A stretch of 53,293 nucleotides of DNA from an uncultured Clostridia bacterium (GCA_944381095.1 CALWJW010000002.1:1-53293), one strand, 5' to 3'; shown: positions 1-53,293, counted from the first letter of the stretch. Numbers and translations: made by a program. Notes: generated by a model from the sequence alone, not told the origin.

Positions 1-1041
1 GTTTCCGAGACATACGATATGACGGGATATTACGTAAGCGCGGGATTTATCGATATACATACCCACGGAGGCGGCGGGAATAGATTTGAGGGAAGTGTAG
101 ATGAAATAGTTGACGGGTGCAATTTTCATTTGATGCACGGAACGACATCGATCTGCCCAACGATCTCCGCCGCGGCTCCTGATAGTATGGCTCAATCGGT
201 TGAAAACGTAAGGAAAGCGATGAACGATCCTCGTGTGAAAGGGACGATCATCGGCGCGCACCTTGAAGGACCGTATTTGTCAAGAAAGCAATCCGGGGCA
301 CAATGCGCAGATCTCATCAGCGACCCAAATGAGCAGGAGTATTTGACGCTTTTGGAGCGTTACGGTGATACGATTGCCCGTTGGAGCTACGCTCCCGAGA
401 ATGATAAGGAAGAGCACTTTGCAAAAGCACTTAAAAAATACGGAACAGTGGCGTCTGCCGGTCATACCGATGCTACTTATGACGATATGATGCGTGCAAT
501 GGAAAACGGTTGCAATCTGATCACGCATCTGTATTCATGTACGTCTACTATCACACGCGATCACGGTTTTCGCAAGCTTGGCGTGATAGAAACGGCGTAT
601 CTTTCTGACGATCTGTACGTTGAGATCATATGCGACGGAAAGCATCTGCCGCCTGAGCTGATACGAATGATCTATCAGATCAAGGGTGCGGATCGGATCG
701 CCCTTGTAACGGATAGCCTTGCCCTTGCGGGAACCGATCAGAAGCACGGCTTTATGCAGAATACGGAATTTATTATTGAGGACGGTGTCTGTAAGCTGAT
801 GGACAGAAGCGCGTTTGCGGGAAGCATCGCCACCGCAGACAGATTGGTTCGTGTAGCCGTAAAGGAAGCGAGGATCCCGATGATTGAAGCCGTGAAAATG
901 ATGACCTCAACTCCCGCAAAGATTATGAAGCTTTCAAGCAAAGGCAGAATCGCTCGCAATATGGATGCCGATCTTGTGGCTTTCGATGAGAATATTCAAC
1001 TCAAAACCGTATTTGCGCGAGGAAATACGATCCGTATATAA
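1..1041 (+). CDS. nagA: N-acetylglucosamine-6-phosphate deacetylase-like amidohydrolase, 5' end outside the window
   Basis: Frame 1 is open from nt 1 (VSETYDM...), so the N-terminus lies upstream of the window. It carries the GFIDIHTHGGGG metal-binding HxH motif and AHLEGPY, with an amidohydrolase layout typical of NagA. The stop at 1039-1041 is followed by a strong terminator. Confidence 0.75.
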   Translation, partial: VSETYDMTGYYVSAGFIDIHTHGGGGNRFEGSVDEIVDGCNFHLMHGTTSICPTISAAAPDSMAQSVENVRKAMNDPRVKGTIIGAHLEGPYLSRKQSGAQCADLISDPNEQEYLTLLERYGDTIARWSYAPENDKEEHFAKALKKYGTVASAGHTDATYDDMMRAMENGCNLITHLYSCTSTITRDHGFRKLGVIETAYLSDDLYVEIICDGKHLPPELIRMIYQIKGADRIALVTDSLALAGTDQKHGFMQNTEFIIEDGVCKLMDRSAFAGSIATADRLVRVAVKEARIPMIEAVKMMTSTPAKIMKLSSKGRIARNMDADLVAFDENIQLKTVFARGNTIRI

Positions 1042-1053
1042 ATACAATATGAG

Positions 1054-1090
1054 AAAAGCCTTGAAAACGTGGTGTTTTCAAGGCTTTTTG
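1054..1090 (+). terminator. Intrinsic terminator after nagA
   Basis: Perfect 15-bp stem AAAAGCCTTGAAAAC / GTTTTCAAGGCTTTT with a 5-nt loop and a T-run. A second small hairpin lies at 1121-1141. Confidence 0.8.
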
Positions 1091-1355
1091 ACGTTTGTGC
1101 GGACGATGTTGCTCGTTAAGAAAACGATTAATAATCGTTTTTGAGCTAAGACCTAAGACTGTGGATGAGGTCTGGCCCGTCGTTATTCGTGTGAAGACCG
1201 TTTGGGAAATGCACAGCATCTCTATATTGAACGGTGCCATTGCTTGCAGATACTGTATGTGAGGGAGTTAAAACTGATTTTTTGGGGGAAAACGTGTTAG
1301 CTCCGAATTTGTAATTTAAGTGCGGATAAACGATATCTATATGTGTATTATATAG

Positions 1356-1670
1356 TTAAGCACACGTAGTGTCAATCGATTTTTCATAATTGATCCCTTA
1401 CAGCTGTGCAGTGGAGTTATTTCTGCCGTTCGCAAGTTTATGGAGATGAAAGAACTGACACCTGCCTTGCTTAACGAACTCATAGAACGAATTGAAGTCT
1501 ATGAGACAGAAGGAACGGGTAAAAATCGGACACAGCGAATTATGATTTACTATCGATTTGTGGGGTATATCGAAATCTCCGGCGGTGACAGAAAAACACA
1601 CCACACAGCAGAAACTCGCAAGGGAGTTGCTGTTCAATACCTTACAACAAAAACCGAACAGTCGGCATAA
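1356..1670 (+). pseudogene. C-terminal fragment of a large serine recombinase (DUF4368-like tail)
   Basis: The frame is open only from 1356. AVRKFMEMKELTPALLNELIERIEVYETEGTGKNRTQRIMIYYRFVGYIEI resembles the extreme C-terminal module of TndX/TnpX-type large serine recombinases. The resolvase catalytic and recombinase domains are absent. Confidence 0.6.
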
Positions 1671-1690
1671 AGCCAAGAAAGGAAACCATT

Positions 1691-2059
1691 ATGAAAGCAA
1701 GAAAACCATCAGGTCAAATCTTAATCATATTTGAAACGGATTTGTCACAAGCTAAATCTCTTGACGAAGAAAAATTCACGCCCATATAGAAAGCAGTTTA
1801 CGACAAATTATCGGAAAACCAAAAGGAACAGATTAAACAAGGATATGGTGCGGTATATAGAGATATTGACACCGATACCGAAATTTGCTCGTTCAATATG
1901 GATTGCTACAAAGCACCGAGACTACCCGATTATCTTGCAAGATCAATTATAGAGTCATGCAGGAAATTCTATTCCGATCCGGAAAATGTTAAGAAGTATG
2001 AGGAATGGAAAAAACAACAAGATGAAGAAGCAAAGACAAAAAGAAATAGAAAAACTTAA
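1691..2059 (+). pseudogene. Hypothetical mobile-element gene interrupted by an in-frame TAG
   Basis: ATG at 1691 follows an AAAGGAAA SD. A TAG sits at 1787-1789, after which the same frame stays open for 89 more codons. The first in-frame ATG after the stop is only at 1898. The C-terminus is K/E-rich and I recognise no family. Confidence 0.5.
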
Positions 2060-2372
2060 ATAAAAACATAAAAAGGAGCAGCGAACCTGCTCCGATACAT
2101 AACTAAGGAACGAAAATAACTATTCAACATAAAGAAATCGAGTGTTCAAAACTGAAATCCGTTATGAACACCCGATATGTAAAGAGAGACTAAAAAAGAT
2201 GCCACGCTCTTTTTTTGCTGTTGGACTTGAACTGACACATATTTTACCTTGTTTCGTAATGCATGTTTAAAATGTCAGATAACGCCGAGACGCATTGTCA
2301 ACAAAAGATAGCTGCAATTGAATGTATCCATTTCAGTCATTTCCGTACTCAAATCGGCTAATAATTTATAAT

Positions 2373-2690
2373 TCATCTGTTTTCTTCGAAGACAACCGTC
2401 GACGGATATCTGCTTTGATTTATTGATTCTTTAGACTTAATCACCTGCTCCAAATCGATGCTATATAAATTTGCAATTGCTAGTGAGTAATATATTACAT
2501 CCCACAATTCTTCATCAATAGTTCCTTTAATTTGGTTGATATCCGAAGCTTTTAACCCCTTTCTCATAGCACGGGAAAGTTCGCCCACTTCTTCTGCCAA
2601 TTTCAAAAAGTAATCTTTCAAAAGCTCCGGTTTAAAATCTTTTTCTTTAATATAATTCTGCAGATATTTTATTGTTGTCTTACCATCCAT
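2373..2690 (-). CDS. MazG-like nucleotide pyrophosphohydrolase domain protein
   Basis: 105 aa. The motifs LAEEVGELSRA and DEELWDVIYYSL fit the EExxE...ExxD metal-binding pattern of the all-alpha MazG/NTP-PPase fold. Confidence 0.7.
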   Translation of the reverse strand: MDGKTTIKYLQNYIKEKDFKPELLKDYFLKLAEEVGELSRAMRKGLKASDINQIKGTIDEELWDVIYYSLAIANLYSIDLEQVIKSKESINQSRYPSTVVFEENR

Positions 2691-3095
2691 AATATACCCT
2701 CCTAATCATCCGACTATATATTTTACCAGATACATTTTTAGTATAATAGTATCCAAAAACAATGATATTTCAAATGGGAATGTGCAAGTATATACAAAAA
2801 AAAACACCATTGAATCTAAGTTTTGCAAACTCCGGTCTCAATGGCGGATTCGTCGTCATTTCTTTCCTCATAGGAAATGATTATTTTAGCTTTGACCTCT
2901 CCTTGGGGTTGTAGATACTGTGATATAATCATCTATACGGTTCATAATATTCCCCAGCAGATTCTGAAAACATAATAAATCTTTTCCTTTGTTACGACGA
3001 AGAAATGAATTAAAAAGAAGACAGCTTTAACAAGTGCATCCTTCATACATATAAAAGAAAAAGAGCCCAAAGCGCAAAATGGCTCTGGGTCTACT

Positions 3096-3182
3096 TGGTG
3101 CGGGTAAAAGGACTTGAACCTTCACGAAGTTGCCCCCACTAGAACCTGAATCTAGCGCGTCTGCCAATTCCGCCATACCCGC
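3096..3182 (-). tRNA. tRNA-Leu (anticodon CAG), class II with long variable arm, CCA encoded
   Basis: The reverse complement reads GCGGGTA...CTAGA-TTCAGGT-TCTAG...GGTTCAAGTCCTTT-TACCCGC-A-CCA. The acceptor, anticodon and T arms pair; total length is 87 nt. Confidence 0.9.
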
Positions 3183-3289
3183 GTAATAGGGTTATGCGCA
3201 AGCTTTACTTGTCATAGCTTAAATTCAACAGCCGAACTCCGGATCAAAATTTACACCGACACAGCAGGCTTAACTAACATAACATAGTT

Positions 3290-3317
3290 ATTATATCACA
3301 AAAAAACAAAATGTCAA
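3290..3317 (-). promoter_or_regulatory. Sigma-A type promoter upstream of tRNA-Leu
   Basis: The minus strand reads TTGACA (3317-3312), a 16-nt spacer ending TGA, then TATAAT (3295-3290). It lies about 105 nt upstream of the mature tRNA 5' end. Confidence 0.5.
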
Positions 3318-3341
3318 GAGGTATTGAAAAAATTTTGGTGC

Positions 3342-4295
3342 TTAGGGCAATTTTTTGACAAAAAGGGGTTTTGTCCGTATTTCGGCAGGACGGACCGTAT
3401 CTATTGCATTTTCAATTACTTCGATTTCAACAGAAGCAAAACTCCCTGCATATTCCCCGTCAAGAGTCCAGTTTACTGGGATTTCCGATTGAAGGGTAAG
3501 GTGAGAACAGTGTCTGAAAACAATCTTTTCAAAGCTGTATTTTTTGTTATAGAGACGCGTGACTGTATCAGTAAGTTCAAGGAAATTCTTAGGTTTTTTT
3601 ATAAGCATCAGTTCAAACAGTCCGTCGTTGACTTTTACATGTTTTTTATCAAGTTTTACAAGTCCGCCGATCGAGGTTGAATTGCTGATGGCTCCGAAAA
3701 TATATTCTTCCTCAATGAAACTGTCTTCTGTTTTTATTTTAAGTTTAAAAGGACGGTACTTCTGAAATTCCGATAGATTTTTGATACCCTCAAAAATATA
3801 CGCCATGTGCCCGAATTTATTTTTTATGCTTTGACTTGTGTTATACGAAATATCAGTAAAAAGACCGAAAGAAGCGACGTAAGTGAAATGCCTGCTGTAA
3901 ATATCGTCTGCTTTGAAAAGCCCAATATCAATAGGATTAAGGTCATCGGAAAGCGCAAGTTTAAGACATCCGGAAAGTCCGGAGGGAAGTCCTATACCTT
4001 TCGCAAAATCATTTGTTGACCCACACGGAATATAGCCGAGAGCAGGTCTGTTTTCTCCGGGAAAAGACATAAGACCGTTGCATACTTCATTCAGAGTGCC
4101 GTCACCTCCGACGCAGATAACTCTGTCATAATTATATGCATTTTCTGCAAGCCTTGTGGCGTGCCCCGAATAATTTGTATATCTGACAACTGCGTTAGAC
4201 ACATTTTCAGAAAAGTACCGGTTAATTTTTTCAAAAAAAGCATTGTTCTTCTTTTTTCCGGCACGCGGATTTATTATGACTAAAATGTTTTCCAA
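3342..4295 (-). CDS. Diacylglycerol/lipid kinase family protein (YegS/BmrU-like)
   Basis: 317 aa. It has an N-terminal IINPRAGKKK and a GGDGTLNEV nucleotide-binding motif. The apparent start is TTG, 9 nt after AGGAG. Confidence 0.8.
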   Translation of the reverse strand: MENILVIINPRAGKKKNNAFFEKINRYFSENVSNAVVRYTNYSGHATRLAENAYNYDRVICVGGDGTLNEVCNGLMSFPGENRPALGYIPCGSTNDFAKGIGLPSGLSGCLKLALSDDLNPIDIGLFKADDIYSRHFTYVASFGLFTDISYNTSQSIKNKFGHMAYIFEGIKNLSEFQKYRPFKLKIKTEDSFIEEEYIFGAISNSTSIGGLVKLDKKHVKVNDGLFELMLIKKPKNFLELTDTVTRLYNKKYSFEKIVFRHCSHLTLQSEIPVNWTLDGEYAGSFASVEIEVIENAIDTVRPAEIRTKPLFVKKLP

Positions 4296-4368
4296 TTGCC
4301 GTTTCTCCTTATCTCATTCAGAACAACATGTTGCACGTGACATATATATATGTATATATGATAACGCA

Positions 4369-4395
4369 TAAAAAAACCTCAGCGGTCCGCTGAGG
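4369..4395 (-). terminator. Intrinsic terminator after the lipoprotein gene
   Basis: The minus strand shows CCTCAGCG-GAC-CGCTGAGG followed by TTTTTTT. Confidence 0.75.
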
Positions 4396-4404
4396 CCGTT
4401 AAAT

Positions 4405-5904
4405 TCATAATGCTGTAATGACTCCGTCGACTGTTTGCCACTCGGTAGCGTTCCATTTTAACTCAGACACAATATATTCGAGATTGAACAGGCTGGCAAG
4501 TCTTGATGTTCCTGTTTTGGCTAAGTATTCAGTTGCAGACGTTCCGTTTACAAGAAAAGTCGCAGAGGCACTGTAAATGTTGTTTGTGAAATTGACTGCG
4601 TCATCATTGCTTTTCGGATAGGCGCAGAATGTGCCGATATTGACACGGGTGTTCATATCCGCAATTATTTCTGCATTTCCTGTTGCAAAGCAACCGTTAA
4701 CCTTGTAGTCCTGTCCTGTGAGATAAGCAAAAGCCGAAGCGGAAAATGCGGATTTGTTGCCTTTTGTCTCCGCTTTGACAGCCGAAAGAGAGTAGCAATG
4801 GGTAAACTCAGCCATGTCGACTTTCGCAGCAATTCCGGCAGCGTAAACAGAATTACCGTTACCGTTAGCTGTTACAGAAGCAGATGTAGAGTAGCAACGA
4901 GATATTTTCGAACTGTATTCTAATATGTCAGCACCTGCGACAGCAGTAACACCTCCGGCATACGCAGCACCTACATTTCCGCTTTTGTCTGAGTAAGAGG
5001 AAACTTCTGCTATTACGTCGGCGTTGTTACGGCAAGCCGTAAGCTCAGAATTCCGGATCATTCCTGCTATCCCGCCGGAATAAGAGTTGCCGTAGGTTGA
5101 AACGGATTTTACTGTTCCTGAGGTAAAACATTTTACAATGGAAGAGGAGTCGGTGACAAAAGCTACTGTGCCGCCGGCATAAGCTCTGTTTGCCGATTCG
5201 TCGGAAAGGATATTACATGATAATGAAACGTCACGCACAGAAGATTCTCTTGCAAAAGCAGCTACTCCTGCGGCATATGAACAAAAATATTTGCTTTTAG
5301 CAGTTACTTTACCGGAAATTTCACAGTTTGAAACGGTTGTATTTTGCATATATCCGGCAATTATCCCCGATAGAACAAAGCAGTATTCCGTGGTTGAATC
5401 GGAACTGATATCGGCATTTTCAAATTTAATATTGTGAATATTCGCGCTGTCAGTAACGCCGAAAAGACCGGCATAAACATATTTGAAAGTAAGTGAATTT
5501 CCTATGTCCTCCTCAGAGGTGGAGATTTTAAGGTTCTTGATAGAGAACCCCTGACCGTCGAACTCGCCTCGGAAGGGGTATCCGTAGGTTCCGATAGGGG
5601 AAAAGTCAATTCCTGAAAGATCAATGTCATTCATCAGGATATATTTTCCGTTCTGATTGATCGATTTAAGGTCATCAGGAGTTCTGATCTCGTAGACTTT
5701 GTCCTTTTCTCCCTCTCCGATAGGCGGGGTATCGTCCGGATTTTCATCGGGAGCTTCAGTATCTCCGTCTCCTGAAATCGAACCTGTAAAATCTTCATTT
5801 TCGTCTTCATCAGGATCTTCTTCGTCCTTTTTACAGGCAACAAACAAGGAGGTTATTGTGCAAAGGACCAGGATAAAAGAAATAAATTTCAGTAATCTGC
5901 GCAT
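4405..5904 (-). CDS. Secreted lipoprotein with GLUG-like glycine-rich repeats
   Basis: It has a signal peptide plus lipobox (LFVAC), then an acidic D/E/P linker. After that come repeated xAGGxAG-type motifs (SGIIAG, AAGVAA, SGGIAG, AGGVTA, AAGIAA). Its ATG directly follows the yidC stop. Confidence 0.6.
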   Translation of the reverse strand: MRRLLKFISFILVLCTITSLFVACKKDEEDPDEDENEDFTGSISGDGDTEAPDENPDDTPPIGEGEKDKVYEIRTPDDLKSINQNGKYILMNDIDLSGIDFSPIGTYGYPFRGEFDGQGFSIKNLKISTSEEDIGNSLTFKYVYAGLFGVTDSANIHNIKFENADISSDSTTEYCFVLSGIIAGYMQNTTVSNCEISGKVTAKSKYFCSYAAGVAAFARESSVRDVSLSCNILSDESANRAYAGGTVAFVTDSSSIVKCFTSGTVKSVSTYGNSYSGGIAGMIRNSELTACRNNADVIAEVSSYSDKSGNVGAAYAGGVTAVAGADILEYSSKISRCYSTSASVTANGNGNSVYAAGIAAKVDMAEFTHCYSLSAVKAETKGNKSAFSASAFAYLTGQDYKVNGCFATGNAEIIADMNTRVNIGTFCAYPKSNDDAVNFTNNIYSASATFLVNGTSATEYLAKTGTSRLASLFNLEYIVSELKWNATEWQTVDGVITAL

Positions 5905-7284
5905 TCAGGATTTCCTTTCGTCATCAGCCGATGAATTGTTATCTGTTGACTCGTTTTCAAAAATTTGAGGAATTTCCGAATCCGGCTTCTCACGATTCTC
6001 CTCAGATTGCGTTGAAGTGTTATCATCAGCAGGAGCATTTTCGTAAGGATCGTCTTCGTCTATAAAATGCAGAGAACGGATAGGATTACCATTTTTATCG
6101 AATCTCCTGCGAGCCGGCATTATCGTGTCAGCTTCGGAGCCAGCTCTATCAGGTTTTGTTTTGTCATCAACTGATTGGTTTTCACTTCCGGATTTTTCTT
6201 CCTCGTCCTCATTTTCAATGGATTCATCGCTGTCAGCGTCTTCATCATCAATCGCACTATCGATAAAATCGTCATCGTCAATATGGTGGAGTGATTTTTT
6301 ATGCGTAACCGCAATTGCCGGCTTTACGTAATTTTTGTTGTACTCCTGTTCTATCGCCAGCATTTGCTCTTCGGTATAAACCGGTATCGGATAAATTTTG
6401 CTCAGAACTATCTGTATGACAGCGCCGATGATACTCTGGTAAATCCAGTATACGCCGAGTATGGCGGGCATATTGAAGGCAAAAAATACAGTAACAAAGC
6501 ACATGATTATGCTTGTATAGAATAGTGTCTTTTGCGTCTGAGCAACTTCCGGTGAAGAAGTGTCAACGGAAGGACCGGTAAGTCTTATGACCAGTGTTGA
6601 CAAAAACTGAAAAAGTCCTACAAGAAGAGGAAGCAACGCTATAAGAGTGAATCCGAATACCGGCACCGCAGAAAGATCGATACGTCCGCCGAATATTGTA
6701 AAATCGGGTATTTTGGATAAATCCACTATGCTTTCAAATTGACCGGGGTTGTTTTTTATTACCGAGATCATTTGAAGTTCACTGAGTGAAAATTTATCAA
6801 CGGCTCCGGAAGCACTGTTGTAAAGAGTGATTATGTCGGAAGAAACGCCGTTCAGAGAGTTCTGACCCAATAAGGTGAATATAGTGTTTTTTATGTTTGA
6901 TATTATTTCAGATGAAAAAGTGCAAAGATATGTCAAAGGCATCTTCACGATGTTGTAAAGTATAATGACGATAGGCAGCTGGATAAGAAGGGGAAGACAA
7001 CCGGAGGTCAGGCTTACTTTTTCTTCACGGTACATTGCCATAATGTCATTTGACATTTCAATTTTTGCATTCTGATCTGTGCGACCTTCATAGCGTTTTC
7101 TGATAGCTCTCTCTTTCGGCTTGATTCTCGCCTGTGCCTGTGAAGATTTTTGTTGCTTGATGTTGAAATACAAAAGGATCAGCTTAATGATCAATGTAAA
7201 AAAAATGAGCGCAACTGCATAGTTATTTGTAAAGGAATAGCAGAGTCGCATGATAAACGCAAACGGTGCGGCAATCAAATTCAT
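5905..7284 (-). CDS. yidC: YidC/Oxa1-family membrane protein insertase with a long acidic C-terminal tail
   Basis: The conserved core motifs are KQQKSSQAQARIKPKERAIRKRY and GCLPLLIQLPIVIILY. The preferred start is ATG 7284 (MNLIAAPF), 7 nt after AAAGGA. The six-frame ORF extends to 7320. Confidence 0.85.
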   Translation of the reverse strand: MNLIAAPFAFIMRLCYSFTNNYAVALIFFTLIIKLILLYFNIKQQKSSQAQARIKPKERAIRKRYEGRTDQNAKIEMSNDIMAMYREEKVSLTSGCLPLLIQLPIVIILYNIVKMPLTYLCTFSSEIISNIKNTIFTLLGQNSLNGVSSDIITLYNSASGAVDKFSLSELQMISVIKNNPGQFESIVDLSKIPDFTIFGGRIDLSAVPVFGFTLIALLPLLVGLFQFLSTLVIRLTGPSVDTSSPEVAQTQKTLFYTSIIMCFVTVFFAFNMPAILGVYWIYQSIIGAVIQIVLSKIYPIPVYTEEQMLAIEQEYNKNYVKPAIAVTHKKSLHHIDDDDFIDSAIDDEDADSDESIENEDEEEKSGSENQSVDDKTKPDRAGSEADTIMPARRRFDKNGNPIRSLHFIDEDDPYENAPADDNTSTQSEENREKPDSEIPQIFENESTDNNSSADDERKS

Positions 7285-7398
7285 ATTAACATCCTTTCGG
7301 GAGCGTATACTTTCATACAAATCCGTTATATTATACTATAATAATATAATAAAAAAACAGCCAAGTTTTGAAGAAATGTAAAACTTTTAATAAATCCA

Positions 7399-7427
7399 TT
7401 GACTTTACCGGTTGAAAAGTGTATCAT
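7399..7427 (+). promoter_or_regulatory. Candidate promoter for sufC-sufBD
   Basis: TTGACT (7399-7404), 17-nt spacer, TATCAT (7422-7427). Confidence 0.35.
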
Positions 7428-7478
7428 TGTAAGGAAAAATCAAATCAATAACGTGTAAAAAACGAAAGGGAATTATAA

Positions 7479-8213
7479 ATGCTTGAAATAAAAAACCTAA
7501 CCTTTGAGGCTGATGACGGAAAAAAGAATGTCAAAATTATAGATGATATTTCGCTGACTGTGCCCGACGGTAAATTTTTGGTGATAACGGGTCCTAACGG
7601 AGGCGGAAAATCTACCCTCGCGAGACTTATAATGGGGCTTGAAACTCCTACGTCCGGAGAGATAATATACAACGGTACTGATATTACCCGCCTTTCGGTA
7701 ACTGAAAGGGCAAGGCTCGGTATAGGATATGCTTTTCAGCAGCCGCCGAGATTTAAAGGCATGACAGTCAGGAAAATGCTTTCAATAGCAAACGGGAGCG
7801 AACTGAGTGAAAAGGAGTGCTGTAACTTCCTTGCAAAAGTAGGTCTTTGCTCAGCTGAATATGTCAGCAGAGAACTTGACGGTTCACTTTCAGGCGGAGA
7901 AATGAAGAGAATTGAGATAGCGACGCTTATGGCGAGAAAACCGGAACTGGCTATATTTGATGAACCGGAAGCAGGCATAGATCTATGGAGTTTTTCTATG
8001 CTTGTCGAAACCTTTAAAAATATACAGAGAACCGCAAGCGGTACAACGATAATAATCTCACACCAGGAAAGAATAATGAATCTTGCTGATGAAATGGTGG
8101 TTATTTCGGAGGGCAGGATCAGGAAAAGCGGCGAAAAGTCGCAGATGCTCGCTGATCTGATGTGCGAGTTTTCTCCGTCGCCGCGCTGCATCAGAGCAGA
8201 AAAAGACAGTTAA
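7479..8213 (+). CDS. sufC: Fe-S cluster assembly ATPase SufC
   Basis: Walker A is GPNGGGKST, the signature is LSGGEMKR, and Walker B is LAIFDEPEAGID. There is no transmembrane domain, and it pairs with a SufB/D-family gene. Confidence 0.8.
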   Translation: MLEIKNLTFEADDGKKNVKIIDDISLTVPDGKFLVITGPNGGGKSTLARLIMGLETPTSGEIIYNGTDITRLSVTERARLGIGYAFQQPPRFKGMTVRKMLSIANGSELSEKECCNFLAKVGLCSAEYVSRELDGSLSGGEMKRIEIATLMARKPELAIFDEPEAGIDLWSFSMLVETFKNIQRTASGTTIIISHQERIMNLADEMVVISEGRIRKSGEKSQMLADLMCEFSPSPRCIRAEKDS

Positions 8214-8227
8214 CGGGAGAATATTGT

Positions 8228-9145
8228 ATGGAAAAAATAGATAAAGAACTGCTTTCGGAAATAGCGGGAATACATGAAATTCCGCAGGGAGCATATAACA
8301 TAAGAAAGAACAGTGATTCGGCCGGCAGAAAAAGTACCGAATCAATAATAATCGAATCTAAAAAGGATAAGCCCGGAATTGATATCAGAGTCAAACCCGG
8401 GACAAAAAACCAGTCGGTTCATATACCGGTTATAATTACCGAGACAGGAATAACCGAGATGGTTTACAATGATTTTTATATCGGGGATGACAGTGACGTT
8501 CTCATTGTAGCCGGTTGCGGTATTCACAACAGCGGTGACAAGGAAACGGGACATGACGGACTTCACAGGTTTTTCATAGGGAAAAACGCAAAAGTCAGGT
8601 ATATAGAAAAGCATTACGGAGAGGGAGACGGTAACGGCAAAAAGATAATGAATCCTTCTACCGAAGTTGAAATGCAGGAAAATTCCGTATGCGAAATGGA
8701 AATGGTACAGATAAAAGGCGTTGATTCAACTTTGAGGAAGATGACGGCTAATCTCGGAAAAAACGCAAAACTTACCGTAACTGAAAGAATGATGACACAC
8801 GGACAGCAGACGGCACGCTCGGACATGATAATAAACATGAATGGCGAAGGATCATCTGCTCAGGTTATTTCAAGGTCTGTCGGTAAGGATAATTCTGACC
8901 AGACATTCAATCCGGTAGTAGTGGGAAATAACAGCTGCCGTGCGCATATTCAGTGCGACTCGATAATAATGGACAGTTCAAAAATCAGGTCAATTCCTGA
9001 GATCGCGGCAAACCATAAAGAGGCTCAGATAGTACACGAAGCCGCTATCGGACGTATAAACGGTGATCAGTTACTTAAACTTCAAACTCTCGGATTGACG
9101 GCAGAAGAGGCTGAAAACGTAATCATAGACGGCTTCCTTAAATGA
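8228..9145 (+). CDS. SufB/SufD family Fe-S assembly scaffold protein (short form)
   Basis: 305 aa counted from ATG 8228 (MEKIDKEL), which follows GGGAGAA. The C-terminal HEAAIGRINGDQLLKLQTLGLTAEEAENVIIDGF is typical of SufB/D. Confidence 0.75.
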   Translation: MEKIDKELLSEIAGIHEIPQGAYNIRKNSDSAGRKSTESIIIESKKDKPGIDIRVKPGTKNQSVHIPVIITETGITEMVYNDFYIGDDSDVLIVAGCGIHNSGDKETGHDGLHRFFIGKNAKVRYIEKHYGEGDGNGKKIMNPSTEVEMQENSVCEMEMVQIKGVDSTLRKMTANLGKNAKLTVTERMMTHGQQTARSDMIINMNGEGSSAQVISRSVGKDNSDQTFNPVVVGNNSCRAHIQCDSIIMDSSKIRSIPEIAANHKEAQIVHEAAIGRINGDQLLKLQTLGLTAEEAENVIIDGFLK

Positions 9146-9324
9146 AATGGTATTGATATCTATGCCGGCATATTCACTTCACAAGGAGTAGCGGTTTAAT
9201 TGCAAAAAATTTCCCGCACCTGAATAAAATAAGGAAACGGAGTTATTTCTACATTTCAGACAATATTCGACAACAGATTTTAGCCTGAAAATGTTTCCGA
9301 AAGCTATTGCAGTAACAAATCAAG

Positions 9325-9386
9325 AAAACGGAGCAAATGTCTCCGGACCGAAAGATCCGGAAATAAATGCTCCGTTTTTATTTTTT
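9325..9386 (+). terminator. Intrinsic terminator after sufBD
   Basis: An 11-bp outer stem AAAACGGAGCA / TGCTCCGTTTT encloses an inner TCCGGA...TCCGGA hairpin and is followed by a T-run. Confidence 0.6.
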
Positions 9387-9539
9387 ACAGACCATTGCCT
9401 GCTTGATTTATATTCAGTAAGAAAAAGGTAATTTTACCGAAAGATATTCCGCTTGAAAAAAGTGAAAACACAATGTGCCTGTTTCATTTTTTTATTGAAG
9501 TGAGAGAGCAGGGTAGTATATAGATGTGCCGGCAACATT

Positions 9540-10469
9540 TCATTTAAAAAAGTCTCCTGCCGAAATTTTGTTGCCGTTGATGAAATCCTTTACCGGCATT
9601 TTTCTTTTGCTTTCAGGAAAGACCTCGTAAATTCTCAGTTTACCATTCCCGCAGGTTACATCAATGTGATTTTTGCTTACGTCTGTTACTTTTCCCGGAA
9701 TTCCCGTGAAATCTGATTCAACAGGTTCGGCAGATGTTACCTTGATTTTTTTACCGTTGAAAACGAAATATGCATAAGGAAAAGGTGTCAGTGCCCTGAT
9801 TTTTGCGCCGATCTTTAACGCGTCTTCGGAAAAATTTATGGCTTCATCTTCTTTACCGATCTTTTCCGCATACGTGGCAAGCGAGGGGTTTTGAGGAGTA
9901 AATACGGCTGTTCCGTTAGAAAACATATCGAGCACTTCGGTAAGAGCCTTACCGCTGAGAACGGCGAGGCGGTCGTGTACCGATTCGAGAGTATCAGAAT
10001 CGGTAATAGGAGTTTTGAGGACATGTATTATGTCGCCCGTATCGAGACCTTTTTCCATTTTCATTATCGTTACCCCTGTTTCGGTCTCACAGTTCATAAT
10101 AGCTCGCTGCATAGGGGCAGCACCTCTGTACTTGGGTAAAACCGATGCATGCGCATTTATGCAACCGTAACGGGGAAGCTTCAAAATAGTTTCGGGCAGT
10201 AATTTTCCGTAAGCCACAACTATTATAATATCCGGTTCGATATTTCTCAGATCTTTAAGAAACCCTTCATCTGACAGTCTTTCCGGTTGCAAAACCGGTA
10301 TATTCCGATCTGTTGCAAAGCGTTTTACCGAAGATTCTTTCAGACCGTAACCGCGACCTGCCGGTTTATCCGGTGTGGTTACTGCGGCTGACGGCACAAA
10401 GCCGGCGTCACAGAGATATTTCAGTACAATGGCGGAAAATTCGGGAGTTCCCATAAACACAGTTTTCAT
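9540..10469 (-). CDS. fmt: Methionyl-tRNA formyltransferase
   Basis: It has the N-terminal MGTPEFS and the HASVLPKYRGAAPMQRAI motif. It overlaps the def stop by 4 nt. Confidence 0.9.
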   Translation of the reverse strand: MKTVFMGTPEFSAIVLKYLCDAGFVPSAAVTTPDKPAGRGYGLKESSVKRFATDRNIPVLQPERLSDEGFLKDLRNIEPDIIIVVAYGKLLPETILKLPRYGCINAHASVLPKYRGAAPMQRAIMNCETETGVTIMKMEKGLDTGDIIHVLKTPITDSDTLESVHDRLAVLSGKALTEVLDMFSNGTAVFTPQNPSLATYAEKIGKEDEAINFSEDALKIGAKIRALTPFPYAYFVFNGKKIKVTSAEPVESDFTGIPGKVTDVSKNHIDVTCGNGKLRIYEVFPESKRKMPVKDFINGNKISAGDFFK

Positions 10470-10948
10470 TCACCAAGCTCCTCAATTTCCTCTTTTGTAA
10501 GCATCCTCAGAGCTTTATCGGTATACAAGACTCCGTCAAGGTGGTCTGTCTCATGACAAATTGCTCTCGCAAGAAGGTCAGTACCTTCAAGTACATAATA
10601 TTTTCCGTTACGATCCATTGCCTTTACTTTAACTGTTGTCGGTCTTTCGGTAATACCCCATCTCCCGGGAATTGACAAACAACCTTCAAGTTCATGCTGA
10701 ACTTCCTTTGATTTCTCAATAATAACAGGATTTATCATCTCGTACAGTTTTCCTGATTCTGTTTCAATGATAACGACGCGACGTAATACGCCGACCTGCG
10801 GAGCCGCGAGTCCGACTCCGTTGGCTTTGTGTAAGGTGTCTTTCATATCGTCAAGTAATGTAATTATTCGGGGAGTAATTGACTCGACAGGGCGGCTTAT
10901 TTTTCTCAGCTGTGGTTCGTCATCTGTAAGTATTTTCAGTATTGCCAT
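10466..10948 (-). CDS. def: Peptide deformylase
   Basis: The motifs are GVGLAAPQVG, EGCLSIPG and HETDHLDG. The start is taken at ATG 10948 (MAILKIL) after GGAGAAAACA. The ORF track extends to 11002. Confidence 0.9.
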   Translation of the reverse strand: MAILKILTDDEPQLRKISRPVESITPRIITLLDDMKDTLHKANGVGLAAPQVGVLRRVVIIETESGKLYEMINPVIIEKSKEVQHELEGCLSIPGRWGITERPTTVKVKAMDRNGKYYVLEGTDLLARAICHETDHLDGVLYTDKALRMLTKEEIEELGE

Positions 10949-11150
10949 TGTTTTCTCCGATTCTGCCTGCTGGGGCTTTTGTATATTTCTTATATCGTCC
11001 AAACCAGCGTTTTTTGATTAACTGCTGATTTGAATATAGACTATTAAGCGGCGCATTTTGGTTAAATTTTTATTGTGTAAAATCTCGAATTGAAATTGCA
11101 TGGTGTACTTTTGATAATAATTGTGTGTTTTTGATAATCAAAGCAAAAAA

Positions 11151-13664
11151 TCATAAAGCAACCGGGTTTATATCAATAGAAAGAGTTATATTTTTCGGCA
11201 TGGTATCGCCGAAATATCTCAGTATTTCTGAAAAAAACTGACATGATTTTGTGTTTATCCTGAATTTTACAACCATCCGAACCCGGTATTTTTCGCTCAA
11301 TTTATATACAGGAGCTTCAAACGGTCCGAAAAGTTGTAACGTCAAATCGCCGTATTTCTCAGTTTGCAGTTTTTTTATGTCGGCAGAAAGCTTATTTGCA
11401 GTCATAAAAGCAGTTTCTTCACTGTCAGATGTTGTCGTCAGGACGGCAATGTCACAAAAAGGAGGAAAGGTGAGCGCTTTTCTCAGTTTGATTTCATTTC
11501 TGTAAAATTGCTTGTAATCTTGTTTACACGCGAGCATGAGAAGAGGATGATCCGGAGCAAATGTTTGCAGATAAGCCATGCCGGCGTCCTTTCTTCTTCC
11601 TGCTCTTCCGATTGTCTGGCATATGAGTGAAAAAGCGCGCTCTGACGCCCTGAAATCGTCAGCATACAGACTTTGATCTGCTGAAAGCATCCCTACAACT
11701 GTAACATCAGGAAAATCGTGACCTTTTGTCACCATTTGGGTTCCGATGAGGATATCTGCTTCTCTGTTTTTGAACTGAGTAATTATTCTGTCATACGAAT
11801 CTTTGCTTGCGGTAGTATCGGAATCCATGCGTAATATTCTTGCTCCCAGTAACAGTTGTCTGAGTTGGTTTTCAGCGAGCTGTGTTCCGAAACCGGAAAA
11901 TTTAAGGTATCTGTTTCCGCATACCGGACATTTTTCCGGGACGAAAGTTTTAAAGCCACAATAGTGGCAGAGAAGGTAACCTTCCTGATTCAGTCTGTGT
12001 TTGTGATGAGTCAGCGAGACGCTGCAATGAGGACACATTATAACATTTCCGCACTCTGTACAACTGACATACCTGTGATAGCCACGCCGATTGACAAATA
12101 AAACAGCCTGTTTTCCGTTATTTACAGCAGACTTCACAGCACTTAACAGCTCAGAGCCGAAAAAAGAGGCGTTTCCGTTTTTGACTTCTTTTTTCATATC
12201 AATTATCTTAGTGTCAGGCAGAGAAGACTCTCCGTATCTTCCGGTTAGTTCACAAAGCGTGTATTTCCCGGTATCAGCTTTGTAGTAGCTTTCAACGGAA
12301 GGAGTAGCTGACGCAAGAAGCATGACAGCGCCGCTGAGCTTGCATCTGAGAGCGGCAACGTCTTTTGTTGCATATTTTGGTGAAGAATCAGACTTGTATG
12401 TATGCTCCTGTTCCTCGTCAATTACAACCAGACCGAGATTCTGAAACGGAGCAAATACCGCTGACCTGGTACCTATACAGAAACTTACCAGTCCTTTTTT
12501 TATTTTGCGCCAGGCGTCAAACCGTTCTCCGGCGGAAAGTCCTGAATGGATGACCGCCATCCTGTCGCCGAAAACAGCCGAAAAAAACGAGATAGTCTGT
12601 GGCGTCAAAGCGATTTCCGGCACGAGCATAATAACGGATTTACCTTTTTTCAGCACCTCGGCAGCCACAGCTCTTATCACCTGAGTTTTACCGCTTCCGG
12701 TTACCCCGAACAGAAGTGCCGCTTTCGGCGCATTCTCGTTTGTCAGTGCAATAATGGTATCAGCTGCTTTTCTTTGCTCTTCGTTAAGTACTATGTTCCC
12801 GGATTTATTACCGGAAAGAAAAAACGAACGGTAACGCTCAATTTTGTCGATTTTGACTAATCCTTTTTCCGTAAGGTTTTTTACCTGTTGTTGAGTGGAT
12901 GCGGTTTCGGATAAAAGCAGTTGAAGCTCACTGCGCCCTTTTTCGGCAAGGAAGCGCAGTATCCGGATGTAATTTCCGGAACGCATTTTTTTTGATCTGA
13001 GTATTTCTGTTGCAGAGGATTCGTCAAAACTATTTATGACTGGTTCGGCAAAATAGTCGTATTTAATATTACTCAGTTCTTTCACGCAGATTTCGGTAGA
13101 TAGTATTCCGTGTTCCGAAAGAAGAGATATTACCTTCTGTGTTAAAGTCGCTCCGAATTTAGCTGCTACCGTACTCTTGAAACAAACATCTTTTTTTCTG
13201 ATGTAGTTGTAAATACGGTATTCAACAGAACAGTCGGGGTAGTAATCGGGAAGCGGAGCGCAAATTTTTATCTGTTGTTCGAGTTTTGAAAAAGCAACAG
13301 CCGGCACAACTGTCCTCACAGCTTCACCGGTAGTACAGAATGTCCTGTTTTTAAGAAACTTTACAATTTCCATCTCATCTTTGCTGAGAGAGAGAGTAGA
13401 ATCGAGAATATGGCTGACAGGTTTGAAAAATTTACCCGGTTCTTCTTCGGCTGATTTTATGCCGAAAACGATGGCGGTTTCGGGTCTGTTACCGCCACCG
13501 AAAGGCACTGCCACCAAATCACCGATTTTTACAGACATATCATCCGGTATAACATAATCAAAAAGTTTGTCAACATGATATGGTACGTCAAGAATAAATA
13601 CCGAAGCAAGCCGAAAACGGCACCCCGAAGGAGCGCCGCCTTGAAATATAGTTTTATCTGACAT
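11151..13664 (-). CDS. priA: Primosomal protein N' (replication restart helicase PriA)
   Basis: Walker A is GVTGSGKTQ, the DEEQEH box is present, and there is a Cys-rich zinc region (CTECG...CPHC...CHYCG...CPVCG). The start is taken at ATG 13664, overlapping the rpoZ end by 11 nt. Confidence 0.9.
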   Translation of the reverse strand: MSDKTIFQGGAPSGCRFRLASVFILDVPYHVDKLFDYVIPDDMSVKIGDLVAVPFGGGNRPETAIVFGIKSAEEEPGKFFKPVSHILDSTLSLSKDEMEIVKFLKNRTFCTTGEAVRTVVPAVAFSKLEQQIKICAPLPDYYPDCSVEYRIYNYIRKKDVCFKSTVAAKFGATLTQKVISLLSEHGILSTEICVKELSNIKYDYFAEPVINSFDESSATEILRSKKMRSGNYIRILRFLAEKGRSELQLLLSETASTQQQVKNLTEKGLVKIDKIERYRSFFLSGNKSGNIVLNEEQRKAADTIIALTNENAPKAALLFGVTGSGKTQVIRAVAAEVLKKGKSVIMLVPEIALTPQTISFFSAVFGDRMAVIHSGLSAGERFDAWRKIKKGLVSFCIGTRSAVFAPFQNLGLVVIDEEQEHTYKSDSSPKYATKDVAALRCKLSGAVMLLASATPSVESYYKADTGKYTLCELTGRYGESSLPDTKIIDMKKEVKNGNASFFGSELLSAVKSAVNNGKQAVLFVNRRGYHRYVSCTECGNVIMCPHCSVSLTHHKHRLNQEGYLLCHYCGFKTFVPEKCPVCGNRYLKFSGFGTQLAENQLRQLLLGARILRMDSDTTASKDSYDRIITQFKNREADILIGTQMVTKGHDFPDVTVVGMLSADQSLYADDFRASERAFSLICQTIGRAGRRKDAGMAYLQTFAPDHPLLMLACKQDYKQFYRNEIKLRKALTFPPFCDIAVLTTTSDSEETAFMTANKLSADIKKLQTEKYGDLTLQLFGPFEAPVYKLSEKYRVRMVVKFRINTKSCQFFSEILRYFGDTMPKNITLSIDINPVAL

Positions 13665-13947
13665 TTTCACCGGGTGTTTTGATCGATTCGTCGTCGATCT
13701 CGTATTCGTGGCTTGCAAGACGCTTTATAGCTATTTTAACGGCTTTATCGTCCCGGAGTTCTTTATTGATTATTGCGCCGATAGGCTTGTCAGTTTCCTT
13801 ATTGGCGACCATAAGCTCAGCTTTTGTGTACTGTTCAATGTATTCGTCGGTAACTATTCGCGCACATTTCGCGGTGGCTATGCAGAGCATATACCGGTTA
13901 TATTTTCCGTTTTCGGAAAGTTGCTCAATGCCGGGTTTAATCATCAT
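13654..13947 (-). CDS. rpoZ: DNA-directed RNA polymerase subunit omega
   Basis: 97 aa, containing NRYMLCIATAKCARIV. It sits in the conserved position between gmk and priA. Confidence 0.8.
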   Translation of the reverse strand: MMIKPGIEQLSENGKYNRYMLCIATAKCARIVTDEYIEQYTKAELMVANKETDKPIGAIINKELRDDKAVKIAIKRLASHEYEIDDESIKTPGENVR

Positions 13948-13974
13948 GGCTTTATGATTCCTTTCAGTGTTGAA

Positions 13975-14583
13975 TCAGGTATTGTAAAAATCTTTTACAA
14001 AATTTGATCTGTGTTTAGTCGACATTTTATCTACCCGGACTATGTCGCGGATATTTTCGGCTGCTTCATCAGCTTTTCCTTTTTCGTTAATTACTATGAA
14101 ATCATAGTAGTTCAGGAATTGCAGTTCGCGTTTTGCCGCGGTCAGACGCTGATTTATATCGTCGTCGGTATTTGTACCGCGACCTCTCAGTCTCGTGTCG
14201 AGTGTCTGATAATCCGGAGGAGATAACCAAATAAGAAGAGCTTCCGGGAATTTGGCTTTGATCTGAAGCGCACCTTGTGTTTCAATTTCAAGAATAACAT
14301 TCTTACCGGACTTCATCAGTTCATTGATGCTCTTAATCGGTGTTCCGTAGAAATTTCCGACATACTCGGCAAACTCGGCAAGCTCACCGTTGGCGATCAT
14401 GTCAATGAACTCTTCACGTGTGACAAAATTGTAAGTTACTCCGGGAATGTCGTCGGCACGCGGCTGACGTGACGTCGTGGAAACCGACACCTTGTAGCTT
14501 TCATCCTGAAGCAGGAGTCTGACGACAGTTCCTTTGCCGCTGCCTGCCGGACCGCTGATCACTATAAGAGATCCTTTGTTCAT
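13975..14583 (-). CDS. gmk: Guanylate kinase
   Basis: The P-loop is GPAGSGKGT, followed by STTSRQPR and the conserved core. Confidence 0.9.
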   Translation of the reverse strand: MNKGSLIVISGPAGSGKGTVVRLLLQDESYKVSVSTTSRQPRADDIPGVTYNFVTREEFIDMIANGELAEFAEYVGNFYGTPIKSINELMKSGKNVILEIETQGALQIKAKFPEALLIWLSPPDYQTLDTRLRGRGTNTDDDINQRLTAAKRELQFLNYYDFIVINEKGKADEAAENIRDIVRVDKMSTKHRSNFVKDFYNT

Positions 14584-14631
14584 TTGAATATTCCTCCGTA
14601 ATTTTTGAAAAGTATCTGAAAATTTCCGGTT

Positions 14632-14907
14632 TTATACTTCGCTGTCGCGAATTTCGGAATCGTCTTTGCCTGCAAGGCGCGCTGAAACAGTTTCACATTG
14701 CAAAGAGGAGAGAATAACCTTTCCGCAATCAGTTATGAGAACAGAACGGGTTTTTCTCCCGCAGGAGGCATCGATGACATTCCCCGCTGTTTTTCCGTCG
14801 ATCACCAGACGCTTTACCGGAGCTGAATCCGGGCTGAAAACAGCTACGATTCTTTCAGCGCAGACAGTATTTCCGAATCCGATATTAACAAATCTCATTT
14901 TTGACAC
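14632..14907 (-). CDS. remA: RemA/DUF370 family regulator
   Basis: 91 aa, containing IGFGNTVCAERIVAVFSPDSAPVKRL. It sits in the conserved position between yicC and gmk. Confidence 0.8.
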   Translation of the reverse strand: MSKMRFVNIGFGNTVCAERIVAVFSPDSAPVKRLVIDGKTAGNVIDASCGRKTRSVLITDCGKVILSSLQCETVSARLAGKDDSEIRDSEV

Positions 14908-14918
14908 CTTTTTCGGTA

Positions 14919-15806
14919 TTATTCAATATTCTGAATCTGTTCACGTATTTTTTCAAGCAACGTTTTAATTTCTATAACTGTTTCCGTCAGTTTTATATCG
15001 GAAACTTTTGAACCTATCGTATTGACTTCGCGGTTAACTTCCTGAATCAGAAAATCAAGTTTTCTTCCGATGCCGTCATCAGATGCGATCAGCTTCCCGA
15101 ATGCGTCAAAATGACTTTCAAGTCTTACGATTTCTTCATCTATGGCAGTTTTGTCGGCAAATATCGCGCATTCCGTCAGTATCCTTGCGTTGTCTGTGTC
15201 GACGCCAAGGGAATCAAGCGTCTGACGCAACTTATTTTCCAGACGTTCCCTGTACTTTGACTGTGCATCATCCGCATGTTGTTTTATGAAGTTGATAAGT
15301 GAACGGACTTCATCCGCTTTTGTGTTCAGGTCGGTTGCAAGATTATCTCCTTCAGCCTTGCGCATGCGGATGAAAGATTCACATGCGCCGTCAAGAGCCG
15401 GCAAAAGCTCATTCCAGAGTTTATCCGCGTCCTCATCGGTTCTCAGTGTACAGAAAACGTTTTTGTTTTCGGCAATACGCATTACGGTGATGTCATCTGA
15501 AAGACCGAACCGGTCTCGGAGATTGCGCAGCGCCTCGATGTATTTTTCAGCATAAGCCGTATCAATAAGAATTTGAGTGTTCTCATTTTTCAGAACGTTT
15601 ATACTTATAAATACGTTTATCTTACCTCGTAAAATGCCTTTATTTTGCAAATAGACTTTGATTTTTTCCTCCAAAAATCCGTACTCCGGGGGAAGTTTTA
15701 CTGTGCAGTCCAAAAATCTGCTGTTGACAGATTTTATTTCCACCAGAAATTCTTTGGAATCGGAGGACAGTGCAAACCGTCCGTAAGCAGTCATACTGTG
15801 AGGCAT
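14919..15806 (-). CDS. yicC: YicC/YloC family stress-induced protein
   Basis: It has the N-terminal SMTAYGR and the C-terminal FLIQEVNREVNTIGSK motif. Confidence 0.85.
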   Translation of the reverse strand: MPHSMTAYGRFALSSDSKEFLVEIKSVNSRFLDCTVKLPPEYGFLEEKIKVYLQNKGILRGKINVFISINVLKNENTQILIDTAYAEKYIEALRNLRDRFGLSDDITVMRIAENKNVFCTLRTDEDADKLWNELLPALDGACESFIRMRKAEGDNLATDLNTKADEVRSLINFIKQHADDAQSKYRERLENKLRQTLDSLGVDTDNARILTECAIFADKTAIDEEIVRLESHFDAFGKLIASDDGIGRKLDFLIQEVNREVNTIGSKVSDIKLTETVIEIKTLLEKIREQIQNIE

Positions 15807-15929
15807 AAGATGTCCTTTCGTTTATCAGCAGCATGCTGATGGTGAGTAACATTGTAGAATAATAACATTTTACATCAAAAGGCTCCCGATGTCAAGAGTT
15901 TGTTCACAAATGTTTACAAATAGTGTGTA

Positions 15930-16457
15930 TCAACTTTGTTTGAAATACTTGCTTATGCCCAGTTTTTTTCTCAAAGTTCCGAAGTAGTAAATTATTATCT
16001 TGGTGAACAAATAATCATAAATGTAAAAAACAGCAAGTCCCGGAATAATCATAAGCAGATAGAAGAACCACTTGTCAGGCGGCAGACTGAAAAAAAAGAT
16101 AAAAACCAACAAGCTGACTGTAAAAGAAACCATGAACACAAATGTTTTAACTGTGTAAGCCAGCGGTTTTTTCAGTTTATCGGCTAAACCTTTGACTATT
16201 GGGTAGAATCCGAAAAAAGCGGCGAAAATCACCGCAGCTTCTTTGGAAGGGAGAAGCAACAGAGACAGTAATGAAGCGGCGGCGTAAACTCCGAGTCCTG
16301 TAAAATAGCCGAGTTCAGCGACGGTTATCATTACGGAAAAAGACGCCACAGCCGCCACGGATAAAGTCACCACATCGATCAGACTTCCGAAATAGAGGAT
16401 AACCACGGCGACCGCGACCAATATAGCTGAAAAACTTATTTTTTTAGCTATTTTCAT
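15930..16457 (-). CDS. Multi-pass membrane protein of unknown function
   Basis: About 175 aa, almost entirely hydrophobic helices. The start is taken at MKIAKK. I recognise no family. Confidence 0.5.
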   Translation of the reverse strand: MKIAKKISFSAILVAVAVVILYFGSLIDVVTLSVAAVASFSVMITVAELGYFTGLGVYAAASLLSLLLLPSKEAAVIFAAFFGFYPIVKGLADKLKKPLAYTVKTFVFMVSFTVSLLVFIFFFSLPPDKWFFYLLMIIPGLAVFYIYDYLFTKIIIYYFGTLRKKLGISKYFKQS

Positions 16458-16502
16458 AAAACACCTCACAAACAAGTTTAACGGCGAATTTTCGCCGTTA
16501 AA

Positions 16503-17102
16503 TCAGCAACAGGTTATAAAGTCTCCTCCCATACATTCACAAAGGCAGTCAAGACAAATGAGCTGTGTACAACAGTCGAGTACGTTACATGAGTGATCTC
16601 GTTGAGTAGTCGGAGCACCGTTATTCGGATTGTTGCCGCGGGAATAACTGTAAGCCTGACTTTTCATAACATCATACGCCTGCCGGTATTCACCGTTTGA
16701 CGGATCCATATTACAGGCAATTTCAAAGAATTTCTTTGCGTCGAGGTACCACCCTCTCTGGGAAAGCACACAGCCTTTAAGAAAATGCCATTCTGCATTT
16801 CTGTCAGCCGCATTCATAGAATCAAGCTTTATTTCCGCTTCCGAAAAATTACGCTGATTTATCATTTCGCGTATCTTGGCAAATTCAAACTTTGAGTATT
16901 CAGAATTACCGCCGTTTTTACGCATCAGCATATCATATGCTTCATTTATTTCTTTCATCTTTTCTTCCGCAAGCTCACGCATAGAAGCATCCGGAAAGTT
17001 GTCCGGATGATACTTTTTCGCAAGTTCACGGTAGGCTCTTTTAATTTGTTCTTCATTGGCGTTGCGCGGCAAGCCAAGTACATCGTAAGGATTATTCTGC
17101 AT
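16503..17102 (-). CDS. J-domain protein with a Cys-rich C-terminal tail
   Basis: The N-terminal J domain reads YDVLGL...[13 protein letters not shown], with the HPD motif. The last 28 residues contain 9 Cys ([28 protein letters not shown]). Confidence 0.8.
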
Positions 17103-17117
17103 TTCAGTCTCCGGTAC

Positions 17118-18002
17118 TTAATTTTGATGTTCCGGCAGGACCGCCGGATCAATTTTCAGAATTTTTTCCGTTACGTTCGGTAAACCGAAACGGAAAATAT
17201 TGTCTATAATGTTGCTTATATCGCGGTATTTCATGTGTATCTGTGAAAAACTGTGCAGTGCTTCCGCTGATTCACGGAACAATGAAGCCCTGAGAAGATC
17301 GCCCGGCAATTCATCGAATCCTGATTTAAGAAGGGGATTGAAAGAACCTTTTTTCTTATCTTTTTCAAAGTCGTCACAGAGATCGATAAGATATATCCAT
17401 CTTCCGGTATGGTATCCGATGTCTGCACAGGCAGAAGAGTATTCGGAATTTTCGGCACAGTTGATAAAAACGTCTCTGAGAAGTTTTCCGAAAATATCAG
17501 CGCACATATCCGCAGATGATTCTGCTGAATTTTCCGATTCGGAAAGCTTTACGAGGTGTTCTCTGATCTTTCCGGCGAGATCATCAAGATTCCAGTCCGG
17601 AAACGCTTTAAGAGCTTTTTTCATGTTGCGTCGCGCCATTGCTATCGCAGGAGAAAGAAGGCTGCTGAATTTTTTATCCCGGTCGTCTTTATCGTCAAGC
17701 AACTTGTAATAAGCCAGAACCGAAGCAACAGATGCTGTATAACAAAGCGAGGAATTGGAAACGGCTATCGGTCTTTTTTTTATAGGATGAGCAGCACATT
17801 TTCCGGGGCGCACCTGAAAGCCTTCCTCAGTTAACCCGCTTCTGAGCAGAGCCAGTAGAACGAAATCGTATGAAAGCGTGAAAGTGGAAGACAGTCCGGT
17901 GTACTTTTTCATTGTCTTGCACAAACCGCAGTAAACACCGCGGTAGAGTGCGTAATCTTTCAATTTCAGTTCATCTTCCCGAACTCTGACATATCCGAAC
18001 AA
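17118..18002 (-). CDS. DUF5685-like protein
   Basis: The N-terminus is MFGYVRV...YCGLCKTMKK. The apparent start codon is TTG. It lies immediately upstream of the J-domain gene. Confidence 0.6.
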   Translation of the reverse strand: MFGYVRVREDELKLKDYALYRGVYCGLCKTMKKYTGLSSTFTLSYDFVLLALLRSGLTEEGFQVRPGKCAAHPIKKRPIAVSNSSLCYTASVASVLAYYKLLDDKDDRDKKFSSLLSPAIAMARRNMKKALKAFPDWNLDDLAGKIREHLVKLSESENSAESSADMCADIFGKLLRDVFINCAENSEYSSACADIGYHTGRWIYLIDLCDDFEKDKKKGSFNPLLKSGFDELPGDLLRASLFRESAEALHSFSQIHMKYRDISNIIDNIFRFGLPNVTEKILKIDPAVLPEHQN

Positions 18003-18130
18003 AATCCATTCCGATCCTCTCGTAAATTTACAAAACTAATGATAATACCTCTTGATTACTTCTAAATAAAGGCGTGATAAATTTTTTGTAAACAAAACGC
18101 AAATCATAAGATTTGCGTCAAAAAATTGAA

Positions 18131-18433
18131 TTATACGGTATAGTCCACACAAGCTCTGTCAAGTCTTACTTTTTTCATAAATTCTCCGACAGCTTTGTGT
18201 GCCGGATGCATAATGTATTCGTCCAGCCCTTTCTGATCATCAAAAGTGGAGATAAGTACCAGGTCGTAGTTAGTTGAATTTGTTCCGTTATCCGTACGGA
18301 TCTCAGAATCTTTCAGAGACGGTATCACTCCGCTTAGTTTTTCAAGCATATTTCTGGCAGTCATGATATTCTCAGATTTTGTTTTTCCCTCAGCGTTATC
18401 CATGAATCTGAACATTACTATGTGTTTAATCAT
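18131..18433 (-). CDS. Dabb (stress-responsive alpha/beta-barrel) domain protein
   Basis: 100 aa with MIKHIVMFRF at the N-terminus and HPAH in the C-terminal half. It overlaps the queT stop by 8 nt. Confidence 0.7.
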   Translation of the reverse strand: MIKHIVMFRFMDNAEGKTKSENIMTARNMLEKLSGVIPSLKDSEIRTDNGTNSTNYDLVLISTFDDQKGLDEYIMHPAHKAVGEFMKKVRLDRACVDYTV

Positions 18434-18998
18434 TTTTTAATTCATCCTTTGTCTCTTTTTGTATATTATCGGCAGTTTTTTTCTGTTTTTGGGCAGGATA
18501 TCCGAAAAGCATGTTTCGGTAACCTCTCAGTGTAAGCAGAAGGACTGTCCCGAGTACGCAGCACGACAATACTTCACCAAGCGCAACCGTGAACATGAGA
18601 TATGGCATGGAAGAAAGGTCACCGCCCATTATGGCAAATACAAGAACAGGCGGAATTATCAGCGTGTTTGCGATAACTGTCGGTATGCCTGCAAGCCTTA
18701 TGTTGACTCTGAAAAATTTTATGTAGTAAGTGCAAAGCACACCGATAAGGGTAGCCAGTGTTCCGAAAATTGTGTCAAAAATGCTTACTCCGAAAAAAAG
18801 ATTGTATATAAGACAGCCTACGGTTACTCCCGGAACAGCTGCCGCTGTATATACCGGCAATACACAAAGACACTCAGATATTCTTATCTGGACAGCCGAT
18901 GATCCGTCAAGTCCGAACGCCTTTGAAATGAGTGTGAGCACCACGTAAAGAGCGGCTATAATTGCCGAGCGCGTGATAAATAAAGTTTTCCTGTTCAT
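18426..18998 (-). CDS. queT: Queuosine-precursor transporter QueT
   Basis: A 190-aa membrane protein (RSAIIAALYVVLT...IRISECLCVLP). It is preceded by a preQ1-I riboswitch-like leader. Confidence 0.75.
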   Translation of the reverse strand: MNRKTLFITRSAIIAALYVVLTLISKAFGLDGSSAVQIRISECLCVLPVYTAAAVPGVTVGCLIYNLFFGVSIFDTIFGTLATLIGVLCTYYIKFFRVNIRLAGIPTVIANTLIIPPVLVFAIMGGDLSSMPYLMFTVALGEVLSCCVLGTVLLLTLRGYRNMLFGYPAQKQKKTADNIQKETKDELKND

Positions 18999-19006
18999 TG
19001 TTTTGT

Positions 19007-19050
19007 CTCCTTAGTTTTGTTTTAAGTGAGGATGGTTACGAACTCACTGC
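19007..19050 (-). promoter_or_regulatory. preQ1-I riboswitch candidate in the queT leader
   Basis: The minus strand reads CAGUGAG-UUCGUAACCAUC-CUCACU-UAAAACAAAACUAAGGAG. That is a 6-bp P1 stem, a UUC..ACC loop, an A-rich tail and a CUAAGGAG end that includes the SD. It resembles the B. subtilis queC aptamer AGAGGUUCUAGCUACACCCUCUAUAAAAAACUAA. Confidence 0.7.
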
Positions 19051-19055
19051 GGGTA

Positions 19056-19084
19056 ATTATACAATACTAATGACGATTTGTCAA
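19056..19084 (-). promoter_or_regulatory. Consensus sigma-A promoter of the queT operon
   Basis: The minus strand reads TTGACA (19084-19079), a 17-nt spacer and TATAAT (19061-19056), immediately upstream of the riboswitch. Confidence 0.7.
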
Positions 19085-19307
19085 TAGACACGGCATTTTG
19101 AAATTTGGGCCGGGCGTATGGAACAGATGAAATCACACGTCATTTTTATGTCTGATATGGTGGATTATATACAACCGGCATAAACGGTAAGCGGAAAAGC
19201 AGTTAATATTTGTCGTTTGCTCTGAAAATCTTTTCTTATTATTTACTGAATTTGAATTTTTACCCGTAAAAACAGTAAAAACTGCCGGTTGATCGCATAT
19301 TTTTGGA

Positions 19308-19336
19308 TTGACACAACGCACGTATTGTGGTATAAT
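19308..19336 (+). promoter_or_regulatory. Consensus promoter of the luxS-metF-metH operon
   Basis: TTGACA (19308-19313), a 17-nt spacer ending TGG (extended -10), then TATAAT (19331-19336). The leader is short with an AAAGGAG SD. Confidence 0.7.
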
Positions 19337-19368
19337 CGTCGTTGCGGATGTAAAAAGGAGATTTTTTT

Positions 19369-20061
19369 ATGAGTAATGAGATCAAGCCCGGTAGATACCG
19401 TCATTTCAAGGGAAATGAGTACGAAGTTCTTTTTATGGCAAAAAATTCTGAAACACTTGAACCCGTCGTTGTGTACCGTGCGCTCTACGGCGACAGGGGA
19501 GTTTGGGTGAGACCGGCTGCTATGTGGAACGAAACGGTCGAGTTAAACGGTGAAAAAGTGAAAAGGTTTACTTATCTTGGTGAAACCTGTTCGTCTATGA
19601 CAAAGATCGCCAGTTTCTGCGTCGACCATAATACTTTGAAAAAAGGAGTATATGTATCCAGAACAGACGGGGACGTGGTGACATACGATGTGCGCTTCAA
19701 AGTTCCCAACAGCGGCGATTACCTGCCAAATGACGGAATTCATACAATAGAACATTTGCTTGCTACTTACCTCAGAAACAGCGTGTATTCCGAAAGCGTT
19801 ATCTATGTGGGACCAATGGGATGCAGAACTGGATTCTACGTATTGATAAAAAAAGATGTGAGTAAAGCAGATGTAATTGAATTACTGAAAAAAGCCATGC
19901 AGTTCATCTCGGATTTTGAGGGTGAAATACCCGGATGCGATAAATCTGAATGCGGCAATTACCTTGAACACAGCCTTGCAAAAGCAAAAGCTGCAGCGGT
20001 CGATATGCTGGGCGTACTGAAAAACTATACGCCGGAAATGATGGAATATCAAAGCAGATAA
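19369..20061 (+). CDS. luxS: DUF1653 - S-ribosylhomocysteine lyase (LuxS) fusion protein
   Basis: The first ~72 aa (GRYRHFKGNEYEVL...VVYRALYGDRGVWVRPAAMW) are DUF1653-like. The remaining ~155 aa carry the LuxS motifs HTIEHLLATYLRN and GPMGCRTGFY. Confidence 0.8.
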   Translation: MSNEIKPGRYRHFKGNEYEVLFMAKNSETLEPVVVYRALYGDRGVWVRPAAMWNETVELNGEKVKRFTYLGETCSSMTKIASFCVDHNTLKKGVYVSRTDGDVVTYDVRFKVPNSGDYLPNDGIHTIEHLLATYLRNSVYSESVIYVGPMGCRTGFYVLIKKDVSKADVIELLKKAMQFISDFEGEIPGCDKSECGNYLEHSLAKAKAAAVDMLGVLKNYTPEMMEYQSR

Positions 20062-20071
20062 GGTGACGAGT

Positions 20072-20944
20072 ATGAAAATTGATGAAATTTTAAAGAAGAA
20101 AAAGACTATTTCATTTGAGGTTTTTCCTCCGAAAAAAGAAAACGCGGAGGTATCCGGAATTTACAGGACGATAGACAGTCTGAGGCAGTTGAATCCGGAT
20201 TTTATCAGTGTAACCTACGGCGCAAGCGGATCGAACAGCAAGAATACCGCTGAGATAGCGTCATACATAAAAAATTCTGCGAAAATAGAAGCTTTGGCTC
20301 ATATCACCGGAGGACCGTCAAGCTACGAGGATATAGACAGAATGGCGTCAGAACTCAGGAAAAACAATATCGAGAATGTGCTTGCTCTCAGAGGGGACAA
20401 GCCGGTAGACTATTCTGCTGAATATTGCCGGTATTTCAAGCATGCAACTGATCTTATGGAATATCTTTCAGGATATGATTTTTCACTCGGTGCGGCTTGC
20501 TACCCGGAAGGACATTCCGAATGTGATACTCTTTACGAAGATCTGATCAACATGAGAAAAAAAGAGGAAGCCGGAGCCGGATTTTTTATAACCCAGATTT
20601 TTTACGATAATTCATACTATTACAGATTGGTGAATGAAGCAAGGAATGTCGGTATAAAGTCTCCTATACTGCCCGGGATTATGCCGCTTACAAGCGCCAA
20701 AAATATCAAGAAAATAAAAGACATGTGCGGAAGCACCATCCCGCTTGAATTCAGAAATATGATAGAAATATACAGAGATAAGCCGGCGGTAATGGAAGAG
20801 ATTGGTCTAAATTACGCGGTATATCAGATCATTGACCTCATCGCAAAAGGTGCCCCCGGAATTCATCTCTATATCATGAATAACGCCGATGTGGCAAAGG
20901 AAATCCACATGCGACTCAGAAGGGTATTCAGTGAGCTTTTCTGA
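20072..20944 (+). CDS. metF: Methylenetetrahydrofolate reductase
   Basis: It contains SFEVFPPK, VTYGASGS and ALRGD. The start is taken at ATG 20072, after AAGGTGA. Confidence 0.85.
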   Translation: MKIDEILKKKKTISFEVFPPKKENAEVSGIYRTIDSLRQLNPDFISVTYGASGSNSKNTAEIASYIKNSAKIEALAHITGGPSSYEDIDRMASELRKNNIENVLALRGDKPVDYSAEYCRYFKHATDLMEYLSGYDFSLGAACYPEGHSECDTLYEDLINMRKKEEAGAGFFITQIFYDNSYYYRLVNEARNVGIKSPILPGIMPLTSAKNIKKIKDMCGSTIPLEFRNMIEIYRDKPAVMEEIGLNYAVYQIIDLIAKGAPGIHLYIMNNADVAKEIHMRLRRVFSELF

Positions 20945-21125
20945 TTCAGAAAAGAACCATATCATAGGCAGTCAGAGTATTCTGCAACCGTCCGGCAATA
21001 ACGATTCTGAATGCCGATATTCCCCGGCTGTTGAAAAATGTATATCGAACGATCCGGAGCATCTCCGGTCATAAGTGAGGCCACTTCAATTATTGTGTAA
21101 GTTTGAAGATCAGAAAGGTTACAAT

Positions 21126-23474
21126 ATGTTTCGTTTAGGCAAAAAGCTCCTTATATTTGACGGAGCGATGGGTAGTGAAATCGAAAAAAGAGGGTTCGCT
21201 TCGGTTTGTCCGGAAGAACTCAATATCACAAATCCTGACGTTATACAGGAAATTCATCGCAGTTACCGCAACGCCGATTTCATTACGACAAATACGTTCG
21301 GGCTTAACCGTATAAAATACAAAGGAAGTTACGGGATAGAGCAACTCTGCAAAAAAGCGATTTCAAATGCCAGAACTGTCGATAAACCGGTATTCTTTGA
21401 CATTGGACCGACGGGAGCTTTGCTTGCGCCGCTCGGCAATCTTGATTTCGACGAAGCGTACGACGCTTTTGCTGAGGTAGTAAGACTTGTTGAAAAAGAT
21501 GTTGACGGATTCATAGCCGAAACTTTTTCAGATCTTTATGAAATGAAAGCCTGCGTTCTGGCAGTTAAGGAAAACAGCGATAAGCCGCTGTTTGCCACAA
21601 TGACTTTTGATAAAAGCGGACGGACCCTTACCGGATCGACACCGGAAATAATGACATACACACTTGAAGGATTGGGTGTTGATGCACTTGGTGTCAACTG
21701 TTCGCTCGGTCCTGACGAACTTGGAGAAGTCGTTGACAGAATTCTGATGACTTCGCATATTCCGGTAATAGTGCAGCCGAACAGAGGGTTACCGGAGCTT
21801 TCCGGCGGTAAAACTGTTTACTCGATGACTGCTGATGAGTTTGCTGACTCGGTAGAGAAGTTTGTGAGGAAAGGGGTGTCAGTGATAGGCGGGTGCTGCG
21901 GAACTACACCGGAATTCATTGACACTCTTTTTCACAGATATGGAGGAAGGCAAGTCCCCGAGCATACCGTTCCATACGGTACTTTTATTTGTTCATATTC
22001 AAAATCCGTATCAATCACCGACGTAACTGTTTGCGGCGAACGACTGAATCCGACCGGAAAGAAGAAGATAAAAGAAGCTATTGTTAACTCTGATTTTGAT
22101 TTGCTTGTAGATGAAGGAATCAGTCAGATCGAAGCAGGAGCAGACCTTCTTGATGTCAATGTCGGCATACCGAAAATTGACGAACCGACCGTCATGAAAA
22201 ATCTTGTAAAATATCTGCAAGAGTATATAAGCGCTCCGCTTCAGCTTGACTCATCAGATCCGGTCGCCATAGAAGCCGGCGCAAGATATTACAACGGAAT
22301 ACCGCTGATAAACAGTGTTTCAGGAAAAGATGAGGTAATGCGTAAGGTGTTTCCGATAGTAAAAAAATACGGGGCGATCGTTATCGGACTAACACTTGAC
22401 GAAAACGGAATACCGGATACGGCGGAAGAGAGGGCGGCAATCGCCGAGAAAATAATAAAAACTGCGGAATCGTACGGAATATGCCGGAGCAGAGTTATCA
22501 TAGATACCTTAGTGCTTACCGCTTCGGCAGAACAAAAATTGGTAAATGAAACGCTCAGAGCATTGACAATGGTAAGAAAGCTTGGCGTTAAAACCGCTCT
22601 CGGCGTCTCTAACGTGTCGTATGGTTTACCGGAAAGATCACTTCTCAACAGAACATTTCTTGTAATGGCATTGAATTCGGGACTGAGTATGCCGATCATG
22701 AATCCGCTGGACAGAGATATGGTCAATGCGGTCAAGGCTTTCAAAGTTCTTAAAGGTATTGACAGTAACTCTGCCCAATATATTGCGGAGTTTACAGATG
22801 CAGTCCAACAGGAGACGACTGTCGCTAAAACGTTGCCCGATGACAGTATAATGCTTTCTTATGCAGTAAAATCAGGACTGAAAAGCGAAGTTGTGCAAAT
22901 TACAGATAGATTGTTGAAATCAATTTCGCCTATTGATATTATCAACAATATATTGATAAAGTCATTGGAGGAAATCGGAAAGGATTATGAAACAGGCAAA
23001 ATCTTTTTGCCGCAGCTGATGTCGTCGGCAGAAGCTGCAAAGACGGCATTTGATTATGTATCAAGTCGGATAAATCAATCGAATAAACAAAAAAACAAAG
23101 CAACGATCGTTGTTGCAACGGTGCGCGGAGATATTCATGACATAGGAAAAAATATTGTAAAAACAGTGTTGGAGTCCTACGGATTTTGTGTTATAGATCT
23201 CGGCAAAGACACCCCGGTTGAAAAAATTTGTGAGGCTTGCAATAAATACAGACCTTTGGCGGTAGGTCTGTCAGCGCTGATGACAACCACTGTACCGTCA
23301 ATGGAAAACACTATAAAAGCCGTCAGAAAAGTTGATAAAAATGTGAAGATAATAGTGGGCGGAGCAGTTCTGACAGCTGAAATTGCCGAATCCATAGGGG
23401 CTGATTTTTACGCCAAAGACGCACTTGCGACGGTAAGCATAATGAATTCTTTGTCAGAAATACAAAAAAACTAA
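21126..23474 (+). CDS. metH: Cobalamin-dependent methionine synthase, short form without the reactivation domain
   Basis: It has a homocysteine S-methyltransferase domain (GGCCGTTPEF), a pterin-binding domain and a B12-binding domain (DIHDIGKNIV, SALMTT, GGA). It is 782 aa from ATG 21126, and no AdoMet-binding activation domain follows. Confidence 0.85.
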   Translation: MFRLGKKLLIFDGAMGSEIEKRGFASVCPEELNITNPDVIQEIHRSYRNADFITTNTFGLNRIKYKGSYGIEQLCKKAISNARTVDKPVFFDIGPTGALLAPLGNLDFDEAYDAFAEVVRLVEKDVDGFIAETFSDLYEMKACVLAVKENSDKPLFATMTFDKSGRTLTGSTPEIMTYTLEGLGVDALGVNCSLGPDELGEVVDRILMTSHIPVIVQPNRGLPELSGGKTVYSMTADEFADSVEKFVRKGVSVIGGCCGTTPEFIDTLFHRYGGRQVPEHTVPYGTFICSYSKSVSITDVTVCGERLNPTGKKKIKEAIVNSDFDLLVDEGISQIEAGADLLDVNVGIPKIDEPTVMKNLVKYLQEYISAPLQLDSSDPVAIEAGARYYNGIPLINSVSGKDEVMRKVFPIVKKYGAIVIGLTLDENGIPDTAEERAAIAEKIIKTAESYGICRSRVIIDTLVLTASAEQKLVNETLRALTMVRKLGVKTALGVSNVSYGLPERSLLNRTFLVMALNSGLSMPIMNPLDRDMVNAVKAFKVLKGIDSNSAQYIAEFTDAVQQETTVAKTLPDDSIMLSYAVKSGLKSEVVQITDRLLKSISPIDIINNILIKSLEEIGKDYETGKIFLPQLMSSAEAAKTAFDYVSSRINQSNKQKNKATIVVATVRGDIHDIGKNIVKTVLESYGFCVIDLGKDTPVEKICEACNKYRPLAVGLSALMTTTVPSMENTIKAVRKVDKNVKIIVGGAVLTAEIAESIGADFYAKDALATVSIMNSLSEIQKN

Positions 23475-23694
23475 TAGTGTTGGGTGCAAATCAAGCTCGG
23501 AACATATATGGACCTTTAATATTTGTTTTGCGTTTCTTTATCGTTTTGGATTATTTACTGTTATATAGCTGTTTCGGTATTTACAAAATGACTTTTGTTT
23601 AACTCCGCAGTTTACAGTAAAAAAAAGCAGGCTTCCGACAGTTATTTGCGATACTGAACTCCTGCAAATATTTTTTTAACTGAAAAATTTATTA

Positions 23695-23730
23695 AAAAAA
23701 CTGTCAGATCCTGAACTCCGACAGTTTTTT
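23695..23730. terminator. Weak bidirectional hairpin between metH and the methyltransferase gene
   Basis: AAAAAACTGTC ... GACAGTTTTTT, with A- and T-tracts on either side. The GC part of the stem is only 5 bp and the loop is 14 nt. Confidence 0.35.
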
Positions 23731-23841
23731 GTATATGTTTTGTTTGTGTGAATTACCGGTAATCTTACAGTTTTGAAATAACTATCTTCAAAAGTCATGG
23801 TATGTTCAAGTCGAAATATTGCTTTTTGGATATGCCTGTGA

Positions 23842-24510
23842 TTATTTCTTCCATACAAGCAGATATCGCCAAAATAACTTTCGTTTAAGTTGTATTTCAG
23901 GCAAAGTATTTAAGGCAATCTCTTTAATTTCACGCACACTGTGATAACTGTCGTGCTGACCGTGATTGTCCCAGGCAATTTTAGTGAGTTTATCCGACCC
24001 GGAAAAACTGCGTTTTTTTAAAGAGCTGACAAAAAAGTTTGGAATAACGGCAAATCCCCAAAATATTTTTTCCGGTATGGAATCGGAACGTGGAATATCC
24101 AGGATAATGAGCTTACCGCCTTTGTTCAGCTTTCTCAGAGCAAATTCAAATATCCAATCGTCAGGCAGATGATGAACTGTTGCCACCGAGATTATTACAT
24201 CAAATGTCATATCGGAAAAATTAAAGTCAAGAATATCAGCACAGATATAACTGATATTTTTCCTTGAATTGCTGTTTTTTGCATAGGCGATCATATTTTC
24301 TGCAAAATCTACCGCTATTACATTTCTGCATTTTTTTGAAAGTAAGACGCTAAGATCTCCTTTACCGCAACCGATTTCAAGACAATTTACTGCGTTTTCA
24401 GGGATTAACTTGATTAAAGATTTGTAATAACAATTGTTATGATTCCATTTGTTTTTTTCATCGATTAAAGCAATTTCATTAAAGTCGTTTTTTATTAATT
24501 CCGATTGCAT
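23842..24510 (-). CDS. Class I SAM-dependent methyltransferase
   Basis: Motif I is LEIGCGKGDL and the post-I motif is VIAVDF. It is 222 aa; the substrate is unknown. Confidence 0.75.
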   Translation of the reverse strand: MQSELIKNDFNEIALIDEKNKWNHNNCYYKSLIKLIPENAVNCLEIGCGKGDLSVLLSKKCRNVIAVDFAENMIAYAKNSNSRKNISYICADILDFNFSDMTFDVIISVATVHHLPDDWIFEFALRKLNKGGKLIILDIPRSDSIPEKIFWGFAVIPNFFVSSLKKRSFSGSDKLTKIAWDNHGQHDSYHSVREIKEIALNTLPEIQLKRKLFWRYLLVWKK

Positions 24511-24650
24511 GATATTTTATTATTCCCCCTCGCTTAAATTAGCATTATATTGAGTGAATTTAGGTCTTTTCGCGCGGTTTTTCGGGGGATTTGATCGAGA
24601 TTTTCCGCTTCGTCTATGGAGTCTGCGAAAAAAACGGTATCAAAATAGTA

Positions 24651-27176
24651 TCAACGGTAAAATTTTACCGGACCCAAAAGTCCGCTGGGCTTTATGAGCA
24701 TAAACTTGGAAAAAATGTCACGCTGCTCAAAAACACAGGTGTTGGCAACCGTGATCTCAAGGGTGTTCTCACCTTCCTGGACGGCATCTGAAATATCAAA
24801 GCGGTAGGGAGCAAAGATACGCACACCCACTTTCTTGCCATTCAGCTTTACCTCCGCCGTCTGACCGACTGTACCAAGGTCGAGGACACTATGCCTCGTG
24901 GGATCGAGTGTTACGGTGGCGGTATAGCGGATATTACCCGTGAAATCGGGCATCTCATCGGGATCGGTGATGCTTTTAAGCTCTGTTGACGTCTTATATG
25001 GCTTGTAGTCGGGAAGCTCGCTCTCTCTGCAATATTCGACCGTCCATTCGGCATTCAACTCGCAGGCTTCACCCTCGGGCTCTTTTATAAGGCTCTCCGA
25101 GCCAACGGGTAGGTCTGCGCCTGTAAACAGAACGAGAAGGTTATTCGGATAAAGGGTAAGCGGGATCTCTCCATCATCGCTATGGCGAAGCTCTGCCCTA
25201 TTTTCAAAAGCATCCCAAACAAGGTAATCCCCACCTGCAAAGCCGCTGAGGCGCAAGGTGACCGATGCTTTTTTCAAGCCCTCGGCAGATAGAATATAGC
25301 ACTGCTCACCTCCTCGGTCGTAATGGGAGTAGCGGACATATTTACTCTCTCCGCTCACCGTTACGTCGCGATATTTTTCCATATAACTGACAAGACCATC
25401 GAGCCCAACCAACCTATATCCGTCAATTCCTCGCTCTCCCACGCACACGACGCGCTCCTTGAGCCTCTTTAGCTTATTTAAGCTTTTCTCGCTGTAATAG
25501 GAGCTGTACGGAAGAAGGATCACGGGATAAAATTCCCCGCATATATATCCGTCATCCGATATATCATCGAGTCTGTCGAAGGGAATGATATCGTAATCGA
25601 GCTGTGCGTCGCAGAGCGCCTTGCATATGTCCTTATTGTCTGTATAATCATTGGTTGCCCAGCTTGCCTCGGCATCGTAAACCACCGCGCAGGTAGGCAC
25701 GTGAATTGCCCCGTCTGTAAGCGCGCACATACGGTTCATATAGCTCATCAGCATACCGAAATACTTGTATTGAGGATTTCTTCCCGTGTTGTAGAAGTTG
25801 GGAGGGCAATCGGTGTCATTCTCTTTGGGTGAGAAGGCGTGAGGGACGAAGTAGTTTATACCTCTTACAAGGAAGTGGTCGGCAAGTCCCTTCATAAATT
25901 CGGTGTCCTCAGCCCAGCCGAAGGCGCCGAATATCTCGCACATAGCGCGTCCATTTTTCAAAGGCTCGGTATGTGCCGCCGAAGATCCAAGCTTGCCGAG
26001 TATATAGTGGAACATTCGGTTGTCCATCTCGCGGTAGGAAACGCATCCTGTATTGGATATATCTGTAAGTCCGGGAATAATCTGATGAAGAACAACATCA
26101 ATCCCCGACATATGCTGACCCTCAAGGGCGCGGAAATAATGCCCCGTGCCGTAGCCGGTTGCTTTGTGCGCACCGTTATCCTCGATCACGTGTCCGATAG
26201 ACATAACGCCGTGAGACTCGCACCAGCGACCTATCCTTTTGCAGAAATTTTCGGAATACAGCTCGGTTATTTTATCCATATAGCTCTCGCGTACTTCTCC
26301 GTGTGAGCCGTCAGCAAAGTCATACCACAGCCTGCAGAGCATCGCCATTGCGTCCTTGCCGTATTTCTCGCTGAAGCTATCCAAAAGCGAATTTTCCCAG
26401 GGATAGCCCGCAAAGCGATCTCCCATACCGATGACGGAATGGCTCCTGCCGTAATCATTATGGAACGCGGGCTCGTCTGTAAAGAAGCCCAGGAGAGTGT
26501 CTCCGAAGTCCTCCTTAAATCTCTTGTAATGCCCCTCGTATACCTCCTCGATATAGGCATCGGTTGCCTCGGGAGACAAAGGATTGCCGTATATTCGTTT
26601 CGACGGATGAAGATCAGACTGAGATCTTATAAGAAGCAGGATCGACCAGATTCCCTCGGGCAGATCGAAGTAATACCTGCCGTGGGAAAAGCTGTCCGAA
26701 ATATCAATATAAGTGCCGTCAAAGGAGCTGCCGTCCTCTGTGCGACGGAGAGCTACCGCACCGATGAAGCTATCCTCGGGAAGCTCCTTATGCTCATTCG
26801 CAAGCACGCTACCCGACGTGACAGGACCCACTACGTCAACTCGCCTTGCGTGAATGCAGGACGCACGTAGGTGCTTGTTCTCCTCTTTTTGAAAAACACC
26901 GTTGGCATATCCGGAGGGGAAATGCTTGTCGTCGAGGATCCACAGCTTCATACTAAGGGACTTGCAGGTATCGAGGATAAGCCGTACGTCCTCCCACCAA
27001 TCCTCGCGGCAAAACTCACCGTGCGTGCGCGATTCGATACACACCGCGCCAATGCCGCAATCATGGATGCGCTGAAGCTCGTTTACAATAAGACTGTCAT
27101 CTTCGTTATGTAACCAGAGGAACGGAGCAATATAATTTTCAGAATGTCCGTTTATAATATTCAATAATGAATTCAT
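24651..27176 (-). CDS. Large putative glycoside hydrolase with a C-terminal jelly-roll/galactose-binding-like domain
   Basis: An 841-aa uninterrupted ORF. The C-terminal FTGNIRYTATVTL...VKLNGKKVGVRIFAPYRFDIS...NTLEITVANT resembles sugar-binding jelly-roll domains of GH2/GH106-like enzymes. I cannot assign a family by eye. Confidence 0.5.
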   Translation of the reverse strand: MNSLLNIINGHSENYIAPFLWLHNEDDSLIVNELQRIHDCGIGAVCIESRTHGEFCREDWWEDVRLILDTCKSLSMKLWILDDKHFPSGYANGVFQKEENKHLRASCIHARRVDVVGPVTSGSVLANEHKELPEDSFIGAVALRRTEDGSSFDGTYIDISDSFSHGRYYFDLPEGIWSILLLIRSQSDLHPSKRIYGNPLSPEATDAYIEEVYEGHYKRFKEDFGDTLLGFFTDEPAFHNDYGRSHSVIGMGDRFAGYPWENSLLDSFSEKYGKDAMAMLCRLWYDFADGSHGEVRESYMDKITELYSENFCKRIGRWCESHGVMSIGHVIEDNGAHKATGYGTGHYFRALEGQHMSGIDVVLHQIIPGLTDISNTGCVSYREMDNRMFHYILGKLGSSAAHTEPLKNGRAMCEIFGAFGWAEDTEFMKGLADHFLVRGINYFVPHAFSPKENDTDCPPNFYNTGRNPQYKYFGMLMSYMNRMCALTDGAIHVPTCAVVYDAEASWATNDYTDNKDICKALCDAQLDYDIIPFDRLDDISDDGYICGEFYPVILLPYSSYYSEKSLNKLKRLKERVVCVGERGIDGYRLVGLDGLVSYMEKYRDVTVSGESKYVRYSHYDRGGEQCYILSAEGLKKASVTLRLSGFAGGDYLVWDAFENRAELRHSDDGEIPLTLYPNNLLVLFTGADLPVGSESLIKEPEGEACELNAEWTVEYCRESELPDYKPYKTSTELKSITDPDEMPDFTGNIRYTATVTLDPTRHSVLDLGTVGQTAEVKLNGKKVGVRIFAPYRFDISDAVQEGENTLEITVANTCVFEQRDIFSKFMLIKPSGLLGPVKFYR

Positions 27177-27315
27177 TTTATGTATTTATCCCTCATGTAT
27201 AAATTTTTCGTATATTTGATATGCGCATCTAAATTCACATTTTGCTTTGCCAAAGGTTATATATGACCGTTTCTGCGAAACGATCATAGTTGATCGAGTG
27301 GAATAATCCAGAGGC

Positions 27316-28296
27316 TTATTCCCACTCAATCGTTGCAGGTCCCTTAGGGCTGAGGTCATAAAGAACACGGCAAATTCCGTAAACTTCACCGAGAATTCTG
27401 TCGGTGATCTTTTTAAGAATTGCATAGTCGATTTCCGGTACAGTGGCGCTCATCGCGTCAACGGTGTTAACCGCACGGATTATGCAAGGCCAATCAAATA
27501 CACGTTTTCCGTTTCTGACTCCGGTGGATCTGAAATCCGGAACAACGGTGAAGAACTGCCATACCTTTTCGGTAAGTCCGGCTTTGTCAAATTCTTCTCT
27601 CAGAATGGCGTCTGCCTCACGGAGCGCATTAAGTCTGTCACGTGTTATAGCACCGAGACAACGTACACCGAGTCCCGGACCCGGGAACGGCTGACGCTGA
27701 ACCATGCTGTACGGAAGTCCGAGTGCCTGCCCGACAACACGCACCTCGTCTTTAAACAACAGCTTGACCGGTTCGACCAGTTCAAATTTAAGATCTTCCG
27801 GCAGACCTCCGACGTTGTGGTGTGCCTTGACTCCGTCGCTTTCAAGTATGTCCGGATAGATTGTGCCTTGTGCAAGGAATTCAATATCAGTAAGCTTTCT
27901 TGCTTCCTCTTCAAAAACACGGATAAACTCTGCTCCGATTATCTTCCTTTTTGTTTCGGGATCGCTGACTCCGGCGAGTTTGTCAAGAAATCTGTCGGTT
28001 GCGTCAATATAGATCAGGTTAGCATTCATTCTGTTTTTGAAAACTTCAATGACCTGTTCGCTTTCGCCTTTTCTCATCAGACCGTGATTGACATGTATAC
28101 AAACGAGATTCTTTCCGATAGCCTTTATCAACAAAGCCGCGACTACGGAAGAGTCAACGCCTCCGGAGATGGCAAGCAGAACCTTTTTGTCACCGACCTG
28201 TGTTCTGACTTTTTCAATTTCTTTATCTATGAATTCATCTGCCAATTCTTTGCTTGTAATTCTTTTCATATCTTCCGGTCTTTTGTTGGAATCCAT
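27316..28296 (-). CDS. guaA: GMP synthase ATP-pyrophosphatase/dimerisation part only (no glutaminase domain)
   Basis: The PP-loop is ISGGVDSSV and the canonical C-terminus PKGPATIEWE is present. The start is taken at ATG 28296 (MDSNKRP) after GGAGG. It is 326 aa, whereas fused GuaA is about 510 aa. Confidence 0.8.
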   Translation of the reverse strand: MDSNKRPEDMKRITSKELADEFIDKEIEKVRTQVGDKKVLLAISGGVDSSVVAALLIKAIGKNLVCIHVNHGLMRKGESEQVIEVFKNRMNANLIYIDATDRFLDKLAGVSDPETKRKIIGAEFIRVFEEEARKLTDIEFLAQGTIYPDILESDGVKAHHNVGGLPEDLKFELVEPVKLLFKDEVRVVGQALGLPYSMVQRQPFPGPGLGVRCLGAITRDRLNALREADAILREEFDKAGLTEKVWQFFTVVPDFRSTGVRNGKRVFDWPCIIRAVNTVDAMSATVPEIDYAILKKITDRILGEVYGICRVLYDLSPKGPATIEWE

Positions 28297-28332
28297 ATTA
28301 AACCTCCGTAAAATAAATATATTAACAGAGAC

Positions 28333-28361
28333 AGGATAGCACAAAAAAGTAATTTTGTCAA
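28333..28361 (-). promoter_or_regulatory. Candidate promoter of the guaA-like gene
   Basis: The minus strand reads TTGACA (28361-28356), a 17-nt spacer and TATCCT (28338-28333). Confidence 0.45.
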
Positions 28362-28365
28362 TATT

Positions 28366-28411
28366 AAAACGCAAAAGAGGAATTTTGTAAAACGCAAAAG
28401 AGGAATTTTGT
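28366..28411. repeat. Perfect tandem duplication of a 23-bp unit
   Basis: AAAACGCAAAAGAGGAATTTTGT occurs at 28366-28388 and again at 28389-28411. A partial third copy (AATTTTGT) overlaps the -35 box at 28351-28358. Confidence 0.9.
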
Positions 28412-28544
28412 ATAAAAAGTTCAATGGTTCGGTGATTGCAGTCTGTTTTGTCGGATATCAGGTAATGATCGGCAAAATAAGCATGGTTAAATATTAAATT
28501 ATGTGGAGGTCAATGTAACAAATAAAAAAACATCCGGTGTTTTA

Positions 28545-28573
28545 TTGACAAAACGCTTTTTATTTTGTATACT
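28545..28573 (+). promoter_or_regulatory. Candidate promoter of the ptp-bcp-patatin gene string
   Basis: TTGACA (28545-28550), 17-nt spacer, TATACT (28568-28573). Confidence 0.5.
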
Positions 28574-28607
28574 AATCTTTGTATAAGTTTGCAAAGAGAG
28601 TAAATAT

Positions 28608-29084
28608 ATGTTAAAAGTCATGTTTGTATGTCACGGCAATATTTGTCGCTCACCGATGGCAGAGGTTATTTTCAGGGAATCTGCGAAGAACAGAGGTATC
28701 GATGAAATAGAAGTAAGTTCTGCGGCAATCACCTCAGAAGAAATATTTAACGGAAAGGGCAATCCCGTCCATCCCGGAGCTGAAGCTGAATTGCGCAAAA
28801 ACGGATTGACATCAGAAGGGAAGACAGCGGTGCTTTTGCGAAAAGAAGATTATAATAAGTTTGACGTATTCATCGGAATGGACACTGAAAACATGAGAGG
28901 AATGGTAAAAATATTCGGGAGCGATACAAAAGGAAAAATACATAAGCTGTCGGATTACTGTGATCAAATATCTGATGTTGCGGATCCATGGTACAGCGGA
29001 AGATTTGATTTGGCGTACAAGGATATTTTTACCGGATGTGAAGCTCTCGCCGAAAGAATAAAAAAAGGTTATAAATTCAATTAG
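28608..29084 (+). CDS. Low-molecular-weight protein tyrosine phosphatase
   Basis: The P-loop is VCHGNICRSPMAE (CX5R-S) and the downstream DPWY motif is present. Confidence 0.85.
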   Translation: MLKVMFVCHGNICRSPMAEVIFRESAKNRGIDEIEVSSAAITSEEIFNGKGNPVHPGAEAELRKNGLTSEGKTAVLLRKEDYNKFDVFIGMDTENMRGMVKIFGSDTKGKIHKLSDYCDQISDVADPWYSGRFDLAYKDIFTGCEALAERIKKGYKFN

Positions 29085-29097
29085 TGGAGGAAATGTT

Positions 29098-29556
29098 ATG
29101 TTGAAAACAGGAGTAAAAGCGCCTGACTTTACTTTGACGGATAAAAACGGCAATGAAGTATCCTTAACGGATTTCAGAGGAAAGAAAATCGTGCTTTACT
29201 TTTACCCGAAGGATAATACCTCCGGCTGTACCAAACAGGCGCTGGGATTTGCGGACCTGAACGGTGAGATTGAAAAAAGCGGAGCCGTAGTGATAGGAAT
29301 CAGTCGTGACAGTGCAAAATCACACGCCGGATTTGCGGAAAAATACGGTCTTCCGTTTGTTTTGCTTTCGGATCCGGAACACAAAGTCACAGAGCAGTAT
29401 GGGGCTTGGCAGGAGAAAAAACTTTACGGTAAAATCAGCATGGGGGTAGTTCGCACCACTTTTGTCATTGATGAAGACGGTACTATAATCAAAGTATTTG
29501 AAAAAGCATCAGCTTCGTTAAATCCTTACGAAGTCGTTGAATTTCTGAAAAAATGA
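29098..29556 (+). CDS. bcp: Thiol peroxidase Bcp (peroxiredoxin)
   Basis: FYPKDNTSGCTKQA provides the peroxidatic Cys context. It is 152 aa with an AhpC/TSA-like layout. Confidence 0.85.
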   Translation: MLKTGVKAPDFTLTDKNGNEVSLTDFRGKKIVLYFYPKDNTSGCTKQALGFADLNGEIEKSGAVVIGISRDSAKSHAGFAEKYGLPFVLLSDPEHKVTEQYGAWQEKKLYGKISMGVVRTTFVIDEDGTIIKVFEKASASLNPYEVVEFLKK

Positions 29557-29586
29557 AGCAAAGATCAGGAAATGTAGGTAGTAAAA

Positions 29587-30441
29587 ATGAAAAAAGGTCT
29601 GGTTCTTGAAGGTGGCGCTATGCGCGGTATGTTTACCGCAGGTGTGCTTGACGTAATGATGAGAGAAAAATTGGTTTTCGACGGTCTTATCGGAGTTTCT
29701 GCCGGAGCTGTTTTCGGATGTAACTACAAATCACTTCAACCGGGGAGAACGATTCGCTATAACAAAAAATACTGTCGCGATCCAAGATATGCCGGCATAC
29801 GCTCACTTTTGAAAACAGGCGATATATACGGTGAAAAATTCTGCTACCATGATATACCGGACAGTCTTGATCCGTTTGATGCAGAAACATTCCGTAATAA
29901 TCCGATGGAATTTTATGTTGTCTGCACGGATGTAAATACCGGTAATCCGGTTTATCATAAATGCGAGACCGGTGAAGGCAATGACCTTGAATGGATGAGG
30001 GCATCGGCTTCAATGCCGCTTGTAAGCAGAATTGTCAGCGTGGACGGATATATGCTTTCAGACGGCGGTACAGCAGATTCGATACCTTTGAGGTACTTTC
30101 AGAGTATCGGGTATGAAAAAAATGTGCTGGTACTGACACAACCGGCGGATTTTGTAAAAAAACCGAATAACTTTCTTCCGCTTATTAAGCTTAAAATGGG
30201 AAGGTATCCTGATTTCATAAAAGCAGTAAAAGACAGGCATATCAGATACAATGAAACACTGGAATACATTTCTTCCGAAGAAAAAAAAGGCAATATTTTC
30301 GTGATAAGACCTGCAAAAAAACTTGCCGTGCATTCCGTTGAGCATTCTTCCGACCGTCTTGAAAATGTTTACCGCTCAGGGCTTTCAATGGGTAACGCCG
30401 TAATGGACGACCTTAAACATTTTCTGAGACAATTCGACTGA
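29587..30441 (+). CDS. Patatin-like phospholipase family protein
   Basis: The oxyanion motif is GGAMRG, the nucleophile motif is GVSAG (GxSxG), and the catalytic Asp motif is SDGG. Confidence 0.85.
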   Translation: MKKGLVLEGGAMRGMFTAGVLDVMMREKLVFDGLIGVSAGAVFGCNYKSLQPGRTIRYNKKYCRDPRYAGIRSLLKTGDIYGEKFCYHDIPDSLDPFDAETFRNNPMEFYVVCTDVNTGNPVYHKCETGEGNDLEWMRASASMPLVSRIVSVDGYMLSDGGTADSIPLRYFQSIGYEKNVLVLTQPADFVKKPNNFLPLIKLKMGRYPDFIKAVKDRHIRYNETLEYISSEEKKGNIFVIRPAKKLAVHSVEHSSDRLENVYRSGLSMGNAVMDDLKHFLRQFD

Positions 30442-30459
30442 CTTTATAAATGGTTAAAA

Positions 30460-31574
30460 ATGTTTGATAATTCACTTAACTTATTGATAAAACCCGCTTC
30501 ATCAGATTGTAACATGAGATGTAAATATTGCTTTTACCGTGATGAAGCGCGACAGAGGAAAAAGTCATCTTACGGAGTGATGAATTCTGAAACAGCGGAA
30601 AATATCATAAAGAAATCGCTTGCGGTTTCAGAAAGTTGCAATTTTTGTTTTCAGGGCGGAGAGCCTACACTTGCGGGACTTGATTTTTTCAGGGAGTTTA
30701 CTAGCTGTGTCAAAAAACATAAGAAAAAGTCACAGAAAATTTCTTATTCATTGCAAACAAACGGAACTAGGATAAACAATGAATGGCTGAAATTTCTGGC
30801 GGCTGAAAAATTTTTGGTGGGGGTTTCGATTGACGGACCGCCTTCTGAACACGACAGGTTTCGTCTGGACCCGGAGTGTAAACCTTCATTTTACAGAATT
30901 TTTTCTAACTCACGGAAAATGCTGTCAGCCGGAATTGGCGCAAATGTATTAACTGTGCTAACTGATGAAAATGCCTTGACGGCAGGTAATATCTACAATT
31001 TTTTCAAAAAAACGGTTTTTTATACCATCAGTATATACCTTGTATCGATCCGATCGATAGGAGCCGTATTTTCCTCAGCAGCAAAAATTACGCGACTGCA
31101 CTGAAAAAACTTTTCGATGAATGGTATAAAGACCTGATTTCAGGTAAACACGTTTTCATACGTGATTTTGAAAATTATATTTCTGTACTTCTCGGAAACC
31201 AACCGGTTGAGTGTTCAAAATACGGTAAATGCAGCATACAGAATGTAATCGAAGCAAACGGAAACGTTTATCCGTGCGATTTTTATGCATTCGATGAGTA
31301 CTGTGCAGGTAATGTCTGTGACGAAAAATTTGCGTTTAACAGTATTAAGACCGATAACAACGTTTTCTTTGAAAACGCGGAAAAGCGTGACGACAGGTGT
31401 TCAGGCTGTAAATGGTATCCGATTTGCAGAGGAGGTTGCCGGAGAGACTGTGCATCTGACGGCAAAATTTATGTAAATAAATACTGTGAGGCGTACAGTC
31501 AATTCTTTGAATACACCATTGAAAGAATGGAAGAAATAGCGTCGCATCCGGCTGCCATCAGTAATTTCAGGTAA
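30460..31574 (+). pseudogene. Anaerobic sulfatase-maturating enzyme-like radical SAM/SPASM gene with a frameshift
   Basis: The N-terminal part (30460-31012, frame 1) has LIKPASSDCNMRCKYCFY and FQGGEPTLAG. Homology continues in frame 3 from about 31010 to the TAA at 31572-31574: GFLYHQYIPCIDP...VYPCDFY...CSGCKWYPICRGGCRR...YCEAYSQFFEY. The frame switch lies in the A7 run at 31006-31012. Confidence 0.8.
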
Positions 31575-31667
31575 GCTGACGCAACGCAGGATTTTACTTT
31601 ATTACTGACGCATGTTTTTACTTTGTAGAACTGAAAAACAGCCGTCTGAATTGCGGAGAAAAGTTTA

Positions 31668-33035
31668 ATGAACAGTTTATCAAAAAATAACCTCTTTGAA
31701 GACGCACCGATTCCGAGTGCGGTGAAAAAGTTGGTAATACCAACCATTTTAAGTTCGCTTGTAATGGTTTTGTACAATTTAGCTGACACTTTTTTTGTCG
31801 GACAACTCAATGACCCGGTTCAGAATGCCGCTGTGACGCTGGTGGCACCACTGATGCTGGCTTTCAACGCCGTTAACAATCTGTTCGGTGTAGGAAGTTC
31901 AAGTATGATGAGCAGGGCGCTCGGTCGTAAAGACTACGAAACTGTAAAACGAAGCGCTTCCATCGGACTGTACTGCTCTGTCTTTTTCGGAATTCTTTTT
32001 TCTCTGCTTTCACTCATATTTTATACTCCGCTTCTTAAACTTCTGGGAGCTGACGCAACAACCTCGGAAGCCACGGCTGGGTACATGCTGTGGACGGTAA
32101 TATTCGGAGCGATGCCTTCAATACTGAACGTTGTTATGGCGTATCTGGTAAGGGCAGAGGGAAACTCTATGCATGCAAGCATAGGAACAATGAGCGGCTG
32201 TTTCCTTAACATGATACTTGATCCGATATTTATTTTTGCTTTTAATATGGGTGCCGCCGGCGCCGGTATAGCCACTTTTATATCAAACTGTTTTGCTTGC
32301 GGATACTTTTTAGTTTTGCTTTACAAGATGAGAAAATACACGTATATAAGTATAAATCCTAAAAATTTCAAACCGGATATAAAGGTCATAACAGGAATAT
32401 TTGCGGTCGGCATACCTGCGTCAATACAGAATTTGCTGAATGTTATCGGGATGACTGTACTCAATAATCTTACTTCTGTATACGGAGCTGATGCCGTTGC
32501 TGCTATGGGAATAGCGCAGAAAATTTATATGGTACCGGCGCAGATAGCACTCGGTGGAACGCAAGGGGTTATGCCGCTTGTCAGTTATTCCTATTCATCA
32601 AAGAATTTCAAGAGATTCAAAGATTCAATTTCCTTTCTGTCGGTTATGCTCCTTCCGGCGATGCTGTTGATTGCATTTATCGCTTTTTTGACGTCGCCTG
32701 TGCTGATGAAACTTTTTATTGAAAATGATGCAGTAATAAATTTCGGTAATATCTTTTTCAGAGCGATGATTTGTGCTGCCCCATTCCTTGTGACCGACTT
32801 CCTGGTCGTCGGAGTCTGTCAGGCGATCGGAAGAGGAAAAATATCGCTTGCGTTTGCAATCTACAGAAAACAAGAGCTCGAAAAAACATCAATTGTTGAC
32901 CTTAATCTGATATTCGCCGAAAACGGCAGAGCTCTCGGAGCGCTTATAGCGGAACTTGTCATGTCGGTCGTCGGCTTTTTCACGTTACTTCACATTGTCA
33001 GAAAATTCAAAAAAGAAACAGAAACTTGTATGTGA
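31668..33035 (+). CDS. MATE family efflux transporter
   Basis: 455 aa and 12-TM-like. The N-terminus AVKKLVIPTILSSLVMVLYNLADTFFVGQL is typical of MATE/NorM proteins. Confidence 0.85.
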   Translation: MNSLSKNNLFEDAPIPSAVKKLVIPTILSSLVMVLYNLADTFFVGQLNDPVQNAAVTLVAPLMLAFNAVNNLFGVGSSSMMSRALGRKDYETVKRSASIGLYCSVFFGILFSLLSLIFYTPLLKLLGADATTSEATAGYMLWTVIFGAMPSILNVVMAYLVRAEGNSMHASIGTMSGCFLNMILDPIFIFAFNMGAAGAGIATFISNCFACGYFLVLLYKMRKYTYISINPKNFKPDIKVITGIFAVGIPASIQNLLNVIGMTVLNNLTSVYGADAVAAMGIAQKIYMVPAQIALGGTQGVMPLVSYSYSSKNFKRFKDSISFLSVMLLPAMLLIAFIAFLTSPVLMKLFIENDAVINFGNIFFRAMICAAPFLVTDFLVVGVCQAIGRGKISLAFAIYRKQELEKTSIVDLNLIFAENGRALGALIAELVMSVVGFFTLLHIVRKFKKETETCM

Positions 33036-33269
33036 TAAAATATGAGTTTTCGTGTTGGTTTGTCGGCATTTTTTAATTTAACTGTGTTTGAATACAAATA
33101 TCGGTCGGGTAGCCGGTTTAATGTGGTATGATTTGTATCACGATCACGTCAGCTGATAAATATTCTTTTTATCAAGTTTTTTTCGGCATTCGGTAAAAGC
33201 CGTACGTTTTTCAGAAAACTGTTTATAAGGTCAGCAACAAAAAAATAAATGATAAGAGAGGAAATAAAT

Positions 33270-35234
33270 ATGAAGCAGTTATCCCCGAGACAGATTCACC
33301 TTGATTTCCACACCTCAGAGAAAATCCCGGATGTAGCGCAAAATTTTAGCGCCGAAGAATTTGCACGGCAGATGAAAGAAGCGCATGTAAGTTCAGTGAC
33401 CGTTTTTGCAAGATGTCATCACGGTTGGCTTTACTATCCTTCAAAGAAATTTCCGGAACTCGTCCATCCCGCTTTAAAAAACAAAAATCTGCTGATCGAT
33501 CAGGTAAAATCACTGCATAAGGTGGGTATCAGAGCACCCATATACATAACGGTACAGTGGGATTATCAGTCTGCAAACAAGCATCCCGAATGGCTGATAA
33601 GAAAAAGAGACGGCTCTCACGAAGGGCCTGCATTTACAGAAGCGGGTTTTTATCAGTCACTCTGTGTAAATACCGGGTATAAAGATTTTCTGATGGCACA
33701 GACTGCTGAAATTTGCGAAATTCTCGGTGATGAATTAGACGGTATATTTTTTGACATAGTCGGTACAAGACCGTGCCTCTGCTCTGCCTGTCGGGCTGAA
33801 ATGAAAAGAGAAGGGCTGGATTTGTGCGATGATGTTCAGGTCAGGAATTTTGCAGCGCGCGTAATGGACAGGTTCAAAAGTGAAATGACTTCGCTTGTAA
33901 GAAAATTCAGTACCGACTGCACTGTTTTTTACAATGCAGGACATGTTGGTCCATGTACAAAGAAAAGCAAAGATGCCTATTCCCACTTTGAACTTGAAAG
34001 TCTGCCATCAGGTTCCTGGGGATATCTGCATTTTCCGGTTACAGCAAGGTACGCAAGAACGCTCGGTAAAGACTGTCTTGGTATGACCGGAAAATTTCAT
34101 ACGGATTGGGGAGATTTTCACAGCCTTAAAAATCAGGCGGCACTGGAATTTGAGTGTTTCAGGATGCTGAGTTACGGATTTGCGTCTTCAATAGGCGATC
34201 AGCTTGAACCGGGAGGCATATTAAACCCTGCTACGTACAGGCTTATCGGAAGCGTATATAAACAGTTTGAAGAAAGGGAAGAGTGGGCAAGACCTTCAAT
34301 TCCGATGACTGAAGCTCTTCTTCTTACATCAGAGCCGGACAATGTCGAGTCAAAGATTCCCGAATCTGTTATGGGTGCAGCACAACTTTTTGAAGAACTC
34401 GCATTGCAGTTTGATATTTCGGATAAAAACTGTGATTTCGGTAAATACAAACTCCTGATCATACCCGAGGATTTCAGAGGTGACGCTGAATTTTCTGACA
34501 AGGTCAATGAATATGTGTCAAACGGCGGAAAAGTACTTGCGTTCGGAAAAGGCGGATTGACGGCTGATAACTGCTATCCGGAGTGTTTCGGAGTGAAGTA
34601 CGAGGGAAAGATTGAAAAATATCCTGATTTCATAGTTGCGGACGGCGAGTTGTCAAGCGGACTTGAAATCGGTAACGAATATGTGATATATCTGCAAGGC
34701 GAACAAGTTTCTCCTATCACGGCTGAGCCGGTTTTGTATGCCAGAGCACCTTATTTCAGAAGAGACGGCGATTATTTCTGCTCACATAAATACACACCGT
34801 CAGCAAAAGGTGCGTCATACCCGGTAGCTTTCATGAGCAAAGGAGTAGTCTTTTTCTCGCACCACATCCTTACTCAGTACAGAAAAAATGCTCCATACTG
34901 GTGTAAAAAACTTGTTTCAAACGCAGTAAAAATGTTGCTCGGTGAACAGATGATAACTCACAACGGTCCGTCAACACTGTCAGTAAGCGTACTTTCACAG
35001 CCTGAAAAAGGCAGAGTTAACCTGCACTTACTTTCTTATATACCGGTAAGAAAGAGTGCGACTATCGACATTATTGAAGAACGTACGGTCGTCAGGAATG
35101 TCAAAATCAAATTAAATCTCGATAAAAAATTCACAAAAGCAAGGCTGGTTCCGGAAAACACTATCCTCAATTACGAAGACGGTGAAGTTGAAATTCCGGA
35201 AGTCAACGGATATGCCATAGTTGAATTGTCGTAA
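33270..35234 (+). CDS. Putative glycoside hydrolase (GHL6/GH42-like TIM barrel)
   Basis: 654 aa from ATG 33270, after AGAGAGGAAA. The N-terminal RQIHLDFHTSE...VTVFARCHHGWLYYPS is as I recall for hypothetical glycosyl hydrolase 6 / beta-galactosidase-trimerisation-like proteins. It lies next to a GH29 gene. Confidence 0.45.
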   Translation: MKQLSPRQIHLDFHTSEKIPDVAQNFSAEEFARQMKEAHVSSVTVFARCHHGWLYYPSKKFPELVHPALKNKNLLIDQVKSLHKVGIRAPIYITVQWDYQSANKHPEWLIRKRDGSHEGPAFTEAGFYQSLCVNTGYKDFLMAQTAEICEILGDELDGIFFDIVGTRPCLCSACRAEMKREGLDLCDDVQVRNFAARVMDRFKSEMTSLVRKFSTDCTVFYNAGHVGPCTKKSKDAYSHFELESLPSGSWGYLHFPVTARYARTLGKDCLGMTGKFHTDWGDFHSLKNQAALEFECFRMLSYGFASSIGDQLEPGGILNPATYRLIGSVYKQFEEREEWARPSIPMTEALLLTSEPDNVESKIPESVMGAAQLFEELALQFDISDKNCDFGKYKLLIIPEDFRGDAEFSDKVNEYVSNGGKVLAFGKGGLTADNCYPECFGVKYEGKIEKYPDFIVADGELSSGLEIGNEYVIYLQGEQVSPITAEPVLYARAPYFRRDGDYFCSHKYTPSAKGASYPVAFMSKGVVFFSHHILTQYRKNAPYWCKKLVSNAVKMLLGEQMITHNGPSTLSVSVLSQPEKGRVNLHLLSYIPVRKSATIDIIEERTVVRNVKIKLNLDKKFTKARLVPENTILNYEDGEVEIPEVNGYAIVELS

Positions 35235-35319
35235 TCAATGTCAGTTAAAACAGTAAAAACGGCAGCAAATACGTCAAATGTCCTGTGATGCGTCAGAACG
35301 GGAGGATCGGAGAACTGAT

Positions 35320-36627
35320 ATGGATTTTTTTAAAGATGAAAGAGACTGGTTTTTCAAAAAAAGATTCGGGTTGTTTGTTCATTTCGGACTCTATTCGATA
35401 GAAGGATTTCATGAACAGGAACAATTCAGAAAGGGAATTCCAAGAAAAGAATACGAAAAATACGCATCGGTATTTAATCCGGAGAAATTCGACCCGTACG
35501 TCTGGATAGAAACAGCAAAAAAATGCGGAATGGAATACATGGTTTTTACAGCAAAGCATCAGGACGGTTTTTGTATGTGGAACACAAAAACCACTGATTA
35601 CAACATCATCAATACTCCATACGGCAGAGATTTGCTGAAAGAACTGTCCGATGCCTGTCACAGCGAAAAATTTCCGCTGATTATCTACTACTGCATAACT
35701 GACAATCATCACCCGAATTATCCGAACAGAGGCAAGTGGCACGAACTTCCGCGCCCGGAGGACGGAGACAGACCTGACCGCGATAAATATCTGGATTATC
35801 TGAAAAGACAGGTCATAGAGCTTTGCTCTGATTACGGAAAAATTCACGGATTTTTCTGGGACGCAAATCACCTTGATTACCGTGACGAATCAATAAACTG
35901 GATAATACGTGATATTCAGCCGGCAGCTGTCATTAACGGAAGAGGATTTGACAGCGGTGATTATAATACACCTGAAAGAGAATTCAACGAAGCTGAAATC
36001 AGTTCAGTGCGGAGCTTTACAAAACCTACCGAAGCGTGTCAGTCATTTGGCATACACAGCTGGGGTTACAGAAAAGACGAAGATTTTTACAGCACAAAAT
36101 ATCTGATCAGAAGTATAGACCGGATACTTTCAATGGGAGGAAACTTCCTTTTAAATATAGCTCCGGATGCGAGCGGACAACTTGATAGCAGAGCCGTAAA
36201 AAAAGCGGAAGAGATAGGAAAATGGTTTGCAAAAGCAAAAGAATCCTATGACGGTGCGGTTCCTGTTTCCGACGCGATAAAAAACAGCGGGATATATCTT
36301 ACGGTAAAAGGCAACTCCTTGTATGTTCATCTAAACAGTGATCCGATTGCCGACTCGGTAGAACTTATACCGCTTGATACACTTCCGGAAAAGGTAACAC
36401 TTATAAACGACGGAAGAACGCTCAGTTGCGTCAGGAATCAAGGGACGAAACACTGGACAGCCGAGTCTGAATTTGTCCGAATCAAATCTTTACCCACCGA
36501 CAGTATGACAGATACTGTAATGATACTGAAAATGGACTATAAGCATCTTCCTGCAAGGATAAAAGAATTATCCGACAGTTGGAAATTGACGTTGCCGGAT
36601 CAGGTTATTCAGAAAGATGACAAATAG
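35320..36627 (+). CDS. Alpha-L-fucosidase (GH29)
   Basis: FGLFVHFGLYS and AKHQDGFCMWNT are GH29 hallmarks. The start is taken at ATG 35320 (MDFFKDE). Confidence 0.8.
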   Translation: MDFFKDERDWFFKKRFGLFVHFGLYSIEGFHEQEQFRKGIPRKEYEKYASVFNPEKFDPYVWIETAKKCGMEYMVFTAKHQDGFCMWNTKTTDYNIINTPYGRDLLKELSDACHSEKFPLIIYYCITDNHHPNYPNRGKWHELPRPEDGDRPDRDKYLDYLKRQVIELCSDYGKIHGFFWDANHLDYRDESINWIIRDIQPAAVINGRGFDSGDYNTPEREFNEAEISSVRSFTKPTEACQSFGIHSWGYRKDEDFYSTKYLIRSIDRILSMGGNFLLNIAPDASGQLDSRAVKKAEEIGKWFAKAKESYDGAVPVSDAIKNSGIYLTVKGNSLYVHLNSDPIADSVELIPLDTLPEKVTLINDGRTLSCVRNQGTKHWTAESEFVRIKSLPTDSMTDTVMILKMDYKHLPARIKELSDSWKLTLPDQVIQKDDK

Positions 36628-36774
36628 CTATTCTAAAAGATGGTACTTCAAAGTAAATAAAAGTTTATATGTCGAAAAACAAAATTGTTTATCTGTCACT
36701 GAAAATCAACCGCACTTATTTTTGGAATATAACAGAAAATTTCGGTATCATCTGCAATATGAAATATTATCATC

Positions 36775-36808
36775 AAAACGGAGACTGTCAGTCTCCGTTT
36801 TATTTATC
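36775..36808 (+). terminator. Intrinsic terminator after the fucosidase gene
   Basis: AAAACGGAGACT-GTC-AGTCTCCGTTTT is a perfect 12-bp inverted repeat, followed by TATTTAT. Confidence 0.8.
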
Positions 36809-36948
36809 ATATTTTTTGTTAAAAGATGCTGTTTTTTGTTCAAAATACTGATTTTGATTTTGTTCATAAATTTTGCCTTTACTTTTTCAAGTTTAAGAAT
36901 ACTATTAAGGTATTGTTTTGCTATTTTCGCATTAGCGGAGGATAATAT

Positions 36949-38307
36949 ATGGTTAAGCAAATGACTGAGGGCAGACCTTTAAAACTGATATTCGGATTTT
37001 CCGTACCGCTTATACTGGGTAATGTCATACAGCAAATGTACAGCTGGGCTGATACAATGATGGTCGGAAAACTTATCAGCAATGAGGCGCTGGCTGCTGT
37101 CGGAGCCACAGGAGCAATCACATTTCTGATTCTTGGATTTGTAAACGGAGTGACCGAGGGTTCATGTATACTTTTAGCAAGATACTTCGGAGCCGGTGAC
37201 AACAAAAATCTTCGTAAATGCGCGGTTAATCTTGTTGTAGTGTGTTGTTCGGTTGTGGCAGTGTTGACTGCTGTGGCACTCAGATTCAACCGGGAAATTC
37301 TCGATATAATGAAAACCCCTGATAACATAATAGCAGATACAGAGGCCTATTTACAGATAATATACGCCGGAATGTTCACCCTGATGCTTTATAATCTGGG
37401 TGCCGGTATACTGAGAGCGCTCGGTGACAGCAGGTCGCCGTTGTATTTTCTTGTGATCGCTTCAATATTGAATATAGTGCTGAATTATGTTTTCATAGTT
37501 TATTTTTCAATGGGAGTACGAGGCGCCGCATACGGTACCATAGTCGCTCAGCTCGTCTCGGGAATTCTCTGTTTCGTATTTATTTTTGCAAAGTGCAGAA
37601 TAATCAGACCGGAACGACCTGATCTAAAACTGCAAGGCAACCTTGTAATAAAAATATGCATGATGGGAATACCTATGGCGCTTCAATATTCCATAACTGC
37701 AATAGGCTCAATTTTTCTTCAAACCGCAATAAACAATCTCGGAAGCGATACCATAGCCGCGTTTACAGTAGGGGAGAAAGTGCTTAATTTTTCATGGGCA
37801 GTCCTTAACTGCATTGGTGTTGCCTTGGCAAACTTTTGCAGCCAGAATGTAGGAGCTATGAAAATAGACCGGGTTAAGTCAGGTGTCAAGGCAACACTGC
37901 GCATGATATTTGTTCTTACCGTCGTATTTGCATTGATTTTATTATTTTTCGGGAAATATATTGCCATGCTGTTTCTCGAAAATAATTCTGAGAACGTTCT
38001 TGAAATAATTGAAATGTTTTTCCGAATCCAGGCTCCGTGCCTTTTCGCCCTTTCTATGATCGGCGTATTCAGAAATGTAATACAAGGAACAGGATACAGT
38101 CTTCAAGCAATGCTTGCCGGTATTTTTGAGCTGGTCGGACGAAGTACCATAGCTCTCGGCTTTGTGGGAAAATACGGTTTTGTTGCTGCTTGCGTGGCAA
38201 GCCCGTGCGCTTGGATTCTTGCCGATTGTCTGCTGATACCGATGTATTTTTACGTTATGAGAAAGCTGAGCGCCAAAGCTGATTACGAAAAAACACTGTC
38301 TGCTTAG
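36949..38307 (+). CDS. MATE family efflux transporter
   Basis: 452 aa and 12-TM-like, containing PLKLIFGFSVPLILGNVIQQMYSWADTMMVG. Confidence 0.85.
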   Translation: MVKQMTEGRPLKLIFGFSVPLILGNVIQQMYSWADTMMVGKLISNEALAAVGATGAITFLILGFVNGVTEGSCILLARYFGAGDNKNLRKCAVNLVVVCCSVVAVLTAVALRFNREILDIMKTPDNIIADTEAYLQIIYAGMFTLMLYNLGAGILRALGDSRSPLYFLVIASILNIVLNYVFIVYFSMGVRGAAYGTIVAQLVSGILCFVFIFAKCRIIRPERPDLKLQGNLVIKICMMGIPMALQYSITAIGSIFLQTAINNLGSDTIAAFTVGEKVLNFSWAVLNCIGVALANFCSQNVGAMKIDRVKSGVKATLRMIFVLTVVFALILLFFGKYIAMLFLENNSENVLEIIEMFFRIQAPCLFALSMIGVFRNVIQGTGYSLQAMLAGIFELVGRSTIALGFVGKYGFVAACVASPCAWILADCLLIPMYFYVMRKLSAKADYEKTLSA

Positions 38308-38310
38308 TTA

Positions 38311-38347
38311 AAAAACCGACAAAGCGTTTGGCTTTGTCGGTTTTTTG
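38311..38347. terminator. Bidirectional terminator between the MATE gene and uxaC
   Basis: AAAAAACCGACAAAGC-GTTT-GGCTTTGTCGGTTTTTT has an A-tract and a T-tract flanking an 11-bp stem. The two genes are convergent. Confidence 0.85.
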
Positions 38348-38383
38348 CATTTTGAAATAAAAAGCATATCGAAAATTTTGTGA

Positions 38384-39799
38384 TCAGAATCCAAAGTAAT
38401 TTTTGGTATTATTGTAGCATATATCTATAACAATATTGGCAATCGCTTCAATGTCGTACGGGAACTCGCCGTTTTCGACCCATTCACCGACCAGGTTGCA
38501 AAGAATTCTTCTGAAATACTCATGACGCGGGTAAGATATAAAGCTCCTTGAATCGGTAAGCATTCCCAAGAAATTTCCGAACGACGAAAGATTGGCAAGT
38601 GTAATCATCTGAGCTCTCATACCGGTCAGATTGTCGTTGAACCACCACGCACTGCCCTGCATGAGTCTTGGCATACCGCCTTCGCTGTCACATTGATAAG
38701 AACCAAGCAGAGTGGCGACAGCCGCGTTCTCGTTCGGATCTATCGGATAAATTACGCACCTCGGCAGTCCGTCGTTCATGGTCATTCTGTCAAACAAGGA
38801 GGCGAGCGCCGATACGCTGTTTCTGCTGTTTCCTATCATGTCAAAACCGGTGTCGGCACCGAGTTTTTTATACCACACGGAATTGGGATTGCGAAGAACT
38901 CCGTAATGTATCTGCATTACAAAATGACGTTTTGTATATTCCTTTGCAAAGAAAATCAGCATTGCGGTAATGAATTTGTCGGCGTCTTCTTTTGAAGCGT
39001 TGCCGTCATTTTCATAAGCGGTGCGGAAAATCACGTCAAGTTCCTTTTCATTTTTCGGCAACAGGCAGGGAACATAGTCAAGACCGTGATCCGCTGTTTT
39101 ACAGCCGGCTTTTTCAAAAAAGTCCAGTCTGTTGATATAGGCCTGTTTTAATGTGGCAAAATCCTTGATTTCCACGCCGGATGCCTCGGAAAGCTGATCA
39201 ATGTATTTTCTGTAGCCGTCAAGATATATTTTAAGACCTTTGTCAGGGCGGAAGGCAGGAAGGACCTTAACGCCGAAATTTTTGTCATTTGCAATTTCCG
39301 AATGATACCGCAGATCGTCAATCGGGTCATCAGTCGTGCAAAGTATTTCTACGCCTGAATTTTTTACAATATTTTTTGCTGACATTTCAGGCAGAGTCAA
39401 TTTTTCATTACAAAGATTCCACACCTTGTCGCAAGTATCGGCATTGAGAACCCCGGTATAACCGAAATAGCGGATAAGTTCAAGATGTGACCAATGATAA
39501 AGAGGATTTCCTATCAGTTTAGGCATACATCCGGCATAAGCTCTGAATTTTTCATAGTCAGAGGCGTTTCCTGTAATAAGTTCTTCGCTTATACCGCATG
39601 AACGCATTGCGCGCCATTTGTAATGATCTCCGCCGAGCCAGAGTTCAGTGATGTTTCTGTATGACTTGTTTTCCGCGATCTCCTTGGGGCTGATGTGGCA
39701 ATGGTAGTCAATAATAGGTAATTTTGACGCATAATTGTCGTACAGAATTTTGGCTGTTTCGTTTTTGAGCAAAAAATCCTCATCAATAAATTTCAACAT
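38384..39799 (-). CDS. uxaC: Glucuronate isomerase
   Basis: FLLKNETAKILY and IIDYHCHISPKEI are the typical UxaC N-terminus. The start is taken at ATG 39799 after GGAGGAAATT. The ORF track extends to 39871. Confidence 0.85.
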   Translation of the reverse strand: MLKFIDEDFLLKNETAKILYDNYASKLPIIDYHCHISPKEIAENKSYRNITELWLGGDHYKWRAMRSCGISEELITGNASDYEKFRAYAGCMPKLIGNPLYHWSHLELIRYFGYTGVLNADTCDKVWNLCNEKLTLPEMSAKNIVKNSGVEILCTTDDPIDDLRYHSEIANDKNFGVKVLPAFRPDKGLKIYLDGYRKYIDQLSEASGVEIKDFATLKQAYINRLDFFEKAGCKTADHGLDYVPCLLPKNEKELDVIFRTAYENDGNASKEDADKFITAMLIFFAKEYTKRHFVMQIHYGVLRNPNSVWYKKLGADTGFDMIGNSRNSVSALASLFDRMTMNDGLPRCVIYPIDPNENAAVATLLGSYQCDSEGGMPRLMQGSAWWFNDNLTGMRAQMITLANLSSFGNFLGMLTDSRSFISYPRHEYFRRILCNLVGEWVENGEFPYDIEAIANIVIDICYNNTKNYFGF

Positions 39800-40643
39800 A
39801 ATTTCCTCCGGTATCTGAATATTTTTTGAAAATACAAAATTCAAAAGAAGCTTCGGTAGTGAGTGAGTCAAGCTTTGATAATCTTTTGTAATCTGATTCA
39901 GAAGTGTTATATCTGTATGGAGTCATATCAAACAGATCGCGTATAATACTGTTTTCAGGCAAAAATATGTTATAGCTTACACTGTAACGACTTGACTCGA
40001 TGAAAAGAGAAGATTTAAAGGACGGTGGCGGATTTTCCTTCGGATGATCATAAATCTGTTCTTTAAGCGTCCATAAATGCCGGGCTCCCGGGCTGACTGT
40101 GATGAGATAGCCGCCTTTTTTGAGTACTCTGAAAAATTCCTGTTCAGCCAAAGGTGCAAAAAGCGACAACAAAAAATCGAATTGTAAATCGGCAAAAGGG
40201 AGTTTATTTACGCTCGAAACTGAGAAATCTATATCTTTGTATTGCTTTGCAGCGGATTTGACTGCGTCTTTTGAAACATCTGTACCGTATATGTCGCAGT
40301 TTAATCCATTCAATGTCAAAGCGGATTTTAAGTTTCCGGCGTAGTATCCCTCACCACATCCGGCGTCAAGCAGGGAGAAAGCTGAGCGTGGTACAGCCAA
40401 ACCGGAAATCAGACGGGTAAGATTATCGACGATCGGAAAATATAAACCGAGTTGAAGAAACCTTCTGCGTGACCGGATCATTTCTTTTGTGTCGCCGTGA
40501 AGCCCGGATCTTTTGTTACCGAGCAGAAGATTTACATAACCTTCGGAGGAAATATCATACGAATGTCCAACAGGACATTTCAGCTGATTGCCGGTTTTAA
40601 AAAGATTCCGGCAGCATTTAGGACAAATATACGTAATTATCAC
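39783..40643 (-). CDS. rlmA: 23S rRNA (guanine-N1)-methyltransferase RlmA-like
   Basis: It has an N-terminal zinc finger (CPKC...CPVGHSYDISSEGYVNLL) and the SAM motif LDAGCGEGYY. It overlaps the uxaC start by 17 nt. Confidence 0.75.
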   Translation of the reverse strand: MIITYICPKCCRNLFKTGNQLKCPVGHSYDISSEGYVNLLLGNKRSGLHGDTKEMIRSRRRFLQLGLYFPIVDNLTRLISGLAVPRSAFSLLDAGCGEGYYAGNLKSALTLNGLNCDIYGTDVSKDAVKSAAKQYKDIDFSVSSVNKLPFADLQFDFLLSLFAPLAEQEFFRVLKKGGYLITVSPGARHLWTLKEQIYDHPKENPPPSFKSSLFIESSRYSVSYNIFLPENSIIRDLFDMTPYRYNTSESDYKRLSKLDSLTTEASFEFCIFKKYSDTGGNYVEIY

Positions 40644-40759
40644 CGCCTGACTGAATCAGTATACAACAAAAAATAATCTTTGTCAAGGCAGTTAATTAAC
40701 AAAAACGTATTGAAATAAATGGGGAGTTGATGTATAATGAAAGAAAAAACGAGGAATTT

Positions 40760-41008
40760 ATGCTGGAAAAAATAATTTCGGTTATTTCGGAGCAACTTTC
40801 GGTAGAACCTGACTCAATTACAATCGACTCGGACATAACAGATGATCTGGGCGCTGATTCTCTGGACATTATAGAACTGACCGACAGACTTGAAAAAATG
40901 TTCGGTATAACTGCAACCGACGATGAAATAATGTCGGTTGAGACTGTCGGTGACCTCGAAGAAATACTAACAAGAAAAATATCAGGAATTCATGATGAAA
41001 AATATTAA
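40760..41008 (+). CDS. Acyl carrier protein (stand-alone)
   Basis: 82 aa from ATG 40760, after GAGGAATTT. The phosphopantetheine attachment motif is LGADSLDIIEL. Confidence 0.75.
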   Translation: MLEKIISVISEQLSVEPDSITIDSDITDDLGADSLDIIELTDRLEKMFGITATDDEIMSVETVGDLEEILTRKISGIHDEKY

Positions 41009-41302
41009 ATGTCATAAGCTGTATTTTTCAAGTGTTAAGGCTATGTGAATTTTAGAGCTGAAAACCGGCGGATTTTGGAAAATAAACCGAAACACGACTT
41101 ATATCCTGAGTTATAACAATATCACAGTGCAAAAACATGTTTGGAAAATTCTCGGAAATATATACACAGTTATGAGTTTGTTTTTTTAGCTGTTTCAGTA
41201 ACAAAAATAGCTTGAATACAGAAAACGTCCCGAAACTGATGACAGATAAGGGTCCGTTTAAATAAACCACTTTAAAAACTTTCATATAGGGAGGTAATTT
41301 TC

Positions 41303-41731
41303 ATGAGCATTAAAAATACACTTAAAAAGTCTGTCAGTGAAATTAAAAATACCACAAAAAAAATTACGGATAAGGTCACTCAGGAATACAAAAAAAACAC
41401 AATTAAAGATGACATAGAGGACCTTTACACTGAACTCGGAAAAATCAGATACAGTGAAATAAGCGAGAATATTACACGTTCGGAAGAAAGCGTATCCATT
41501 TACAGTGAGATCAAAAAATTGCTGAGTGAACTTGAATCATTATCAGAAAAAAAGGAAACCGTAACTTACTGCAAAATCTGCGGCAAAAAGATTCCGGATG
41601 ATATAGTATTCTGCCCTTACTGCGGAACAAAGAGGGAAGAAGCCGACAAGGATGATCTGAAAGCAGAAAGATCTGACAAATGCGAAAACACCGAAGAAAA
41701 AAATTCAGATACGGAGAAGTCAGATGAATAA
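41303..41731 (+). CDS. Coiled-coil protein with a C-terminal zinc ribbon
   Basis: 142 aa, with CKICGKK...CPYCG (CxxC-x13-CxxC) and an acidic tail. The SD is GGGAGG. Confidence 0.65.
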   Translation: MSIKNTLKKSVSEIKNTTKKITDKVTQEYKKNTIKDDIEDLYTELGKIRYSEISENITRSEESVSIYSEIKKLLSELESLSEKKETVTYCKICGKKIPDDIVFCPYCGTKREEADKDDLKAERSDKCENTEEKNSDTEKSDE

Positions 41732-42080
41732 CCCGGTAAAAAAAGCATTGATAGCTTTTTTGGTTATTTTTCCGACGTTTGGAATAGGAAGTACACTTTA
41801 TATTTTCTTGATTTCCGATAAAATGTCTGCCGATTCCGAAAACAGAATTATTTATCCGGCAAAAGAAGCTGTTCTTAATTTGATAACGCTCGGAATTTAT
41901 GGAATAGTATGGACTTACCGCACGTCTTGTCTTATTGACAAACGTAACGGCTTTACGGAATTCAGCGCAAGTACGCTTATTTGCACACTTCTTTCCTGTT
42001 TTCCGCTTCGTTGTATATCCATGGCACTGCTTATTTACCGTCTTGATAACGCGGAAATGACAGAATACGGAGAAAACTGA
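41724..42080 (+). CDS. Small membrane protein, DUF4234-like
   Basis: 118 aa with hydrophobic helices and an LGIYGIVWTYR motif. Its start overlaps the upstream stop (ATGAATAA). Confidence 0.5.
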   Translation: MNNPVKKALIAFLVIFPTFGIGSTLYIFLISDKMSADSENRIIYPAKEAVLNLITLGIYGIVWTYRTSCLIDKRNGFTEFSASTLICTLLSCFPLRCISMALLIYRLDNAEMTEYGEN

Positions 42081-43906
42081 TGACAGCAATAGCGTGTGAA
42101 AATATTTCACTCAGTTACGGAACTGACGTAATACTGGATAAAATAACATTCAGCATAAATGAAGGTGATAAGTTAGGCATTATCGGTGTAAACGGTGCGG
42201 GTAAGACTACCCTCATAAATATACTTACCGGTGAGCTTCAGCCTGACAGCGGGAAGGTTTATCTTCCGAAAAATTTAAAAACCGGATACCTGAAACAAAA
42301 CATAGATTTTGACAGTGATAAGCCGGTTTTTTACGCGCTTTCCGATAGATTTACTTACACCGGAAGCGACGAAAACAGCTTAGAACAGCAAAAAGGCGAA
42401 TATCTCAGTCGGGTGAAAGGCTTTTTGAAAAATCTCGGATTTTCTGATGATGAGATGTATGAACTACCGCTTTCAAGTCTCAGCGGAGGTCAGAAAACGC
42501 GCGCTGCAACTGCCGCGGTACTTCTCGGTGATTACCAGCTTCTGATTCTCGACGAGCCTACTAACCACTTGGATGTAAGTGCGCTGGAATGGCTTGAGGA
42601 TTACCTGAAAGCAACAAAAAAAACACTGATAGTTATTTCTCACGACAGGTTTTTTCTTGACAAGATCACAAATAAGATTTTTGAGATAGAGAACACAAAG
42701 GGGAAATTATATGTCGGAAATTATTCGGCTTATTCTGATAAAAAAAAGAAAGACCGTGAAATTCAGGAAAGGCATTATCTGAATCAGCAAAAGGAAATAG
42801 CCAGAATAGAGGCGTTCATCGAAAATCAGCACCGCTGGAACCGTGAGCGTAACATTATTGCGGCTGAAAGCCGTGAGAAGATGTTGCAAAGAATGGTTAA
42901 AGAAGAAAAGCCGGACAGACTTCCGGAAAAGATCAAATTGAAATTTTCCACATCAGGAAGATCCGGTGACGATGTTGTAACCGTTCGGGGGATCAGTAAA
43001 AGTTACGGAGATAAGAAGCTTTTTTCCGACGTCGGATTCACTGTCAATTACCTGGACAGAGTTTTTATTTCCGGACCTAACGGGTGCGGAAAGTCTACTT
43101 TGATAAAAATTATTGCCGGAAAACTGCTTCCCGACAACGGCAGAGTTGACATAGGATATAATGTGCACCTGAGTTACTTTGATCAGGAAAATCAAGAGTT
43201 GACTGATTCTTTGACGGTAATGGATGAGCTTTGGAATACATCTCCGGGGATGTCACCCGGTCAGATTAGAGATATTCTGGCAAAATTCAGATTTTACGGT
43301 GACGACTGTTTTAAGTCGGTGGGAAAATTGTCAGGCGGAGAAAAAGCCAGGCTGACAATAGCCAAACTTATAATGTCAGACAGTAATCTTTTGATTTTGG
43401 ACGAGCCGACCAATCATCTTGATATAGGGAGCAGAGAAGCGCTTGAAGAAGCTTTGTCGGAATATGAGGGCACTATTATCGCAGTAAGTCACGATCGCTA
43501 TTTTGTTGACAAATTGGCAACAAGAATTTTGGCTTTCGGTGTTATCGAAAATGGTAAGGTTTTGGATTACAAAGGTGATTACAAGGATTTTACAGATTAT
43601 TGTTCTCATTATCTTACATTAAATATCAATAATCAAACTTCATTTGAAAAAGAAACCCAATCAAAGTCAGATTTTATCAGGCAGAAAAAACTGCTATCGG
43701 AACAGAGGAAATTTTTAAAAAAGATTGAAAAGTCCAAAGAAGAAAGCAAACAAATCGAACAAAGACTTTCAAAAATAGAGGAAGAAATATCGCTCTCAGA
43801 AACCAATCATTCCAGACTTTCCGAACTTTTTGAGGAAAAAGAAATTCTCGAAACCAAGTTACTCGATATTTATGAATTTTTAAGTAAAAATTCTGATGAT
43901 TTTTAA
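42080..43906 (+). CDS. ABC-F family ATPase (two NBDs, no membrane domain)
   Basis: Walker A motifs are GVNGAGKTT and GPNGCGKST. Signatures are LSGGQKTR and LSGGEKAR. LILDEPTNHLD occurs twice. There is an inter-NBD linker and a K/E-rich C-terminal coiled coil. The start overlaps the upstream stop (TGATG). Confidence 0.85.
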   Translation: MTAIACENISLSYGTDVILDKITFSINEGDKLGIIGVNGAGKTTLINILTGELQPDSGKVYLPKNLKTGYLKQNIDFDSDKPVFYALSDRFTYTGSDENSLEQQKGEYLSRVKGFLKNLGFSDDEMYELPLSSLSGGQKTRAATAAVLLGDYQLLILDEPTNHLDVSALEWLEDYLKATKKTLIVISHDRFFLDKITNKIFEIENTKGKLYVGNYSAYSDKKKKDREIQERHYLNQQKEIARIEAFIENQHRWNRERNIIAAESREKMLQRMVKEEKPDRLPEKIKLKFSTSGRSGDDVVTVRGISKSYGDKKLFSDVGFTVNYLDRVFISGPNGCGKSTLIKIIAGKLLPDNGRVDIGYNVHLSYFDQENQELTDSLTVMDELWNTSPGMSPGQIRDILAKFRFYGDDCFKSVGKLSGGEKARLTIAKLIMSDSNLLILDEPTNHLDIGSREALEEALSEYEGTIIAVSHDRYFVDKLATRILAFGVIENGKVLDYKGDYKDFTDYCSHYLTLNINNQTSFEKETQSKSDFIRQKKLLSEQRKFLKKIEKSKEESKQIEQRLSKIEEEISLSETNHSRLSELFEEKEILETKLLDIYEFLSKNSDDF

Positions 43907-44022
43907 TTTTTAACATATATTTATTTTGTGTTTTGTAGGTATCCGAATACAAAAATCGACTGGCAGGTCGTCACCATTTTACCACAAAAGGAGATTCCTT
44001 TCATCGGTTAACCTCTTCTCAA

Positions 44023-44050
44023 CCACGCGACTATCGCGTGGTTTTCTGTT
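44023..44050 (+). terminator. Intrinsic terminator after the ABC-F gene
   Basis: CCACGCGA-CTA-TCGCGTGG followed by TTTTCTGTTT. Confidence 0.7.
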
Positions 44051-44054
44051 TACA

Positions 44055-44095
44055 AAAAGCCGCCGAGGATGAATTGTCCTCGGCGGCGCATTTTT
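44055..44095. repeat. GC-rich hairpin A (left boundary of the cassette; also terminator-like)
   Basis: AAAAGCCGCCGAGGA-TGAATTG-TCCTCGGCGGC followed by GCATTTTTC. The 15-nt left arm and the 10-nt right arm are identical to the copy at 50099-50131. Confidence 0.85.
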
Positions 44096-44151
44096 CATTT
44101 AATCAAAATCATTCATAACTTTTTTGCTAATCAGAAATTCATCAATATCTA

Positions 44152-44180
44152 TTGACATTTTTTCAAAAATATGCTACTCT
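44152..44180 (+). promoter_or_regulatory. Candidate cassette promoter
   Basis: TTGACA (44152-44157), 17-nt spacer, weak -10 TACTCT (44175-44180). Confidence 0.35.
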
Positions 44181-44225
44181 ATTTAGGCAATCAAATTACA
44201 AATTTACCGAAATGAGGTGACGAAC

Positions 44226-44306
44226 ATGAAAAAGAATACGATTATGACGATTTTGTTTAAGAGTGCGTATATCTCCATGTCTGTTGCCGCCGGTGAAATT
44301 TTGTAA
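44226..44306 (+). CDS. 26-codon upstream ORF (leader peptide or small hydrophobic peptide)
   Basis: A GAGGTGA SD lies 5 nt before the ATG. The peptide is MKKNTIMTILFKSAYISMSVAAGEIL. It is followed by a hairpin plus U-run. It is too short for the supplied ORF track. Confidence 0.45.
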   Translation: MKKNTIMTILFKSAYISMSVAAGEIL

Positions 44307-44320
44307 TTTCGGCAAAGAAT

Positions 44321-44449
44321 ATGGCTTTTTCACGTGCCCTTATCAAAGGGCGAGTTTTTGTTTGTGCGCCAAAAATAAAATACAAAATCGTCCTTCTTGA
44401 TGTAATGCGATTGCAAATCAAAATGCGTAAGAAGGCGATATTTTTATGA
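44321..44449 (+). CDS. 42-codon basic upstream ORF ending in an ATGA overlap with the ATPase start
   Basis: The peptide is MAFSRALIKGRVFVCAPKIKYKIVLLDVMRLQIKMRKKAIFL. The SD is weak. The frame runs through both leader hairpins, and its TGA (44447-44449) overlaps ATG 44446. It could be a chance open frame in AT-rich DNA. Confidence 0.3.
   Translation: MAFSRALIKGRVFVCAPKIKYKIVLLDVMRLQIKMRKKAIFL
44335..44364 (+). terminator. Attenuator-like hairpin plus U-run in the cassette leader
   Basis: GCCCTT-ATCA-AAGGGC (44336-44351) followed by GAGTTTTTGTTTG. The short stem suggests a leaky terminator. Confidence 0.5.
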
Positions 44450-46524
44450 AAAGATTAAAATCAAAACTTCTCGCCATGGAGCCGAATACTGCGACATATA
44501 CCGAAATGTACAACGGAAGCATCACCAAATGCTACGGTCATCAACCGGAAGAAAAAGACTGGGATCCGACATATTACAATGGCGATGTTGGATTTAGAAT
44601 TACTGCCACTCACAAGCTGGCGCAGGACAAACCAACCGTTACCATTATGTTACCGATTGATTTGATTTTGAACGATTATGATGAAATTAAAGAAAGAATG
44701 CCGATAAAAAGACTAAAATATTATCTCTTGAATATGCAAAATGATACAAGCACATACAAAGAAATGTATGACGGTGAAATTGAGGACAACTTTCCGTCAA
44801 CTGCATGGGACGGTCACTCTATGGAGCCTGAAATACATCAAACTTCAATATATTGGCACGAGGACAAATCCTGTGAGATTACAAGCACTCACAAATTAGC
44901 ACAGAGCAAGCCGACAGTAACATGGAACGTGCCGATTGAAAATTTCGGCTTTGAAAACATAACAACAGCCGCTGCAGATTATTGCTTACGTGCATTTGCA
45001 CCATATATTGATGAGCTTAATGACGAACTCTATAACCGTTCCCGTCCCGATGACGAAAACGGTAAATATTATCTTTACAAGCCTAGCGGTGAGGTACTTG
45101 TACGCAACACAGCATATTTTGCTCTTTGCCCGCAAAAGGATTATGAAAACGGAAGTGGGAACACGGTATATATGTTAAATGATGGGTTATCACGTCCTCC
45201 CAAAATGTGTCTATGTATCCGAATGCAAGTGCAACTGCCGAAAAGAAAGCTCCGTAAGACTATTCAAATGCTATGCCGTGATCTGCCCAATGCTGTTGAT
45301 ATGTTCATCTCACAATTTGATATTGTAAAGTTCAATGAAGCTATTGCACTTTCAGAAAAGCAAAATGCGATCAGATCGTGGCTTAAAGACAGCCCTTACT
45401 GTTCCTTTATTGCCAACGGAAGTATTTTACCTCGCTCTAAGGGAACAGATCTTCCTATGCTGAATGCCGTGCCATTTCAATCCACACCCGAAGATGAGAT
45501 TGAAGTATGCGGCGTTCGTGGCATGGGAATCAAACGAGGGGTAACGGTTATCACCGGCGGAGGTTATTCGGGAAAATCTACACTCCTTGATGCCATATCT
45601 GCGGGCATTTACGACCATATAATCGGTGATGGTCGAGAACTCTGTATTACAGATGAAAGTGCTATGACTATATCCGCAGAAGATGGGAGAAGTGTAAAAT
45701 CTGTCAATATCTCACCATTCATAAAATGGCTACCAGACGGTGATACACATAATTTTTCATCAGAGCACGCTTCGGGTTCAACATCTCAGGCAACGAACAT
45801 TATGGAAGCTGTGGATTACGGTGCAAAGCTACTTCTTATCGATGAGGACAGAAGTGCTACAAACTTCATGATTCGTGACAAAATGATGAAGGAACTGATA
45901 GAAAAAGAGCCGATCACGCCGTTTACAGACCGGGTAAATGAACTATATGCGTCCTGCGGCGTTTCAACAATTCTTGTCATTGGCGGAAGCGGCGAATATC
46001 TGTCGGTTGCAGAAAGAATTTATATGATGGAAGACTATCTGATTCACGATGTGACGGAAAAATCGAAGGCTATCTGTGCTACTCACGGCGTAAAAGCAGA
46101 CCTGTCCCAGCCGACCACATGGCGGCAAAGTCGCACGCTTTATTCGGATCATTTTTCATCCTACCCCGAGGGAAGCGGTACGGAAAAGCTTGGTGTTTCG
46201 GATATGGGTTTCATAATCATCGGTGATGAAATTATCGACATCCGCGGACTTCACGATATTGTGTCCAAACGCCAACTGGATGCTCTCGGCTATATGCTTC
46301 GCTATCTTGAAACTCACAACATAGATCGGAAGATCGACATTGATGCTCGAATTAACGAACTATACGATGAGATCGAAAAAGATGGGCTTGATACGGTCTT
46401 TTCAAACTTTTTCACGACGACTGAGCGATTTCTTGATCTTCCGAGAAAATTTGAACTGAAGGCGGTTATCAACCGCATGAGGCATATTGATTATATAGGA
46501 GAAATTCTGCATGACCAAATGTAA
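44446..46524 (+). CDS. Soluble ABC-fold ATPase (Pfam PF09818-like, predicted ATPase of the ABC class) with a duplicated N-terminal module
   Basis: The motifs are FIANGSILPR, Walker A TGGGYSGKSTLLDAI, ASGSTSQATNIMEA, Walker B LLLIDEDRSATNFMIRD and ILVIGGSGEYL. There are no TM segments. Residues 1-86 and 87-170 are paralogous. Confidence 0.7.
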   Translation: MKRLKSKLLAMEPNTATYTEMYNGSITKCYGHQPEEKDWDPTYYNGDVGFRITATHKLAQDKPTVTIMLPIDLILNDYDEIKERMPIKRLKYYLLNMQNDTSTYKEMYDGEIEDNFPSTAWDGHSMEPEIHQTSIYWHEDKSCEITSTHKLAQSKPTVTWNVPIENFGFENITTAAADYCLRAFAPYIDELNDELYNRSRPDDENGKYYLYKPSGEVLVRNTAYFALCPQKDYENGSGNTVYMLNDGLSRPPKMCLCIRMQVQLPKRKLRKTIQMLCRDLPNAVDMFISQFDIVKFNEAIALSEKQNAIRSWLKDSPYCSFIANGSILPRSKGTDLPMLNAVPFQSTPEDEIEVCGVRGMGIKRGVTVITGGGYSGKSTLLDAISAGIYDHIIGDGRELCITDESAMTISAEDGRSVKSVNISPFIKWLPDGDTHNFSSEHASGSTSQATNIMEAVDYGAKLLLIDEDRSATNFMIRDKMMKELIEKEPITPFTDRVNELYASCGVSTILVIGGSGEYLSVAERIYMMEDYLIHDVTEKSKAICATHGVKADLSQPTTWRQSRTLYSDHFSSYPEGSGTEKLGVSDMGFIIIGDEIIDIRGLHDIVSKRQLDALGYMLRYLETHNIDRKIDIDARINELYDEIEKDGLDTVFSNFFTTTERFLDLPRKFELKAVINRMRHIDYIGEILHDQM

Positions 46525-48301
46525 TTTGCTGTTAAAATCCGTTAGATTTTCTGCTTCCATGATTTATAAGTCAAGCGGATTGTGGATTGTTATCTATTTT
46601 CTGTTATCCTTGACGGTATCCACATTCGGGCTTGCATCGACCTATATACTGAAATATCTGCTGGATGCTTTAACGGTAGAAAATATAGTGCTTCAAAGCA
46701 TTATTACATGGATTGCCGTTTATATTGCGGTTTTACTCTTGTCGCAAGGTGCTAAATCCGTACAGGATATTTTATATGACACTATATTTCAGAAAGCCGC
46801 TCATTTGTATGATCGCCGACTTTCCGAAAAACTGTCTGCATTGCCGTTGTCGGTAATTGATTCGTCCGAAGGTAAGGATACGGTAGATGATGTGCGGTAT
46901 GCAAAAAATATCGCCGTGTATCTGACAAACCGCCTAGTTCGTTTGTTTTCACTTGGCTATACATTTGGCGTGGCATTTGCGGCACTTATCTTTTTCAATG
47001 TATGGTCTTCGCTCTTGCTTTTGCTCCTGACGGTTCCCGGTTTGATTTTGCAGTTGATGTATGATAAAAAAGCGGAAGATCTTCGCAGAAAACAAGCACC
47101 GGATGTGCGTAAATTCTGCTATTATCGTTGGATGCTGACCGATCCGTGGCCGGCTAAGGATGTGCGGATGTATGATTTAACAGAGCCGATCAGGAAACGC
47201 TATGATGAAGTCAAAGGTGAATACATTTCTGCCAATAAGCGACTTGATAAGAAGAAACTCTTTTCAATGCTTTTTGCTGAAATTGTTTTAAGATTAGGAG
47301 AAATTATATTTACCATTTTCGTTGTTATAAAAGCACTTCGTGGCGAAATAGGTATTGGCGATGTGGCTCTGTATGTAGGACTTGCTCTCTCCGCTGTTAA
47401 TGCTTTTGAGAGTTTTATGAATATCGGACTTATGACCTACACAAGAACTACCGAGGTCATGTCCCGTGTATTCGATTTTTTTGCTATTCCTACCGAGAGC
47501 AAGTCGGGAACAAGGACATTGGAAGCCTTTGAGTCACTTGAGTTTCGGAATGTGTGCTTCAAATATCCATATACAGACAACGATGTGTTGAAGGGCGTTA
47601 CCTTCATATTGAATAAGGGTGACAAGCTATCTCTTGTGGGCATAAACGGCTCAGGAAAATCCACAATTATCAAGTTGATGCTCGGTCTTTATGAAATTGA
47701 ATCGGGCGAAATACTGATCAACGGCTATCCCATGTCCGACTATGACATTCGTGATGTTCGCAAGTTGTTCTCAGCTCTTTTCCAAAGTTTTGTTCAGTAT
47801 CCGCTGTCTTTGCGGGATAATATTGCATTGTCTGATTACGGCAGAGCTGCGGAAGATGATGCGATCATCGATTCCTTAAAGCAAAGCGGTGTGTACGACG
47901 AATTGCAGGAAAAGCTTGCAAACGGTCTTGACTCTTATATGACAAGGCAATTTGATGATAAGGGTACGGAACTTTCCAAAGGTCAATGGCAAAAAGTAGC
48001 ACTCTCCCGTGCATACTTTAAAAATGCCGATATTCTCATTTTTGATGAGCCGTCGGCAGCTCTTGATGCCGAAGCGGAGGACAGAATTTTCAAAAACTTT
48101 GAGTTTATATGCGAGGGTAAGACAGGCATTATGATCTCTCACCGCATTTCTGCGGCTCGGATGTCAAATAAGATACTTGTCCTTGACGGCGGAGTTATCA
48201 CCGAAAGTGGTACTCATAATGAACTGATTGAAAAGAACGGGCTGTATGCAAAGCTTTACAACCTCCAGAAAGAGAAGTATACGGCAAAGGAGGGGGCATA
48301 G
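46511..48301 (+). CDS. ABC exporter half-transporter (TMD-NBD), subunit 1
   Basis: The N-terminal half is hydrophobic and multi-TM. Walker A is GINGSGKST, the signature is LSKGQWQKVALSRA, Walker B is ILIFDEPSAALD and the H-loop is ISHR. There is no C39 peptidase domain. The SD is AGGAG. It overlaps the ATPase gene by 14 nt. Confidence 0.85.
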   Translation: MTKCNLLLKSVRFSASMIYKSSGLWIVIYFLLSLTVSTFGLASTYILKYLLDALTVENIVLQSIITWIAVYIAVLLLSQGAKSVQDILYDTIFQKAAHLYDRRLSEKLSALPLSVIDSSEGKDTVDDVRYAKNIAVYLTNRLVRLFSLGYTFGVAFAALIFFNVWSSLLLLLLTVPGLILQLMYDKKAEDLRRKQAPDVRKFCYYRWMLTDPWPAKDVRMYDLTEPIRKRYDEVKGEYISANKRLDKKKLFSMLFAEIVLRLGEIIFTIFVVIKALRGEIGIGDVALYVGLALSAVNAFESFMNIGLMTYTRTTEVMSRVFDFFAIPTESKSGTRTLEAFESLEFRNVCFKYPYTDNDVLKGVTFILNKGDKLSLVGINGSGKSTIIKLMLGLYEIESGEILINGYPMSDYDIRDVRKLFSALFQSFVQYPLSLRDNIALSDYGRAAEDDAIIDSLKQSGVYDELQEKLANGLDSYMTRQFDDKGTELSKGQWQKVALSRAYFKNADILIFDEPSAALDAEAEDRIFKNFEFICEGKTGIMISHRISAARMSNKILVLDGGVITESGTHNELIEKNGLYAKLYNLQKEKYTAKEGA

Positions 48302-50085
48302 TGAAAACGAATAAGATCAAAGTTTTTTTCGGCGGACTTTTCAAAAATATCTGGTTCGGTATTAAAACGAGCTTCCTTGCCTCCAAATTCTATTTTTCAA
48401 TGAAGCTTTTGATTTTGCTCTCCACCACCGTCATTCCGCTTGTTAATATCTGGCTTTGGAAAGAGGTACTTAACGGCATTGTGGCAAATGAAATACAACC
48501 TGTGTTCATCATTCTTAGCGTTTATCTCAGTTTGAAGCTTATCGCATACCTGCTTGCTCAGTTTGATAACTATGTTAATGGGCGTTACAGCGATCAATTG
48601 CAGTTCTATATCGAGACGGTCATGATGGAAAAAACCTCGCGCGTGGATCTTGCTTTCTTCGACTCCGCTCAAATGGGTGATAAAGTTCGCCATGCAAGAA
48701 GCAATTTTGAAGTCATGACGGATATGACTTGGCTTGTTTTTAACATTCTGTCCTGCACTGTGAATGTGGTGGCGACCTTGATTATCGTGTCAAGTTACAA
48801 ATGGTGGCTCGGTATTATTACTTTGGTTCTGTTGATTCCGTATTTTCTCTATAATAAGTGGTACACAGATAAGCGATTCAGAATGGAGAAGGAGCAACTG
48901 CGTGACAACCGGAAAAAGGATTTCTACGGCGGTGTATTTTTTGACAACAATATTCAGTTTGAGATCAAGTTGAACAATATCGGGGACTACTTTATCCGCC
49001 GATATAAAGAGATGTGGAAGGAGCTCTACCACATCAATAAAAAAGAAGATATACGGCACAATCTTCGCAGCATGTTGATTATGATCCTGTGTGTATCGGC
49101 AGAGGCAATCGTGCTTGTTCTGTCGGTAATGGATGTTATTGCAAAAAAAAACGGAATCGGCGATCTTCAGTATAATCTTAGCATGGTGTCCCGTCTCCGC
49201 TCCGAGTCACAGGCACTTATGAGCAATGTGACGCTATTCCTTACCAACAACACACGACTGATTGAATTGCAGGAATTTATGGCAATTGAAGCGCAAACCG
49301 AGAAAAGCGGCATCAAACAGCCGTCTGCGAATCCAAAAATCGAGTTTTGCAATGTCTCCTTCCGCTATCCGAACAGTGAGCAGTATGTGCTGAAGGATTG
49401 CTCATTTACCATCGAACCGCACGAAAAAGTGGGGATTATCGGACTGAACGGTGCCGGAAAATCGACTATTATCAAGTTGATGTTTCGCTTTTATGATCCG
49501 GAAGAAGGTGTGATTAAACTCGATGGAGTAGACCTAAAGGAATACGATGTGTATGCCGTCCGCAAGGTGTTTGGAGTCCTGTTCCAGGATTTCGTTACAT
49601 ATTGTTTGCCACTCCGTGAGATTATCGCCCTATCCGATTTTGAAAATCGATTTGACGACGAAAAACTGAAAAAGGCATGCGATATCAGTGGTGCAAGTGA
49701 GATAATCAAGGATTGGGAGCAGGGATTTGACAGCGTTCTCGGACGATACTATGCCGACAACGGGAAAGATTTGTCCGGAGGGCAGTGGCAACTCGTCGGA
49801 TTGGCAAGAGCCTATTTCAAGGACAGTGAGTATATGATACTTGATGAACCATCTGCCGCTTTGGATCCCATCTCAGAGGACAGGATTTTTGAACAGCTTT
49901 ATCATCTGAGTGAAGGAAAAAGCTCTGTAACGATTTCACATCGCCTATCCAATACAACACTTGCGGATAAAATTTTAGTCATAGAAGACGGACATATTAT
50001 CGAACAAGGCTCACATTTTGAACTGTTGAAGCAGAACGGACAGTATGCAAAGCTCTTTAATCTCCAGGCAAGCAAGTATGTTTAA
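48301..50085 (+). CDS. ABC exporter half-transporter (TMD-NBD), subunit 2
   Basis: The GTG start shares its G with the upstream TAG, after AAGGAGGGGG. Walker A is GLNGAGKST, the signature is LSGGQWQLVGLARA, Walker B is YMILDEPSAALD and the H-loop is ISHR. Confidence 0.85.
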   Translation: MKTNKIKVFFGGLFKNIWFGIKTSFLASKFYFSMKLLILLSTTVIPLVNIWLWKEVLNGIVANEIQPVFIILSVYLSLKLIAYLLAQFDNYVNGRYSDQLQFYIETVMMEKTSRVDLAFFDSAQMGDKVRHARSNFEVMTDMTWLVFNILSCTVNVVATLIIVSSYKWWLGIITLVLLIPYFLYNKWYTDKRFRMEKEQLRDNRKKDFYGGVFFDNNIQFEIKLNNIGDYFIRRYKEMWKELYHINKKEDIRHNLRSMLIMILCVSAEAIVLVLSVMDVIAKKNGIGDLQYNLSMVSRLRSESQALMSNVTLFLTNNTRLIELQEFMAIEAQTEKSGIKQPSANPKIEFCNVSFRYPNSEQYVLKDCSFTIEPHEKVGIIGLNGAGKSTIIKLMFRFYDPEEGVIKLDGVDLKEYDVYAVRKVFGVLFQDFVTYCLPLREIIALSDFENRFDDEKLKKACDISGASEIIKDWEQGFDSVLGRYYADNGKDLSGGQWQLVGLARAYFKDSEYMILDEPSAALDPISEDRIFEQLYHLSEGKSSVTISHRLSNTTLADKILVIEDGHIIEQGSHFELLKQNGQYAKLFNLQASKYV

Positions 50086-50098
50086 TCGCCAAAATTAG

Positions 50099-50131
50099 AA
50101 AAGCCGCCGAGGACAAATTCGTCCTCGGCGG
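50099..50131. repeat. GC-rich hairpin A' (right boundary of the cassette)
   Basis: AAAAGCCGCCGAGGAC-AAATTC-GTCCTCGGCGG. It shares AAAAGCCGCCGAGGA and TCCTCGGCGG with hairpin A. The U-run is on the minus strand only. Confidence 0.85.
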
Positions 50132-50197
50132 AAACTTTGTTGCATTTTGTAATACTATCTTTCGATTTATAACCTCATGCTATTGAAGTTGGGATAC

Positions 50198-50250
50198 TCA
50201 AATAAAACAAATAACCCGAACAACTCTCCAAGCAGGAGAACGTTCGGATT
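50198..50250 (-). terminator. Intrinsic terminator downstream of tRNA-Pro
   Basis: The minus strand reads AATCCGAACGTTCTCCTGCTTGGAGAGTTGTTCGGGTT, a long stem with one mismatch, followed by ATTTGTTTTATTT. Confidence 0.65.
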
Positions 50251-50259
50251 ATTTTCATG

Positions 50260-50336
50260 TGGTCGGAGTGACAGGACTTGAACCTGCGGCCTCTTGGTCC
50301 CGAACCAAGCGCACTACCAAACTGTGCCACACCCCG
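50260..50336 (-). tRNA. tRNA-Pro (anticodon CGG), CCA encoded
   Basis: The reverse complement reads CGGGGTG-TG-GCAC...GTGC-G-CTTGG-TTCGGGA-CCAAG-AGGCC-GCAGG-TTCAAGT-CCTGT-CACTCCG-A-CCA. It is 77 nt and all four arms pair. Confidence 0.9.
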
Positions 50337-50350
50337 AAAACACAACGGTT

Positions 50351-50379
50351 ATTATACCATAAAATTACCGTAATGTCAA
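50351..50379 (-). promoter_or_regulatory. Consensus promoter of tRNA-Pro
   Basis: The minus strand reads TTGACA (50379-50374), a 17-nt spacer and TATAAT (50356-50351), 14 nt upstream of the tRNA 5' end. Confidence 0.7.
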
Positions 50380-50692
50380 TAGTAAAATCGTATTTTAAAA
50401 ATTTTTTAAATAACAAACTTTGTATTTCAGTTAAACAGAAGAACAAAATACACAGCATATAGTCTTAATCTGGCTGTAAATAAAATTACAGTAATTTAAC
50501 TTGTGATATCAAAAATATGCTGTGCATCATTTCTTTAAAACTATTGACGAGGTTATTTTTTATTAGCTTCCCTTATACTGCTTATTTCATCTGTGGAGGT
50601 CATTTCTTAGCATTTAAATTCCGTTATCAGGTCATTCTAATACTGAGCAAAGCAATTGACGTACAAAGTCTATGAAAATGTTTATGTTATAA

Positions 50693-51505
50693 CTATTTTT
50701 TCCGTTCGTCTTCACGAGATCTGAATTTTTCAGGAGAAACACCGGTAAATCTTTTGAAAGTATGAGAAAAATGATAACTGTCCGCAAAATGATATGTCAT
50801 AGCTATCTCTTTGATTTGGAGAGTAGTGTCAAGCAGAAGAAGCTTTGAAGAGTTGATTTTTGATTTAAGTATGTATTGCTTGGGCGTTATTCCGAATTTA
50901 TCACGGAAGATCCTTATAACGTGTGTTTCACTGAGGTAAAATTGCTTGGCAATGGTGGAAACCGAAATGTCTGAATCTATGTTTGCTTCAATATACTGCT
51001 TTATTTTCTGGGCTATTATTGCCGGCTTAGACTCCATTATATGAGCCTGAGCAAAGACTATTTCGATAAACAGACTGTAAAATGCGGCTGCCATTCGGTT
51101 AGTTGTTTCAAGCTTATTGTCAGACTCAGCCATCATGTCAGTAATCCGGTTAAAAATATCGATTACTTCCGGACGCAGTGAAATATGAGTCTGAAATGCA
51201 TTGCAAGAGTTTGAAAACGCATCTGCCAAAGCTCCGTAGCAAGCAATTCCTGAAATGAATGACACCGGGTCAGGAGTGGTGATTTTAAAGGCGGCTCCGG
51301 GAGCTATGTAGCATACAGATCCTTCGGACGGGTTTTTTTGTGTCCCGTCCTCAAATTTTACAGTACAGTTATCTGACCTGAAATATATAAAATGATGATA
51401 TCTGTTTCCGTTATGCTCATTCAGAAGATTTTGACCAGAAAGCTCACGGTAGTAAAAAAATCTACCTCTTGAAAATTCTGACAAATATTCGGCATTGAAA
51501 TTCAT
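50693..51505 (-). CDS. AraC family transcriptional regulator
   Basis: The C-terminal double HTH reads ISVSTIAKQFYLSETHVIRIFRDKFGITPKQYI...FSHTFKRFTGVSPEKFR. The N-terminal domain is cupin-like. Confidence 0.85.
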   Translation of the reverse strand: MNFNAEYLSEFSRGRFFYYRELSGQNLLNEHNGNRYHHFIYFRSDNCTVKFEDGTQKNPSEGSVCYIAPGAAFKITTPDPVSFISGIACYGALADAFSNSCNAFQTHISLRPEVIDIFNRITDMMAESDNKLETTNRMAAAFYSLFIEIVFAQAHIMESKPAIIAQKIKQYIEANIDSDISVSTIAKQFYLSETHVIRIFRDKFGITPKQYILKSKINSSKLLLLDTTLQIKEIAMTYHFADSYHFSHTFKRFTGVSPEKFRSREDERKK

Positions 51506-51517
51506 TTTTATACCTCA

Positions 51518-52153
51518 TCAGTTTTCAGCTTTATTTCCGAGTTTCGGCAGATAAACTGCGAGAGCCTTGCTGATGCTTCCCCCTACGACAAGCGAAACTC
51601 CCGCTTCGATCAGAGCATTGACCGTAATGAGACCTACAATTATTCCGACAAATGTATCTGTCTGGAAAAGTGCGAGAACATCGGCGTTATTACCGAAAAG
51701 CAAGACAAGAAAGAGTACGAACAAAGCGGTGTTTATAACCGCGCCACTGAGCGAAGCAACAAAGAAAGAAACAGTCTTGGTTTTATCAATTTTCTGAACT
51801 CCTTTGAAAACAAGACCAACAAGATAACCCATTAACATGCGAGGGATAAGACATGTAATGAATGTGAGAAGCGGGTCGATTCCGAAAAGGGCAGTGCCGA
51901 ACGCACTGAAACCGAAACAGGTAAAGAAACTTGACAGACCGAACATTGTTCCGAGGAAAAGTCCGCCCATCGGACCTGTAATAATCGCGCCTATCGCCAC
52001 AGGTATCATCAGAAACGTGATATCTACTATCCCTACTTTGAAATATCCGAGAGGAGTAAAGGTCATAATGAAGATCAGCGCCGTAAGTATTGCAAGCTGA
52101 GTCATTTTCAGGATCTTGTCATGATTTGTAAATTTGTTGATTTTATTGTTCAT
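51518..52153 (-). CDS. ECF-transporter S-component-like membrane protein (PanT-like)
   Basis: 211 aa from ATG 52153, after GGAGGTTACT. LAILTALIFIMTFTPLGYFKVGIVDITFLMIPVAIGAII is typical of ECF substrate-capture subunits. The substrate is unknown. Confidence 0.55.
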   Translation of the reverse strand: MNNKINKFTNHDKILKMTQLAILTALIFIMTFTPLGYFKVGIVDITFLMIPVAIGAIITGPMGGLFLGTMFGLSSFFTCFGFSAFGTALFGIDPLLTFITCLIPRMLMGYLVGLVFKGVQKIDKTKTVSFFVASLSGAVINTALFVLFLVLLFGNNADVLALFQTDTFVGIIVGLITVNALIEAGVSLVVGGSISKALAVYLPKLGNKAEN

Positions 52154-52184
52154 AGTAACCTCCGGTTGTGTCGTTCGATTAAAT

Positions 52185-52213
52185 ATTCTATCATAAAATT
52201 GGTAAAAAGTCAA
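52185..52213 (-). promoter_or_regulatory. Candidate promoter of the S-component/AraC pair
   Basis: The minus strand reads TTGACT (52213-52208), a 17-nt spacer ending TGA and TAGAAT (52190-52185). The leader is short, with no room for a riboswitch. Confidence 0.55.
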
Positions 52214-52351
52214 CATTTATCCGATAGATAAAACGTATAAGTAAAATAAGCTTTAATTATAGGACAGTATTTAGAAAACTCAAATGAGTATTTCCTCTGA
52301 AAGTTTAAACTGTAATATAAAAACAGAAACAGTGAAAATTAAAATAAACTG

Positions 52352-53293
52352 TTATTCGACAAATTCGAATTCAAAGTCATAAATGCTTACAGTGTCGCCT
52401 TCCTTACAACCTGATTTTTCAAGTTCTTCGATTACGCCGTTGTCGCGTAAGACCTTTTGAAAATACATAAGAGATTCTCTGTCGGAAAAATTGATTGTTT
52501 GCATAAAATTGTAGAGCCAATCGGATTCTACTTCGTAAACACCGTTGTTTTTAGAGATATTTACAGATTTATCTGCCGGTTTTGAGTAATCTTCATCAAG
52601 ATATTCCTGCTCGTAAATTTTCATAGGCGGAAGTTTATCGAGCATTTTTACGATTTCTTCAAGTAAAACATTTATATTGTAAAGAGTTACGGCTGAAATA
52701 TACACAAGCTTGTATCCCTGTTCCGCAACATATTTTTCAAATCTGTCAATTTCTGATTTTTCCACATTGCAGATATCAAATTTGTTAGCAGCGACGATCC
52801 TCGGTCTGGACGCGAGCTCAAGACTGTATTTTTCAATTTCAGACGTAATGGTCTTCATGTCTGAAACAAGGTCGTTGCTTTCAGTTCCGGAAACGTCCAC
52901 TACATGCACAAGAATCCTGCATCTGTCAATATGTCTGAGAAAATCAAGTCCCAGACCTGCGCCGTCGGAAGCTCCTTCGATCAGACCGGGGATATCAGCG
53001 CATACAAATCCTTTGTTTCCTGCAAAATTAACGACACCGAGATTAGGCGAGAGAGTAGTAAAGTGGTATGCCGCAATTTTGGGCTTTGCAGAGCTTATCA
53101 CCGAGAGTATCGAGGATTTTCCGGCGCTCGGGAGCCCGACAAGTCCGACATCTGCAAGCATTTTAAGTTCAAGTATAACTTCGCGCTCCTGACCCTTTGT
53201 GCCCATTTTTGCAAACCTGGGGATTTGTCTTGTCGGCGTTGCAAAATGACGGTTTCCCCAACCGCCCCGACCGCCTTTACAGAGTACAAAATC
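52352..53293 (-). CDS. obg: GTPase Obg/CgtA, 5' end outside the window
   Basis: G1 is GLPSAGKSS, G3 is DIPGLIEGA and G4 is NKFD, with a C-terminal OCT domain (DTVSIYDFEFEF). The frame stays open to nt 53293 (DFVLCKGGRGGWGNRHF...). Confidence 0.9.
   Translation of the reverse strand, partial: DFVLCKGGRGGWGNRHFATPTRQIPRFAKMGTKGQEREVILELKMLADVGLVGLPSAGKSSILSVISSAKPKIAAYHFTTLSPNLGVVNFAGNKGFVCADIPGLIEGASDGAGLGLDFLRHIDRCRILVHVVDVSGTESNDLVSDMKTITSEIEKYSLELASRPRIVAANKFDICNVEKSEIDRFEKYVAEQGYKLVYISAVTLYNINVLLEEIVKMLDKLPPMKIYEQEYLDEDYSKPADKSVNISKNNGVYEVESDWLYNFMQTINFSDRESLMYFQKVLRDNGVIEELEKSGCKEGDTVSIYDFEFEFVE

Follow-up and report, generated by a model that had tools for sequence, protein, structure and literature searches.

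Why should a gene for a soluble ATPase of the ABC class lie directly ahead of two ABC exporter genes, beside a tRNA gene? A sequence-only reading of 53,293 nt of DNA from an uncultured Clostridia bacterium (the whole stretch is called the window here) had proposed that this is an acquired cassette, in which a PF09818-like ATPase works with, loads or regulates a heterodimeric exporter. The features that it described (ORFs, overlaps, motifs, the hairpin pair and tRNA-Pro) were all found where it had placed them. The locus is laid out as follows; related loci are designated by L numbers.

43967..50256, no strand assigned: strain-variable island of 6.29 kb between ABC-F and the tRNA-Pro 3' end, from flank comparison
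44021..44043, plus: terminator-like hairpin after ABC-F, inside the island (the breakpoint 43966/43967 is upstream of it)
44059..44087, no strand assigned: hairpin copy A, bidirectional, terminator-like
44152..44180, plus: sigma-70 promoter candidate, TTGACA (44152-44157), 17 nt, extended -10 TGcTACTCT ending at 44180
44193..44309, plus: long-range helix of 17-19 bp (44193-44209 with 44291-44309) around the leader ORF and hairpin P1
44226..44306, plus: leader ORF of 26 codons (MKKNTIMTILFKSAYISMSVAAGEIL), SD GAGGTG at 44214-44219
44335..44364, plus: leader terminator, hairpin 44335-44352 (GCCCTT-ATCA-AAGGGC) plus T-run
44446..46524, plus: ORF1, PF09818 ABC-class ATPase, 692 aa; P-loop domain aa 296-552, MRB1590_C domain aa 584-681
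44446-44709 and 44710-44970, plus: two N-terminal repeats of ~88 aa in ORF1 (relatives have 1-3 copies)
46511..48301, plus: ORF2, TMD-NBD half-transporter, 596 aa, signature LSKGQ
48301..50085, plus: ORF3, TMD-NBD half-transporter, 594 aa, GTG start, signature LSGGQ
50104..50131, no strand assigned: hairpin copy B, ending the operon and, on the opposite strand, tRNA-Pro
50260..50336, minus: tRNA-Pro(CGG), its 3' end being the right island junction

The ATPase and exporter genes

ORF1 matched Pfam family PF09818 with an E-value of 1.9e-100 (336 bits against a gathering cutoff of 23.2) and PF21117 (MRB1590_C) with 60 bits against a cutoff of 27; its profile E-values to MRB1590 and PDB 5d6a were 3e-86 and 5e-92. 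The motifs quoted earlier are all in the sequence, ORF1 has Walker A/B and an SGSTSQ signature-like motif, and no hydrophobic segment was found in it. A Foldseek search with the AF2 model of ORF1 (pLDDT 83; predicted, not experimental) returned 5d6a with an E-value of 1.5e-39 and a TM of 0.80 and MRB1590 with a TM of 0.77-0.79, the predicted fold matching both over ~580-650 columns, N- and C-domains included. The Pfam matches and the predicted fold indicate that ORF1 is a full-length PF09818/MRB1590-type ATPase, and we propose that it is a soluble, dimer-type one. The earlier assignment to PF09818 was thus correct, as was the statement that MRB1590 is the sole characterised relative. The N-terminal domain model PF20446 did not match ORF1 at E <= 0.01 and is recorded for some of its close homologues; the ORF1 N-terminus carries a lineage-specific duplicated sub-domain. 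A conserved basic stretch, QVQLPKRKLRK, lies where the RNA-binding pair Arg199/Arg200 of MRB1590 would fall, in a region outside the aligned segment.

ORF2 and ORF3 both match PF00664 and PF00005, with their hydrophobic segments in the first ~290 aa, and a domain search found no C39 peptidase domain in either, which agrees with their description as complete half-transporters. They are ~30% identical to each other and are kept as a pair in all orthologous loci. The "GQWQ" signatures noted before are real but hardly unusual: LSGGQ in ORF3 is canonical and LSKGQ in ORF2 is mildly degenerate. In both proteins Walker A, Walker B (catalytic Glu included) and the H-loop His are intact, and both NBDs look catalytically self-sufficient. 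No NCBIfam cutoff of a named exporter family (MsbA, HlyB, CydDC, bacteriocin C39, Tet(46) and others) was reached, the best score being 259 bits against a cutoff of 602. Judged from their sequences, ORF2 and ORF3 are generic type-I half-transporters of the heterodimeric MsbA/TmrAB-like exporter type.

ORF1 and ORF2 overlap by 14 nt (ATGACCAAATGTAA) and ORF2 and ORF3 by 1 nt, the GTG start of ORF3 using the G of the ORF2 stop TAG. These overlaps are kept in L082, L087, L088, L092 and L106, and no internal terminator above chance was found within ORF1-ORF3. We infer that the three genes are co-transcribed, with translational coupling through the overlaps.

The probable operon occupies a strain-variable island at tRNA-Pro

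Comparison of strains at the same tRNA placed the island breakpoints at 43966/43967 and 50256/50257. In L136 and L137, whose flanks are 99.2-99.5% identical to those of the window, exactly 43967-50256 is swapped for 1.53 kb of unrelated DNA holding a remnant of DUF4368 (serine-recombinase C-terminus), whereas the window allele is carried by L139, L131, L132, L134 and L087. The site is thus polymorphic for presence and absence (L136, L137 and L129 versus L139, L131, L132 and L134), with the junction at the tRNA 3' end, and one metagenome sample contains both alleles (L131, L137). At the same tRNA in L128, a trio allele 78% identical to that of the window is adjoined by mobile-element genes. Recombinase remnants or a relaxase occur in alternative alleles only; ORF and domain searches of the window island detected no mobility gene, integrase and recombinase included. 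A direct repeat of the tRNA end (att) was not found at the island, and the GC content of the segment is that of its flanks. Strains with 99% identical flanks that lack 43967-50256 or hold other mobile DNA in its place support the proposal of an acquired cassette, and the comparison supports 43967-50256 as an accessory genomic island of one operon at the 3' end of tRNA-Pro.

The two bracketing hairpin copies, A and B, were also confirmed; they share the arms CCGCCGAGGAC, matched 4 times where chance would give 0.25, and a 21-nt direct match at 90%. Their use as marks of insertion did not hold: both copies are internal to the island and occur in this island type alone, and we rejected them as att sites.

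A leader conserved upstream of PF09818 genes

Ahead of ORF1 the promoter candidate, small ORF and hairpin are present as described before, but they are not specific to this cassette. Comparison across relatives indicates that the window leader is a diverged copy of a putative cis-regulatory leader/attenuator that is kept in front of PF09818 genes across Clostridia. Of 108 PF09818 upstream regions, 78 have the conserved leader sequence, loci without an exporter among them, and the window promoter aligns with TTGACA...TGnTAtAcT, which is invariant in the nhmmer leader model and forms the first block of the family-wide leader. A covariance model gave ~60 matches at E < 1e-3 in the 1.48 Mb searched, all on the sense strand and all but three directly upstream of a PF09818 gene; none fell at an exporter-only locus. 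Nineteen of 20 pairs show compensatory changes, and 93.5% of cells are paired; the figure was 83% for shuffles and 28-47% for slid controls. Hairpin P1 (44216-44228 with 44276-44288 in the window) covaries across the family, as does terminator T1, and at least one terminator is present in 58 of 59 family leaders. As a candidate antiterminator pairing, the family loop UCGGAUGU is complementary to the terminator arm ACAUCCGA; compensating changes are seen in L013, L019, L044, L060, L072 and L078, and in diverged loci the leader ORF remains complementary to the 5' arm of its own terminator. Leaders of this family occur upstream of PF09818 genes with or without exporters.

The window copy matches the family model weakly (23.7 bits, E 0.09), and with the covariance model the canonical leader was absent from the nearest trio-bearing relatives L082, L088 and L092. 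Its RNA fold has a z of -2.5, its long-range helix follows the same design as those of the L036 and L081 leaders, and its antiterminator pairing is a weak candidate (-6.0 versus -5.1 kcal/mol).

In 98% of 59 distinct leaders, the AUG frame equivalent to the leader ORF is open for at least 14 codons; lengths across the family are 5-29 codons. The ORF stays open though it is read in three different frames, and a 2-nt frameshift separates the ORFs of sister loci L014 and L018. The comparison indicates that what is kept in the short ORF ahead of typical PF09818 genes is the RNA and not the peptide. A riboswitch or a protein-binding, possibly autoregulatory, RNA might be expected to look similar, and the ATPase itself may bind its own leader: a near-invariant loop (UUAUAUUUAUCGGAUGUCAU) is conserved beyond the need for pairing and independently of reading frame, MRB1590 binds RNA in its N-domain pore (PMC4538832), and the predicted fold of ORF1 resembles it over the whole chain, that domain included. 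However, the strong SD and AUG are invariant and the ORF is open for 14-29 codons in nearly all leaders, which argues that translation is part of the mechanism, and no Rfam relative of the leader was found. We therefore consider such an RNA distinctly unlikely and favor a ribosome-sensing attenuator.

ATPase and exporter are facultative partners

Synteny of PF09818 homologues with ABC exporters was found far above background in a neighborhood census. An exporter starts 0-3 kb downstream on the same strand at 8 (plus 3 partial) of 68 informative species-level PF09818 loci, compared with 3 loci with exporter pairs in 1.85 Mb elsewhere, a 26-fold enrichment (Poisson 1e-9, shared ancestry uncorrected). 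Three exporter lineages, less than 35% identical to one another, lie downstream of PF09818 genes, suggesting repeated recruitment of exporter pairs, from at least three lineages, to this position. It would be possible to read this adjacency as purely historical, ATPase and exporter being co-resident cargo of mobile islands: pairing is patchy on the PF09818 tree, close sisters differ (L014/L018 versus L015/L017), and the island site has several alleles. We regard this as improbable, because the enrichment is confined to the same-strand, immediately downstream position in all three lineages, and the reading frames overlap.

The opposite possibility, the model of the sequence-only reading, is a physical complex: the ATPase would bind to the exporter, perhaps at its NBDs, and load substrate or gate transport. 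The conserved overlaps and repeated recruitment would fit such a complex, as would a -25 nt overlap of the PF09818 gene with an exporter of a different lineage in L081. However, an exporter is next to PF09818 in only ~16% of cases; ~84% of related PF09818 genes in the clade have none and about half of the exporter orthologues occur without PF09818, so that an obligate complex is not indicated. The commonest protein partner of PF09818 is a small XRE HTH gene (40%), not an exporter; this gene, absent from the window, lies between ATPase and exporter in many linked loci, and the exporter NBDs appear able to work by themselves. A physical complex is thus unlikely. The coupling claimed earlier survives as an enrichment and not as an obligate unit: on this census the ATPase-exporter link is a facultative partnership, and the PF09818 gene appears normally to stand alone under attenuator control, often followed by a small XRE regulator. 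This recurrent but optional pairing gives the first testable clues to the bacterial role of the widespread PF09818 family.

Relatives of the trio end radical-SAM peptide clusters

In the nearest diverged relatives, L088, L092 and L106, genes for a homologous radical-SAM (rSAM) protein, a TIGR04066-like protein, an S8 protease and a conserved Cys-rich precursor (…CSCRTCSGCSKWG…) lie directly upstream of PF09818-ORF2-ORF3. The best rSAM match is TIGR04068 CcpM; the rSAM hits, at 433 and 320 bits, are below the curated cutoff of 500. The window trio is 74-83% identical to these trios. Elsewhere, the window exporter lineage ends CcpM-like radical-SAM Cys-rich peptide clusters (RiPP clusters). No rSAM/SPASM maturase, TIGR04066-like protein, protease or Cys-rich precursor was found in the window.

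The trio could then be a remnant of a CcpM-type cluster, with the ATPase a peptide maturation or processing factor and not a general stress protein, as the trio identity and the position of the precursor gene, immediately upstream of PF09818, would allow. We think this very unlikely: neither rSAM nor precursor lies near most PF09818 genes (80 species-level loci), rSAM clusters occur without PF09818 (homologous ones in L120 and L104, and also L089), and the short ORF upstream of PF09818 appears to be kept as RNA, as the L014/L018 frameshift illustrates.

A tentative model and comparison with known systems

Leader conservation, recruited exporters and a RiPP-linked exporter lineage together make an inducible, attenuator-controlled, orphan export/immunity module the most likely reading, although we hold it tentatively, at somewhat less than an even chance. 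Transcription would start at the sigma-70 promoter and pass the leader, with its 5' structure, short ORF and intrinsic terminator. The leader would read the translation status of the short ORF and switch on ATPase and exporter together, and upon read-through past the terminator both would be made by translational coupling. The exporter would rid the cell of a peptide or some other toxic compound; the ATPase may be the cytosolic arm of the same response. The anatomy, family memberships, island polymorphism, enriched pairing and conserved, covarying leader are observations, whereas what induces the operon, what the exporter carries and what the ATPase does biochemically are what we infer here. 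As no RiPP maturase or precursor was found nearby in the window, the case for "immunity" is drawn from its relatives.

Each part of the locus has a known counterpart. Like MRB1590, the kRNA-editing accessory ATPase of T. brucei, and 5d6a, an "ATPase of the ABC class" from Vibrio vulnificus, ORF1 combines PF09818 with PF21117, Walker A/B, the SGSTSQ motif and a matching whole-chain predicted fold; it differs in being bacterial (versus T. brucei MRB1590), in its extra N-terminal ~88-aa repeat and in the setting of its gene, behind a putative leader/attenuator and ahead of an exporter on a mobile island. As in other tRNA-associated genomic islands, the junction coincides exactly with the tRNA 3' end, strains that are 99% identical differ in presence or absence and in allele, and alternative alleles of the site contain mobile-element genes, but the window allele itself has no integrase, tRNA-end repeat or GC deviation. 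With CcpM-type (TIGR04068/TIGR04066) clusters it shares the orthologous trio, there the cluster 3' end, and not the maturase, protease and precursor.

In bmrB-bmrCD of Bacillus subtilis, ribosome-mediated attenuation controls a heterodimeric ABC exporter (PMC4191407), and a short leader ORF, an intrinsic terminator and two adjacent TMD-NBD half-transporter genes are found there as in the window. Unlike bmrB-bmrCD, the window has a 692-aa soluble ATPase between leader and exporter, a leader that was probably the ATPase's ancestrally and not the exporter's, and half-transporters that reach no curated family cutoff. In mef(E)/mel(msrD), an efflux pump and a soluble ABC-type ATPase lie behind a leader-peptide attenuator on mobile elements (PMC4335068). 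The window ATPase is PF09818 and not ABC-F, and its pump is an ABC exporter and not MFS; both systems nevertheless combine an efflux transporter with a TMD-less ABC-superfamily ATPase on mobile DNA, behind an attenuator that in the window is a putative one.

Organization of the operon and its ATPase

All elements listed by the sequence-only reading were found in the window, at the following positions.

Features of the operon and its borders in the window
44152-44364: leader (promoter, short ORF and terminator)
44446-46524, one strand with ORF2 and ORF3: ORF1, 692 aa
44446-44970: N-terminal region of ORF1 with repeats of about 88 aa
46511-48301, same strand as ORF1: ORF2, 596 aa
48301-50085, same strand as ORF1: ORF3, 594 aa, GTG start
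44021-44043, 44059-44087, 44335-44352 and 50104-50131: terminator-like hairpins
50260-50336, strand opposite to ORF1-3: tRNA-Pro(CGG)

ORF1 and ORF2 overlap by 14 nt and ORF2 and ORF3 by 1 nt; the three genes (the trio) are presumably co-transcribed. As predicted, Pfam searches assigned both PF00664 and PF00005 to each of ORF2 and ORF3 and found no C39 domain in either. The GQWQ motif that had been called unusual is present in these half-transporters, but it is a minor point, because both proteins keep Walker A, Walker B with its catalytic Glu and the H-loop His, and the signature motif is a canonical LSGGQ in ORF3 and LSKGQ in ORF2.

The proposed assignment of ORF1 to PF09818 was confirmed by Pfam (E 1.9e-100, plus PF21117), and no hydrophobic segment was found in the protein. 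Profile comparison gave E-values of 5e-92 for PDB 5d6a and 3e-86 for MRB1590, with the sequence match beginning only at about residue 255-270. An AF2 model computed from an alignment of 92 sequences (pLDDT 83, pTM 0.78) superposed on both structures with TM 0.77-0.80 over 580-650 columns, and its remaining structural matches were bare ABC NBDs only. As modelled, ORF1 is therefore a full-length member of the 5d6a/MRB1590 fold family. The first ~175 residues of ORF1 consist of two ~88-aa units that are 47% identical (E 4e-17) and follow the pattern MKRLK…TYxEMYxG…THKLAQDKPTVT; close PF09818 homologues carry one, two or three such units, giving proteins of about 600, 690 and 775 aa. The PF09818 family is large, with at least 7,995 homologues at E <= 0.001. 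No NCBIfam or PADLOC model matched ORF1. Full-text literature searches found no study of the bacterial function of PF09818/COG3044, and the literature gives no characterised member other than MRB1590, in line with the sequence-only reading. MRB1590, a factor in the mitochondrial RNA editing of trypanosomes, forms a dimer that binds RNA and has a basic pore in its N-domain (PMC4538832).

Pairing of the ATPase with exporters

We surveyed 80 species-representative PF09818 loci with homologues at 48-73% identity (comparison loci from other genomes or metagenomes carry L numbers). Orthologues of ORF2 and ORF3 (50-76% identity) lay 3' of the ATPase gene in L012, L014, L016, L018, L031, L036 and L043, and non-orthologous exporter pairs, 27-41% identical to that of the window, in L002, L055, L026 and L035; about 50 loci with sufficient downstream DNA had no exporter 3' of the ATPase gene. 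The ATPase recurs beside exporters: a full-length TMD-NBD gene on the same strand started within 0-3 kb downstream in 8 of the 68 informative loci (with three more cut by contig ends). Elsewhere in 1.85 Mb of flanking DNA such a gene was seen at three loci only, so that exporters are 26-fold in excess directly 3' of PF09818 (Poisson 1e-9, phylogeny ignored). Three exporter lineages have been recruited: group I, which includes that of the window, group II (L002/L055/L086/L026/L035) and group III (L003, and L081 with a 25-nt overlap between exporter and ATPase gene). Pure hitch-hiking of ATPase and exporter, which we regard as very improbable, has to be set against this excess.

The core-domain tree showed a patchy linkage: L014/L018 and L015/L017 are very close sisters yet differ in it. 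For the reverse census we took 35 metagenome loci that carry an orthologue of ORF3 (70-96% identity), and PF09818 lay directly upstream in about half of the informative lineages (L088, L092, L095, L106-108, L093, L116 and L103). It lay downstream of the exporter in L097 and was absent beside the ORF3 orthologue in L089/L111, L099/L104, L101, L110 and L120, the last of which retains a mere remnant of the gene. Taken together, these data show that the partnership is recurrent and genuine, yet facultative on both sides. The functional coupling that had been proposed therefore stands as a recurrent association and not as a fixed one, and an obligate physical complex of the ATPase with the exporter, which would account for the tight gene overlaps, appears unlikely when either partner so often occurs alone.

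One locus, L081, carries both arrangements. At 2897-8274 a PF09818 gene overlaps the group III pair, and a second, lone copy, 86% identical to ORF1, lies at 10001-11897 with a 29-aa stub after it at the expected start of ORF2. Similar genes of ~387 aa flank both copies, and the whole looks like a segmental duplication with exporter loss.

The commonest protein-coding partner of PF09818, whether or not an exporter is present, is an XRE-type HTH gene (PF01381) of 66-75 aa. At 31 of 78 species-level loci this gene is translationally coupled to the end of PF09818, either overlapping its stop codon or lying just behind it. It stands between ATPase and exporter in L012, L014, L043, L093, L095 and L116, and is absent from the window. 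PF09818 also occurs as tandem paralogues, each with its own leader, in which a canonical gene is paired with a deep-branching paralogue about 32% identical to it. An apparent upstream paralogue in L082 is a 5'-truncated pseudogene.

XRE genes and tandem PF09818 pairs in comparison loci
L014 3081-3305, L061 1434-1634, L003 12090-12315: XRE gene
L012 5817-9721, L016 3795-7927, L021 332-4465, L003 10007-12744, and L056-L060: tandem PF09818 pair

A leader RNA of PF09818 genes

The promoter, small ORF and hairpin of the window aligned at the nucleotide level with the upstream regions of many PF09818 loci, including those that lack an exporter. An iterated nhmmer model found this leader in 78 of 108 PF09818 upstream regions, with the consensus TTGACA, 17 nt, TGnTAtAcT, 5' hairpin, AAAGGAGGCGAT..ATGA…UUAUAUUUAUCGGAUGUCAUAU…AUCGCCUG.

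Canonical leaders in comparison loci
L015 9680-10037
L095 2812-3166
L008 9660-10001

Canonical leaders comprise the promoter, a 5' hairpin and a Shine-Dalgarno (SD) sequence with an ORF of 14-29 codons enclosed by hairpin P1. Between one and three terminators come next; at least one intrinsic terminator was present in 58 of 59 leaders. The 5' arm of the first terminator, CACAUCCGA, is complementary to the loop UCGGAUGU, the arms of the second terminator carry the same words as this arm and loop, and the words UCGGRUGY / RCAYCCGA are repeated throughout the terminator arms. A covariance model of P1 and the terminator T1, searched over both strands of 1.48 Mb, matched about 60 sites at E < 1e-3, all on the sense strand and all directly 5' of a PF09818 gene except those in L003, L040 and L061; exporter-only loci in the same 1.48 Mb gave no match. 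Paired cells amounted to 93.5%, against 83% when shuffled and 28-47% when slid, and 19 of 20 pairs showed compensatory change; the alignment, fitted to the model, leans towards the structure.

In 98% of 59 distinct leaders the AUG-started ORF ran for 14 codons or more without a stop, and in none was it longer than 29 codons. Because different lineages read its conserved nucleotides in three different frames, and a 2-nt frameshift separates the leader ORFs of the sister loci L014 and L018, what is conserved is the RNA, together with its being translated, and not the peptide. A conserved peptide or RiPP precursor encoded by this ORF was ruled out on the same grounds. A leader that senses RNA or protein, with autoregulation, would be compatible with our main model (see below); with an ORF kept open in nearly all leaders, we consider it unlikely. 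Rfam gave no credible match for the window or the canonical leaders at the gathering score and E <= 1, and we consider the leader a candidate new family of attenuators or cis-regulatory RNAs. The copy in the window has diverged (23.7 bits to the covariance model): it retains the promoter, 5' UTR, SD, ORF, P1 and one terminator, and has an extra helix of 17-19 bp around the ORF.

In canonical leaders, as in L015 (9979-10060) and L095 (3117-3206), a further short ORF, preceded by an SD of its own (MMTAITTLLKNERGDAHEEIKK…), runs out of frame across the start codon of PF09818; it may serve in translational coupling or as a uORF.

An accessory island at tRNA-Pro

Contigs with exact matches to the AraC-like and DUF4234 flank proteins defined the borders of the island; the exact ORF1 and ABC-F sequences had no record. 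Two of these contigs, L136 and L137, were 99.2-99.5% identical to the window through 43966 and resumed at 50257, and between these breakpoints the cassette is replaced by 1.53 kb of unrelated sequence that includes a DUF4368 recombinase remnant. The window allele was present in L139, L131, L132, L134 and L087, and both alleles were found in one sample, ERZ17292901 (L131 and L137). Since strains with matching flanks bear different DNA here, the segment 43967-50256 of the window is accessory, an island at a tRNA hotspot. Two further contigs diverged nearby. In L129 the break falls precisely at the 3' end of the tRNA, and recombinase-like ORFs follow. L128, with flanks 99% identical to the window, departed at 50175 and continues with an 8-kb block, beyond which lies an ORF3 allele of only 78% identity; between tRNA-Pro and this allele (5599-13568) it encodes HTH_3, ParB_N, a relaxase, TnpV and a 560-aa sigma-70-like protein. 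An integrative mobilisable element may carry the trio as cargo. The islands of L082 and L128 are not identical, having just the 3' end of ORF3 in common.

The acquired cassette proposed earlier was borne out as a strain-variable segment at tRNA-Pro, but the hairpin copies thought to bracket it (44059-44087 and 50104-50131) lie inside the island, as does the hairpin that had been taken for the ABC-F gene's own terminator. The window allele showed no integrase, no att-like repeat of the tRNA end and no GC deviation. The two outer hairpins form a direct match of 21 nt at 90% identity, share the arm CCGCCGAGGAC (four matches against 0.25 expected), and are private to the window-type island. Outside such islands the CCGCCGAGGAC 11-mer occurred only within PF09818 coding sequence, in the codons for the invariant SAEDG (L003 11247, L036 10974, L043 1854, L052 10972, L054 10965, L081 3855 and L047 897), a recurrence that we judged to be probably coincidental. 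Synteny of the trio with ABC-F or tRNA-Pro is not conserved in the loci of other species. The ABC-F gene that immediately precedes the island (42080-43906) passed the NCBIfam equivalog 'ribosomal protection-like ABC-F family protein' with 463 bits against a cutoff of 380.

Modified-peptide clusters in relatives

In L088 and L092, whose trios are 74-83% identical to that of the window, and in L106-108, four elements lie 5' of the trio: a radical-SAM (rSAM)/SPASM enzyme, a TIGR04066-like protein, a ~95-aa protein and an S8 protease, the last seen in L088 and L106. The best NCBIfam match of the rSAM/SPASM enzyme, under cutoff, was TIGR04068 'CcpM'. Immediately 5' of the ATPase gene these relatives have a conserved Cys-rich ORF of 43-44 aa (MKKLLKKRSKPTVQSFSCSCRTCSGCSKWGANGGAATATGTPK); in L088, L092 and L106 this putative precursor (…SFSCSCRTCSGCSKWGANGGAATATGTPK) is encoded directly upstream of the trio, and in L088 the ORF sits within a 27-nt inverted repeat (3127-3153 / 3341-3367).

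CcpM-like radical-SAM clusters in comparison loci
L088 26-3305
L092 334-3308
L106 1-3276

In L120 and L104, which lack the ATPase, a homologous rSAM cluster stands 5' of the exporter; in L089/L111 a different set, rSAM-ACP-Mur-ligase, precedes it. None of the rSAM-cluster elements occurred in the window, where the cassette's neighbours are glycosidases, MATE pumps, a glucuronate isomerase, an RlmA-like methyltransferase, an ACP, a zinc-ribbon protein, DUF4234 and ABC-F. That the operon is the remnant of a RiPP cluster, with the ATPase acting in maturation, would agree with the clusters beside orthologous trios; given also those that do without the ATPase, we hold it to be highly doubtful.

In the 13 kb that precede the island the window encodes an RlmA-like 23S rRNA (G745/G748) methyltransferase homologue (39783-40643, minus strand) and two MATE efflux genes (31668-33035 and 36949-38307).

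Proposed function and comparison with known systems

The reading that we tentatively prefer, at a little less than an even chance, is an attenuator-controlled operon in which the PF09818 ATPase and a recruited heterodimeric exporter would form two arms of one inducible response, carried in the window strain as an orphan export/immunity module; for it we infer an inducer, an exporter substrate and a binding partner of the ATPase. A bolder version, which we offer as speculation with a small chance of being right, is that bacterial PF09818 proteins are new soluble ABC-type protection factors, functionally analogous to ABC-F ribosome protection and structurally unrelated to it beyond the NBD. Expressed under a previously undescribed ribosome-sensing double-terminator attenuator, they and the recruited ABC exporters would protect gut Clostridia from a translation- or RNA-targeting peptide. 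One such peptide might be the Cys-rich CcpM-type RiPP encoded beside the orthologous trio in relatives, and the window island would be a mobile orphan immunity cassette.

The trio locus and its relatives give the first coherent bacterial context clues for PF09818: the leader, the XRE partner, exporter recruitment, carriage on strain-variable islands and, in some lineages, radical-SAM clusters. If the ATPase is a protection or immunity factor, it would represent a new soluble ABC-type resistance mechanism on mobile DNA of gut Clostridia. The searchable literature contains no description of the PF09818-exporter pairing, of the leader RNA specific to the family, of the XRE partner or of the RiPP context. 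Efflux operons under leader-peptide attenuators and tRNA-linked islands are already known kinds, and with its short ORF ahead of an intrinsic terminator the leader resembles in architecture the ribosome-mediated attenuators of bmrB-bmrCD (PMC4191407) and mef(E)/mel (PMC4335068).
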